A stretch of 64,000 bases of DNA from Nemertoderma westbladi (taxonomy: Eukaryota; Animalia; Xenacoelomorpha): NCBI GenBank assembly GCA_032718475.1, contig JAUCBJ010009152.1, positions 1 through 64,000 of the forward strand, read 5' to 3'. The position numbers and the translations under genes were made by a program. This document shows, one piece after another, positions 1 through 64,000 of this stretch. Position 1 is the stretch's first letter. Each line of letters starts with the position of its first letter. Under the pieces are notes generated by a model, which made no database searches, was not told where the DNA came from, and worked only from the letters and a program-made list of their open reading frames with translations.

Positions 1-349
1 ATGCTTCATTCACAAATCTAGTGGTACGAGACTTATGTCCAGCTAAAGACGATTTAAACTTACTTTCCGTCTTACCATCTGGTACACCAACTCTCCTTAT
101 TACCTCGAGTGTTCTAATTGAGGGATTGAAACCAAATATCTTTATGGCTTCTTGGATGTTGTATCCAGGTTCATTGGTATTGGAGGCAGGATCTGGAACA
201 GACGCAAGCTCACTTACTGCCCCTTGCAAAGATACCTCATTGACCTGAGTAGGATTAATTTCATCCAGATCCAGAACAGTCTGATCTAAATCTACTGAAG
301 ATTCACTACTCACCCTGGATTTAGATTGAAAGGAATTATTTTGGGCCAT
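1..349 (-). CDS. N-terminal part of an ORF running off the left edge; possible gag/polyprotein start of an LTR retrotransposon (BEL/Pao-like?)
   Basis: Manual translation from the ATG at 349 is open to position 1: MAQNNSFQSKSRVSSESSVDLDQTV...KFKSSLAGHKSRTTRFVNEA. The AGHKSRTTR segment resembles the 'xGHxGxxTK/R' helix at the start of BEL/Pao gag proteins (recalled, not searched). It is absent from the ORF track, presumably because it has no stop codon in the window. Confidence 0.45.
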   Translation of the reverse strand, partial: MAQNNSFQSKSRVSSESSVDLDQTVLDLDEINPTQVNEVSLQGAVSELASVPDPASNTNEPGYNIQEAIKIFGFNPSIRTLEVIRRVGVPDGKTESKFKSSLAGHKSRTTRFVNEA

Positions 350-2720
350 CTCTAAGCAACTACGTACTGTTGAAACAGGTCTACCTAGATTTGTAATTAA
401 GGAATGAAATTAAAACAAAGAACTGGCAGACTGGGATTCCCTCAAATTTCAGTCTTGGCGTTGTGTATCAGCCTAATTCTTTACTACACTATTTCATTGA
501 GGCACCCGTATGTACTTGCAATAATAGTCCTGTCCTGATAATAAAATGTTACTCCAGAACGCCAGCAGCCTAGTTAACAATGCAGTAGTAATACTGGTAT
601 TTTAATAGAAACACTACAATACAGATATAACAATTGCAGAAAACTGGTTTATGACACCACGGTTATGAATATGAATGTACTGATACTGATATATGCTTAG
701 CCTATCTATAAATAAATAAATCTATATATATATATATATAGCCTAGGCTTAATATGTTACAGATAAAGGTACCGGTATAGGCTTAAGGTTACAGATATAA
801 AGTACCTACCGGCGGCATAAGCGTAATAATATAAGCGTATTTAATAAATGTATATATATCTGTATATGTACCGCTATAGACTTAATGTTACAGATATAAG
901 GTAGGCCTATAGGCTTAATATTTAATTCAGCACCTGTCAGCCTGTGTACTGTTACTGTACATTAAGCCTAGATAATATTAATTTAAATATAAATTAGATC
1001 AGTGAATTTTTTAGTACCGGTATTTTAATATTTGGCAATATCAGAATATAGGCTAAATTTTATTTTCCACTTTTATTTTGTTATAAAATAAAGCATAGTA
1101 ACCGGTATCATTGATCATTAATGCTTTATTTGATTAATTTACTTGGACCGGTATTCAACAATTAATTTTTAAATAAAATATAAAAATATAAATCTAAGAA
1201 CAGAAGAATAGGTACACATTCAGACATTTCATTCATTACACAGATGTACGAGTCAGGGTTTAATTTAACAACACTGTGGCGTCACTGGCCGAAAACCAGT
1301 CAAGATAAAACAGTAACTGGCGTCAAGTATGTGCGTTAAACTTATAAGTACTGGTACAAAGGTTGATTTGTTTATTACAACCCGGAAATTATAATTTCCG
1401 TCTGTCTGTGTGTGGAAATTGTGTTTAGTGCTACCTGCAGACCTAATAAACGACTGAGAACTGACGTCAGTTTGGTTAAAACCGTATACCAGACAAGAAT
1501 AAAATATCCAGCTGGCGTCGATTGTGGCTAAAGCCGTATGTCAATTCTGAGGTCGGTGTGACAGTGTAATAGGCTAGTCCTGTAGTCTGTCTCCTATACC
1601 AAGTCAGGGGCGGACATCAAGTTTGGGTAAAACCGTAAACCAGTCAGGACAAGGCAGTAACTGGCGTCGAGTTTGGCAAAGGCCGTAAATCCGTCCAATT
1701 GTTGGTAGAGAAGGCCTACCGGTAATAGTAATCAGGTAATTGCGTCCTGTAATTAATTTAATTATATAAGAAATATAATGAACATTAAAATGAATATTGC
1801 AATGAATATTACTATGAATATTACTGTAGCGGCTAAAGGATAGCAGTGAGCTCATCCGTACAATAAACCGGAAACACCCTGCCGCTAAAAGACTTTCGGG
1901 CTTTTGATATCACGCAGTTTGCCAGTGACGCTGCACTGCATTCACACCAGTCTGACAGTCGGTAACAGGACAGACAGATGACACACAGATAAACTAACAC
2001 AGTCATACATAAGACACTGAGACAGACACTAACAGACAAACTCACCAACCGAATGTGCTGGACACCTTTGAATGCGAGTTACCTGGTTGCAAGTGCACTG
2101 CAACTTACATTAGGCATAAAGCACACACGCAGAAACCCCTAGGATCCAACGTGTGTAGCTAGCGTATGACAGCCTCACCAACGTCGCTTGTGCAAGGACT
2201 GAAGGATGGATGGGGATGCGAGGCAAGGAAAACGCAGGTCCTGTTAAGATTCTCGGTCCGTCTCCATATTAATACAATGAACAGATGAATGATAAATAAT
2301 AATCACCGGATCGGAATCACTGATAAAACTGGTTAAATCTGTTAATGGCTAATTGACTAACTGGCAACTGGCAACTGACAACTGACAACTGGTAATATTC
2401 ATAGGACTCTTCGCCCAAAAGTGGGTGTCCGGGAGGACGCAAAATAACAGTACCGGTACCGGTAATAAGATAAGACTGTAAGATACAGTAACTAAAGCAC
2501 TGCAGCACTGTGACTAAAAGGTAAGTAAAAGAGCCTAGCTCCCATCACCATTGTATATCACTGAAAGGCTAACAGCCAATCAGAAACAAGCACCTGGCAT
2601 TACAACTAGGGCCATTAAATTATGACACTTACATCAGTATACTGAATAGATTTAACATGTTACACTTATCTGTACTTACAATAATTTTGGTTGGGGGTAG
2701 AATGCGTATTGGCGCTTACA
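1..2720 (-). mobile_element. Probable 5' portion (5' LTR, long repeat-containing UTR, ORF start) of an LTR retrotransposon inserted into the satellite
   Basis: There is a sharp junction with the satellite at ...GGCGCTTACA|GACTCC, so the minus strand begins TGTAAG, a typical LTR start. A CCAAT box lies at ~2575, diverged UTR repeats at ~740-920 and ~1280-1690, and an ORF follows on the same strand. The PBS and inner LTR boundary were not identified. Confidence 0.45.
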
Positions 2721-5700
2721 GACTCCATATTGGAGTACTGGTTCTAACTTCTGATTCTGATTGATGGACTCCATATAGGAGTACTGGTTCTAACTGCTGT
2801 ATGATGGACTCCATATAGGAGTACTGGTTCTAACTGCTGTATGATGGACTCCATATAGGAGTACTGGTTCTAACTGCTGATTGATGGACTCCATATAGGA
2901 GTACTGGTTCTAACTGCTGATTGATGGACTCCATATAGGAGTACTGGTTCTAATTACTGTATGATGGACTCCATAAAGGAGTACTGGTTCTAACTTCTGA
3001 TTCTGATTGATGGACTCCATATAGGAGTACTGGTTCTAACTGCTGTATGATGGACTCCATATAGGAGTACTGGTTCTAACTGCTGTATGATGGACTCCAT
3101 ATAGGAGTACTGGTTCTAACTGCTGATTGATGGACTCCTTATAGGAGTACTGGTTCTAACTGCTGTATGATGGACTCCATATAGGAGTACTGGTTCTAAC
3201 TTCTGATTGATAGACTCCATATAGGAGTACTGGTTCTAACTGCTGTATGATGGACTCCATATAGGAGTACTGGTTCTCACTGCTGATTGATGAACTCCAT
3301 ATAGGAGTACTGATTCTAACTGCTGTATGATGGACTCCATATAGGAGTACTGGTTCTAACTGCTGTATGATGGACTCCATATAGGAGTACTGGTTCTAAC
3401 TGCTGCATGATGGACTCCATATAGAAGTACTGGTTCTAACTGCTGTATGATGGACTCCATATAGGAGTACTGATTCTAACTGCTGTATGATGGACTCCAT
3501 ATATGAGTTCTAACTGCTGTATGATGGACTCCATATAGGAGTACTGGTTCTAACTTTTGTATGATGGACTCCATATAGGAGTACTGATTCTAACTGCTGT
3601 ATGATGGACTCCATATAGGAGTACTGGTTCTAACTTCTGATTGATGGACTCCATATAGGAGTACTGGTTCTAACTTCTGATTGATGGACTCCATATAGGA
3701 GTACTGGTTCTAACTGCTGTATGATGGACTCCATATAGGAGTACTGGTTCTAACTGCTGTATGATGGACTCCATATAGGAGTACTGGTTCTAACTGCTGT
3801 ATGATGGAATCCATATAGGAGTACTGGTTCCTGGTTCTATCTGCTGATTGATGCTCCATATAGGAGTACTGGTTCTAACTGCTGTATGATGGACTCCATA
3901 TAGGAGTACTGGTTCTAACTGCTGTATGATGGACTCCATATTGGAGTACTGGTTCTAACTTCTGATTCTAATTGATGGACTCCATATAGGAGTACTGGTT
4001 CTAACTGCTGTATGATGGACTCCATATAGGAGTACTGGTTCTAACTGCTGTATGATGGACTCCATATAGGAGTGGACTCCATATAGGAGTACTGGTTCTA
4101 ACTTCTGATTGATGGACTCCATAAAGGAGTACTGGTTCTAACTGCTGAATGAGGAGTACTGGTTCTAACTACTGTATGATAGACTCCATAAAGGAGTACT
4201 GGTTCTAACTTCTGATTGATGGAGTACTGGTTCTAACTGCTGATTGATGAACTCCATATAGGAGTACTGATTCTAACTACTGTATGATGGACTCCATATA
4301 GGAGTACTGGTTCTAACTGCTGTATGATGGACTCCATATAGGAGTACTGATTCTAACTGCTGTTTGATGGACTCCATATAGGAGTACTGGTTCTAACTGC
4401 TGTATGATGGACTCCATATAGGAGTACTGGTTCTAACTGCTGATTGATGAACTCCATATAGGAGTACTGATTCTAACTGCTGTATGATGGACTCCATATA
4501 GGAGTACTGGTTCAAAATGCTGTATGATGGACTCCATATGAGTACTGGTTCTAACTGATGTATGATGGACTCCATATAGGAGTACTGGTTCTAACTGCTG
4601 TATGATGGACTCCATATAGGAGTACTGGTTCTAACTGCTGATTGATGAACTCCATATAGGAGTACTGATTCTAACTGCTGTATGATGGACTCCATATAGG
4701 AGTACTGGTTCTAACTGCTGTATGATGGACTCCATATATGAGTACTGGTTCTAACTGATGTATGATGGACTCCATATAGGAGTACTGGTTCTAACTGCTG
4801 TATGATGGACTCCATATAGGAGTACTGGTTCTAACTTCTGATCGATGGACTCCATATATGAGTACTGGTTCTAACTTCTGATTGATGGACTCCATATAGG
4901 AGTACTGATTCTAACTGCTGTATGATGGACTCCATATAGGAGTTCTAACTGCTGTGTGATGGACTCCATATAGGAGTACTGGTTCTAACTTTTGTATGAT
5001 GGACTCCATATAGGAGTACTGATTCTAACTGCTGTATGATGGACTCCATATAGGAGTACTGGTTCTAACTTCTGATTGATGGACTCCATATAGGAGTACT
5101 GATTCTAACTGCTGTATGATGGACTCCATATAGGAGTACTGGTTCTAACTGCTGTATGATGGACTCCATATAGGAGTACTGGTTCTAACTTCTGATTGAT
5201 GGACTCCATATAGGAGTACTGGTCCTATATAGGTGTACTGATTCTAACTGCTGTATGATGGTCTCCATATCGGAGTACTGGTTCTATCTGCTGTATGATG
5301 GACTCCATATAGGAAGGAGTACTGGTTCTAAATGCTGTATGATGGACTCCATATAGGAGTACTGGTTCTAACTTATGATTGATGGACTCCATATAGGAGT
5401 ACTGGTTCTAACTGCTGTATGATGGACTCCATATATGAGTACTGGTTCTAACTGCTGTATGATGGAATCCATATAGGAATACTGGTTCCTGGTTCTATCT
5501 GCTGATTGATGCTCCATATAGGAGTACTGGTTCTAACTGCTGTATGATGGACTCCATATAGGAGTACTGGTTCTAACTGCTGTATGATGGACTCCATATA
5601 GGAAGGAGTACTGGTTCTAACTGCTGTATGATGGACTCCATATAGGAAGGAGTACTGGTTCTAACTGCTGTATGATGGACTCCATATAGGATTACTGGTT

Positions 5701-8525
5701 CTAACTTATGATTGATGGACTCCATATAGGAGTACTGGTTCTAACTGCTGTATGATGGAATCCATATAGGAATACTGGTTCCTGGTTCTATCTGCTGATT
5801 GATGCTCCATATAGGAGTACTGGTTCTAACTGCTGTATGATGGACTCCATATAGGAGTACTGGTTCTAACTGCTGTATGATGGAATCCATATAGGAGTAC
5901 TGGTTCCTGGTTCTATCTGCTGATTGATGCTCCATATAGGAGTACTGGTTCTAACTGCTGTATGATGGACTCCATATAGGAGTACTGGTTCTAACTGCTG
6001 TATGATGGACTCCATATAGGAGTACTGATTCTAACTGCTGTATGATGGACTCCATATAGGAGTTCTAACTGCTGTATGATGGACTCCATTTAGGAGTACT
6101 GGTTCTAACTTTTGTATGATGGACTCCATATAGGAGTACTGATTCTAACTGCTGTATGATGGACTCCATATAGGAGTACTGGTTCTAACTTCGGATTGAT
6201 GGACTCCATATAGGAGTACTGGTTCTAACTGATGTATGATGGACTCCACATAGGAGTACTGGTTCTAACTGCTGTATGATGGACTCCATATAGGAGTACT
6301 GGTTCTAACTGCTGTATGATGGACTCCATATAGGAGTACTGGTTCTAACTTCTGATTGATGGACTCCATAAAGGAGTACTAGTTCTAACTTCTGATTGAT
6401 GGACTCCATATAGGAGTACTGGTTCTAACTGCTGATTGATGGACTCCATATAGGAGTACTGGTTCTAACTTCTGATTGATGGAATCCATATAGGAGTACT
6501 GGTTCTAACTTATGATTGATGGATTCCATAAAGGAGTACTGGTTCTAACTTCTGATTGATGGACTCCATATAGGAGTACTGGTCCTATATAGGTGTACTG
6601 ATTCTAACTGCTGTATGATGGTCTCCATATAGAAGTATACTGGTTCTGACTGCTGTATGATGGACTCCATATTGGAGTACTGGTTCTATCTGCTGTATGA
6701 TGGACTCCATATAGGAAGGAGTACTGGTTCTAACTGCTGTATGATGGACTCCATATAGGAGTACTGGTTCTAACTTATGATTGATGGACTGACTCCATAT
6801 AGGAGTACTGGTTCTAACTTCTGATTGATAGACTCCATATAGGAGTACTGGTTCTAACTGCTGTATGATGGACTCCATATAGGAGTACTGGTTCTAACTG
6901 CTGTATGATGGAATCCATATAGGAATACTGGTTCCTGGTTCTATCTGCTGATTGATGCTCCATATAGGAGTACTGGTTCTAACTGCTGTATGATGGACTC
7001 CATATAGGAGTACTGGTTCTAACAGCTGTATGATAGACTCCATATAGGAGTATTGATTATAACTGTTGTGGACTCCATATAGGAGTACTGGTTCTAACTT
7101 CTGATCGATGGACTCCATATAGGAGTACTGGTTCTAACTGCTGTATGATGGACTCCATATAGGAGTACTGGTTCTAACTGCTGTATGATGGACTCCATAT
7201 AGGAGTACTGGTTCTAACTTCTGATCGATGGACTCCATATAGGAGTACTGGTTCTAACTGCTGTATAATGGACTCCATATAGGAGTACTGGTTCTAACTG
7301 CTGTATGATGGACTCCATATAGGAGTACTGGTTCTAACTTCTGATCGATGGACTCCATATAGGAGTACTGGTTCTAACTGCCGTATGATGGACTCCATAT
7401 AGGAGTACTGGTTCTAACTTCTGATTGATGGACTCCATATAGGAGTACTGGTTCTAACTGATGTATGATGGACTCCATATAGGAGTACTGGTTCTAACTT
7501 CTGTATGATGGACTCCATATAGGAGTACTGGTTCTAACTTCTGATTGATGGACTCCATATAGGAGTACTGGTTCTAACTGCCGTATGATGGACTCCATAT
7601 AGGAGTACTGGTTCTAACTTCTGATTGATGGACTCCATATAGGAGTACTGGTTCTAACTTCTGATTGATGGACTCCATATAGGAGTACTGGTTCTAACTG
7701 ATGTATGATGGACTCCATATAGGAGTACTGGTTCTAACTTCTGTATGATGGACTCCATATAGGAGTACTGGTTCTAACTTCTGATTGATGGACTCCATAT
7801 AGGAGTACTGGTTCTAACTGCCGTATGATGGACTCCATATAGGAGTACTGGTTCTAACTTCTGATTGATGGACTCCATATAGGAGTACTGGTTCTAACTT
7901 CTGATTGATGGACTCCATATAGGAGTACTGGTTCTAACTGATGTATGATGGACTCCACATAGGAGTACTGGTTCTAACTGCTGTATGATGGACTCCATAT
8001 AGGAGTACTGGTTCTAACTGCTGTATGATGGACTCCATATAGGAGTACTGGTTCTAACTTCTGATTGATGGGACTCCATAAAGGAGTACTAGTTCTAACT
8101 TCTGATTGATGGACTCTATATAGGAGTACTGGTTCTAACTGCTGTATGATGGACTCCATATAGGAGTACTGGTTCTAACTTCTGATTGATGGACTCCATA
8201 TAGGAGTACTGGTTCTAACTGCTGTATGATGGACTCCATATAGGAGTTCTAACTGCTGTATGATGGATTCCATATAGGAGTACTGGTTCTAACTGTTGTA
8301 TGATGGACTCCATATAGGAGTACTGATTCTAACTGCTGTATGATGGACTCCATATAGGAGTACTGGTTCTAACTTCTGATTGATGGACTCCATATAGGAG
8401 TACAGGTTCTAACTTCTGATTGATGGACTCCATATAGGAGTACTGATTCTAACTGCTGTATGATGGACTCCATATAGGAGTACTGGTTCTAACTTCTGAT
8501 TGATGGACTCCATAAAGGAGTACTA
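2721..8525. repeat. 40-bp satellite array, block 1
   Basis: Tandem GGACTCCATATAGGAGTACTGGTTCTAACT followed by a variable 10-mer (GCTGTATGAT, TCTGATTGAT, etc.); 40-bp periodicity is directly visible. Confidence 0.98.
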
Positions 8526-9973
8526 GGTGGGATAAATATTTCTCCATTTGACGCAACACCGCCGCGGCCGCTATGAGGGAGGTGAATACCGCGGCCGCTC
8601 CTAAAGCCGCAGGCCCTCGCTAACTATATAGGTTAACTTGGGATTCTGGGGGACTTTTCGATGAAGGAACTGACCAAATTTTTTTATTTTCTCACCAGGG
8701 GAGCGGCTCGGAATTCTAAGATATTAGCAACTCTAACATTATGAAATATGACCCTTCGACGACACGGCGGACAAAAAACCGTCATTTTTTCGACAATTTT
8801 AAAATTTTTTTGAAAGGCGCTCTACAGTGGCTCGAAAAAACCCTAGGTTATTGCTTAGCCGACGCCGGGATACGATAGAAGGGATTAATTAGTGAATTCG
8901 TTTTTTTTTTCAAAAAAGATTACCACGCCTTTTTTCCGAAAATGTCCGTCAAAGTTGGAAAAACGGATAAAATTACTTTGCGGGATCGGCTATAACTCGG
9001 CTAATATTAATCGTACGGGGACGAAAGTAACGCGGTTGGAAAGGGGAAGAGTGGTACTACCTTCGTATCGAATGGGGGTAAGATATTTATTAAAATTTCG
9101 GGTGGAAAAAGGGGCTGTAAATTTGTACGTTTTTGTCCGTCTTTTTTGGAAAACTTATTTCTGAAATGTTTAATTCGACAACGCGGGTAGGAATCCACTA
9201 ATTCTTTTATGAAACTCGTAGAAGACCATTGGGGCTACGTTCCTATCGAATGGGGGTACAAAAAATATGTCGGCAATAGGGGCCAAAAAGGGCCAGAATT
9301 TGTAAAGTAGTTTTTATCGAATAATTTTTTATTTTTAACTTTAGTTGGTTAAGGTACATTCTATACAGTCAATATCCATACGGGGAATTCAAATATGCTA
9401 TCGGTTTTGCTCCAAGGATGATATTAAAAAAATGAGGGCCAAAATTATAATTTTGCGCTTCAAACTTGCTTCGCGGGAAATCGTCTAGCTCGAAAACTAC
9501 TTAACTTAAGGGGGATTTGTTTACACAGACTTATAGTGCGTTAAATTATCTATCTAACAGCGTTAATCACAGCGCTGGAGGTATTATAAAACTGGAGCGG
9601 CAGGCGATCGTGTGAAATATAATATTTATAAAAAGGGACGAAAAATTTTTTTTTTAACAAATCGCTATTCCATTATAATTTAGCGTATTGCGCCAAAAGT
9701 ACCTGTAAAAAGTATCAAATTAACTCCGCTATCTTTTATCTTAACATATATAATTAAAATTACGAATTTTAAGGGTCGAAAAATATCGCGTTATTTTGGC
9801 CCTATTTTTTAATTTTTTTGGGGCCAAAAATAACCCCTTCTCAAAAGATTAAGAAAAAAATTACGGCAAAGAATATACCAATTTTATTGAATTTGGACCA
9901 CCAGAACCGAAGTTAGAGCGATTTTAGTGAAAAAATAAAAATAATTTTTTTTGCAAAAAAATTAAGAATGGTC

Positions 9974-10047
9974 AGGTCAATATTGGATTTCGAACCCGCG
10001 AACTTAGGTTTCATTAACGTGATTGATAACCACTAGACTATGTGACC
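9974..10047 (-). ncRNA. tRNA-like Pol III cassette (A-box + B-box) in 3-kb unit 1
   Basis: The minus strand reads GGTCACATAGTCTAGTGG...GCGGGTTCGAAATCCAATATTGACC, with A-box TAGTCTAGTGG, B-box GGTTCGAAATCC, GGTCA/TGACC acceptor-like pairing and a downstream T-run. The anticodon arm does not pair. Confidence 0.55.
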
Positions 10048-12988
10048 AAGAGAATTTGAAATTTTCGAGTGACTATTTTTAAACATAAATAACTTCGGTT
10101 CTACAGGGCCGTTTAATCTGAAACTTTTTTCATTGGATAGAGGATAGATTGTAGTGTGTGAAATAGGATACAACTTGGGAAAAGACTTATGTGCACTTAG
10201 TGCAAAATGCACTTAAATAGTGAACATTTTTTCGATATTTCAAACACTATTATTTCCAGTTCTATTCATCGTAGAATGTTATTTTTTGGATTAAAATGTA
10301 GTTTGGAATGATTTCTAACTATAATCGTAACATTTGTTTAACTTTTTATGTCTATAAAGTGACTTAAAATGTCCATGAATATGGTCCAAAATCGCAAATC
10401 CAGATTTATTAAATTGGATTTTTGACACTTTTAGCGACTGACACTTGATCATACACCATCGTAGATCGGTAGAGGATAAACATAAGTTTGTTAAATAAGA
10501 GCCACCATTACGATCTGCTAAAGTGCATTTGTACAAATAAGTGTGCAAAAGTGCAAATTTTTTAATAAGGTCAAATTATATAGTATTGGGTTATTTTCTT
10601 TGCAGATACTTTATTTTCATATTAATATGTTGTTTGAACCTTACTGAGCGCATTAGGGGATATGCGTACAAATAACCGGCCCTTATGAGGCTTCGATTGG
10701 GTAAATTAATAAAACATAAGGTTGTATAGTATAATATTCTAAAAACCAGTGTGATATTAAATGCACTTTAAATAATAAATAGAAATCAAATAACAATTGG
10801 ACCACACAATTAAAAACTCGCACAATTTTGTACTTATTATATCGCTTCAAATTAATTCAACAGTGGATATTTGGGGGAAGGGGGAAGTTACAGTGTGCAT
10901 TCGGGGGAAGTTTGGTGAACTGCATTTATGCAGTGAATCCAAACTTCCCCCTTTGATATATCATATACTTAAGACATGCTAGGGTGACGGGGAAATATTT
11001 GTTACTGTCACACTTTGCTTCCATTTATCCTATCCTTTATTATTACCCCAGTCAGATAAGAGATAATAAATCAGTAAAAACTAAACTAAACTGTCTTTCA
11101 TGCAAACAAATTTCTAACTAAAGACGGGTGAATGACCATGACCATGGAAATAATTTTAAATATAATTGTATATCAACTATTTGGGGAGGCTTCCAAGTTA
11201 AACCCGAAAACAATTATTTTGTTACATAGTAAATAACGTTGTATGTTCTTCTTCCTCTCATAATAAAATATAAATGAAATATCTCAGATCGCTATGCCCT
11301 GTAACATTTCACAACCAAAATATTTAAGTGTGAAAAGTGTAGGCCTACCACACTCCGCCCAAACAACCGCAAACGCATAGCCAACAAATTTAACAAAAGG
11401 TTACATACATGTTGGGTTCATGACGAGATGAGTGAAAATTGATCGCGTAATATAAAGTAAAAAATTAAGAGACGGGCTGGCTCTCCTCCACTTTCTTACC
11501 CAATGGATATGTTGTTGTAATAATCTAATTTTGGAGCGGCTTTCTCTCGGTGGGATAAATATTTCTCCATTTGACGCAACACCGCCGCGGTCGCTATGAG
11601 GGAGGTGAATACCGCGGCCGCTCCTAAAGCCGCAGGCCATCGCTAACTATATAGGTTAACTTGGGATTCTGGGGGACTTTTCGATGAAGGAATTGACCAA
11701 TTTTTTTTATTTTCGCACCAGGGGAGCGGCTCGGAATTCTAAGATATTAGCAACTCTAACATTAGCAAATCTATCCCCTCGACGGACACGGCGGACAAAA
11801 AACCGTCATTTTTTCGACTTTTTTAAAAAATTTTTGAAAGGCGCTCTACAGTGGCTCGAAAAAACCCTAGGTTATTGCTTAGCCGACGCCGGGATACGAT
11901 AGAAGGGATTAATTAGTGAATTCGATTTTTTTTTCAAAAAAGATTACCACGCCTTTTTCCCGAAATTGTCCGTCAAAGTTGAAAAAACGGACAAAATGGC
12001 TTTGCGGGATCCACTCTAACTCGGCTAATATTAATCGTACGGGGACGAAAGTAACGCGGCTGGAAAGGGGAAGAGTGGTACTACCTTTGTATCGAATGGG
12101 GGTAAGATATTTATTAATATTTCGGGTGTAAAAAGGGGCCGTAACTTTGTCCGTTTTTTCCATATTTTTTACATAATTAATATTTCCAAAATTTTTAATT
12201 CGACAACGCTAGTAGGAATCTGCCAATTCTTTTTCGGAAAGCGTAGAAGACCACAGGGGCTACATTCCTATCGAATGGGGGTACAAAAAATATGTAGGCA
12301 AAGGGGTCCAAAAAGGGCCAGAAAATAATAAAAAGTTTATAACTATAACAACTTTTTTATTTTAGACTCTAGAAGGTTAAAGTACATTTTATACGGTTAA
12401 TATCGATACGGGGAATCCAAATATTCGATTGGTTTTGCCGCGCAAACGATATTAAAAAAATGAGGGCCCAAATTAAAATTTCACGCTTCAAACTCGCTTC
12501 GCGGGAACTCGTCTAGCTCGAAAAATACATAAGGTCTGGGAGACTTATTTAAACAGTCTTATAGAGCGTCAAATTATCTATCTTTCAACGGTAGTTACAA
12601 CGCCATAGCTATTATATAACTGGAGCGGCAGACGATCGTGTGAAATATACTACTTATAAAAAAGGGACGAAAAAATTTTTTTTTAATAAATCGCCATTAC
12701 ATTATAATTTAACTTTTTGCGACAAAAGTTCCTGTAAAATGTAGCAAATTAACTCCACTATCTTTTTTCTTAACATTAATAATTAAAATAACGAGTTTTA
12801 AGGGTCGAAAAATATCGTGTAATTTTGGCCCTTTTTTTTCATTTTTTTTGGGGCCAAAAGTACCCCCTCTCAAAAGATAGAAAAAAAAAATTACGGCAAA
12901 GAATATACCAATTTTATTGAATTTGGAGCACCAGAACCGAAGTTAGAGCGAATTTAGTCAAAAATTAAAAATATTTTTAAATTAAGAA

Positions 12989-13062
12989 TGGTCAATATTG
13001 GGTTTCGAACCCACGAACTTAGGTATCGTTAACGTGATTGATAACCACTAGACTACGTGACC
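12989..13062 (-). ncRNA. tRNA-like Pol III cassette in 3-kb unit 2
   Basis: GGTCACGTAGTCTAGTGGTTATCAATCACGTTAACGATACCTAAGTTCGTGGGTTCGAAACCCAATATTGACCA (74 nt), with T-arm TGGG-TTCGAAA-CCCA. Confidence 0.6.
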
Positions 13063-16002
13063 AAGAGAATTCGAAATTTTCGAGTGATTATTTTTAAACA
13101 TCAATAACTTCTGTTCTACAGGACCGTTTGATCTGAAACTTTTTTCATTGGATAGAGGATAGATTGTAGTGTGTGAAATAGGATACAACTTGGGAAAAGA
13201 CGCATGTGCACTTAGTGCATAATGCACTTAAAAAGTACACATTTTTTCGATATTTTAAACACTGTTATTTCCAGTTCTATTCATCGTAGAATGTTATTTT
13301 TTGGATTAAAATGTAGTTTGGAATGATTTCTAACTATAATCGTAACATTTGTTTAACTTTTTATGTCTATAAAGTGACTTAAAATGTCCATGAATATGGT
13401 CCATAATCGCAAATCCAGATTTATTAAATTGGATTTCTGACACTTTTAGCGACTGACACTTGATCATACACCATCGTAGATCGGTAGAGGATAAACATAA
13501 GTTTGTTAAATAAGAGCCACCATTACGATCTGCTAAAGTGCATTTGTACAAATAAGTGTGCAAAAGTGCAAATTTTTTAATAAGGTCAAATTATATAGTA
13601 TTGGGTTATTTTCTTTGCAGATACTTTATTTTCATATTAATATATTGTTTGGACCTTACTGAGCGCATTAGGGATAAGTGTACAAATAACCGGCCCTTAT
13701 GAGTCTTCGATTGGGTAAATTAATAAAACATAAGGTTGTATAGTATAATATTCTAAAAACCAGTGTGATATTAAATGCACTTTAAATAATAAATAGAAAT
13801 CAAATAACAATTGGACCACACAATTAAAAACTCGCACAATTTTGTACTTATTATATCGCTTCAAATTAATTCAACAGTGGATATTTGGGGGAAGGGGGAA
13901 GTTACAGTGTGCATTCGGGGGAAGTTTGGTGAACTGCATTTATGCAGTGAATCCAAACTTCCCCCTTTGAGATATCATATACTTAAGACATGCTAGGGTG
14001 ACGGGGAAATATTTGTTACTGTCACAGTTTGCTTCCATTTATCCTATCCTTTATTATTACCCCAGTCAGATAAGAGATAATAAATCAGTAAAAACTAAAC
14101 TAAACTGTCTTTCATGCAAACAAATTTCTAACTAAAGACGGGTGAATGACCATGACCATGGAAATAATTTTAAATATAATTGTATATCAACTATTTGGGG
14201 AGGCTTCCAAGTTAAACCCGAAAACAATTATTTTGTTACATAGTAAATAACGTTGTATGTTCTTCTTCCTCTCATAATAAAATATAAATGAAATATCTCA
14301 GATCGCTATGCCCTGTAACATTTCACAACCAAAATATTTAAGTGTGAAAAGTGTAGGCCTACCACACTCCGCCCAAACAACCGCAAACGCATAGCCAACA
14401 AATTTAACAAAAGGTTACATACATGTTGGGTTCATGACGAGATGAGTGAAAATTGATCGCGTAATATAAAGTAAAAAATTAAGAGACGGGCTGGCTCTCC
14501 TCCACTTTCTTACCCAATGGATATGTTGTTGTAATAATCTAATTTTGGAGCGGCTTTCTCTCGGTGGGATAAATATTTCTCCATTTGACGCAACACCGCC
14601 GCGGTCGCTATGAGGGAGGTGAATACCGCGGCCGCTCCTAAAGCCGCAGGCCATCGCTAACTATATAGGTTAACTTGGGATTCTGGGGGACTTTTCGATG
14701 AAGGAATTGACCAATTTTTTTTATTTTCGCACCAGGGGAGCGGCTCGGAATTCTAAGATATTAGCAACTCTAACATTAGCAAATCTATCCCCTCGACGGA
14801 CACGGCGGACAAAAAACCGTCATTTTTTCGACTTTTTTAAAAATTTTTTGAAAGGCGCTCTACAGTGGCTCGAAAAAACCCTAGGTTATTGCTTAGCCGA
14901 CGCCGGGATACGATAGAAGGGATTAATTAGTGAATTCGATTTTTTTTTCAAAAAAGATTACCACGCCTTTTTCCCGAAATTGTCCGTCAAAGTTGAAAAA
15001 ACGGACAAAATGGCTTTGCGGGATCCACTCTAACTCGGCTAATATTAATCGTACGGGGACGAAAGTAACGCGGCTGGAAAGGGGAAGAGTGGTACTACCT
15101 TTGTATCGAATGGGGGTAAGATATTTATTAATATTTCGGGTGTAAAAAGGGGCCGTAACTTTGTCCGTTTTTTCCATATTTTTTACATAATTAATATTTC
15201 CAAAATTTTTAATTCGACAACGCTAGTAGGAATCTGCCAATTCTTTTTCGGAAAGCGTAGAAGACCACAGGGGCTACATTCCTATCGAATGGGGGTACAA
15301 AAAATATGTAGGCAAAGGGGTCCAAAAAGGGCCAGAAAATAATAAAAAGTTTATAACTATAACAACTTTTTTATTTTAGACTCTAGAAGGTTAAAGTACA
15401 TTTTATACGGTTAATATCGATACGGGGAATCCAAATATTCGATTGGTTTTGCCGCGCAAACGATATTAAAAAAATGAGGGCCCAAATTAAAATTTCACGC
15501 TTCAAACTCGCTTCGCGGGAACTCGTCTAGCTCGAAAAATACATAAGGTCTGGGAGACTTATTTAAACAGTCTTATAGAGCGTCAAATTATCTATCTTTC
15601 AACGGTAGTTACAACGCCATAGCTATTATATAACTGGAGCGGCAGACGATCGTGTGAAATATACTACTTATAAAAAAGGGACGAAAAAATTTTTTTTTAA
15701 TAAATCGCCATTACATTATAATTTAACTTTTTGCGACAAAAGTTCCTGTAAAATGTAGCAAATTAACTCCACTATCTTTTTTCTTAACATTAATAATTAA
15801 AATAACGAGTTTTAAGGGTCGAAAAATATCGTGTAATTTTGGCCCTTTTTTTTCATTTTTTTTGGGGCCAAAAGTACCCCCTCTCAAAAGATAGAAAAAA
15901 AAAATTACGGCAAAGAATATACCAATTTTATTGAATTTGGAGCACCAGAACCGAAGTTAGAGCGAATTTAGTCAAAAATTAAAAATATTTTTAAATTAAG
16001 AA

Positions 16003-16076
16003 TGGTCAATATTGGGTTTCGAACCCACGAACTTAGGTATCGTTAACGTGATTGATAACCACTAGACTACGTGACC
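16003..16076 (-). ncRNA. tRNA-like Pol III cassette in 3-kb unit 3
   Basis: Same sequence as 12989-13062. Confidence 0.55.
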
Positions 16077-17318
16077 AAGAGAATTCGAAATTTTCGAGTG
16101 ATTATTTTTAAACATCAATAACTTCTGTTCTACAGGACCGTTTGATCTGAAACTTTTTTCATTGGATAGAGGATAGATTGTAGTGTGTGAAATAGGATAC
16201 AACTTGGGAAAAGACGCATGTGCACTTAGTGCATAATGCACTTAAAAAGTACACATTTTTTCGATATTTTAAACACTGTTATTTCCAGTTCTATTCATCG
16301 TAGAATGTTATTTTTTGGATTAAAATGTAGTTTGGAGTGATTTCTAACTATAATCTTAACATTTGTATATCTTTTTATATCTATAAAGTGACTTAAAATG
16401 TCCATGAATATGGTCCAAAATCGCAAATGTCGCGATTTATTAAATTGGATTTTTTACACTTTTAGTGACTGACACTTGATCATACACCATCGTAGATCGG
16501 TAGAGGATAAACATAAGTTTGTTAAATAAGAACCACCATTACGATCTGCTAAAGTGCACTTGTACAAATAAATGTGCAAAAGTGCAAATTTTTTAATAAG
16601 GTCAAATTATATAGCATTGGGTTCTTTTCTTTGCAGATACTTTATTTTCATATTAATATGTTGTTTGGCTCATACTGAGCGCATTAGGTATATGCGTACA
16701 AATAACCGGCCCTTATTAAGGCTTCGATTGGGTTAATAAATAAAACATAAGGTTGTAATATTCTAAAAAACCAGTGTGATATTAAATGCACTTTAAACAA
16801 TAAATAGAGATCAATTAACAAATGGACCACACAATAAAAAACTCGCACAATTTTGTACTTATTATATCGCTTCAAATTAATTCAACAGTGGATATTTGTG
16901 GGAAGGGGGAAGTTACAGTGTGCATTCGGGGGAAGTTTGGTGAACTGCATTTATGCAGTGAATCCAAACTTCCCCCTTTGAGATATCATATACTTAAGAC
17001 ATGCTAGGGTGACGGGGAAATATTTGTTACTGTCACACTTTGCTTCCATTTATCCTATCCTTTATTATTACCCCAGTCAGATAAGAGATAATAATCAGTA
17101 AAAACCAAACTAAACTGTCTTTCATGCAAACAAATTTCTAACTAAAGACGGGTGAATGACCATGACCATGGAAATAATTTTAAATATAATCGTATATCAA
17201 CTATTTGGGGAGGCTTCCAAACCCAAAAACAATTATTTCGTTACATATAATATAGTAAATAACGTTGTATGTTCTTCTTCCTCTCATAATAAAATGTATA
17301 TGAAATATCTCTGATCGC

Positions 17319-17418
17319 NNNNNNNNNNNNNNNNNNNNNNNNNNNNNNNNNNNNNNNNNNNNNNNNNNNNNNNNNNNNNNNNNNNNNNNNNNNNNNNNNN
17401 NNNNNNNNNNNNNNNNNN
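17319..17418. other. Assembly gap (100 N)
   Basis: A run of exactly 100 N. The flanks are non-contiguous positions of the 3-kb unit. Confidence 0.99.
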
Positions 17419-19131
17419 CTTCTCAAAAGATTAAGAAAAAAATTACGGCAAAGAATATACCAATTTTATTGAATTTGGACCACCAGAACCGAAGTTAGAG
17501 CGATTTTAGTGAAAAAATAAAAATAATTTTTTTTGCAAAAAAATTAAGAATGGTCAGGTCAATATTGGGTTTCGAACCCACGAACTTAGGTTTCATTAAC
17601 GTGATTGATAACCACTAGACTATGTGACCAATAGAAATTGAAATTTTCGAGTGACTATTTTTAAACATAAATAACTTCGGTTCTAGAGGGCCGTTTAATC
17701 TGAAACTTTTTTCATTGGATAGAGAATAGATTGTAGTGTGTGAAATAGGATACAACTTGGGAAAAGACGCATGTGCACTTAGTGCAAAATGCACTTAAAT
17801 AGTGAACATTTTTTCGATATTTCAAACCCTATTATTTCCAGTTCTATTCATCGTAGAATGTTATTTTTTGGATTAAAATGTAGTTTGGAATGATTTCTAA
17901 CTATAATCGTAACATTTGTTTAACTTTTTATGTCTATAAAGTGACTTAAAATGTCCATGAATATGGTCCAAAATCGCAAATCCAGATTTATTAAATTGGA
18001 TTTTTGACACTTTTAGCGACTGACACTTGATCATACACCATCGTAGATCGGTAGAGGATAAACATAAGTTTGTTAAATAAGAGCCACCATTACGATCTGC
18101 TAAAGTGCATTTGTACAAATAAGTGTGCAAAAGTGCAAATTTTTTAATAAGGTCAAATTATATAGTATTGGGTTATTTTCTTTGCAGATACTTTATTTTC
18201 ATATTAATATGTTGTTTGAACCTTACTGAGCGCATTAGGGGATATGCGTACAAATAACCGGCCCTTATGAGGCTTCGATTGGGTAAATTAATAAAACATA
18301 AGGTTGTATAGTATAATATTCTAAAAACCAGTGTGATATTAAATGCACTTTAAATAATAAATAGAAATCAAATAACAATTGGACCACACAATTAAAAACT
18401 CGCACAATTTTGTACTTATTATATCGCTTCAAATTAGTTCAACAGTGGATATTTGTGGGAAGGGGGAAGTTACAGTGTGCATTCGGGGGAAGTTTGGTGA
18501 ACTGCATTTATGCAGTGAATCCAAACTTCCCCCTTTGATATATCATATACTTAAGACATGCTAGGGTGACGGGGAAATATTTGTTACTGTCACACTTTGC
18601 TTCCATTTATCCTATCCTTTATTATTACCCCAGTCAGATAAGAGATAATAAATCAGTAAAAACTAAACTAAACTGTCTTTCATGCAAACAAATTTCTAAC
18701 TAAAGACGGGTGAATGACCATGACCATGGAAATAATTTTAAATATAATTGTATATCAACTATTTGGGGAGGCTTCCAAGTTAAACCCGAAAACAATTATT
18801 TTGTTACATTAGTAAATAACGTTGTATGTTCTTCTTCCTCTCATAATAAAATATAAATGAAATATCTCAGATCGCTATGCCCTGTAACATTTCACAACCA
18901 AAATATTTAAGTGTGAAAAGTGTAGGCCTACCACACTCCGCCCAAACAACCTCAAACGCATAGCCAACAAATTTAACAAAAGGTTACATACATGTTGGGT
19001 TCATGACGAGATGAGTGAAAATTGATCGCGTAATATAAAGTAAAAAATTAAGAGACGGGCTGGCTCACGTCCACTTTCTTACCCAATGGATATGTTGTTG
19101 TAATAATCTAATATTGGGGCGGCTTTCTCTC
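17419..19131. mobile_element. 3' part of another 3-kb unit (variant A) ending against the satellite
   Basis: Matches 9838-11548 and ends GGGGCGGCTTTCTCTC|GTTCTAACT. Confidence 0.85.
17556..17629 (-). ncRNA. tRNA-like Pol III cassette in the partial unit
   Basis: Same A-box/B-box cassette as in the other units. Confidence 0.5.
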
Positions 19132-19771
19132 GTTCTAACTTCTGATTGATGGACTCCATATAGGAGTACTGGTTCTAACTGCTGTATGATGGACTCCATA
19201 TAGGAGTACTGGTTCTAACTGATGTATGATGGACTCCATATAGGAGTACTGGTTCTAACTGATGTATGATGGACTCCACATAGGAGTACTGGTTCTAACT
19301 TTTGTATGATGGACTCCATATAGGAGTACTGATTCTAACTGCTGTATGATGGACTCCATATAGGAGTACTGGTTCTAACTTCTGATTGATGGACTCCATA
19401 AAGGAGTACTAGTTCTAACTTCTGATTGATGGACTCCATATAGGAGTACTGGTTCTAACTGCTGTATGATGGACTCCATATAGGAGTACTGGTTCTAACT
19501 TCTCATTGATGGACTCCATATAGGAGTACTGGTTCTAACTTCCCATTGATGGACTCCATATAGGAGTACTGGTTCTAACTTCTGATTGATGGAATCCATA
19601 TACGAGTACTGGTTCTAACTGATGTATGATAGACTCCACATAGGAGTACTGGTTCTAACTTTTGTATGATGGACTCCATATAGGAGTACTGATTCTAACT
19701 GCTGTATGATGGACTCCATATAGGAGTACTGGTTCTAACTTCTGATTGATGGACTCCATAAAAGAGTACTA
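19132..19771. repeat. 40-bp satellite, 16 monomers (640 bp)
   Basis: Tandem 40-mers lying in phase between two insertions of the 3-kb element. Confidence 0.97.
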
Positions 19772-21219
19772 GGTGGGATAAATATTTCTCCATTTGACGC
19801 AACACCGCCGCGGCCGCTATGAGGGAGGTGAATACCGCGGCCGCTCCTAAAGCCGCAGGCCATCGCTAACTATATAGGTTAACTTGGGATTCTGGGGGAC
19901 TTTTCGATGAAGGAATTGACCAAATTTTTTTATTTTCTCACCAGGGGAGCGGCTCGGAATTCTAAGATATTAGCAAGTCTAACATTATTAAATCTAACCC
20001 TTCGACGGACACGGCGGACAAAAAACCGTCATTTTTTCAACAATTTTAAAATTTTTTTGAAAGGCGCTCTACAGTGGCTCGAAAAAACCCTAGGTTATTG
20101 CTTAGCCGACGCCGGGATACGATAGAAGGGATTAATTAGTGAATTCGTTTTTTTTTTCAAAAAAGATTACCACGCCTTTTTTCCGAAAATGTCCGTCAAA
20201 GTTGAAAAAACGGACAAAATGACTTTGCGGGATCCGCTATAACTCGGCTAATATTAATCGTACGGGGACGAAAGTAACGCGGTTGGAAAGAGGAAGAGTG
20301 GTACTACCTTCGTATCGAATGGGGGTAAGATATTTATTAAAATTTCGGGTGGAAAAAGGGGCTGTAAATTTGTACGTTTTTGTCCGTCTTTTTTGGAAAA
20401 CTTATTTCCGAAATGTTTAATTCGACAACGCGGGTAGGAATCCACTAATTATTTTATAAAACTCGTAGAAGACCATTGGGGCTACGTTCCTATCGAACGG
20501 GGGTACAAAAAATATGTCGGCAATAGGGGCCAAAAAGGGCCAGAATTTGTAAAGTAGTTTTTATCGAATAATTTTTTATTTTTAACTTTAGTTGGTTAAG
20601 GTACATTCTATACAGTCAATATCCATACGGGGAATTCAAATATGCTATCGGTTTTGCTCTAAGGATGATATTAAAAAAATGAGGGCCAAAATTATAATTT
20701 CGCGCTTCAAACTTGCTTCACGGGAAATCGTCTAGCTCGAAAACTACTTAACTTACGGGAGATTTGTTTACACAGACTTATAGTGCGTTAAATTATCTAT
20801 CTAACAGCGTTAATCACAGCGCCGGAGGTATTATAAAACTGGAGCGGCAGGCGATCGTGTGAAATATAATATTTATAAAAAGGGACGAAAAATTTTTTTT
20901 TTAACAAATCGCTATTCCATTATAATTAAGCGTATTGCGCCAAAAGTACCTGTAAAAAGTATCAAATTAACTCCGCTATCTTTTATCTTAACATATATAA
21001 TTAAAATTACGAATTTTAAGGGTCGAAAAATATCGCGTTATTTTGGCCCTTTTTTTAATTTTTTTGGGGCCAAAAATAACCCCTTCTCAAAAGATTAAGA
21101 AAAAAATTACGGCAAAGAATATACCAATTTTATTGAATTTGGACCACCAGAACCGAAATTAGAGCGATTTTAGTGAAAAAATAAAAATAATTTTTTTTGC
21201 AAAAAAATTAAGAATGGTC

Positions 21220-21293
21220 AGGTCAATATTGGATTTCGAACCCGCGAACTTAGGTTTCATTAACGTGATTGATAACCACTAGACTATGTGACC
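21220..21293 (-). ncRNA. tRNA-like Pol III cassette in first unit of second trimer
   Basis: A-box TAGTCTAGTGG and B-box GGTTCGAAATCC on the minus strand. Confidence 0.5.
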
Positions 21294-24233
21294 AAGAGAA
21301 TTTGAAATTTTCGAGTGACTATTTTTAAACATAAATAACTTCGGTTCTACAGGGCCGTTTAATCTGAAACTTTTTTCATTGGATAGAGGATAGATTGTAG
21401 TGTGTGAAATAGGATAAAACTTGGGAAAAGACTTATGTGCACTTAGTGCAAAATGCATTTAAATAGTGAACATTTTTTCGATATTTCAAACACTATTATT
21501 TCCAGTTCTATTCATCGTAGAATGTTATTTTTTGGATTAAAATGTAGTTTGGAATGATTTCTAACTATAATCGTAACATTTGTTTAACTTTTTATGTCTA
21601 TAAAGTGACTTAAAATGTCCATGAATATGGTCCATAATCGCAAATCCAGATTTATTAAATTGGATTTCTGACACTTTTAGCGACTGACACTTGATCATAC
21701 ACCATCGTAGATCGGTAGAGGATAAACATAAGTTTGTTAAATAAGAGCCACCATTACGATCTGCTAAAGTGCATTTGTACAAATAAGTGTGCAAAAGTGC
21801 AAATTTTTTAATAAGGTCAAATTATATAGTATTGGGTTATTTTCTTTGCAGATACTTTATTTTCATATTAATATATTGTTTGGACCTTACTGAGCGCATT
21901 AGGGATAAGTGTACAAATAACCGGCCCTTATGAGTCTTCGATTGGGTAAATTAATAAAACATAAGGTTGTATAGTATAATATTCTAAAAACCAGTGTGAT
22001 ATTAAATGCACTTTAAATAATAAATAGAAATCAAATAACAATTGGACCACACAATTAAAAACTCGCACAATTTTGTACTTATTATATCGCTTCAAATTAA
22101 TTCAACAGTGGATATTTGGGGGAAGGGGGAAGTTACAGTGTGCATTCGGGGGAAGTTTGGTGAACTGCATTTATGCAGTGAATCCAAACTTCCCCCTTTG
22201 AGATATCATATACTTAAGACATGCTAGGGTGACGGGGAAATATTTGTTACTGTCACAGTTTGCTTCCATTTATCCTATCCTTTATTATTACCCCAGTCAG
22301 ATAAGAGATAATAAATCAGTAAAAACTAAACTAAACTGTCTTTCATGCAAACAAATTTCTAACTAAAGACGGGTGAATGACCATGACCATGGAAATAATT
22401 TTAAATATAATTGTATATCAACTATTTGGGGAGGCTTCCAAGTTAAACCCGAAAACAATTATTTTGTTACATAGTAAATAACGTTGTATGTTCTTCTTCC
22501 TCTCATAATAAAATATAAATGAAATATCTCAGATCGCTATGCCCTGTAACATTTCACAACCAAAATATTTAAGTGTGAAAAGTGTAGGCCTACCACACTC
22601 CGCCCAAACAACCGCAAACGCATAGCCAACAAATTTAACAAAAGGTTACATACATGTTGGGTTCATGACGAGATGAGTGAAAATTGATCGCGTAATATAA
22701 AGTAAAAAATTAAGAGACGGGCTGGCTCTCCTCCACTTTCTTACCCAATGGATATGTTGTTGTAATAATCTAATTTTGGAGCGGCTTTCTCTCGGTGGGA
22801 TAAATATTTCTCCATTTGACGCAACACCGCCGCGGTCGCTATGAGGGAGGTGAATACCGCGGCCGCTCCTAAAGCCGCAGGCCATCGCTAACTATATAGG
22901 TTAACTTGGGATTCTGGGGGACTTTTCGATGAAGGAATTGACCAATTTTTTTTATTTTCGCACCAGGGGAGCGGCTCGGAATTCTAAGATATTAGCAACT
23001 CTAACATTAGCAAATCTATCCCCTCGACGGACACGGCGGACAAAAAACCGTCATTTTTTCGACTTTTTTAAAAAATTTTTGAAAGGCGCTCTACAGTGGC
23101 TCGAAAAAACCCTAGGTTATTGCTTAGCCGACGCCGGGATACGATAGAAGGGATTAATTAGTGAATTCGATTTTTTTTTCAAAAAAGATTACCACGCCTT
23201 TTTCCCGAAATTGTCCGTCAAAGTTGAAAAAACGGACAAAATGGCTTTGCGGGATCCACTCTAACTCGGCTAATATTAATCGTACGGGGACGAAAGTAAC
23301 GCGGCTGGAAAGGGGAAGAGTGGTACTACCTTTGTATCGAATGGGGGTAAGATATTTATTAATATTTCGGGTGTAAAAAGGGGCCGTAACTTTGTCCGTT
23401 TTTTCCATATTTTTTACATAATTAATATTTCCAAAATTTTTAATTCGACAACGCTAGTAGGAATCTGCCAATTCTTTTTCGGAAAGCGTAGAAGACCACA
23501 GGGGCTACATTCCTATCGAATGGGGGTACAAAAAATATGTAGGCAAAGGGGTCCAAAAAGGGCCAGAAAATAATAAAAAGTTTATAACTATAACAACTTT
23601 TTTATTTTAGACTCTAGAAGGTTAAAGTACATTTTATACGGTTAATATCGATACGGGGAATCCAAATATTCGATTGGTTTTGCCGCGCAAACGATATTAA
23701 AAAAATGAGGGCCCAAATTAAAATTTCACGCTTCAAACTCGCTTCGCGGGAACTCGTCTAGCTCGAAAAATACATAAGGTCTGGGAGACTTATTTAAACA
23801 GTCTTATAGAGCGTCAAATTATCTATCTTTCAACGGTAGTTACAACGCCATAGCTATTATATAACTGGAGCGGCAGACGATCGTGTGAAATATACTACTT
23901 ATAAAAAAGGGACGAAAAAATTTTTTTTTAATAAATCGCCATTACATTATAATTTAACTTTTTGCGACAAAAGTTCCTGTAAAATGTAGCAAATTAACTC
24001 CACTATCTTTTTTCTTAACATTAATAATTAAAATAACGAGTTTTAAGGGTCGAAAAATATCGTGTAATTTTGGCCCTTTTTTTTCATTTTTTTTGGGGCC
24101 AAAAGTACCCCCTCTCAAAAGATAGAAAAAAAAAATTACGGCAAAGAATATACCAATTTTATTGAATTTGGAGCACCAGAACCGAAGTTAGAGCGAATTT
24201 AGTCAAAAATTAAAAATATTTTTAAATTAAGAA

Positions 24234-24307
24234 TGGTCAATATTGGGTTTCGAACCCACGAACTTAGGTATCGTTAACGTGATTGATAACCACTAGACTA
24301 CGTGACC
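24234..24307 (-). ncRNA. tRNA-like Pol III cassette in second unit of second trimer
   Basis: Same sequence as 12989-13062. Confidence 0.55.
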
Positions 24308-27247
24308 AAGAGAATTCGAAATTTTCGAGTGATTATTTTTAAACATCAATAACTTCTGTTCTACAGGACCGTTTGATCTGAAACTTTTTTCATTGGATAG
24401 AGGATAGATTGTAGTGTGTGAAATAGGATACAACTTGGGAAAAGACGCATGTGCACTTAGTGCATAATGCACTTAAAAAGTACACATTTTTTCGATATTT
24501 TAAACACTGTTATTTCCAGTTCTATTCATCGTAGAATGTTATTTTTTGGATTAAAATGTAGTTTGGAATGATTTCTAACTATAATCGTAACATTTGTTTA
24601 ACTTTTTATGTCTATAAAGTGACTTAAAATGTCCATGAATATGGTCCATAATCGCAAATCCAGATTTATTAAATTGGATTTCTGACACTTTTAGCGACTG
24701 ACACTTGATCATACACCATCGTAGATCGGTAGAGGATAAACATAAGTTTGTTAAATAAGAGCCACCATTACGATCTGCTAAAGTGCATTTGTACAAATAA
24801 GTGTGCAAAAGTGCAAATTTTTTAATAAGGTCAAATTATATAGTATTGGGTTATTTTCTTTGCAGATACTTTATTTTCATATTAATATATTGTTTGGACC
24901 TTACTGAGCGCATTAGGGATAAGTGTACAAATAACCGGCCCTTATGAGTCTTCGATTGGGTAAATTAATAAAACATAAGGTTGTATAGTATAATATTCTA
25001 AAAACCAGTGTGATATTAAATGCACTTTAAATAATAAATAGAAATCAAATAACAATTGGACCACACAATTAAAAACTCGCACAATTTTGTACTTATTATA
25101 TCGCTTCAAATTAATTCAACAGTGGATATTTGGGGGAAGGGGGAAGTTACAGTGTGCATTCGGGGGAAGTTTGGTGAACTGCATTTATGCAGTGAATCCA
25201 AACTTCCCCCTTTGAGATATCATATACTTAAGACATGCTAGGGTGACGGGGAAATATTTGTTACTGTCACAGTTTGCTTCCATTTATCCTATCCTTTATT
25301 ATTACCCCAGTCAGATAAGAGATAATAAATCAGTAAAAACTAAACTAAACTGTCTTTCATGCAAACAAATTTCTAACTAAAGACGGGTGAATGACCATGA
25401 CCATGGAAATAATTTTAAATATAATTGTATATCAACTATTTGGGGAGGCTTCCAAGTTAAACCCGAAAACAATTATTTTGTTACATAGTAAATAACGTTG
25501 TATGTTCTTCTTCCTCTCATAATAAAATATAAATGAAATATCTCAGATCGCTATGCCCTGTAACATTTCACAACCAAAATATTTAAGTGTGAAAAGTGTA
25601 GGCCTACCACACTCCGCCCAAACAACCGCAAACGCATAGCCAACAAATTTAACAAAAGGTTACATACATGTTGGGTTCATGACGAGATGAGTGAAAATTG
25701 ATCGCGTAATATAAAGTAAAAAATTAAGAGACGGGCTGGCTCTCCTCCACTTTCTTACCCAATGGATATGTTGTTGTAATAATCTAATTTTGGAGCGGCT
25801 TTCTCTCGGTGGGATAAATATTTCTCCATTTGACGCAACACCGCCGCGGTCGCTATGAGGGAGGTGAATACCGCGGCCGCTCCTAAAGCCGCAGGCCATC
25901 GCTAACTATATAGGTTAACTTGGGATTCTGGGGGACTTTTCGATGAAGGAATTGACCAATTTTTTTTATTTTCGCACCAGGGGAGCGGCTCGGAATTCTA
26001 AGATATTAGCAACTCTAACATTAGCAAATCTATCCCCTCGACGGACACGGCGGACAAAAAACCGTCATTTTTTCGACTTTTTTAAAAAATTTTTGAAAGG
26101 CGCTCTACAGTGGCTCGAAAAAACCCTAGGTTATTGCTTAGCCGACGCCGGGATACGATAGAAGGGATTAATTAGTGAATTCGATTTTTTTTTCAAAAAA
26201 GATTACCACGCCTTTTTCCCGAAATTGTCCGTCAAAGTTGAAAAAACGGACAAAATGGCTTTGCGGGATCCACTCTAACTCGGCTAATATTAATCGTACG
26301 GGGACGAAAGTAACGCGGCTGGAAAGGGGAAGAGTGGTACTACCTTTGTATCGAATGGGGGTAAGATATTTATTAATATTTCGGGTGTAAAAAGGGGCCG
26401 TAACTTTGTCCGTTTTTTCCATATTTTTTACATAATTAATATTTCCAAAATTTTTAATTCGACAACGCTAGTAGGAATCTGCCAATTCTTTTTCGGAAAG
26501 CGTAGAAGACCACAGGGGCTACATTCCTATCGAATGGGGGTACAAAAAATATGTAGGCAAAGGGGTCCAAAAAGGGCCAGAAAATAATAAAAAGTTTATA
26601 ACTATAACAACTTTTTTATTTTAGACTCTAGAAGGTTAAAGTACATTTTATACGGTTAATATCGATACGGGGAATCCAAATATTCGATTGGTTTTGCCGC
26701 GCAAACGATATTAAAAAAATGAGGGCCCAAATTAAAATTTCACGCTTCAAACTCGCTTCGCGGGAACTCGTCTAGCTCGAAAAATACATAAGGTCTGGGA
26801 GACTTATTTAAACAGTCTTATAGAGCGTCAAATTATCTATCTTTCAACGGTAGTTACAACGCCATAGCTATTATATAACTGGAGCGGCAGACGATCGTGT
26901 GAAATATACTACTTATAAAAAAGGGACGAAAAAATTTTTTTTTAATAAATCGCCATTACATTATAATTTAACTTTTTGCGACAAAAGTTCCTGTAAAATG
27001 TAGCAAATTAACTCCACTATCTTTTTTCTTAACATTAATAATTAAAATAACGAGTTTTAAGGGTCGAAAAATATCGTGTAATTTTGGCCCTTTTTTTTCA
27101 TTTTTTTTGGGGCCAAAAGTACCCCCTCTCAAAAGATAGAAAAAAAAAATTACGGCAAAGAATATACCAATTTTATTGAATTTGGAGCACCAGAACCGAA
27201 GTTAGAGCGAATTTAGTCAAAAATTAAAAATATTTTTAAATTAAGAA

Positions 27248-27321
27248 TGGTCAATATTGGGTTTCGAACCCACGAACTTAGGTATCGTTAACGTGATTGA
27301 TAACCACTAGACTACGTGACC
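27248..27321 (-). ncRNA. tRNA-like Pol III cassette in third unit of second trimer
   Basis: Same sequence as 12989-13062. Confidence 0.55.
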
Positions 27322-28819
27322 AAGAGAATTCGAAATTTTCGAGTGATTATTTTTAAACATCAATAACTTCTGTTCTACAGGACCGTTTGATCTGAAACTT
27401 TTTTCATTGGATAGAGGATAGATTGTAGTGTGTGAAATAGGATACAACTTGGGAAAAGACGCATGTGCACTTAGTGCATAATGCACTTAAAAAGTACACA
27501 TTTTTTCGATATTTTAAACACTGTTATTTCCAGTTCTATTCATCGTAGAATGTTATTTTTTGGATTAAAATGTAGTTTGGAGTGATTTCTAACTATAATC
27601 GTAACATTTGTTTAACTTTTTATGTCTATAAAGTGACTTAAAATGTCCATGAATATGGTCCAAAATCGCAAATGTCGCGATTTATTAAATTGGATTTTTT
27701 ACACTTTTAGTGACTGACACTTGATCATACACCATCGTAGATCGGTAGAGGATAAACATAAGTTTGTTAAATAAGAACCACCATTACGATCTGCTAAAGT
27801 GCACTTGTACAAATAAATGTGCAAAAGTGCAAATTTTTTAATAAGGTCAAATTATATAGCATTGGGTTCTTTTCTTTGCAGATACTTTATTTTCATATTA
27901 ATATGTTGTTTGGCTCATACTGAGCGCATTAGGGATATGCGTACAAATAACCGGCCCTTATTAAGGCTTCGATTGGGTTAATAAATAAAACATAAGGTTG
28001 TAATATTCTAAAAAACCAGTGTGATATTAAATGCACTTTAAACAATAAATAGAGATCAATTAACAAATGGACCACACAATAAAAAACTCGCACAATTTTG
28101 TACTTATTATATCGCTTCAAATTAATTCAACAGTGGATATTTGGGGGAAGGGGGAAGTTACAGTGTGCATTCGGGGGAAGTTTGGTGAACTGCATTTATG
28201 CAGTGAATCCAAACTTCCCCCTTTGAGATATCATATACTTAAGACATGCTAGGGTGACGGGGAAATATTTGTTACTGTCACACTTTGCTTCCATTTATCC
28301 TATCCTTTATTATTACCCCAGTCAGATAAGAGATAATAATCAGTAAAAACCAAACTAAACTGTCTTTCATGCAAACAAATTTCTAACTAAAGACGGGTGA
28401 ATGACCATGACCATGGAAATAATTTTAAATATAATCGTATATCAACTATTTGGGGAGGCTTCCAAACCCAAAAACAATTATTTCGTTACATATAATATAG
28501 TAAATAACGTTGTATGTTCTTCTTCCTCTCATAATAAAATGTATATGAAATATCTCTGATCGCTGTGCCCTGAACATTTCACAACCAAAATGTTTCAGTG
28601 TGAAAAGTGTAGGCCTACCACACCCCGCCCAAACAACCGCAAACGCATAGCCAACAAATTTAACAAAAGGTTACATACATGTTGGGTTCATGACGAGATG
28701 AGTGAAAATTGAGCGCGTAATATAAAGTAAAAAATTAAGAGTCGGGCCTGGCTCTTCTCCACTTTCTTACCCAATGGAAATGTTGTTGTTTTAATCTAAT
28801 ATTGGGGCGGCTTTCTCTA

Positions 28820-29008
28820 GTTCTAACTGCTGTATGATGGACTCCATATAGGAGTACTGATTCTAACTACTGTATGATAGACTCCATATAGGAGTACTGG
28901 TTCTAACTGCTGTATGATGGACTCCATATAGGAGTACTGATTCTAACTGCTGTATGATAGACTCCATATAGGAGTACTGGCTCTAACTTCTGATTGATGG
29001 ACTCCATA
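28820..29008. repeat. 40-bp satellite remnant (~4.7 monomers) between the 3-kb trimer and the Polinton-like element
   Basis: Tandem 40-mers. The last 6 bp (TCCATA, 29003-29008) form the left TSD. Confidence 0.95.
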
Positions 29009-29347
29009 AGTAGTAGGGTCTTGGGCGGCTCTGTGACAGTTAGACCTCACTGACACCCATTGGGTGTCATATGACACCCAATTATCACCCCATGGGTGTC
29101 ATTGGGTGTCATTGGCGCCAGACTGTCTGGGTGACACCTCCCAATTAGGCTAATTAGACCCTAATTGACAGGTGTCATCAATTAATTAGTACAATTAAAC
29201 CCTAACAGGTATCATTTAGGGTTTAATTGATTATCCTAATTAATCAGACTGATTAGCGCCCTGACACACAATGGGTCATCAGTGATGTCTAACTGTCACA
29301 GAGCCGGCTCAAGAGGGTGTCATAAGTGACACCGCAGCTCTTTTATT
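29009..29347 (+). repeat. Left terminal inverted repeat (near-perfect core ~340 bp; degenerate similarity extends to ~29770)
   Basis: Reverse complement of 37689-38027. I saw one mismatch (CAGGTATCATT versus CAGGTGTCATT). Confidence 0.93.
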
Positions 29348-29781
29348 CATTAATACTTATTTATATTTAATTTTAATTAATTATTTGCATTTTATTTTAT
29401 ATTCGTATTTATTCATTTGTACTTTATTTTATATTAATTATTCATTTATACTTTATGGGTATACAGCTCCCTTACTGGTAACTAATTACTCTTATCTATA
29501 TCCAGACAGCTTTTTCGTTGACCTTTGACCTTTGACCCCTCAATTAGCTTTAACCAAGCAACAGCATATTAATGATAGTTGTATCCAAGCGCCCCTGCCC
29601 CCCACCCCGTGACAGCTCTGATTACTAATTACTCTTACATATATCCAACCGCCTGCAGTTCCATAGTCTGCCGCTAGAGGGCGTATTATCTGAAAATTAA
29701 CATCTTCTCTAACTTTGTTATTTTTCAATTTAACTATTTATATATCCAGGCAGCCCCTATCATAACAACCAGGGACCGGCA

Positions 29782-29832
29782 GGACACATGGAAACGATTT
29801 TATTACTATGAAATACATTGAAATATATTCTC
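29782..29832 (-). pseudogene. Short duplicated fragment of the TBP-like gene 3' region
   Basis: GGACACATGGAAACGATTTTATTACTATGAAATACA(T/C)TGAAATAT is also present at 30890-30934. It translates as RIYFNVFHSNKIVSMCP versus RIYIGRAYFSVFHSNKIVSMCP in the intact gene. Confidence 0.7.
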
Positions 29833-30320
29833 ACATTAACTCCCAAGGTTGCATACTATCACTATAGCTGGGAGAGTCAAAGCTAGAGTGTATGCTAGAG
29901 TTATCCAAGAGCTAGGAAAAAGAATAATGCTCTTCTAGGGTCCAAACTCACATCCATCCAATTAGAGAACTAAGCAAATGACCAGCTTGAAGGCCTTAGA
30001 CCCTTAATCTGAGGCATCGAGCAGCCAATGAGAGAGCAGATGTGAGTACAGTGGTAAAGCCCACCCATGGTGAGATAACGTCACACTAACTCTCAAGGAT
30101 AGTTATACTCACCGTTCAAATATCCCTCGCAAACCAGTTTCCCCCCAACATCTAAAGTAATCCACTTCAATGTAAAATATATAATGCAATATAACTCGAA
30201 TATTTCTGTTTTTATAATATAAATAATAATTGTAACATAAATTTATAATTTAACACAAATATAAGGTGAAAATTCACTTTAACATAGAGTAACTAAACTA
30301 AACATAAAATAGGATAAAAA

Positions 30321-30770
30321 CAGATGGTCATACTGTAGGCTCAATCCCTACTCGTGTCCGTTTTATGAAAAATATAAAAAGTAAACATAGAATAACTAGA
30401 GTACCTAAACTAAACACAAAATAGGAAAAACAGAAGGTCACGGGCTCAATCCCTACTCGTATCCCGTTTTATGGAAAATAAACAGGAGGTCATAGGTTCA
30501 ATCCCTACTCGCGACCATTATAAATCCAACACGAAATAAGTTAAACCAGGGTTCGAATCCTAATCATGAAAATATAAAAAGTAAACATAGAATAACTAGA
30601 GTAACTAAACTAGACATAAATTAGGAAAAACAGAAGGTCAGGGGTTCAATCCCTACTCGCGACCATTATAAAACCAACACAAAATAAGTTAAACCAGGGT
30701 TCGAGTCCTACTAATGCAATTATAAAAAGTAGGTAACACGGATGGTCACGGATTCAAACCCTACTCACGG
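30321..30770 (+). promoter_or_regulatory. Array of seven tRNA T-arm/B-box-like motifs interleaved with TATA boxes
   Basis: Motifs: GGCTCAATCCC (~30338, ~30443), GGTTCAATCCC (~30495, ~30643), GGGTTCGAATCC (~30549), GGGTTCGAGTCC (~30697) and GGATTCAAACCC (~30750). Two end in ...CTACTCGCGACCA. TATAAAAAG occurs at 30373, 30573 and 30721. Confidence 0.55.
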
Positions 30771-30834
30771 AAAAATAAAAACCAACACAAAATAAATAAT
30801 ATAGTAAACTTTCATGTATACCATAGTAAATAAT

Positions 30835-31350
30835 CTAATTTAATAATAAAGTTTGTAAAATAGATAATGATTCGGGGAATTCACCGGCTGGACACATGGA
30901 AACGATTTTATTACTATGAAATACACTGAAATATGCACGTCCTATATATATTCTAATCGCGCAAAATAATTCGGGGGTATAGCTAATAAATATTGCTTTA
31001 TTATTAATTGTATGATGTCCACATTTTTTCATTAATAATTTAAAATTAACACTTGGAAAAATAATAGTTTGTGTTTCGGTATTAAGTTTCAAATTTTGTA
31101 ATTGCATACCAATAGTTTGTTTTAAATAAAGCAATTCACTAGCTAAATTATTGCAAAGGCCTACAATTGTTACTGCGCCGCTGGGAAATAGCATTATAGT
31201 TGAATCGTCACCTTTGTAGATAAACATGTTTGGTTTTAAGCAACTTTGACCTGTAGTTTGCTGTGAAATTTTCTCTAGTTCAAATTTGGCAATGTTTTTT
31301 CCGGTAAACTGTTTATTGGTTATTTCTATTTTGTAGCTCAATTTCTTATT
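30835..31350 (-). CDS. Divergent TATA-box-binding protein (TBP/TFIID core)-like protein; probably a spliced terminal exon
   Basis: Two-repeat TBP pattern: STIMLFPSGAVTIVG matches TBP TTALIFSSGKMVCTG; ISYTPELFCAIRIY...FSVFHSNKIV matches SSYEPELFPGLIYR...LLIFVSGKVV; KIEITNKQFTGKNIAKFELEKIS matches [22 protein letters not shown]. The ~170-aa length fits the TBP core. The ORF-track start is TTG, and an in-frame acceptor TTTTTCTAG lies 9 nt upstream. Confidence 0.75.
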   Translation of the reverse strand, partial: NKKLSYKIEITNKQFTGKNIAKFELEKISQQTTGQSCLKPNMFIYKGDDSTIMLFPSGAVTIVGLCNNLASELLYLKQTIGMQLQNLKLNTETQTIIFPSVNFKLLMKKCGHHTINNKAIFISYTPELFCAIRIYIGRAYFSVFHSNKIVSMCPAGEFPESLSILQTLLLN

Positions 31351-31364
31351 CTAGAAAAATTAAA

Positions 31365-34300
31365 TTAAATCCTAGTAGGGGGGATTACTACTCGTTTCGC
31401 CGGTCTAACAAGCTTAGTGCTATAGTGCCCGTATGGTTTGCTGCTATATTTACTACTCCAATATGATTTCGTATCCCAGAGCGTTAGTGCCTTCTTATAG
31501 ACATGACCAGTAAAAATTTGATGCTTACTAGAAGTGAAGGTAGAGTTATAGCGGAAGAGCATTGCCTCGTTTACAAAACAGTCTGCATAATCCTCGTGTG
31601 TTAGTTGCTTAGCGACAACCGATCTAGATACACCTTTGGCGGTTTTCTTGATTGGGGCATCATAGGATTGAAAACTGTAGACCTTTGGTTTAAGGAAAAC
31701 CCACTGTTTATACTGCAAACCGCAGCTCTCATCTTTTATGAAGCCGAGAGCCGCTTTGTGTTTAATGGTATAGAGTGGATGTGTTGTACTGTAGTTGGAA
31801 GTATCTAGGAAACCACCCTCAAACATTGCCCGTAGAAAGGTTAGCTGTGGTGTATTAGTTACGCTTAGCATTAGAGAATCCGTGTCACCGGCTAGACAGC
31901 GAATCTGGCAACCCAGTTTTTGTTCTAGAGGCTTCAGTTTGTTGTAAAATAGGTCGTACATCTGTAGCTTAGATAGATCTAGTATAGTGCAACCGATGAA
32001 CACGCCCTGATTTAGGCAAACAGCCTCTTTAGTGAAAGTATGACCACTCAAGTTGGGGGTAAATACAACAAACGATTCGTGATTGGGCTTGGCTAAGAGC
32101 AAATCGCATTGTTCGTCGCTATTGCATAACCTGAAAGAAACGCGGTCTCTAACCTTTTGGAGGCATTTCCCATACAAGGCATTGTTCATCAACTTATAAA
32201 ATAGGACCTCGAATGGGTTATTTGCCGACTGTCTTTTATTGGTATTAAAACTAATGTAGTCCTTGAAAATATATTTTTGTGAGAAAGAGTAGACCCTATG
32301 TACTTGTGTAAGTTTAAGACCGAGCTTCAAATAGAGTTGAAGTAGCTTAATATGGATACCGTATTCAACCTTATTAAACTGATGTAGTAGTAGCTTAGTA
32401 CAGGTATCGTTGTATGGTCTACAGGTGGCCGTATCGGTGAGATTGTAATGCTCCCAAAGATCTTCCATGTATTCGCTAAGAAAGGATTTAGGGACTGACA
32501 TCTTCTCCGCTCCTAGAGGCAGATCGGCGGTCAAATCATGAATTTCTTTCGGGTAATGTAGATCAACTATGCAATAATAACCAGTATCCCCACTCGCGTC
32601 TACTGTAGCTAGGTCTATGGGGGTAGTTACGAGTTTAATATTAGCGTAGGGAAGTTTCTGGCTCAGGGCGCAGCCGTAAAGGTTATTCGCATCGATGGGA
32701 ATTAGATATTTCTCGGGGAGACTGGAGTCATAGTCGGGTTTATCGGGAATATTTGCGTCTACGGAATGTGTATTCAAGAATACTAGACCACCCCTAATAT
32801 TTGTTTCAAAGTCCGAGTAGATGGAAGCGTCTGATAGTAATTGAATTTCTGATTGCGTGAATTTCAGCGCCGCGTCGTAAGTTAATCCAGGGGCAGTGAA
32901 GTACATTACGGGCTCGAGTCCATAATTAGTAAGACAGAGGGATCGGAACTGCTCGAAAGTATCAGCCAATAGGGTAACATCTAGAACCAAATAGCCAATC
33001 ATATAGTCAAAGATTGTTGCGCAGTTTAATTCATCCCAAGTAGTAAGCGCGCGCTGATAGTTTTCTGCGCTACATTGTTCCAATTTGAGATCATTATAGA
33101 AGCTTTCTAATGGGGGGAGTGTAGTTTCGTGTAGGTTTGAAATATTTTGAATGTAGGAATATGGGAATACACCCTTGTTTTTTATTGTGTTATCGCTAAT
33201 GTTGGGATAGAGTTGGGTCATTTGAGCTAGTGTATGGGGTATGGCTGTTGCTAGGTTACTGTTATTTTTAGTGAGATAACTACTAAGATTATCTAGGCTG
33301 GCAGTCATAAACTGATAGGAATCTAGAAAATTAATGGAGATACTTTCTTTAGCGTTGGCTGTTGGTGTACTCGGATCGATTGGGAAGCTAACTTTAAGGT
33401 GAATATAAGTTTCGGTGTTTTTTGGTATTACGGTCATTTTCCAGTGTGTTCTAGAACTATCGGTCATTCCTTCTTTTAGTAGTAAATGCATATCGAATTT
33501 CCTCAGGTTATGAAATATAATATAAAAATTATTCCGTTTTAGGGAAAGTTTCCTGTTGCAGCTGACGCAAGCAGCCCCCCGATACTCCCCGCTATAATGA
33601 TCGTGATCGCGGACTTTGGTGCTGAGATTGTCATTGAGGTTTAAATTATGAGAATCGGGGGTTAAATTACAGTTGCAGACGTAGCATTGTGTAGCGTTAT
33701 TAAAGTCAGTTTGTTGGCTAGTAGTGAGTTGCATGGGGGCGTGCGTGTTTGTACTAGAAATGGACCAATCGTATAACTCCCTACAATGACTTTCCATAGC
33801 GGTTAGAAAGTCGCGCATTACGTGGTTACTGCCATCGTCGCGGAAAATTTGAACATCTGTTTTAGGAGGGTTAATTAATTTCTGATTTGGTACTGTATAA
33901 AAGGCTGCCGCGCTAGCTATATGTTTCTGTGGGAGTTTAATATTGTTTGTAGGTTCTAGAATAGTTTCAATGTCGGCGTATATACAGAAAGGTGGGGATA
34001 GAGTCTTATCGTACCTATCAAATTTAACCAAGAGATTTTCGGGCATATACTCGAGTTGGCGTTTACCCGTATAGCACCGCTCTCGATGTTCTTCCAATGA
34101 TTTGTCAGTGTAAAAGGCTCTGAGACAGCGTTCGCAGTGCGTCTTGTTGCCTTTAGAAGTAGCTTTAGTATTTATTAATCTATCTATGTTAGTAATAGCT
34201 ACGTAGTGGGCGGGGTTTTTGCTTGTGGCTTCGATAAATAATAAGTTTAGTACAGTTTTACCGGAACAGTGCGCGCTATCTGGTTGACTTAGGATGGAGA

Positions 34301-35420
34301 GTTCTTCCGTATTACTCCAATAAAGAAGGTTTATGCAGTATATAGGGTTGGCTTTCAGAAACTGGGGAATACCAGTTACTCTGTCCACCGGAAAACTTAA
34401 ATTCGAAAAATCAAACATGTTTAGGAAAGGAGTATAGGTTGAAATTCTTTTGATATTATTTTGTTTTCTATCAATTTTCTTATAATTTGCGGCGGCCAAA
34501 ACTGCGTATTTAAAGCATTCCCCCAGCGGGCAGTCTACGCTTACGGTACATTTTTTATTTAATAATAATTTAGAATTATTGAACCCTTGACCCTTTAAAT
34601 AGGGGTTGCGTTGGGACCGCACAATCTCAATAGTTATTCGCTCGATGGCTATTATGCGCCAACCCGAGCCGAGACAGAGAAACACGCTTAACAGTTGATC
34701 GATACGATTGACGGCGCCAGAAAACCAGTTATTAAAGTCGCTATTATTCAGAATTTGATTATTGTTACCGCTAGATTTAAAACAGAATGATTCAATTTGA
34801 AATCCCTCGCTGGTTTCACGCTCCATTACGATGTTGATTGTAAGCCAGACTCTTAAAAAAGTTCCCATGGCACTACGTAAATGGCTACTAACGTGTTCGT
34901 GAATGTGTGGAAAATTTTCATTTAATGTTAATTCTGCGTCGAGTCTTGTTTCTGTGAGGTCGTTGTTATAGGTAAACAGTCGTCCGTGTGCGCTTCCGTT
35001 AGAGGGTGGTTGAAATGGATTGTTTGGGGAAATAGAATCTCGCGAAGTTGAAGGTTCGTTATTGGAGCCGCCGCCGCCGACTTGTTCTGGAGTAGAGTTG
35101 ATGGGGGATGAGTGTGAGGTAGTCGGAGTTTTGCGTTTCCGCGAAAAAAGTCGAGTATAGCATTCATGCTCAGTAAAGGAAGATAGGGTGAGCGAATCCC
35201 CGCAGCGGCAATCGGCTGGCTCGTTTACGTAACTAAATCCTGTTCCCCCCTGAGGACACGAAACAAGATGGCCAACCAGCGTCTTCTTTTCCGAAGACCA
35301 AGTCGGACAGCAGTCGCATCTATATTGCGCGAAATGAGTTTTAATATGACGAGATAAATTATCACTCCGCGTCTCTTTGTTGCAGATGGGGCAGCTAACT
35401 TTATTGCTAGACATAGGCAT
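31365..35420 (-). CDS. polB: Protein-primed family B DNA polymerase (Polinton/adintovirus type), 1351 aa
   Basis: Exonuclease motifs IYADIET, FHNLRKFD and DVTLLAD; KGVFPY; IRGG; motif A IDANNLYG; motif B KLMNNALYGK; motif C GDTDS; KDE; KPKVY; AKGV. It also has an N-terminal C2H2 finger (CPIC...HIKTH), a GSGW motif, GECFKYAV...HY (OTU-like Cys/His) and an EndoVII/HNH-like insert (CYVC...DHDHYSGEYRGAACVSCN). Confidence 0.95.
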   Translation of the reverse strand: MPMSSNKVSCPICNKETRSDNLSRHIKTHFAQYRCDCCPTWSSEKKTLVGHLVSCPQGGTGFSYVNEPADCRCGDSLTLSSFTEHECYTRLFSRKRKTPTTSHSSPINSTPEQVGGGGSNNEPSTSRDSISPNNPFQPPSNGSAHGRLFTYNNDLTETRLDAELTLNENFPHIHEHVSSHLRSAMGTFLRVWLTINIVMERETSEGFQIESFCFKSSGNNNQILNNSDFNNWFSGAVNRIDQLLSVFLCLGSGWRIIAIERITIEIVRSQRNPYLKGQGFNNSKLLLNKKCTVSVDCPLGECFKYAVLAAANYKKIDRKQNNIKRISTYTPFLNMFDFSNLSFPVDRVTGIPQFLKANPIYCINLLYWSNTEELSILSQPDSAHCSGKTVLNLLFIEATSKNPAHYVAITNIDRLINTKATSKGNKTHCERCLRAFYTDKSLEEHRERCYTGKRQLEYMPENLLVKFDRYDKTLSPPFCIYADIETILEPTNNIKLPQKHIASAAAFYTVPNQKLINPPKTDVQIFRDDGSNHVMRDFLTAMESHCRELYDWSISSTNTHAPMQLTTSQQTDFNNATQCYVCNCNLTPDSHNLNLNDNLSTKVRDHDHYSGEYRGAACVSCNRKLSLKRNNFYIIFHNLRKFDMHLLLKEGMTDSSRTHWKMTVIPKNTETYIHLKVSFPIDPSTPTANAKESISINFLDSYQFMTASLDNLSSYLTKNNSNLATAIPHTLAQMTQLYPNISDNTIKNKGVFPYSYIQNISNLHETTLPPLESFYNDLKLEQCSAENYQRALTTWDELNCATIFDYMIGYLVLDVTLLADTFEQFRSLCLTNYGLEPVMYFTAPGLTYDAALKFTQSEIQLLSDASIYSDFETNIRGGLVFLNTHSVDANIPDKPDYDSSLPEKYLIPIDANNLYGCALSQKLPYANIKLVTTPIDLATVDASGDTGYYCIVDLHYPKEIHDLTADLPLGAEKMSVPKSFLSEYMEDLWEHYNLTDTATCRPYNDTCTKLLLHQFNKVEYGIHIKLLQLYLKLGLKLTQVHRVYSFSQKYIFKDYISFNTNKRQSANNPFEVLFYKLMNNALYGKCLQKVRDRVSFRLCNSDEQCDLLLAKPNHESFVVFTPNLSGHTFTKEAVCLNQGVFIGCTILDLSKLQMYDLFYNKLKPLEQKLGCQIRCLAGDTDSLMLSVTNTPQLTFLRAMFEGGFLDTSNYSTTHPLYTIKHKAALGFIKDESCGLQYKQWVFLKPKVYSFQSYDAPIKKTAKGVSRSVVAKQLTHEDYADCFVNEAMLFRYNSTFTSSKHQIFTGHVYKKALTLWDTKSYWSSKYSSKPYGHYSTKLVRPAKRVVIPPTRI

Positions 35421-35940
35421 CTTGAATCTAGAAAAATAAGTTGATTATTCATAAAAAAATAAAAAATACTGTATACTTGCTAAAAATAAGGTAAAACAGT
35501 AGGTATTAATCGGTTACTAGGCAACAATACTGTGTTTGTACAGTTAGGCCTATTGCTGTATTGTAGCATTCAGGCAGTGAAACATAAAGCAGACAGTCAG
35601 CAGTGTCTAGTGTAGTAGTGTTAGTGTACCAGCGGTCAGATAGTGGCGATAACCAAGACACAATAGCGATGGCAGTTATTATTCGTGGAAAGAGGGTCTA
35701 TAAACAGCAGTCAGTCAGTGCAGTAGTGCTAGTGAAATAGTCTGCCAGAAGTCAGACGTACCGGTAGCGTTAACCAATAGAAATCAACGATAGGCTTAGC
35801 TAATCGCTGTGTGAGAACTCAGTTAGTCAGTAGGATATATAATGAAAACTGCAGTATTCAGTGTTGTTCAGTAGGGTCTATATCGCTACTATGATGGCAT
35901 TAGGCTAACTCGAATGATCCGGTAGCGCTAGTTGGGTAGA

Positions 35941-36752
35941 CAAGCAGATAGACAGATGTAGGCCTATTGATCGAATGCTTCGATCACGGTTTAGGCTATC
36001 GGTACCACCACAGTCTGACAGTAATTAATAATGAGCCTACTGCAATACTGTTGTACCGGTAGACATTAAATGTAAATTGTTTGCTAGCGGCATCGATAGT
36101 ACAGTCAGATGGTGGAAGGGAAGGCAGATTTTACTTACGGTGTTAGTAAATATTCACGGAAAGAAGAAGTTTGGAAGTTTGTTGGCGATGAGGAAGTTGG
36201 TTGACGTGGACGACGAGAGAGTTTATTAACCGATAGAACGGAATGGTATCGGAAATTAGAAATAATGGAATATTACGCGACGAATACGCGGAAAGTTTGT
36301 TGTCGACAATGAGCGTTAACGCGGCGAAATTACACTAGAAAAATAAGTTGATTATTTGTAAAAAGATAAAAAATACAGTAAGCAGATAGGCGGATGTAAG
36401 CCTATTGATCGAATGCTTCGATCACGGTTTAGGCTATCGGTACCACCGCAGTCTGACAGTAATTAATAATGAGCTTACTGCAATACTGTTGTACCGGTAG
36501 ACATTAAATGTAAATTGTTTGCTAGCGGCATCGATAGTACCGTCAGATGGTGTAAGGCAGATTTTACTTACGGTGTTAGTAAATATTCACGGAAAGAAGA
36601 AGTTTGGAAGTTTGTTGGCGATGAGGAAGTTGGTTGACGTGGACGACGAGAGAGTTTATTTACCGATAGAAGGGAATGGTATCGGAAGAATATTACGCGA
36701 CGGATACACGGAAAGTTTGTTGTCGACGATGAATGATAACGCGGCGAAATGA
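35941..36752. repeat. Direct duplication of ~380-400 bp (about 35941-36334 and 36380-36752) containing putative non-coding leader exons
   Basis: Both copies contain GCCTATTGATCGAATGCTTCGATCACGG...GATTTTACTTACGGTGTTAG...GCGGCGAAAT. Minus-strand donors ACC|GTAAGT lie at 36571 and 36138; acceptors TTATTTTTCTAG lie at 36335 and 35428. Confidence 0.75.
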
Positions 36753-36939
36753 CAATAATACAACTCTACAAGTGGGTTGTTGATCGATGATAACAAATAA
36801 ATATTCTTAAATAAATAATATTAAATTCGAAAACAAAATAATGGTAAATGATGTTAATCGTAACTTGCAATTGAAATAATGACCTAATATATTAGTGGGG
36901 ATGTATTAAATAGCAATTCGGTTAGTAGGGGAGGCCCTT

Positions 36940-37030
36940 GTCTCTTAAATGAGCCAATCAGAGCGCAGCAGCAGAAATGACGCCCGCTGATTGGCTGTTC
37001 GCGCAAAAGCGGTTACCAGGGCAACTTCTC
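36940..37030 (-). promoter_or_regulatory. Candidate Pol II promoter of the element (paired CCAAT boxes, E2F-like and RFX X-box-like sites)
   Basis: AGCCAATCAG at 36952, CTGATTGGCT at 36987, TTCGCGCAAAA at 36998 and GTTACCAGGGCAAC at 37012. The cluster lies upstream of the leader exons and polB on the minus strand. Confidence 0.45.
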
Positions 37031-37688
37031 GTGTTGATTCTATATTAGAAAACTCTTGTAAGCATCTTGACTAATTATGTTGAGTTGGTTGTATAACAGA
37101 AGCAGGTCTGGTGCAAAGGAAAGGGATTAGTAGAGAGGAATGCGTGATTAGTGGCGCTTCATTGTTATGATAGGGGCTGCCTGGATATAGGAAAGGGACA
37201 AAGCGACGCCGGCTATAGTGGGAACAATGGAGGGCCGCTTGAGCATTAGCCTTGGGCGATATACGGATTTGTTGTAGTCAAGGCCGCCTGGCGCCATTGA
37301 ATAATGAAGACAAAGGGGCTGCTAACAGACGGGACCGCTCATTTATATTTGCCTTGGGGGTATACGTGTAGATTCACTGCCTGTTGTATCTAGTTAATGA
37401 ATAATGAGGACAGAGGAGGGGCCCCCCGCCGATGAACGCAGTTGATAGTTGCCAGTAGGGAGCCGTATACCATAGCCATTATAAAGTTAAAAATAGATAT
37501 TATGTCATAGTGATCTCGTTGGTAATATAAAAACTAATTAATCTAAAAATAGAAATCAATGTATAAAGTTTATACAATTAATTAATTTAAAATAAAGTAC
37601 AAATGAATAATTAATTTAAAATTAAATACAAATAAAATAAAATACAAATAATTAATTAAAATTAAATATAAATAAATAGGTATTAATA

Positions 37689-38027
37689 AATAAAAGAGCT
37701 GCGGTGTCACTTATGACACCCTCTTGAGCCGGCTCTGTGACAGTTAGACATCACTGATGACCCATTGTGTGTCAGGGCGCTAATCAGTCTGATTAATTAG
37801 GATAATCAATTAAACCCTAAATGACACCTGTTAGGGTTTAATTGTACTAATTAATTGATGACACCTGTCAATTAGGGTCTAATTAGCCTAATTGGGAGGT
37901 GTCACCCAGACAGTCTGGCGCCAATGACACCCAATGACACCCATGGGGTGATAATTGGGTGTCATATGACACCCAATGGGTGTCAGTGAGGTCTAACTGT
38001 CACAGAGCCGCCCAAGACCCTACTACT
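37689..38027 (-). repeat. Right terminal inverted repeat (core; degenerate similarity extends inward to ~37160)
   Basis: Reverse complement of 29009-29347. Confidence 0.93.
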
Positions 38028-41000
38028 TCCATATAGGAGTACTGGTTCTAACTGATGTATGATGGACTCCATATAGGAGTACTGGTTCTAACTTCTGTAT
38101 GATGGACTCCATATAGGAGTACTGGTTCTAACTTCTGATTGATGGACTCCATATAGGAGTACTGGTTCTAACTGCTGTATGATGGACTCCATATAGGAGT
38201 ACTGGTTCTAACTTCTGTATTGATGGAATCCATATAGGAGTACTGGTTCTAACTTCTGATTGATGGACTCCATAAAGGAGTACTGGTTCTAACTTCTGAT
38301 TGATGGACACAATATAGGAGTACTGGTCCTATATAGGTGTACTGATTCTAACTGCTGTATGGTGGACTCCATATAGAAGTACTGGATCTGACTGCTGTAT
38401 GATGGACTCCATATAGGAGTACTGGTTCTATCTGCTGTATGATGGACTCCATATAGGAAGGAGTACTGGTTCTAACTGCTGTATGATGGACTCCATATAG
38501 GAGTACTGGTTCTAACTTATGACTGATGGACTGACTCCATATAGGAGTACTGGTTCTAACTTCTGATTGATGGACTCCATATAGGAGTACTGGTTCTAAC
38601 TGATGTATGATGGACTCCATATAGGAGTACTGGTTCTAACTGCTGTATGATGGAATCCATATAGGAATACTGGTTCCTGGTTCTATCTGCTGATTGATGC
38701 TCCATATAGGAGTACTGGTTCTAACTGCTGTATGATGGACTCCATATAGGAGTACTGGTTCTAACAGCTGTATGATGGACTCCATATAGGAGTACTGGTT
38801 CTAACTGCTGTATGATGGACTCCATATAGGAGTACTGGTTCTAACTGCTGTATGATGGACTCCATATTGGAGTACTGGTTCTAACTTCTGATTCTGATTG
38901 ATGGACTCCATATAGGAGTACTGGTTCTAACTGCTGTATGATGGACTCCATATAGGAGTACTGGTTCTAACTGCTGTATGATGGACTCCATATAGGAGTA
39001 CTGGTTCTAACTGCTGATTGATGGACTCCATATAGGAGTACTGGTTCTAACTGCTGATTGATGGACTCCATAAAGGAGTACTGGTTCTAACTGCTGATTG
39101 AGGAGTACTGGTTCTAATTACTGTATGATGGACTCCATAAAGGAGTACTGGTTCTAACTTCTGATTGATAGACTCCATATAGGAGTACTGGTTCTCACTG
39201 CTGATTGATGAACTCCATATAGGAGTACTGATTCTAACTGCTGTATGATGGACTCCATATAGGAGTACTGGTTCTAACTGCTGTATGATGGACTCCATAT
39301 AGGAGTACTGGTTCTAACTGCTGCATGATGGACTCCATATAGAAGTACTGGTTCTAACTGCTGTATGATGGACTCCATATAGGAGTACTGATTCTAACTG
39401 CTGTATGATGGACTCCATATATGAGTTCTAACTGCTGTATGATGGACTCCATATAGGAGTACTGGTTCTAACTTTTGTATGATGGACTCCATGTAGGAGT
39501 ACTGATTCTAACTGCTGTATGATGGACTCCATATAGGAGTACTGGTTCTAACTTCTGATTGATGGACTCCATATAGGAGTACTGGTTCTAACTTCTGATT
39601 GATGGACTCCATATAGGAGTACTGGTTCTAACTGCTGTATGATGGACTCCATATAGGAGTACTGGTTCTAACTGCTGTATGATGGACTCCATATAGGAGT
39701 ACTGGTTCTAACTGCTGTATGATGGAATCCATATAGGAGTACTGGTTCCTGGTTCTATCTTCTGATTGATGCTCCATATAGGAGTACTGGTTCTAACTGC
39801 TGTATGATGGACTCCATATAGGAGTACTGGTTCTAACTGCTGTATGATGGACTCCATATTGGAGTACTGGTTCTAACTTCTGATTCTAATTGATGGACTC
39901 CATATAGGAGTACTGGTTCTAACTGCTGTATGATGGACTCCATATAGGAGTACTGGTTCTAACTGCTGTATGATGGACTCCATATAGGAGTGGACTCCAT
40001 ATAGGAGTACTGGTTCTAACTTCTGATTGATGGACTCCATAAAGGAGTACTGGTTCTAACTGCTGATTGAGGAGTACTGGTTCTAACTACTGTATGATAG
40101 ACTCCATAAAGGAGTACTGGTTCTAACTTCTGATTGATGGAGTACTGGTTCTAACTGCTGATTGATGAACTCCATATAGGAGTACTGATTCTAACTGCTG
40201 TATGATGGACTCCATATAGGAGTACTGGTTCTAACTGCTGTATGATGGACTCCATATAGGAGTACTGATTCTAACTGCTGTTTGATGGACTCCATATAGG
40301 AGTACTGGTTCTAACTGCTGTATGATGGACTCCATATAGGAGTACTGGTTCTAACTGCTGTATGATGGACTCCATATAGGAGTACTGGTTCTAACTTCTG
40401 ATTGATGGACTCCATAAAGGAGTACTAGTTCTAACTTCTGATTGATGGACTCCATATAGGAGTACTGGTTCTAACTGCTGTATGATGGACTCCATATAGG
40501 AGTACTGGTTCTAACTTCTGATTGATGGAATCCATATAGGAGTACTGGTTCTAACTTATGATTGATGGATTCCATAAAGGAGTACTGGTTCTAACTTCTG
40601 ATTGATGGACTCCATATAGGAGTACTGGTCCTATATAGGTGTACTGATTCTAACTGCTGTATGATGGTCTCCATATAGAAGTACTGGTTCTGACTGCTGT
40701 ATGATGGACTCCATATTGGAGTACTGGTTCTATCTGCTGTATGATGGACTCCATATAGGAAGGAGTACTGGTTCTAACTGCTGTATGATGGACTCCATAT
40801 AGGAGTACTGGTTCTAACTTATGATTGATGGACTGACTCCATATAGGAGTACTGGTTCTAACTTCTGATTGATAGACTCCATATAGGAGTACTGGTTCTA
40901 ACTGCTGTATGATGGACTCCATATAGGAGTACTGGTTCTAACTGCTGTATGATGGAATCCATATAGGAATACTGGTTCCTGGTTCTATCTGCTGATTGAT

Positions 41001-44000
41001 GCTCCATATAGGAGTACTGGTTCTAACTGCTGTATGATGGACTCCATATAGGAGTACTGGTTCTAACAGCTGTATGATGGACTCCATATAGGAGTACTGG
41101 TTCTAACTTCTGATTGATGGACTCCATAAAGGAGTACTAGTTCTAACTTCTGATTGATGGACTCCATATAGGAGTACTGGTTCTAACTGCTGTATGATGG
41201 ACTCCATATAGGAGTACTGGTTCTAACTTCTGATTGATGGAATCCATATAGGAGTACTGGTTCTAACTTATGATTGATGGATTCCATAAAGGAGTACTGG
41301 TTCTAACTTCTGATTGATGGACTCCATATAGGAGTACTGGTCCTATATAGGTGTACTGATTCTAACTGCTGTATGATGGTCTCCATATAGAAGTACTGGT
41401 TCTGACTGCTGTATGATGGACTCCATATTGGAGTACTGGTTCTATCTGCTGTATGATGGACTCCATATAGGAAGGAGTACTGGTTCTAACTGCTGTATGA
41501 TGGACTCCATATAGGAGTACTGGTTCTAACTTATGATTGATGGACTGACTCCATATAGGAGTACTGGTTCTAACTTCTGATTGATAGACTCCATATAGGA
41601 GTACTGGTTCTAACTGCTGTATGATGGACTCCATATAGGAGTACTGGTTCTAACTGCAGTATGATGGAATCCATATAGGAATACTGGTTCCTGGTTCTAT
41701 CTGCTGATTGATGCTCCATATAGGAGTACTGGTTCTAACTGCTGTATGATGGACTCCATATAGGAGTACTGGTTCTAACAGCTGTATGATGGACTCCATA
41801 TAGGAGTACTGGTTCTAACAGCTGTATGATGGACTCCATATAGGAGTACTGGTTCTAACAGCTGTATGATGGACTCCATATAGGAGTAGTGATTATAACT
41901 GTTGTGGACTCCATATAGGAGTACTGGTTCTAACTTCTGATCGATGGACTCCATATAGGAGTACTGGTTCTAACTGCTGTATGATGGACTCCATATAGGA
42001 GTACTGGTTCTAACTGCTGTATGATGGACTCCATATAGGAGTACTGGTTCTAACTTCTGATCGATGGACTCCATATAGGAGTACTGGTTCTAACTGCTGT
42101 ATAATGGACTCCATATAGGAGTACTGGTTCTAACTGCTGTATGATGGACTCCATATAGGAGTACTGGTTCTAACTTCTGATCGATGGACTCCATATAGGA
42201 GTACTGGTTCTAACTGCCGTATGATGGACTCCATATAGGAGTACTGGTTCTAACTTCTGATTAATGGACTCCATATAGGAGTACTGGTTCTAACTGATGT
42301 ATGATGGACTCCATATAGGAGTACTGGTTCTAACTTCTGTATGATGGACTCCATATAGGAGTACTGGTTCTAACTTCTGATTGATGGACTCCATATAGGA
42401 GTACTGGTTCTAACTGCCGTATGATGGACTCCATATAGGAGTACTGGTTCTAACTTCTGATTGATGGACTCCATATAGGAGTACTGGTTCTAACTGATGT
42501 ATGATGGACTCCATATAGGAGTACTGGTTCTAACTTCTGTATGATGGACTCCATATAGGAGTACTGGTTCTAACTTCTGATTGATGGACTCCATATAGGA
42601 GTACTGATTCTAACTGCTGTATGGTGGACTCCATATAGGAGTATTGATTCTAACTGCTGTGGACTCCATATAGGAGTACTGGTTCTAACTTCTGATCGAT
42701 GGACTCCATATAGGAGTACTGGTTCTAACTGCTGTATGATGGACTCCATATAGGAGTACTGGTTCTAACTGCTGTATGATGGACTCCATATAGGAGTACT
42801 GGTTCTAACTGCTGTATGATGGACTCCATATAGGAGTACTGGTTCTAACTTCTGATCGATGGACTCCATATAGGAGTACTGGTTCTAACTTCTGATTGAT
42901 GGACTCCATATAGGAGTACTGGTTCTAACTGCTGTATGATGGACTCCATATAGGAGTTCTAACTGCTGTATGATGGACTCCATATAGGAGTACTGGTTCT
43001 AACTTTTGTATGATGGACTCCATATAGGAGTACTGATTCTAACTGCTGTATGGGGGACTCCATATAGGAGTATTGATTCTAACTGCTGTGGACTCCATAT
43101 AGGAGTACTGGTTCTAACTTCTGATCGATGGACTCCATATAGGAGTACTGGTTCTAACTTCTGATCGATGGACTCCATATAGGAGTACTGGTTCTAACTG
43201 CTGTATGATGGACTCCATATAGGAGTACTGGTTCTAACTGCTGTATGATGGACTCCATATAGGAGTACTGGTTCTAACTTCTGATCGATGGACTCCATAT
43301 AGGAGTACTGGTTCTAACTGCTGTATAATGGACTCCATATAGGAGTACTGGTTCTAACTGCTGTATGATGGACTCCATATAGGAGTACTGGTTCTAACTT
43401 CTGATCGATGGACTCCATATAGGAGTACTGGTTCTAACTGCCGTATGATGGACTCCATATAGGAGTACTGGTTCTAACTTCTGATTGATGGACTCCATAT
43501 AGGAGTACTGGTTCTAACTGATGTATGATGGACTCCATATAGGAGTACTGGTTCTAACTTCTGTATGATGGACTCCATATAGGAGTACTGGTTCTAACTT
43601 TTGTATGATGGACTCCATATAGGAGTACTGATTCTAACTGCTGTATGGTGGACTCCATATAGGAGTATTGATTCTAACTGCTGTGGACTCCATATAGGAG
43701 TACTGGTTCTAACTTCTGATCGATGGACTCCATATAGGAGTACTGGTTCTAACTGCTGTATGATGGACTCCATATAGGAGTACTGGTTCTAACTGCTGTA
43801 TGATGGACTCCATATAGGAGTGCTGGTTCTAACTGCTGTATGATGGACTCCATATAGGAGTACTGGTTCTAACTTCTGATCGATGGACTCAATATAGGAG
43901 TACTGGTTCTAACTTCTGATTGATGGACTCCATATAGGAGTACTGGTTCTAACTGCTGTATGATGGACTCCATATAGGAGTTTTAACTGCTGTATGATGG

Positions 44001-47000
44001 ACTCCATATAGGAGTACTGGTTCTAACTTTTGTATGATGGACTCCATATAGGAGTACTGATTCTAACTGCTGTATGGTGGACTCCATATAGGAGTATTGA
44101 TTCTAACTGCTGTGGACTCCATATAGGAGTACTGGTTCTAACTTCTGATCAATGGACTCCATATAGGAGTACTGGTTCTAACTGCTGTATGATGGACTCC
44201 ATATAGGAGTACTGGTTCTAACTGCTGTATGATGGACTCCATATAGGAGTACTGGTTCTAACTGCTGTATGATGGACTCCATATAGGAGTACTGGTTCTA
44301 ACTTCTGATCGATGGACTCAATATAGGAGTACTGGTTCTAACTTCTGATTGATGGACTCCATATAGGAGTACTGGTTCTAACTGCTGTATGATGGACTCC
44401 ATATAGGAGTTCTAACTGCTGTATGATGGACTCCATATAGGAGTACTGGTTCTAACTTTTGTATGATGGACTCCATATAGGAGTACTGATTCTAACTGCT
44501 GTATGGTGGACTCCATATAGGAGTATTGATTCTAACTGCTGTGGACTCCATATAGGAGTACTGGTTCTAACTTCTGATCAATGGACTCCATATAGGAGTA
44601 CTGGTTCTAACTTCTGATCGATGGACTCCATATAGGAGTACTGGTTCTAACTGCTGTATGATGGACTCCATATAGGAGTACTGGTTCTAACTGCTGTATG
44701 ATGGACTCCATATAGGAGTACTGGTTATAACTTCTGATCGATGGACTCCATATAGGAGTACTGGTTCTAACTGCTGTATAATGGACTCCATATAGGAGTA
44801 CTGGTTCTAACTGCTGTATGATGGACTCCATATAGGAGTACTGGTTATAACTTCTGATCGATGGACTCCATATAGGAGTACTGGTTCTAACTGCCCTATG
44901 ATGGACTCCATATAGGAGTACTGGTTCTAACTTCTGATTGATGGACTCCATATAGGAGTACTGGTTCTAACTTCTGATCGATGGACTCCATATAGGAGTA
45001 CTGGTTCTAACTGCTGTATGATGGACTCCATATAGGAGTACTGGTTCTAACTGCTGTATGATGGACTCCATATAGGAGTACTGGTTCTAACTGCTGTATG
45101 ATGGACTCCATATAGGAGTACTGGTTCTAACTGCTGTATGATGGACTCCATATAGGAGTACTGGTTCTAACTTCTGATCGATGGACTCCATATAGGAGTA
45201 CTGGTTCTAACTGCTGTATAATGGACTCCATATAGGAGTACTGGTTCTAACTGCTGTATGATGGACTCCATATAGGAGTACTGGTTCTAACTTCTGATCG
45301 ATGGACTCCATATAGGAGTACTGGTTCTAACTGCCCTATGATGGACTCCATATAGGAGTACTGGTTCTAACTTCTGATCGATGGACTCCATATAGGAGTA
45401 CTGGTTCTAACTGCTGTATGATGGAATCCATATAGGAGTACTGGTTCTAACTGCTGTATGATGGACTCCATATAGGAGTACTGGTTCTAACTTCTGATCG
45501 ATGGACTCCATATAGGAGTACTGGTTCTAACTGCTGTATGATGGACTCCATATAGGAGTACTGGTTCTAACTTCTGATCGATGGACTCCATATAGGAGTA
45601 CTGGTTCTAACTGCCGTATGATGGACTCCATATAGGAGTACTGGTTCTAACTTCTGATTGATGGACTCCATATAGGAGTACTGGTTCTAACTGATGTATG
45701 ATGGACTCCATATAGGAGTACTGGTTCTAACTTCTGTATGATGGACTCCATATAGGAGTACTGGTTCTAACTTCTGATTGATGGACTCCATATAGGAGTA
45801 CTGGTTCTAACTGCTGTATGATGGACTCCATATAGGAGTTCTAACTGCTGTATGATGGACTCCATATAGGAGTACTGGTTCTAACTTTTGTATGATGGAC
45901 TCCATATAGGAGTACTGATTCTAACTGCTGTATGGTGGACTCCATATAGGAGTATTGATTCTAACTGCTGTGGACTCCATATAGGAGTACTGGTTCTAAC
46001 TTCTGATCGATGGACTCCATATAGGAGTACTGGTTCTAACTGCTGTATGATGGACTCCATATAGGAGTACTGGTTCTAACTGCTGTATGATGGACTCCAT
46101 ATAGGAGTACTGGTTCTAACTGCTGTATGATGGACTCCATATAGGAGTACTGGTTCTAACTTCTGATCGATGGACTCAATATAGGAGTACTGGTTCTAAC
46201 TTCTGATTGATGGACTCCATATAGGAGTACTGGTTCTAACTGCTGTATGATGGACTCCATATAGGAGTTCTAACTGCTGTATGATGGACTCCATATAGGA
46301 GTACTGGTTCTAACTTTTGTATGATGGACTCCATATAGGAGTACTGATTCTAACTGCTGTATGGTGGACTCCATATAGGAGTATTGATTCTAACTGCTGT
46401 GGACTCCATATAGGAGTACTGGTTCTAACTTCTGATCAATGGACTCCATATAGGAGTACTGGTTCTAACTGCTGTATGATGGACTCCATATAGGAGTACT
46501 GGTTCTAACTGCTGTATGATGGACTCCATATAGGAGTACTGGTTCTAACTGCTGTATGATGGACTCCATATAGGAGTACTGGTTCTAACTTCTGATCGAT
46601 GGACTCAATATAGGAGTACTGGTTCTAACTTCTGATTGATGGACTCCATATAGGAGTACTGGTTCTAACTGCTGTATGATGGACTCCATATAGGAGTTCT
46701 AACTGCTGTATGATGGACTCCATATAGGAGTACTGGTTCTAACTTTTGTATGATGGACTCCATATAGGAGTACTGATTCTAACTGCTGTATGGTGGACTC
46801 CATATAGGAGTATTGATTCTAACTGCTGTGGACTCCATATAGGAGTACTGGTTCTAACTTCTGATCAATGGACTCCATATAGGAGTACTGGTTCTAACTT
46901 CTGATCGATGGACTCCATATAGGAGTACTGGTTCTAACTGCTGTATGATGGACTCCATATAGGAGTACTGGTTCTAACTGCTGTATGATGGACTCCATAT

Positions 47001-50000
47001 AGGAGTACTGGTTCTAACTTCTGATCGATGGACTCCATATAGGAGTACTGGTTCTAACTGCTGTATAATGGACTCCATATAGGAGTACTGGTTCTAACTG
47101 CTGTATGATGGACTCCATATAGGAGTACTGGTTCTAACTTCTGATCGATGGACTCCATATAGGAGTACTGGTTCTAACTGCCCTATAATGGACTCCATAT
47201 AGGAGTACTGGTTCTAACTTCTGATTGATGGACTCCATATAGGAGTACTGGTTCTAACTGATGTATGATGGACTCCATATAGGAGTACTGGTTCTAACTT
47301 CTGTATGATGGACTCCATATAGGAGTACTGGTTCTAACTTCTGATTGATGGACTCCATATAGGAGTACTGGTTCTAACTGCTGTATGATGGACTCCATAT
47401 AGGAGTTCTAACTGCTGTATGATGGACTCCATATAGGAGTACTGGTTCTAACTTTTGTATGATGGACTCCATATAGGAGTACTGATTCTAACTGCTGTAT
47501 GGTGGACTCCATATAGGAGTATTGATTCTAACTGCTGTGGACTCCATATAGGAGTACTGGTTCTAACTTCTGATCGATGGACTCCATATAGGAGTACTGG
47601 TTCTAACTTCTGATCGATGGACTCCATATAGGAGTACTGGTTCTAACTGCTGTATGATGGACTCCATATAGGAGTACTGGTTCTAACTGCTGTATGATGG
47701 ACTCCATATAGGAGTACTGGTTCTAACTTCTGATCGATGGACTCCATATAGGAGTACTGGTTCTAACTGCTGTATAATGGACTCCATATAGGAGTACTGG
47801 TTCTAACTGCTGTATGATGGACTCCATATAGGAGTACTGGTTCTAACTTCTGATCGATGGACTCCATATAGGAGTACTGGTTCTAACTGCCGTATGATGG
47901 ACTCCATATAGGAGTACTGGTTCTAACTTCTGATTGATGGACTCCATATAGGAGTACTGGTTCTAACTGATGTATGATGGACTCCATATAGGAGTACTGG
48001 TTCTAACTTCTGTATGATGGACTCCATATAGGAGTACTGGTTCTAACTTCTGATTGATGGACTCCATATAGGAGTACTGGTTCTAACTGCTGTATGATGG
48101 ACTCCATATAGGAGTTCTAACTGCTGTATGATGGACTCCATATAGGAGTACTGGTTCTAACTTTTGTATGATGGACTCCATATAGGAGTACTGATTCTAA
48201 CTGCTGTATGGTGGACTCCATATAGGAGTATTGATTCTAACTGCTGTGGACTCCATATAGGAGTACTGGTTCTAACTTCTGATCGATGGACTCCATATAG
48301 GAGTACTGGTTCTAACTGCTGTATGATGGACTCCATATAGGAGTACTGGTTCTAACTGCTGTATGATGGACTCCATATAGGAGTACTGGTTCTAACTGCT
48401 GTATGATGGACTCCATATAGGAGTACTGGTTCTAACTGCTGTATGATGGACTCCATATAGGAGTTCTAACTGCTGTATGATGGACTCCATATAGGAGTAC
48501 TGGTTCTAACTTTTGTATGATGGACTCCATATAGGAGTACTGATTCTAACTGCTGTATGGTGGACTCCATATAGGAGTATTGATTCTAACTGCTGTGGAC
48601 TCCATATAGGAGTACTGGTTCTAACTTCTGATCAATGGACTCCATATAGGAGTACTGGTTCTAACTGCTGTATGATGGACTCCATATAGGAGTACTGGTT
48701 CTAACTGCTGTATGATGGACTCCATATAGGAGTACTGGTTCTAACTGCTGTATGATGGACTCCATATAGGAGTACTGGTTCTAACTTCTGATCGATGGAC
48801 TCAATATAGGAGTACTGGTTCTAACTTCTGATTGATGGACTCCATATAGGAGTACTGGTTCTAACTGCTGTATGATGGACTCCATATAGGAGTTCTAACT
48901 GCTGTATGATGGACTCCATATAGGAGTACTGGTTCTAACTTTTGTATGATGGACTCCATATAGGAGTACTGATTCTAACTGCTGTATGGTGGACTCCATA
49001 TAGGAGTATTGATTCTAACTGCTGTGGACTCCATATAGGAGTACTGGTTCTAACTTCTGATCGATGGACTCCATATAGGAGTACTGGTTCTAACTTCTGA
49101 TCGATGGACTCCATATAGGAGTACTGGTTCTAACTGCTGTATGATGGACTCCATATAGGAGTACTGGTTCTAACTGCTGTATGATGGACTCCATATAGGA
49201 GTACTGGTTCTAACTTCTGATCGATGGACTCCATATAGGAGTACTGGTTCTAACTGCTGTATAATGGACTCCATATAGGAGTACTGGTTCTAACTGCTGT
49301 ATGATGGACTCCATATAGGAGTACTGGTTCTAACTTCTGATCGATGGACTCCATATAGGAGTACTGGTTCTAACTGCCCTATGATGGACTCCATATAGGA
49401 GTACTGGTTCTAACTTCTGATTGATGGACTCCATATAGGAGTACTGGTTCTAACTGATGTATGATGGACTCCATATAGGAGTACTGGTTCTAACTTCTGT
49501 ATGATGGACTCCATATAGGAGTACTGGTTCTAACTTCTGATTGATGGACTCCATATAGGAGTACTGGTTCTAACTGCTGTATGATGGACTCCATATAGGA
49601 GTTCTAACTGCTGTATGATGGACTCCATATAGGAGTACTGGTTCTAACTTTTGTATGATGGACTCCATATAGGAGTACTGATTCTAACTGCTGTATGGTG
49701 GACTCCATATAGGAGTATTGATTCTAACTGCTGTGGACTCCATATAGGAGTACTGGTTCTAACTTCTGATCGATGGACTCCATATAGGAGTACTGGTTCT
49801 AACTTCTGATCGATGGACTCCATATAGGAGTACTGGTTCTAACTGCTGTATGATGGACTCCATATAGGAGTACTGGTTCTAACTGCTGTATGATGGACTC
49901 CATATAGGAGTACTGGTTCTAACTTCTGATCGATGGACTCCATATAGGAGTACTGGTTCTAACTGCTGTATAATGGACTCCATATAGGAGTACTGGTTCT

Positions 50001-53000
50001 AACTGCTGTATGATGGACTCCATATAGGAGTACTGGTTCTAACTTCTGATTGATGGACTCCATATAGGAGTACTGGTTCTAACTGCTGTTAACTTCTGAT
50101 TGATGGACTCCATATAGGAGTACTGGTTCTAACTGATGTATGATGGACTCCATATAGGAGTACTGGTTCTAACTTCTGTATGATGGACTCCATATAGGAG
50201 TACTGGTTCTAACTTCTGATTGATGGACTCCATATAGGAGTACTGGTTCTAACTGCTGTATGATGGACTCCATATAGGAGTTCTAACTGCTGTATGATGG
50301 ACTCCATATAGGAGTACTGATTCTAACTGCTGTATGATGGACTCCATATAGGAGTACTGGTTCTAACTTCTGATTGATAGACTCCATATAGGAGTACTGG
50401 TTCTAACTGATGTATGATGGACTCCACATAGGAGTACTGGTTCTAACTGCTGTATGATGGACTCCATATAGGAGTACTGGTTCTAACTGCTGTATGATGG
50501 ACTCCATATAGGAGTACTGGTTCTAACTTCTGATTGATGGGACTCCATAAAGGAGTACTACTAGTTCTAACTTCTGATTGATGGACTCCATATAGGAGTA
50601 CTGGTTCTAACTGCTGTATGATGGACTCCATATAGGAGTACTGGTTCTAACTTCTGATTGATGGACTCCATATAGGAGTACTGGTTCTAACTGATGTATG
50701 ATGGACTCCATATAGGAGTTCTAACTACTGTATGATGGACTCCATATAGGAGTACTGGTTCTAACTTTTGTATGATGGACTCCATATAGGAGTACTGATT
50801 CTAACTGCTGTATGATGGACTCCATATAGGAGTACTGGTTCTAACTTCTGATTGATGGACTCCATATAGGAGTACAGGTTCTAACTTCTGATTGATGGAC
50901 TCCATATAGGAGTACTGGTTCTATATAGGTGTACTGATTCTAACTGCTGTATGAAGGACTCCATATAGGAGTACTGGTTCGAACGTCTGATTGATGGAAT
51001 TCATATAGGAGTACTGGTTCTAACTGATGTATGATGGACTCCATATAGGAGTACTGGTTCTAACTTTTGTATGATGGACTCCATATAGGAGTACTGATTC
51101 TAACTGCTGTATGATGGACTCCATATAGGAGTACTGGTTCTAACTTCTGATTGATGGACTCCATAAAGGAGTACTAGTTCTAACTTCTGATTGATGGACT
51201 CCATATAGGAGTACTGGTTCTAACTGCTGTATGATGGACTCCATATAGGAGTACTGGTTCTAACTTCTCATTGATGGACTCCATATAGGAGTACTGGTTC
51301 TAACTTCTCATTGATGGACTCCATATAGGAGTACTGGTTCTAACTTCTGATTGATGGACTCCATATAGGAGTACTGGTTCTAACTGCTGTATGATGGACT
51401 CCATATAGGAGTACTGGTTCTAACTTTTGAATGATGGACTCCATATAGGAGTACTGATTCTAACTGCTGTATGATGGACTCCATATAGGAGTACTGGTTC
51501 TAACTTCTGATTGATGGACTCCATAAAGGAGTACTAGTTCTAACTGCTGTATGATGGACTCCATATAGGAGTACTGATTCTAACTTCTGATCGATGGACT
51601 CCATATAGGAGTACTGGTTCTAACTTCTGATCGATGGACTCCATATAGGAGTACTGGTTCTAACTGCTGTATGATGGACTCCATATAGGAGTACTGGTTC
51701 TAACTTTTGAATGATGGACTCCATATAGGAGTACTGATTCTAACTGCTGTATGATGGACTCCATATAGGAGTACTGGTTCTAACTTCTGATTGATGGACT
51801 CCATAAAGGAGTACTAGTTCTAACTGCTGTATGATGGACTCCATATAGGAGTACTGATTCTAACTTCTGATCGATGGACTCCATATAGGAGTACTGGTTC
51901 TAACTTCTGATTGATGGACTCCATATAGGAGTACTGGTTCTAACTGCTGTATGATGGACTCCATATAGGAGTACTGGTTCTAACTGCTGTATGATGGACT
52001 CCATATAGGAGTACTGGTTCTAACTTCTGATTGATGGACTCCATATAGGAGTACTGGTTCTAACTGATGTATGATGGACTCCACATAGGAGTACTGGTTC
52101 TAACTTTTGAATGATGGACTCCATATAGGAGTACTGATTCTAACTGCTGTATGATGGACTCCATATAGGAGTACTGGTTCTAACTTCTGATTGATGGACT
52201 CCATAAAGGAGTACTAGTTCTAACTGCTGTATGATGGACTCCATATAGGAGTACTGATTCTAACTTCTGATCGATGGACTCCATATAGGAGTACTGGTTC
52301 TAACTTCTGATCGATGGACTCCATATAGGAGTACTGGTTCTAACTGCTGTATGATGGACTCCATATAGGAGTACTGGTTCTAACTGCTGTATGATGGACT
52401 CCATATAGGAGTACTGGTTCTAACTTCTGATCGATGGACTCCATATAGGAGTACTGGTTCTAACTGCTGTATAATGGACTCCATATAGGAGTACTGGTTC
52501 TAACTGCTGTATGATGGACTCCATATAGGAGTACTGGTTCTAACTTCTGATCGATGGACTCCATATAGGAGTACTGGTTCTAACTGCCGTATGATGGACT
52601 CCATATAGGAGTACTGGTTCTAACTTCTGATTGATGGACTCCATATAGGAGTACTGGTTCTAACTTCTGTATGATGGACTCCATATAGGAGTACTGGTTC
52701 TAACTTCTGATTGATGGACTCCATATAGGAGTACTGGTTCTAACTGCTGTATGATTAACTCCATATAGGAGTTCTAACTGCTGTATGATGGACTCCATAT
52801 AGGAGTACTGGTTCTAACTTTTGTATGATGGACTCCATATAGGAGTACTGATTCTAACTGCTGTATGGTGGACTCCATATAGGAGTATTGATTCTAACTG
52901 CTGTGGACTCCATATAGGAGTACTGGTTCTAACTTCTGATCGATGGACTCCATATAGGAGTACTGGTTCTAACTGCTGTATGATGGACTCCATATAGGAG

Positions 53001-56000
53001 TACTGGTTCTAACTGCTGTATGATGGACTCCATATAGGTGTACTGGTTCTAACTGCTGTATGATGGACTCCATATAGGAGTACTGGTTCTAACTTCTGAT
53101 CGATGGACTCCATATAGGAGTACTGGTTCTAACTTCTGATTGATGGACTCCATATAGGAGTACTGGTTCTAACTGCTGTATGATGGACTCCATATAGGAG
53201 TTCTAACTGCTGTATGATGGACTCCATATAGGAGTACTGGTTCTAACTTTTGTATGATGGACTCCATATAGGAGTACTGATTCTAACTGCTGTATGGTGG
53301 ACTCCATATAGGAGTATTGATTCTAACTGCTGTGGACTCCATATAGGAGTACTGGTTCTAACTTCTGATCGATGGACTCCATATAGGAGTACTGGTTCTA
53401 ACTGCTGTATGATGGACTCCATATAGGAGTACTGGTTCTAACTGCTGTATGATGGACTCCATATAGGAGTACTGGTTCTAACTTCTGATCGATGGACTCC
53501 ATATAGGAGTACTGGTTCTAACTGCTGTATAATGGACTCCATATAGGAGTACTGGCTCTAACTGCTGTATGATGGACTCCATATAGGAGTACTGGTTCTA
53601 ACTTCTGCTCGATGGACTCCATATAGGAGTACTGGTTCTAACTGCCGTATGATGGACTCCATATAGGAGTACTGGTTCTAACTTCTGATTGATGGACTCC
53701 ATATAGGAGTACTGGTTCTAACTGATGTATGATGGACTCCATATAGGAGTACTGGTTCTAACTTCTGTATGATGGACTCCATATAGGAGTACTGGTTCTA
53801 ACTTCTGATTGATGGACTCCATATAGGAGTACTGGTTCTAACTGCTGTATGATGGACTCCATATAGGAGTTCTAACTGCTGTATGATGGACTCCATATAG
53901 GAGTACTGGTTCTAACTTTTGTATGATGGACTCCATATAGGAGTACTGATTCTAACTGCTGTATGGTGGACTCCATATAGGAGTATTGATTCTAACTGCT
54001 GTGGACTCCATATAGGAGTACTGGTTCTAACTTCTGATCGATGCACTCCATATAGGAGTACTGGTTCTAACTGCTGTATGATGGACTCCATATAGGAGTA
54101 CTGGTTCTAACTGCTGTATGATGGACTCCATATAGGAGTACTGGTTCTAACTGCTGCATGATGGACTCCATATAGGAGTACTGGTTCTAACTGCTGTATG
54201 ATGGACTCCATATAGGAGTACTGATTCTAACTGCTGTATGATGGACTCCATATATGAGTTCTAACTGCTGTATGATGGACTCCATATAGGAGTACTGGTT
54301 CTAACTTTTGTATGATGGACTCCATATAGGAGTACTGATTCTAACTGCTGTATGATGGACTCCATATAGGAGTATGGTTCTAACTTCTGTATGATGGACT
54401 CCATATAGGAGTACTGGTTCTAACTTCTGATTGATGGACTCCATATAGGAGTACTGGTTCTAACTGCTGTTAACTTCTGATTGATGGACTCCATATAGGA
54501 GTACTGGTTCTAACTGATGTATGATGGACTCCATATAGGAGTACTGGTTCTAACTTCTGTATGATGGACTCCATATAGGAGTACTGGTTCTAACTTCTGA
54601 TTGATGGACTCCATATAGGAGTACTGGTTCTAACTGCTGTATGATGGACTCCATATAGGAGTTCTAACTGCTGTATGATGGACTCCATATAGGAGTACTG
54701 GTTCTAACTTTTGTATGATGGACTCCATATAGGAGTACTGATTCTAACTGCTGTATGATGGACTCCATATAGGAGTACTGGTTCTAACTTCTGATTGATG
54801 GACTCCATATAGGAGTACTGGTTCTAACTTCTGATTGATGGACTCCATATAGGAGTACTGGTTCTAACTGCTGTATGATGGACTCCATATAGGAGTACTG
54901 GTTCTAACTGCTGTATGATGGACTCCATATAGGAGTACTGGTTCTAACTGCTGTATGATGGAATCCATATAGGAGTACTGGTTCCTGGTTCTATCTGCTG
55001 ATTGATGCTCCATATAGGAGTACTGGTTCTAACTGCTGTATGATGGACTCCATATAGGAGTACTGGTTCTAACTGCTGTATGATGGACTCCATATAGGAG
55101 TACTGGTTCTAACTTCTGATTGATGGACTCCATATAGGAGTACTGGTTCTAACTGCTGTATGATGGACTCCATATAGGAGTACTGGTTCTAACTGCTGTA
55201 TGATGGACTCCATATAGGAGTACTGGTTCTAACTTCTGATTGATGGACTCCATATAGGAGTACTGGTTCTAACTGCTGTATGATGGACTCCATATAGGAG
55301 TACTGGTTCTAACTTCTGATTGATGGACTCCATATAGGAGTACTGGTTCTAACTTATGACTGATGGACTGACTCCATATAGGAGTACTGGTTCTAACTTC
55401 TGATTGATGGACTCCATATAGGAGTACTGGTTCTAACTGCTGTATGATGGACTCCATATAGGAGTACTGGTTCTAACTTCTGATTGATGGACTCCATATA
55501 GGAGTACTGGTTCTAACTGCTGTATGATGGACTCCATATATGAGTACTGGTTCTAACTGCTGTATGATGGACTCCATATAGGAGTACTGGTTCTAACTTC
55601 TGATTGATGGACTCCATATAGGAGTACTGGTTCTAACTGCTGTATGATGGACTCCATATAGGAGTACTGGTTCTAACTTCTGATTGATGGACTCCATATA
55701 GGAGTACTGGTTCTAACTTATGACTGATAGACTGACTCCATATAGGAGTACTGGTTCTAACTTCTGATTGATGGACTCCATATAGGAGTACTGGTTCTAA
55801 CTGATGTATGATGGACTCCATATAGGAGTACTGGTTCTAACTGCTGTATCATGGAATCCATATAGGAATACTGGTTCCTGGTTCTATCTGCTGATTGATG
55901 CTCCATATAGGAGTACTGGTTCTAACTGCTGTATGATGGACTCCATATAGGAGTACTGGTTCTAACAGCTGTATGATGGACTCCATATAGGAGTACTGGT

Positions 56001-59000
56001 TCTAACTGCTGTATGATGGACTCCATATAGGAGTACTGGTTCTAACTTCTGATTGATGGACTCCATATAGGAGTACTGGTTCTAACTGCTGTATGATGGA
56101 CTCCATATAGGAGTACTGGTTCTAACTGCTGTATGATGGAATCCATATAGGAGTACTGGTTCCTGGTTCTATCTGCTGATTGATGCTCCATATAGGAGTA
56201 CTGGTTCTAACTGCTGTATGATGGACTCCATATAGGAGTACTGGTTCTAACTGCTGTATGATGGACTCCATATAGGAGTACTGGTTCTAACTGCTGTATG
56301 ATGGACTCCATATAGGAGTACTGGTTCTAACTGCTGTATGATGGACTCCATATAGGAGTACTGGTTCTAACTTCTGATTCTGATTGATGGACTCCATATA
56401 GGAGTACTGGTTCTAACTGCTGTATGATGGACTCCATATAGGAGTACTGGTTCTAACTGCTGTATGATGGACTCCATATAGGAGTACTGGTTCTAACTGC
56501 TGATTGATGGACTCCATATAGGAGTACTGGTTCTAACTTCTGATTGATGAACTCCATAAAGGAGTACTGGTTCTAACTGCTGATTGAGGAGTACTGGTTC
56601 TAATTACTGTATGATGGACTCCATAAAGGAGTACTGGTTCTAACTTCTGATTGATAGACTCCATATAGGAGTACTGGTTCTAACTGCTGATTGATGAACT
56701 CCATATAGGAGTACTGATTCTAACTGCTGTATGATGGACTCCATATAGGAGTACTGGTTCTAACTGCTGTATGATGGACTCCATATAGGAGTACTGGTTC
56801 TAACTGCTGCATGATGGACTCCATATAGGAGTACTGGTTCTAACTGCTGTATGATGGACTCCATATAGGAGTACTGATTCTAACTGCTGTATGATGGACT
56901 CCATATATGAGTTCTAACTGCTGTATGATGGACTCCATATAGGAGTACTGGTTCTAACTTTTGTATGATGGACTCCATATAGGAGTACTGATTCTAACTG
57001 CTGTATGATGGACTCCATATAGGAGTACTGGTTCTAACTTCTGATTGATGGACTCCATATAGGAGTACTGGTTCTAACTTCTGATTGATGGACTCCATAT
57101 AGGAGTACTGGTTCTAACTGCTGTATGATGGACTCCATATAGGAGTACTGGTTCTAACTGCTGTATGATGGACTCCATATAGGAGTACTGGTTCTAACTG
57201 CTGTATGATGGAATCCATATAGGAGTACTGGTTCCTGGTTCTATCTGCTGATTGATGCTCCATATAGGAGTACTGGTTCTAACTGCTGTATGATGGACTC
57301 CATATAGGAGTACTGGTTCTAACTGCTGTATGATAGACTCCATATTGGAGTACTGGTTCTAACTTCTGATTCTGATTGATGGACTCCATATAGGAGTACT
57401 GGTTCTAACTGCTGTATGATGGACTCCATATAGGAGTACTGGTTCTAACTGCTGTATGATGGACTCCATATAGGAGTGGACTCCATATAGGAGTACTGGT
57501 TCTAACTTCTGATTGATGGACTCCATAAAGGAGTACTGGTTCTAACTGCTGATTGAGGAGTACTGGTTCTAACTACTGTATGATAGACTCCATAAAGGAG
57601 TACTGGTTCTAACTTTTGATTGATGGAGTACTGGTTCTAACTGCTGATTGATGAACTCCATATAGGAGTACTGATTCTAACTGCTGTATGATGGACTCCA
57701 TATAGGAGTACTGGTTCTAACTGCTGTATGATGGACTCCATATAGGAGTACTGGTTCTAACTGCCGTATGATGGACTCCACATAGGAGTACTGGTTCTAA
57801 CTGCTGTATGATGGACTCCATATAGGAGTACTGATTCTAACTGCTGTATGATGGACTCCATATAGGAGTACTGGTTCTAACTGCTGTATGATGGACTCCA
57901 TATAGGAGTACTGGTTCTAACTACTGTATGATGGACTCCATATAGGAGTACTGGTTCTAACTGCCGTATGATGGACTCCATATAGGAGTACTGGTTCTAA
58001 CTGCTGTATGATGGACTCCATATAGGAGTACTGATTCTAACTGCTGTTTGATGGACTCCATATAGGAGTACTGGTTCTAACTGCTGATTGATGAACTCCA
58101 TATAGGAGTACTGATTCTAACTGCTGTATGATGGACTCCATATAGGAGTACTGGTTCTAACTGCTGTATGATGGACTCCATATATGAGTACTGGTTCTAA
58201 CTGATGTATGATGGACTCCATATAGGAGTACTGGTTCTAACTGCTGTATGATGGACTCCATATAGGAGTACTGGTTCTAACTGCTGATTGATGAACTCCA
58301 TATAGGAGTACTGATTCTAACTGCTGTATGATGGACTCCATATAGGAGTACTGGTTCTAACTGCTGTATGATGGACTCCATATATGAGTACTGGTTCTAA
58401 CTGATGTATGATGGACTCCATATAGGAGTACTGGTTCTAACTGCTGTATGATGGACTCCATATAGGAGTACTGGTTCTAACTTCTGATCGATGGATTCCA
58501 TATAGGAGTACTGGTTCTAACTTCTGATTGATGGACTCCATATAGGAGTACTGATTCTAACTGCTGTATGATGGACTCCATATAGGAGTTCTAACTGCTG
58601 TGTGATGGACTCCATATAGGAGTACTGGTTCTAACTTTTGTATGATGGACTCCATATAGGAGTACTGATTCTAACTGCTGTATGATGGACTCCATATAGG
58701 AGTACTGGTTCTAACTTCTGATTGATGGACTCCATATAGGAGTACTGATTCTAACTGCTGTATGATGGACTCCATATAGGAGTACTGGTTCTAACTGCTG
58801 TATGATGGACTCCATATATGAGTACTGGTTCTAACTGATGTATGATGGACTCCATATAGGAGTACTGGTTCTAACTGCTGTGTGATGGACTCCATATAGG
58901 AGTACTGGTTCTAACTGCTGTATGATGGACTCCATATAGGAGTACTGGTTCTAACAGCTGTATCATGGACTCCATATAGGAGTACTGGTTCTAACTGCTG

Positions 59001-61350
59001 TATGATGGACTCCATATAGGAGTACTGGTTCTAACTGCTGTATGATGGTCTCCATATAGGAGTACTGGTTCTAACAGCTGTATCATGGACTCCATATAGG
59101 AGTACTGGTTCTAACTGCTGTATGATGGACTCCATATAGGAGTACTGGTTCTAACAGCTGTATCATGGACTCCATATAGGAGTACTGGTTCTAACTGCTG
59201 TATGATGGACTCCATATAGGAGTACTGGTTCTAACTGCTGTATGATGGACTCCATATAGGAGTACTGGTTCTATCTGCTGTATGATGGTCTCCATATAGG
59301 AGTACTGGTTCTAACAGCTGTATCATGGACTCCATATAGGAGTACTGGTTCTAACTGCTGTATGATGGACTCCATATAGGAGTACTGGTTCTAACTGCTG
59401 TATGATGGACTCCATATAGGAGTACTGGTTCTAACAGCTGTATGATGGTCTCCATATAGGAGTACTGGTTCTAACAGCTGTATCATGGACTCCATATAGG
59501 AGTACTGGTTCTAACTGCTGTATGATGGACTCCATATAGGAGTACTGGTTCTAACTGCTGTATGATGGACTCCATATAGGAGTACTGGTTCTAACTGCTG
59601 TATGATGGACTCCATATAGGAGTGCTGGTTCTAACTGCTGTATGATGGACTCCATATAGGAAGGAGTACTGGTTCTAACTGCTGTATGATGGACTCCATA
59701 TAGGAGTACTGGTTCTAACTTATGATTGATGGACTGACTCCATATATGAGTACTGGTTCTAACTTCTGATTGATGCTCCATATAGGAGTACTGGTTCTAA
59801 CTGCTGTATGATGGTCTCCATATAGGAGTACTGGTTCTAACAGCTGTATCATGGACTCCATATAGGAGTACTGGTTCTAACTGCTGTATGATGGACTCCA
59901 TATAGGAGTACTGGTTCTAACTGCTGTATGATGGACTCCATATCGGAGTACTGGTTCTAACTGCTGTATGATGGACTCCATATAGGAGTACTGGTTCTAA
60001 CAGCTGTATGATGGACTCCATATAGGAGTACTGGTTCTAACTGCTGTATGATGGTCTCCATATAGGAGTACTGGTTCTAACTGCTGTATGATGGTCTCCA
60101 TATAGGAGTACTGGTTCTAACTGCTGTATGATGGTCTCCATATAGGAGTACTGGTTCTAACAGCTGTATCATGGACTCCATATAGGAGTACTGGTTCTAA
60201 CTGCTGTATGATGGACTCCATATAGGAGTACTGGTTCTAACTGCTGTATGATGGACTCCATATAGGAGTACTGGTTCTAACAGCTGTATGATGGTCTCCA
60301 TATAGGAGTACTGGTTCTAACAGCTGTATCATGGACTCCATATAGGAGTACTGGTTCTAACTGCTGTATGATGGACTCCATATAGGAGTACTGGTTCTAA
60401 CTGCTGTATGATGGACTCCATATAGGAGTACTGGTTCTAACTGCTGTATGATGGACTCCATATAGGAGTGCTGGTTCTAACTGCTGTATGATGGACTCCA
60501 TATAGGAAGGAGTACTGGTTCTAACTGCTGTATGATGGACTCCATATAGGAGTACTGGTTCTAACTTATGATTGATGGACTGACTCCATATAGGAGTACT
60601 GGTTCTAACTTCTGATTGATGCTCCATATAGGAGTACTGGTTCTAACTGCTGTATGATGGTCTCCATATAGGAGTACTGGTTCTAACAGCTGCATCATGG
60701 ACTCCATATAGGAGTACTGGTTCTAACTGCTGTATGATGGACTCCATATAGGAGTACTGGTTCTAACTGCTGTATGATGGACTCCATATCGGAGTACTGG
60801 TTCTAACTGCTGTATGATGGACTCCATATAGGAGTACTGGTTCTAACAGCTGTATGATGGACTCCATATAGGAGTACTGGTTCTAACTTCTGTATGATGG
60901 ACTCCATATAGGAGTACTGGTTCTAACTGCTGTATGATGGACTCCATATAGGAGTACTGGTTCTAACTGCTGTATGATGGACTCCATATAGGAATACTGG
61001 TTCCTGGTTCTATCTGCTGATTGATGCTCCATATAGGAGTACTGGTTCTAACTGCTGTATGATGGACTCCATATAGGAGTACTGGTTCTAACAGCTGTAT
61101 GATGGACTCCATATAGGAGTACTGGTTCTAACTGCTGTATGATGGACTCCATATAGGAGTACTGGTTCTAACTGCTGTATGATGGACTCCATATAGGAGT
61201 ACTGGTTCTAACAGCTGTATGATGGACTCCATATAGGAGTACTGGTTCTAACTGCTGTATGATGGACTCCATATAGGAGTACTGGTTCTAACTGCTGTAT
61301 GATGGACTCCATATAGGAGTACTGGTTCTAACTGCTGTCTGATGGACTCC
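38028..61350. repeat. 40-bp satellite array with higher-order repeat structure
   Basis: Continuous 40-mers with recurring 34- and 35-bp deletion monomers. Landmark spacings are 429 and 709 bp. Confidence 0.98.
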
Positions 61351-64000
61351 ATATAGTACTGGTTCTAACTGCTGTATGATGGACTCCATATAGTACTGGT
61401 TCTAACTGCTGTATGATGGACTCCATATAGTACTGGTTCTATCTTCTATATGAAGGACTCCATATAGTACTGGTTCTACTGCTGTATGATGGACTCCATA
61501 TAGTACTAGTTCTATCTTCTGTATGAAGGACTCCATATAGTACTGGTTCTATCTTCTGTATGAAGGACTCCATATAGTACTGGTTCTAACTGCTGTATGA
61601 TGGACTCCATATAGTACTGGTTCTAACTGCTGTATGATGGACTCCATATAGTACTGGTTCTAACTGCTGTGTGATGGACTCCATATAGTACTGGTTCTAA
61701 CTGCTGTATGATGGACTCCATATGGTACTGGTTCTATCTTCTGTATGAAGGACTCCATATAGTACTGGATCTAACTGCTGTATGATGGACTCCATATAGT
61801 ACTGGTTCTAACTGCTGTATGATGGACTCCATATAGTACTGGTTCTAACTGCTGTATGATGGACTCCATATAGTACTGGTTCTATCTTCTATATGAAGGA
61901 CTCCATATAGTACTGGTTCTACTGCTGTATGATGGACTCCATATAGTACTAGTCTATCTTCTGTATGAAGGACTCCATATAGTACTGGTTCTAACTGCTG
62001 TATGATGGACTCCATATAGTACTGGTTCTATCTTCTATATGAAGGACTCCATATAGTACTGGTTCTACTGCTGTATGATGGACTCCATATAGTACTAGTT
62101 CTATCTTCTGTATGAAGGACTCCATATAGTACTGGTTCTAACTGCTGTATGATGGACTCCATATAGTACTGGTTCTATCTTCTGTATGAAGGACTCCATA
62201 TAGTACTGGTTCTAACTGCTGTATGATGGACTCCATATAGTACTGGTTCTAACTGCTGTATGACGGACTCCATATAGTACTGGTTCTAACTGCTGTATGA
62301 AGGACTCCATATAGTACTGGTTCTACTGCTGTATGATGGACTCCATATAGTACTAGTTCTATCTTCTGTATGAAGGACTCCATATAGTACTGGTTCTAAC
62401 TGCTGTATGATGGACTCCATATAGTACTGGTTCTAACTGCTGTATGACGGACTCCATATAGTACTGGTTCTAACTGCTGTATGATGGACTCCATATAGTA
62501 CTGGTTCTATCTTCTATATGAAGGACTCTATATAGTACTGGTTCTAACTGCTGTATGATGGACTCCATATAGTACTGGTTCTAACTGCTGTATGATGGAC
62601 TCCATATAGTACTGGTTCTAACTGCTGTATGATGGACTCCATATAGTACTGGTTCTATCGTACTGGTTCTAACTGCTGTATGATGGACTCCATATGGTAC
62701 TGGTTCTATCTTCTGTATGGAGGACTCCATATAGAACTGGTTCTAACTGCTGTATGATGGACTCCATATAGGAGTACTGATTCTAACTGCTGATTGATGG
62801 ACTCCATATAGTACTGGTTCTAACTGCTGTATGATGGACTCCATATTGGAGTACTGGTTCTAACTTCTGTATGAAGGACTCCATATAGTACTGGTTCTAT
62901 TTTCTGTATGAAGGACTCCATATAGTACTGGTTCTATCTTCTGTATGATGGACTCCATATAGTACTGGTTCTACTGCTGTATGATGGACTCCATATAGTA
63001 CTGGTTCTAACTGCTGTATGATGGACTCCATATAGTACTGGTTCTAACTGCTGTATGATGGACTCCATATAGTACTGGTTCTATCTTCTGTATGAAGGAC
63101 TCCATATAGTACTGGTTCTATCTTCTGTATGAAGGACTCCATATAGTACTGGTTCTATCTTCTGTATGAAGGACTCCATATAGTACTGGTTCTAACTGCT
63201 GTATGATGGACTCCATAAGGACTCCATATAGTACTGGTTCTATCTTCTGTATGAAGGACACCATATAGTACTGGTTCTATCTTCTGTATGAAGGACTCCA
63301 TATAGTACTGGTTCTATCTTCTGTATGAAGGACTCCATATAGTACTGGTTCTAACTGCTGTATGATGGACTCCATATAGTACTGGTTCTATCTTCTGTAT
63401 GAAGGACTCCATATAGTACTGGTTCTATCTTCTGTATGAAGGACTCCATATAGTACTGGTTCTATCTTCTGTATGAAGGACTCCATATAGTACTGGTTCT
63501 AACTGCTGTATGATGGACTCCATAAGGACACCATAGTACTGGTTCTATCTTCTGTATGAAGGACTCCATATAGTACTGGTTCTATCTTCTGTATGAAGGA
63601 CTCCATATAGTACTGGTTCTAACTGCTGTATGGTGGACTCCATAAGGACACCATATAATACTGGTTCTAACTGCTGTATGATGGACTCCATAGGAGTACT
63701 GGTTCTAACTGCTGTATGATGGACTCCATATAGGAGTTCTAACTGCTGTATGATGGACTCCATATAGGAGTACTGGTTCTAACCGCTGTATCATGGACTC
63801 CATATAGGAGTACTGGTTCTAACTGCTGTATGATGGACTCCATATAGGAGTACTGGTTCTAACTGCTGTATGATGGACTCCATATCGGAGTACTGGTTCT
63901 AACTGCTGTATGATGGACTCCATAAGGACACCATATAGTACTGGTTCTAACTGCTGTATGATGGACTCCATATGGTACTGGTTCTATCTTCTGTATGAAG
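61351..64000. repeat. Satellite subfamily dominated by a 37-bp monomer (3-bp deletion in TAGGAG)
   Basis: GGACTCCATATAGTACTGGTTCTA(AC/TC)T..., with a new variant TCTTCTGTATGAAGG. Some 40-mers return after ~63690. Confidence 0.95.

Follow-up and report, generated by a model that had tools for sequence, protein, structure and literature searches.

A 9-kb Polinton-like element with a protein-primed DNA polymerase and a TBP-fold protein as its only long open reading frames

How is an integrated DNA element with Polinton-type ends propagated when its only long open reading frames (ORFs) are a protein-primed DNA polymerase (pPolB) and a TBP-fold protein? Polintons, whose definition requires both a polymerase and an integrase, have been studied mainly in silico, and a selected, abundant form with only a replication gene and a late-gene factor would mean that they have satellites or split genomes, opening a path by which viruses could become plasmid-like or segmented replicons. 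With just two genes, such an element would also make it possible to study the priming of Polinton DNA and the role of the long hairpins in the terminal inverted repeats (TIRs). The pairing of a viral TBP with ATAAAC boxes in its clade allows a direct test of early-to-late gene control.

The element occupies positions 29009-38027 (9,019 bp) of the window, i.e., the whole 64,000-nucleotide stretch of Nemertoderma westbladi contig JAUCBJ010009152.1 that was analysed, and runs from AGTAGTAG at its left end to CTACTACT at its right. Its termini, (AGT)2//(ACT)2, are of the Polinton/Maverick type, and its TIRs of ~450 bp differ by 1 mismatch in the first 339 bp (93.8% identity across 465 aligned columns). 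The two copies of the 6-bp target-site duplication (TSD) are in register with the 40-bp satellite unit, and the initial annotation's description of a complete element with intact TSD and almost identical TIR cores is borne out. The boundary features are as follows:

29003-29008, no strand: left 6-bp TSD, TCCATA, inside a 40-bp satellite unit
29009-29456, plus strand: left TIR, starting AGTAGT, with a G+C-richer core of ~340 bp and then an AT-rich part
29019-29314, no strand: branched palindrome of the left TIR, with an outer stem and three inner arms (29071-29112, 29130-29179 and 29181-29244)
37563-38027, minus strand: right TIR, ending ACTACT, with a mirror-image branched palindrome at 37722-38017
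38028-38033, no strand: right 6-bp TSD, TCCATA, matching the left one

Polintons/Mavericks, as described in the available text of PMC8097293, have AGT/ACT ends with a 6-bp TSD, and TIRs of 100-1500 bp ending in (AGT)2//(ACT)2 or (AG)3//(CT)3. The element shares these ends, the TIR length and the TSD (5-8 bp, typically 6 bp, in the group) with the Polintons/Mavericks (adintoviruses) that bear an OTU-type pPolB, and likewise encodes a multidomain pPolB with Cys/His at the vOTU position and an inserted nuclease; by contrast, the portions consulted of the same sources give Polintons/Mavericks a length of 13-25 kb with integrase, ATPase, protease and capsid genes, whereas the 9.0-kb element falls outside that range, has none of these and carries two genes on one strand (PMC8097293; PMC8502044; PMC11161782; bioRxiv 10.1101/2023.08.22.554363). 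The two genes are:

31365-35420, minus strand: pPolB, 1351 aa, uninterrupted, one of only two ATG-started ORFs in the element that reach 100 aa
30835-31350, minus strand: TBP-fold ORF, 171 open codons, with its first ATG at 31227 (codon 42)

The polymerase, which had been called uninterrupted, matches PF03175 (E 2e-18) and has all polymerase motifs. Among PDB sequences, none matched the polymerase profile below E 0.09. Its EndoVII/HNH insert retains intact motifs and recurs in 16 of the 17 related polymerases scanned. Judged by position and conserved Cys/His rather than by a model, pPolB may additionally bear terminal-protein and vOTU domains.

The second ORF scores below the Pfam TBP (PF00352) cut-off when taken alone (20.4 vs 22.9 bits), and single-sequence searches with it found no match in viral contigs, the protein database or PDB sequences; the one representative match, P0132, is a 17-fold repeat protein and was discarded. 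A two-repeat saddle was nevertheless modelled at pLDDT 88.9 from a 74-row alignment (a single-sequence model reached only 31.5), and the best Foldseek matches of the model are TBPs (E 1e-9, TM 0.65-0.78). With profile, model and fold search in agreement, the predicted TBP fold proposed earlier is confirmed. The ORF retains N12, F55, F129, F144 and E127, positions that we take to include the DNA-kinking Phe residues and members of the central Asn pair and the TFIIB-stirrup Glu pair. It departs from near-invariant family residues at E125, P130, G147 and G153, its first stirrup is shortened, the second Asn position and one Glu are changed, and it is missing residues that as many as 55 of 55 TBP family members share. 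No ATG lies within the first 41 codons, the ATG-started part (30835-31227, minus strand) amounts to 130 aa, and none of 6 donor-like sites would supply TBP with an in-frame leader ATG; two weak donor-like sites within pPolB do share its frame. Having no start for the full fold and having lost invariant residues, the TBP may be decaying here.

No other ORF of at least 100 codons is present in the element, and the earlier claim that integrase and capsid genes are absent withstood a search for decayed remnants in the non-coding parts. There is no rve ORF and no integrase relic in those parts (19-member profile), nor is there an ORF for a packaging ATPase, protease, or major or minor capsid protein; 32 ORF-family profiles built from related loci, among which no protease profile was identified, returned no match better than E 0.1 from the non-coding parts, compared with 1.9e-15 for the TBP control. 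The eight short ORFs of these parts yielded no convincing Pfam match (best E 0.04), and searches for RNA genes were negative, both for Rfam families across 1-39000 and for tRNAs throughout the window. An antisense ORF of one related locus, L083, produced a tblastn match to the left non-coding part (E 3e-4), which was taken as chance. The nine capsid-less Polintons without major capsid protein, protease and ATPase share such a concerted loss of the virion module, but the available text of PMC4028283 states no loss of integrase, which this element does not have and which, according to the part consulted of PMC5499653, Polintons carry by definition.

The relationships of the element were examined with a FastTree pPolB tree of 99 rows and with 83 related loci. 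TBP is present in 7 of the 83, all of them in the same pPolB clade as the element (support 1.0); four of these seven also encode an integrase with rve and chromodomain. Thus the TBP, treated in the initial annotation as cargo special to this element's family, instead descends from that of a clade of full-length Polintons that carry TBP. Four full-length metagenomic members (L027, L030, L034 and L069) have the same viral TBP family and retain integrase and further genes, most of them preceded by ATAAAC boxes; the present element is without these genes, and its TBP is far more diverged than theirs (end branch 2.14; 20-26% identity to relatives' TBPs). In the text available of PMC8502044, one figure legend likewise includes a TBP label. 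In TBP-bearing loci, 23 of 45 non-polymerase starts have an ATAAAC within 80 nt, against a background of 4%, with 11 of 33 starts in other loci of the pPolB clade and 3 of 89 outside it, a pattern as expected of a late-gene switch; a TAAGA box shows no enrichment in the clade (1/45). The beta/gammaherpesvirus TBP mimics, such as KSHV ORF24, pair a viral TBP-like factor with late promoters and are the working model for how TBP and the ATAAAC box would operate in the clade, whereas the element's TBP is a bare ~170-aa saddle with no late genes beside it (PMC7498053 and PMC12529657, in the portions available). Since ATAAAC is not enriched in the element itself (11 sites vs ~9 expected) and its TBP is so diverged, the protein may use another box; since late genes of the ATAAAC-box type are absent, it would either act in trans or be decaying.

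A TIR-bounded unit with pPolB and TBP only was found at none of the 83 related loci, most of which are short fragments without ends. Scans of viral contigs with pPolB alone, the TBP alignment or the terminal 20-mer gave no match, and a polymerase-alignment scan gave 3 loci, all outside the pPolB clade. In the literature listings and text passages covered, neither a pPolB-and-TBP-only nor a bipartite Polinton is described.

The abundance of the element was assessed from contigs of four runs (X1-X4) from three studies, in which contig depth is not copy number and no contig spans the element; the analyses cover the best 40 of 471, 12 of 64 and 24 of 850 rows in three result tables. Divided into 30 bins, the element is covered in 30/30 in X1-X3, where contig depth is high, and in 28/30 in X4. 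The X3 contigs reach a depth of 1,500-2,000 both in pPolB and in the 3' end of TBP, compared with 46-56 for diverged contigs, and in X4, among the rows listed, two contigs exit the exact right terminus into non-satellite flanks. Of the pPolB variants listed, some of which could stem from a helper's pPolB, 12 of 19 are synonymous vs 4.9 expected (p=7e-4), and none of the 12 listed indels falls within the coding 51% of the element; these counts bear on the suggestion that selection be checked among copies and support purifying selection on pPolB. Because high-depth contigs occur in three studies and the listed variants are mostly synonymous, the family appears to be under selection, and a one-off deletion derivative, the reading that would have undone the original proposal, is disfavoured by this abundance and by the other flanks at the right terminus. 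Among the rows listed, loose ends fall on or close to the inner borders of the TIRs (29357, 37313, 37481 and 37572), hinting that the same TIR ends may bound other interiors.

The non-coding parts contain repeats and predicted signals, listed below; a further acceptor-like site lies at 36335 within the large duplication, which could possibly serve as a spliced leader. The three acceptor-like sites miss a stricter pyrimidine-tract filter, two of them share one 46-bp duplicate, and the motif was chosen post hoc.

29650-29723, no strand: short piece common to many unrelated contexts, flanked in all four runs by loose ends, which on the left mostly show low agreement; likely derived from a host dispersed repeat
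29741-29768, no strand: perfect inner inverted repeat of 28 bp, whose other arm is at 37162-37189
29775-29826, plus strand: 52-bp copy (96%) of TBP gene part 30883-30934; a sign of internal rearrangement
30280-30795, no strand: non-coding patchwork of direct repeats of 50-200 bp, downstream of the TBP gene
31351-31359, minus strand: predicted acceptor-like T5CTAG, directly before the TBP frame
35428-35436, minus strand: predicted acceptor-like T5CTAG, with its end 8 nt upstream of the pPolB ATG
35942-36757, no strand: near-tandem ~400-bp duplication (91%), with a GTAAGT donor-like site per copy on the minus strand (36571 and 36138)
36940-37000, minus strand: inverted pair of CCAAT boxes and then an AT-rich box, a predicted candidate host-type promoter for the minus-strand unit

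Given that it has no gene for insertion or packaging, the element likely copies itself and borrows the missing functions. It is probably a 9-kb, high-abundance derivative of the TBP-bearing Polinton clade, self-copying and integrated with the help of a partner, which may be a full helper or a complementary segment and whose integrase would act on ends shared with the element; the dependence on an integrase in trans, already suggested in the initial annotation, agrees with the absence of an integrase ORF and of relics. A minus-strand transcript from the right-hand promoter would be spliced to the acceptors before pPolB and TBP; pPolB would give its own terminal-protein primer, freed by the vOTU domain, and would copy excised linear DNA from the AGT ends, and the fold-back TIRs may assist end release or resolution. 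The partner-made retroviral-type integrase would then insert the copy, generating the 6-bp TSD, and TBP, presumably the late-gene factor of the clade, would here act on the partner's promoters or decay. Linear pPolB plasmids are likewise capsid-less, TIR-bounded pPolB replicons of Polinton descent, and among them a 9-kb killer plasmid depends on a 13-kb helper; the element differs in being integrated with a TSD and in showing predicted host-type promoter and splice-like signals. Tentatively, the arrangement could be that of a bipartite Polinton, in which the element is the early segment (polymerase and viral TBP) and the integrase, ATPase and capsid genes sit on a mate sharing its hairpin ends, downstream of boxes recognised by this TBP alone. 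The halves would then be interdependent for copying, late transcription, insertion and packaging, and would constitute a segmented, integrating animal DNA virus.

Alternatively, the element may be a non-autonomous copy of a full TBP-bearing Polinton that the parent's enzymes amplify, with pPolB and TBP as passengers and TBP a relic. TBP is indeed standard in full elements of the pPolB clade, here it is without a start for the complete fold and departs from its family at near-invariant residues, and the internal duplications reveal rearrangement; moreover, X1 and X4 contain a derivative without 3.2 kb of pPolB (joint 31357-34587), which shows that copies can persist in the absence of this gene. 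This explanation is nonetheless unlikely, as the 4.4 kb of non-coding DNA holds no relic of any lost gene, contrary to a recent deletion, the pPolB variants are mostly synonymous, and the TBP frame is still open through 171 codons (a chance of about 5e-7 by composition) and folds as a full saddle.

T4 endonuclease VII cuts branched DNA, and the element might be self-sufficient if the EndoVII/HNH insert, with its intact motifs, cut the branched structures that the TIRs can form, or the target, and host repair joined the copy. We consider this improbable: the same insert is found in the integrase-bearing L030 and L034 and so did not replace integrase, and a precise 6-bp TSD with AGT/ACT ends is, in the available text of PMC8097293, the signature of integrase-bearing Mavericks. 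That a longer element was collapsed or mis-joined in a satellite-rich scaffold, as its position in a satellite array, a scaffold N gap about 11.6 kb leftward and the want of a spanning contig might suggest, is hardly credible, for the TIRs match, the TSD is in register, all bins including the non-coding interior are covered in three runs from two studies, and no listed loose end or joint is the dominant branch at gene borders.

The long branched palindrome of the TIRs did not figure in the earlier description of the locus. It forms a 296-nt branched hairpin (dG -111.6 kcal/mol, z -18.6, 0/100 shuffles), and TGACAC/GTGTCA hexamers number 10 in the first 340 nt of the element vs 1 in the interior. 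Four TIR variants among those listed do not discriminate between flip and flop forms of the hairpin, and the palindrome filter was passed by 2 of 41 loci of the pPolB clade and 3 of 26 other loci, most contigs being without ends. Halocafeteria virophages and PLVs also carry terminal palindromes, which lie inside the TIRs and adjoin the TSD as they do here; in the portion consulted of that source, however, these measure 52 nt and occur mostly on elements without pPolB, whereas the palindrome described here is longer, branched and located on a pPolB element (bioRxiv 10.64898/2026.07.28.741278).

The Polinton-like element would most probably copy itself through its own polymerase and be inserted by an integrase made elsewhere; by definition it is not a Polinton, since the integrase that defines one is absent from it, and it works like the replication half of a Polinton. 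Original Polinton descriptions reportedly included non-autonomous Polintons.

29009-38027, whole element, 9,019 bp, with two frames, both on the minus strand (coding share 51%)

The element starts with AGTAGTAG and ends with CTACTACT. As the initial annotation held, it is complete, with an intact TSD and near-identical TIR cores: TCCATA flanks both ends, in exact register with the interrupted 40-bp satellite unit, and the TIR pair has 1 mismatch in the first 339 positions (93.8% identity across 465 aligned columns). Such termini with a 6-bp TSD mark the commonest Maverick type in PMC8097293. MELD viruses without integrase are already known. Integrase-free insertion of the element is improbable. 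The first 340 nt of the TIR are predicted to form a 296-nt stem that encloses three arms (free energy -111.6 kcal/mol, z -18.6, equalled by 0/100 shuffles), partly made up of ten TGACAC/GTGTCA hexamers. Palindromes within TIRs, of lesser length, have been described in virophages and PLVs, most of them elements that lack pPolB. The fold may aid excision or priming, or be a by-product of repeated binding sites; as a clade trait it must be read against metagenomic contigs of related loci whose ends are mostly missing. A palindrome of ~200 nt lies at L029:6491-6724, in a clade member, near the contig end and on the downstream side of pPolB and of two further small genes.

Sequence of the element is present in four runs from three studies (one run possibly the source of the assembly), and three of the runs cover 30/30 bins. 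An assembly artefact is very improbable. Two contigs of run X4 have different flanks at the exact right end. The element is probably a family, not the one-off deletion derivative that the initial annotation had named as its counter-case. In run X3, near-identical contigs in pPolB and the TBP 3' end reach depths of 1,500-2,000 and diverged contigs 46-56, which suggests tens of copies if the diverged contigs are single-copy, depth being no copy number. Among the best-supported variants listed, 12/19 in pPolB are synonymous (4.9 expected, p=7e-4) and 0/12 indels fall in a gene. Runs X1 and X4 hold a derivative without 3.2 kb of pPolB (joint 31357-34587), which retains the 5' part of pPolB together with the beginning of the TBP frame; older copies with gapped pPolB are also present. 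Some loose ends coincide with the inner borders of the TIRs or lie close to them, a hint that the same termini may also bound other interiors.

The pPolB is intact and uninterrupted, as claimed: its 1351-aa ORF has a PF03175 match as well as matches to an EndoVII insert and to a C2H2 finger, and keeps all exonuclease, polymerase and EndoVII motifs, common to 11 relatives. A conserved Cys302/His405 pair would occupy the place of the vOTU protease that, according to PMC11161782, releases the fused terminal protein. The nearest proteins are only 36-40% identical. In a FastTree analysis of the window, 61/83 related polymerase-bearing loci and 37 database proteins, omitting loci whose match missed positions 620-1260, the window falls within a clade of support 1.0, sister to the database protein P0001. 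A viral contig (L003) carries a 1854-codon pPolB frame and a Sputnik-type major capsid protein (4439-10000 and 13596-15323).

As a single-sequence query the TBP ORF gave no usable result in searches or folding. An iterated profile over the ORFs of the 83 loci found homologues in seven, every one matching Pfam TBP; their alignment as query matched 111 proteins and solved TBPs (E as low as 5e-23). The predicted structure from a 74-row alignment (pLDDT 88.9) has TBPs as best PDB matches and thus bears out the proposed TBP fold at the level of a model; viral TBP-like proteins top the viral library ranking, and an atlas also points to TBP, at low recognition value. All seven TBP loci sit inside the window's polymerase clade in the FastTree, so the TBP is, on this tree, inherited rather than the transcription-factor cargo first supposed. 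A TBP label appears in a figure legend of PMC8502044. An rve+chromodomain integrase is present in L027, L030, L034 and L069; three of the four have weak ATPase matches, and L034 has a weak capsid match; the L020 and L042 contigs stop ~200 nt past the TBP gene. Five of the seven TBP-bearing loci have a Phospholip_A2_4-domain gene (L020:7267-7701, L030:13724-14125, L034:3982-4395, L042:5213-5656, L069:4569-4988), adjoining the TBP gene in four.

The window's TBP is the family outlier (end branch 2.14, identity <=26%), changed at 147 and 153 (G in 55/55 family rows) and at 125 (E in 53/55). Relatives have a Met start shortly ahead of a conserved Asn; the first ATG of the window's frame is only at codon 42, where a start would lose the first strand and helix of the fold, so that translation of the whole fold must depend on splicing or begin at a non-AUG codon, unless the frame is a relic. 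That the element is a passive derivative left by deletion, its TBP in decay, is an unlikely reading.

In the seven TBP loci, ATAAAC lies within 80 nt of 23/45 non-polymerase starts (background 4%), as against 11/33 in 34 other clade loci and 3/89 in 30 loci outside the clade, counts for which the motif was picked after being seen in the data, ten outside loci were assigned without a tree, 12 loci were omitted and several are close kin. The fuller form (C/T)ATAAAC(A), to which the viral TBP may bind, stands upstream within 80 nt of many non-polymerase genes and not outside the clade; its bearers are L020, L027, L030, L034, L042 and L069, with other clade members such as L029, L054, L055 and L064. 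A TAAGA box is not enriched near genes of these clade loci. The putative pairing resembles that of TBP mimics with late promoters in herpesviruses. Within the element there are 11 ATAAAC sites, where about 9 are expected, and neither gene start has one within 80 nt. A likely late-gene factor kept without late genes raises the possibility, tentative and counted within the preferred reading of self-copying with a foreign integrase, that the element forms one segment of a split element, with the integrase and capsid genes on the partner. Searches of the open literature brought up no pPolB+TBP-only Polinton and no bipartite Polinton; Polintons without capsid genes are already known (PMC4028283).

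The stated absence of integrase and capsid genes extends to decayed remnants: when 29009-30834 and 35421-38027 were searched in all six frames, the profiles, built from 32 ORF families of related loci, gave no match below E 0.1 (TBP control 1.9e-15). The non-coding 4.4 kb hold sequence duplicated within the element, an inner inverted repeat of 28 bp, a 52-bp stretch copied from the TBP gene, and candidate promoter and splice-like signals. One predicted acceptor-like 9-mer has three copies on the coding strand, one each ahead of pPolB, ahead of TBP and within the putative leader, and no copy on the opposite strand (0.11 expected; three reached in 0/2000 shuffles); all three sites are rejected by a stricter pyrimidine filter, and two lie in one duplication.

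The host is presumably an animal. Around the element, the 40-bp satellite has higher-order variants (2762-8524, 19132-19770, 28821-29015, 38028-64000; >25 kb on the right). Within it lie ~3.0-kb non-coding tandem units, 91-95% alike (8525-19130, 19770-28818), in a 9.4-kb duplication (7888-17318 / 19129-28563, 98.9%) ending at an N gap. G+C-rich palindromes are found near one end; the array is, at a guess, non-autonomous Helitron-like.

Follow-up and report, generated by a model that had tools for sequence, protein, structure and literature searches.

The window (the whole stretch of DNA analyzed here, 64 kb in length) contains a 9,019-bp element inserted in satellite DNA, whose long open reading frames (ORFs) are both on the minus strand and comprise a protein-primed B-family DNA polymerase (pPolB) and a divergent relative of the TATA-binding protein (TBP). 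The element, its termini, and its genes are placed as follows:

29003–29008, no strand assigned: left target site duplication (TSD), TCCATA, within a satellite monomer
29009–38027, no strand assigned: whole element, 9,019 bp, with two long ORFs only and the ends AGTAGTAG...CTACTACT
29009–29456, plus strand: left terminal inverted repeat (TIR), the outer 330 nt of which fold as a branched hairpin (z −16.7)
29775–29826, plus strand: 52-bp copy (96%) of the 3' part of the TBP ORF (30883–30934), a rearrangement scar in the left arm
30280–30795, plus strand: degenerate tandem repeats downstream of the TBP stop, with three TATAAAAAG motifs and seven tRNA B-box-like words
30835–31350, minus strand: TBP-fold ORF, 171 codons from stop to stop, with no ATG before residue 42
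31365–35420, minus strand: pPolB, 1,351 residues, uninterrupted (PF03175, E 2.3e-18)
37563–38027, minus strand: right TIR
38028–38033, no strand assigned: right TSD, TCCATA

Assignment of the element to the Polintons, which had been proposed in a first-pass annotation of the sequence, is supported by its pPolB, its long TIRs, and its 6-bp TSD (within the 5–8 bp class), features that, together with AG...CT ends, it has in common with Polintons/Mavericks as defined in the available portions of two sources (10.1101/2023.08.22.554363; PMC6431247). Polintons/Mavericks so defined span 13–25 kb, whereas the window element spans 9 kb and lacks the retroviral-like integrase, the protease, the packaging ATPase, and the capsid proteins. 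Comparison by blastx/tblastx with the ORFs of 136 fetched loci, integrases included, revealed no remnant of genes for integrase, capsid, ATPase, or protease, whether in the two non-coding arms or in the 29 kb to the left of the element. There is no further long ORF in the element besides pPolB and the TBP frame, the six short ORFs in the arms match no Pfam family, and neither the element nor its left flank contains a tRNA or Rfam family. Non-autonomous Polintons exist, and the lack of an integrase implies that the integrating enzyme must have come in trans; we infer that the element is a two-gene Polinton derivative that needs a helper for integration. The first-pass annotation overlooked this two-gene anatomy and the missing start codon of the TBP frame, which decide what this copy can do.

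The TCCATA duplication sits inside the 40-bp satellite monomer on both flanks, confirming the insertion site in the satellite that had been proposed. The TIRs are ~450 bp long, and their outer 330 nt differ at a single position between left and right, implying a young insertion. Folded as single-stranded DNA, the outer TIR (29009–29340 and 37696–38027) is predicted to form a branched hairpin of −111.6 kcal/mol with nested palindromes; this strong hairpin is accompanied by an AT-rich inner zone. The arms hold tandem duplications and displaced fragments, and rearrangement scars are present in both; in the left arm, the 52-bp copy of the TBP ORF adjoins a 28-bp inverted copy of 37162–37189. The pPolB, for which 827 homologs were found, carries a C2H2 finger at its N terminus and an Endonuclease_7-like insert.

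The TBP frame opens 14 nt past the pPolB stop. The interval 30835–31350 assigned to the gene in the first pass is indeed open, but its bounds are set by stops, and past the upstream one no frame has an ATG until that of residue 42, at 31227; none of 200,000 base shuffles of the frame was stop-free. The motifs on which homology to TBP had been proposed (LFPSGAVTIVG, SYTPELF, and VFHSNKIV) are present as quoted. A search of the window ORF against Pfam gave a match to PF00352 (E 4.7e-4) confined to the first repeat (residues 8–65), with a score of 20.4 bits, under the cut-off of 22.9. With the window protein as the query, none of 43 candidates from a word-seeded search was a true homolog, and phmmer against the PDB and a search of viral contigs gave no match; the lone phmmer match among 1.84 billion representatives was a 17-fold repeat protein, which was rejected as a repeat artefact. 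In the ESM Atlas, the protein scored 0.95 against TBP clusters, and its recognition value was low (1783).

The case for TBP was settled via the relatives of the neighboring polymerase, not by these single-sequence searches. When the 2,140 ORFs of 110 fetched loci, each with a related pPolB, were compared with the window protein, two matched, in loci L083 and L057 (E 2e-5 and 5e-5), the next being at 0.66. The ORFs of L083, L057, and L060, a locus from the same assembly as L057, clear the Pfam TBP cut-off. A four-member profile retrieved 434 proteins among 1,663 candidates, with PF00352 in all of the 120 listed; genomic context covers three loci of the family's 434 matches plus loci. Against a profile of 123 homologs, from which the window row was excluded but whose rows had earlier been aligned jointly with the window protein, the window ORF scored 52.2 bits, compared with at most 9.5 bits for 1,000 shuffles and 0.6 for the reversed sequence. 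The profile of all 124 rows matched solved TBPs with an E value of 2e-27.

AlphaFold applied to the 124-row alignment gave a model of the window protein with a pLDDT of 82.4, and applied to the window sequence alone, a pLDDT of 31.5; what the model captures is the family, and it does not prove that this copy folds. The top Foldseek matches of the model in the PDB are all TBPs (E 1e-6), viral TBP-like proteins head its BFVD listing, and VIA-align superimposed it on solved TBPs over 159 residues (Z 13.6, rmsd 3.6), the best non-TBP structure reaching Z 7.4. The proposed TBP homology is thus borne out, beyond chance, by the family profile, the alignment-based model, Foldseek, and VIA-align, with similarity to the TBP saddle found at the level of both profile and structure. 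The window ORF belongs to a Polinton-borne TBP family, as a genuine and highly diverged member, and modeling supports a two-repeat saddle fold for it.

L083 and L057 each retain most of a Polinton, including integrase, ATPase, and other core genes, and in L057 and L060 the TBP gene lies ~1 kb downstream of pPolB. The TBP genes of L083, L057, and L060 each have their own ATG, which the window frame lacks before its first strand. L057 also carries two paralogous ORFs of ~510 residues (1112–2683 and 8999–10522) with a minor-capsid-like N terminus in one element and no Pfam match.

In a FastTree phylogeny of pPolB (115 rows; 88 of the 110 loci had sufficient length for placement), the window pPolB falls in a 26-row clade (support 100) that also holds L083, L057, and L060. 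The TBP family was detected in 3 of the 13 loci in this clade, including 2/2 of those longer than 12 kb, the other ten being 3–9 kb long, and in none of the 97 other loci (75 placed outside the clade and 22 unplaced; 27 are longer than 12 kb). The view that TBP is not a standard Polinton gene therefore holds for Polintons at large (0/97) but not for this pPolB clade, in which it recurs.

A 20-row tree, with two canonical-type TBPs from the viral and prokaryote searches as the outgroup (host TBP, TRF2, and TRF3 being left out), nests the window TBP in the L083 clade (98/98) with an end branch of 3.5, compared with 0.3–0.45 for its neighbors. Approximately unbiased (AU) tests did not reject a basal placement (p 0.42), placement with the L057 clade (0.19), or placement with the two canonical-type outgroups (0.19). 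Whether the window TBP has accelerated depends on its placement: the nested position would mean strong acceleration, whereas in four-taxon trees the ratio of TBP to pPolB branch lengths is 2.25 for the window and 2.10 and about 2.15 for its relatives, and, in pairwise comparison, TBP distance stands in the same relation to pPolB distance as for L083 versus L057. Judged from these sequence comparisons, the gene appears to have been inherited from a TBP-carrying Polinton clade and not to be a one-off capture.

TBPs outside the family were also encountered. With the L083 protein as the query, viral contigs yielded 17 giant-virus-type TBP loci, all without a pPolB, and a prokaryote collection yielded one contig with a eukaryote-like TBP. 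The eukaryote-like TBP, at L136:1807–3516, is on a short contig in a gammaproteobacterial bin and is probably misbinned. A 16-nt TIR-end pattern had internal matches in eight viral contigs, none with a pPolB, which we took to be chance. Another Polinton, L103, encodes a divergent, unrelated TBP immediately next to a TFIIB-like gene (L103:4434–5629) with a zinc ribbon and a cyclin repeat, both under the Pfam cut-off. This different TBP implies that Polintons acquired TBP more than once, and the L103 pair appears to be a second, independent transcription module.

Compared with cellular and archaeal TBPs (PF00352; PDB 1cdw, 1ytb, and 2z8u), the window protein retains the two-repeat saddle at full length at 14–21% identity, with a shorter first stirrup and no N-terminal extension. 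Yeast TBP numbering was taken from the alignment of the 124-row profile to solved TBPs, and roles of residues follow established TBP structural work. The window protein keeps the equivalents of Asn69, Phe116, Phe190, Phe207, Glu188, and Leu189, with Asn12 at the position of Asn69 and Phe55, Phe129, and Phe144 at those of the three phenylalanines; Phe99, the first intercalating phenylalanine, is replaced by Lys39. The earlier observation that three of the four intercalating phenylalanines are kept and the first is absent was therefore correct. This position is lysine or arginine in 96% of the aligned family rows, making the missing first phenylalanine a family trait, and the window ORF carries the family's Lys-Pro at this position (Lys39-Pro40) along with the shortened first stirrup. 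Several DNA-face positions are polar family-wide, which fits a changed DNA target.

The window protein also does not keep the equivalents of Glu186, Pro191, Asn159, and two second-repeat glycines of cellular TBP, and it departs from the family as well. The TFIIB-contacting stirrup YEPELFP reads YTPELFC, with the second glutamate and the leucine kept and the first glutamate and the proline, conserved in 99% and 93% of the family, changed. At columns conserved to at least 70%, the window copy keeps 16/30 residues, the lowest motif retention of all members scored (median 90% and minimum 73% for the 113 members with enough coverage). At columns conserved to at least 90%, it keeps 13/20 (6/8 in the first half and 7/12 in the second), and five of the seven losses are in the second repeat, the stirrup glutamate, the proline after Phe129, and two glycines among them. 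Residues upstream of Met42 (Asn12, Leu25, Lys39, and Pro40) agree with the family, implying that this part was coding.

How the window genes might be expressed is suggested by the following features:

31351–31359, minus strand: splice-acceptor-like TTTTTCTAG, a putative acceptor directly before the TBP frame and 5 nt past the pPolB stop
35428–35436, minus strand: acceptor-like TTTTTCTAG, 7 nt before the pPolB ATG
36139–36343, minus strand: candidate leader exon without ATG, with an acceptor-like sequence at 36335–36343 and a donor-like GTAAGT at 36138
36942–36994, minus strand: candidate Pol II promoter, proposed from consensus only, with two opposed CCAAT boxes and TTTAAGAG

TTTTTCTAG occurs three times in the 64 kb, each time ahead of an open frame and on the element's minus strand (chance expectation 0.8; 3/100 shuffles reach three). 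One of the three precedes a 196-nt segment ending at GTAAGT, and two of the three are within related 46-nt copies. The leader-exon candidate is within a ~430-bp tandem duplication, the upstream copy of which has its donor-like site at 36571, and the candidate leader exons contain no ATG. These motifs suggest one promoter and an untranslated leader spliced to either gene. A flatworm-type spliced leader with a terminal AUG would suit the TBP frame but was not adopted, given that the right arm has donor-like sites, which favor splicing in cis. AATAAA words occur inside the TBP ORF at 31317, 31002, and 30912 (minus strand); the one at 31317, ~50 nt past the pPolB stop, could end the pPolB transcript, in which case a TBP transcript would need to read through it.

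A shared box was sought upstream of the genes of the two long relatives, L083 and L057. CATAAAC is located within 110 nt upstream of 7 of the 13 genes of L083 (background 3%), and TTAAGC within the same distance of 7 of the 14 genes of L057 (background 4.5%); both were picked post hoc from the same data, with P values of ~8e-4 and 4e-3 after correction for all words of the same length. The box-bearing genes include those for integrase, ATPase, and capsid-module proteins, neither box precedes TBP or pPolB in the two loci, and each box is rare before the genes of the other locus (2/13 and 0/14). The pairing of box with TBP is a correlation across two loci.

The best reading is that the family provides a private late-promoter factor that would redirect Pol II to element promoters, a proposal based on two subclades with two boxes, the TBP–TFIIB pair of L103, and the precedent of KSHV ORF24. 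Redirection of Pol II, one of the roles put forward in the first pass, thus stands as the best reading for the family, but neither box is present in the non-coding arms of the window element. In this clade, the TBP gene would likely give the element a factor of its own for reading the promoters of its capsid, packaging, and integrase genes. In complete relatives, a saddle with lysine or arginine for the first phenylalanine and a polar DNA face may bind a lineage-specific non-canonical box, and the second-repeat stirrup may recruit host Pol II. For KSHV it is established, according to the part of PMC12529657 consulted, that viral TBP mimics with a polar interface read late promoters, and the proposed late-promoter role is likened to theirs. 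The window protein resembles the beta- and gammaherpesvirus mimics, as described there, and the giant-virus TBPs in BFVD in being a virus-encoded TBP fold with a polar DNA face; KSHV ORF24, in contrast, is large and multidomain and belongs to a complex of six proteins, whereas the window protein is a bare 171-residue saddle in an element without a partner gene.

The window element would then be what remains after loss of the late module, with the early module (pPolB and TBP) retained. A single right-arm promoter is predicted to drive both genes, with the ATG-free leader alternatively spliced to the acceptors before pPolB and TBP. Translation of the TBP exon might begin at a non-AUG codon, in an upstream exon, or at Met42, giving a 130-residue product without the first strand and helix, or this copy may have lost its start. 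With no late genes in cis and no relative's box in its arms, the window TBP could act only in trans on partner elements or on its own promoter, or is fading. A promoter role for the family, with this copy as a retained early-module gene, is the reading that we moderately favor; whether the copy still makes a working protein is close to an even call.

The alternative that survives best, possible but on balance doubtful, is that the gene is a decaying passenger that worked in an autonomous ancestor, lost its targets with the late module and then its start codon, and is now drifting. The lack of an ATG before residue 42 and in the candidate leader exons, the lowest motif retention in the family, the 3.5 end branch inside the L083 clade, and the rearrangement scars in both arms are as expected for decay, and the near-identical outer TIRs imply that stops have had little time to accumulate; on this reading, the frame is still open because the insertion is young. 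However, ~80% amino acid divergence from every homolog without a stop or frameshift cannot be neutral, given that no shuffle of the frame stayed open; TBP distance tracks pPolB distance as between L083 and L057, and the acceptor-like motif is intact and in frame.

Alternatively, the protein may be a re-purposed DNA-binding factor, kept for binding the AT-rich inner TIR or its own promoter and so aiding protein-primed replication or regulating pPolB. TBP is the sole gene retained alongside pPolB, its stirrup is altered while three phenylalanines, Asn12, and a basic pI of 9.3 are kept, and the TIRs offer an AT-rich inner zone and a strong hairpin. Adjacency could, however, explain the retention, since in L057 and L060 the gene likewise follows pPolB at a distance of 1 kb, and no shared motif was found; we consider this reading improbable. 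A split Polinton, in which the 9-kb element is a self-copying early half that supplies polymerase and a private TBP, alternatively spliced from one promoter, and in which a partner element's integrase and capsids depend on that TBP, is an equally speculative proposal.

It is very unlikely that the protein is a dominant-negative decoy that titrates host factors or an integration tether to TATA-like DNA such as the satellite CCATATAGG: insertion at TCCATA in an AT-centered satellite motif and the altered partner-binding stirrup would be in keeping with such roles, but a decoy requires intact partner surfaces, which are those most changed here, and tethering, suggested in the first pass, is unsupported for an element with no integrase and a single insertion, the site needing no targeting where satellite occupies ~32.6 of the 64 kb, about half of the window. 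A separate acquisition by this element of a TBP from the host or a giant virus, which the AU test would tolerate (grouping with the two canonical-type TBPs, p 0.19) and for which L103 shows that Polintons capture TBP repeatedly, is scarcely credible given the family Lys-Pro and shortened first stirrup, a score of 52 bits on the family profile compared with 20 on Pfam TBP, and a pPolB in the same clade as those of the family's carriers.

A gene of this type is already labeled in print, which limits the surprise: the available part of Starrett et al. (2021) (PMC8502044, Figure 5 legend; bioRxiv 10.1101/697771) applies the label TBP in MELD viruses with an adintovirus-like PolB. In both cases, a Polinton-like element whose PolB is of this kind carries a TBP-like gene; the legend gives the label without a family, residues, a promoter box, or a minimal element, and one supplement file of the same paper contained no TBP match. 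The portions of PMC12220804, 10.64898/2026.10.13.758929, and 10.1101/2024.01.15.575659 that were consulted held nothing relevant. In the literature covered, with most subscription papers outside its scope, we found no paper characterizing a Polinton TBP family or a minimal element of pPolB plus TBP.

The family bears on when Polintons express their capsid and integrase genes. Its association with a single pPolB clade and the distinct upstream box of each TBP subclade allow a direct test of whether each protein reads its own box. If the late-promoter reading is true, no smaller viral late-transcription switch would be known, and the family would offer a natural case for studying how TBP-saddle specificity shifts once an intercalating phenylalanine is lost. 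The window copy is a boundary case, a helper-dependent two-gene element that keeps the factor after losing its presumed targets, and comparison of sibling copies would separate a late-gene activator from a replication or autoregulation factor.

Outside the genes, the repeats at 30280–30795 (plus strand) comprise five copies in which an AGGTCA-like word precedes a tRNA T-arm/B-box-like word, with perfect B-box words at 30550 and 30698; with no tRNA or Rfam match, we did not accept them as Pol III genes. The three TATAAAAAG motifs singled out earlier as candidate binding sites (30373, 30573, and 30721) are present, but as copies within this one degenerate repeat and not as independent sites, and three more copies are in flanking host repeats. 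Satellite arrays of the 40-bp monomer extend over 2762–8524 and 38028–64000, with higher-order blocks repeated at about 4016, 39934, and 57420. A non-coding tandem unit of ~3.0 kb, each copy with a tRNA-like word on the minus strand, occupies 8523–19132 and 19769–28818, and lies within a duplication of 11.2 kb (98.9% identical) that also takes in satellite. Positions 29654–29683 (plus strand), just inside the left TIR, closely match an extended CTCF motif (upstream module and core); the core match is the only one in the 64 kb, by patterns written after seeing the site, and the CTCF-like site could insulate the element from the satellite array.
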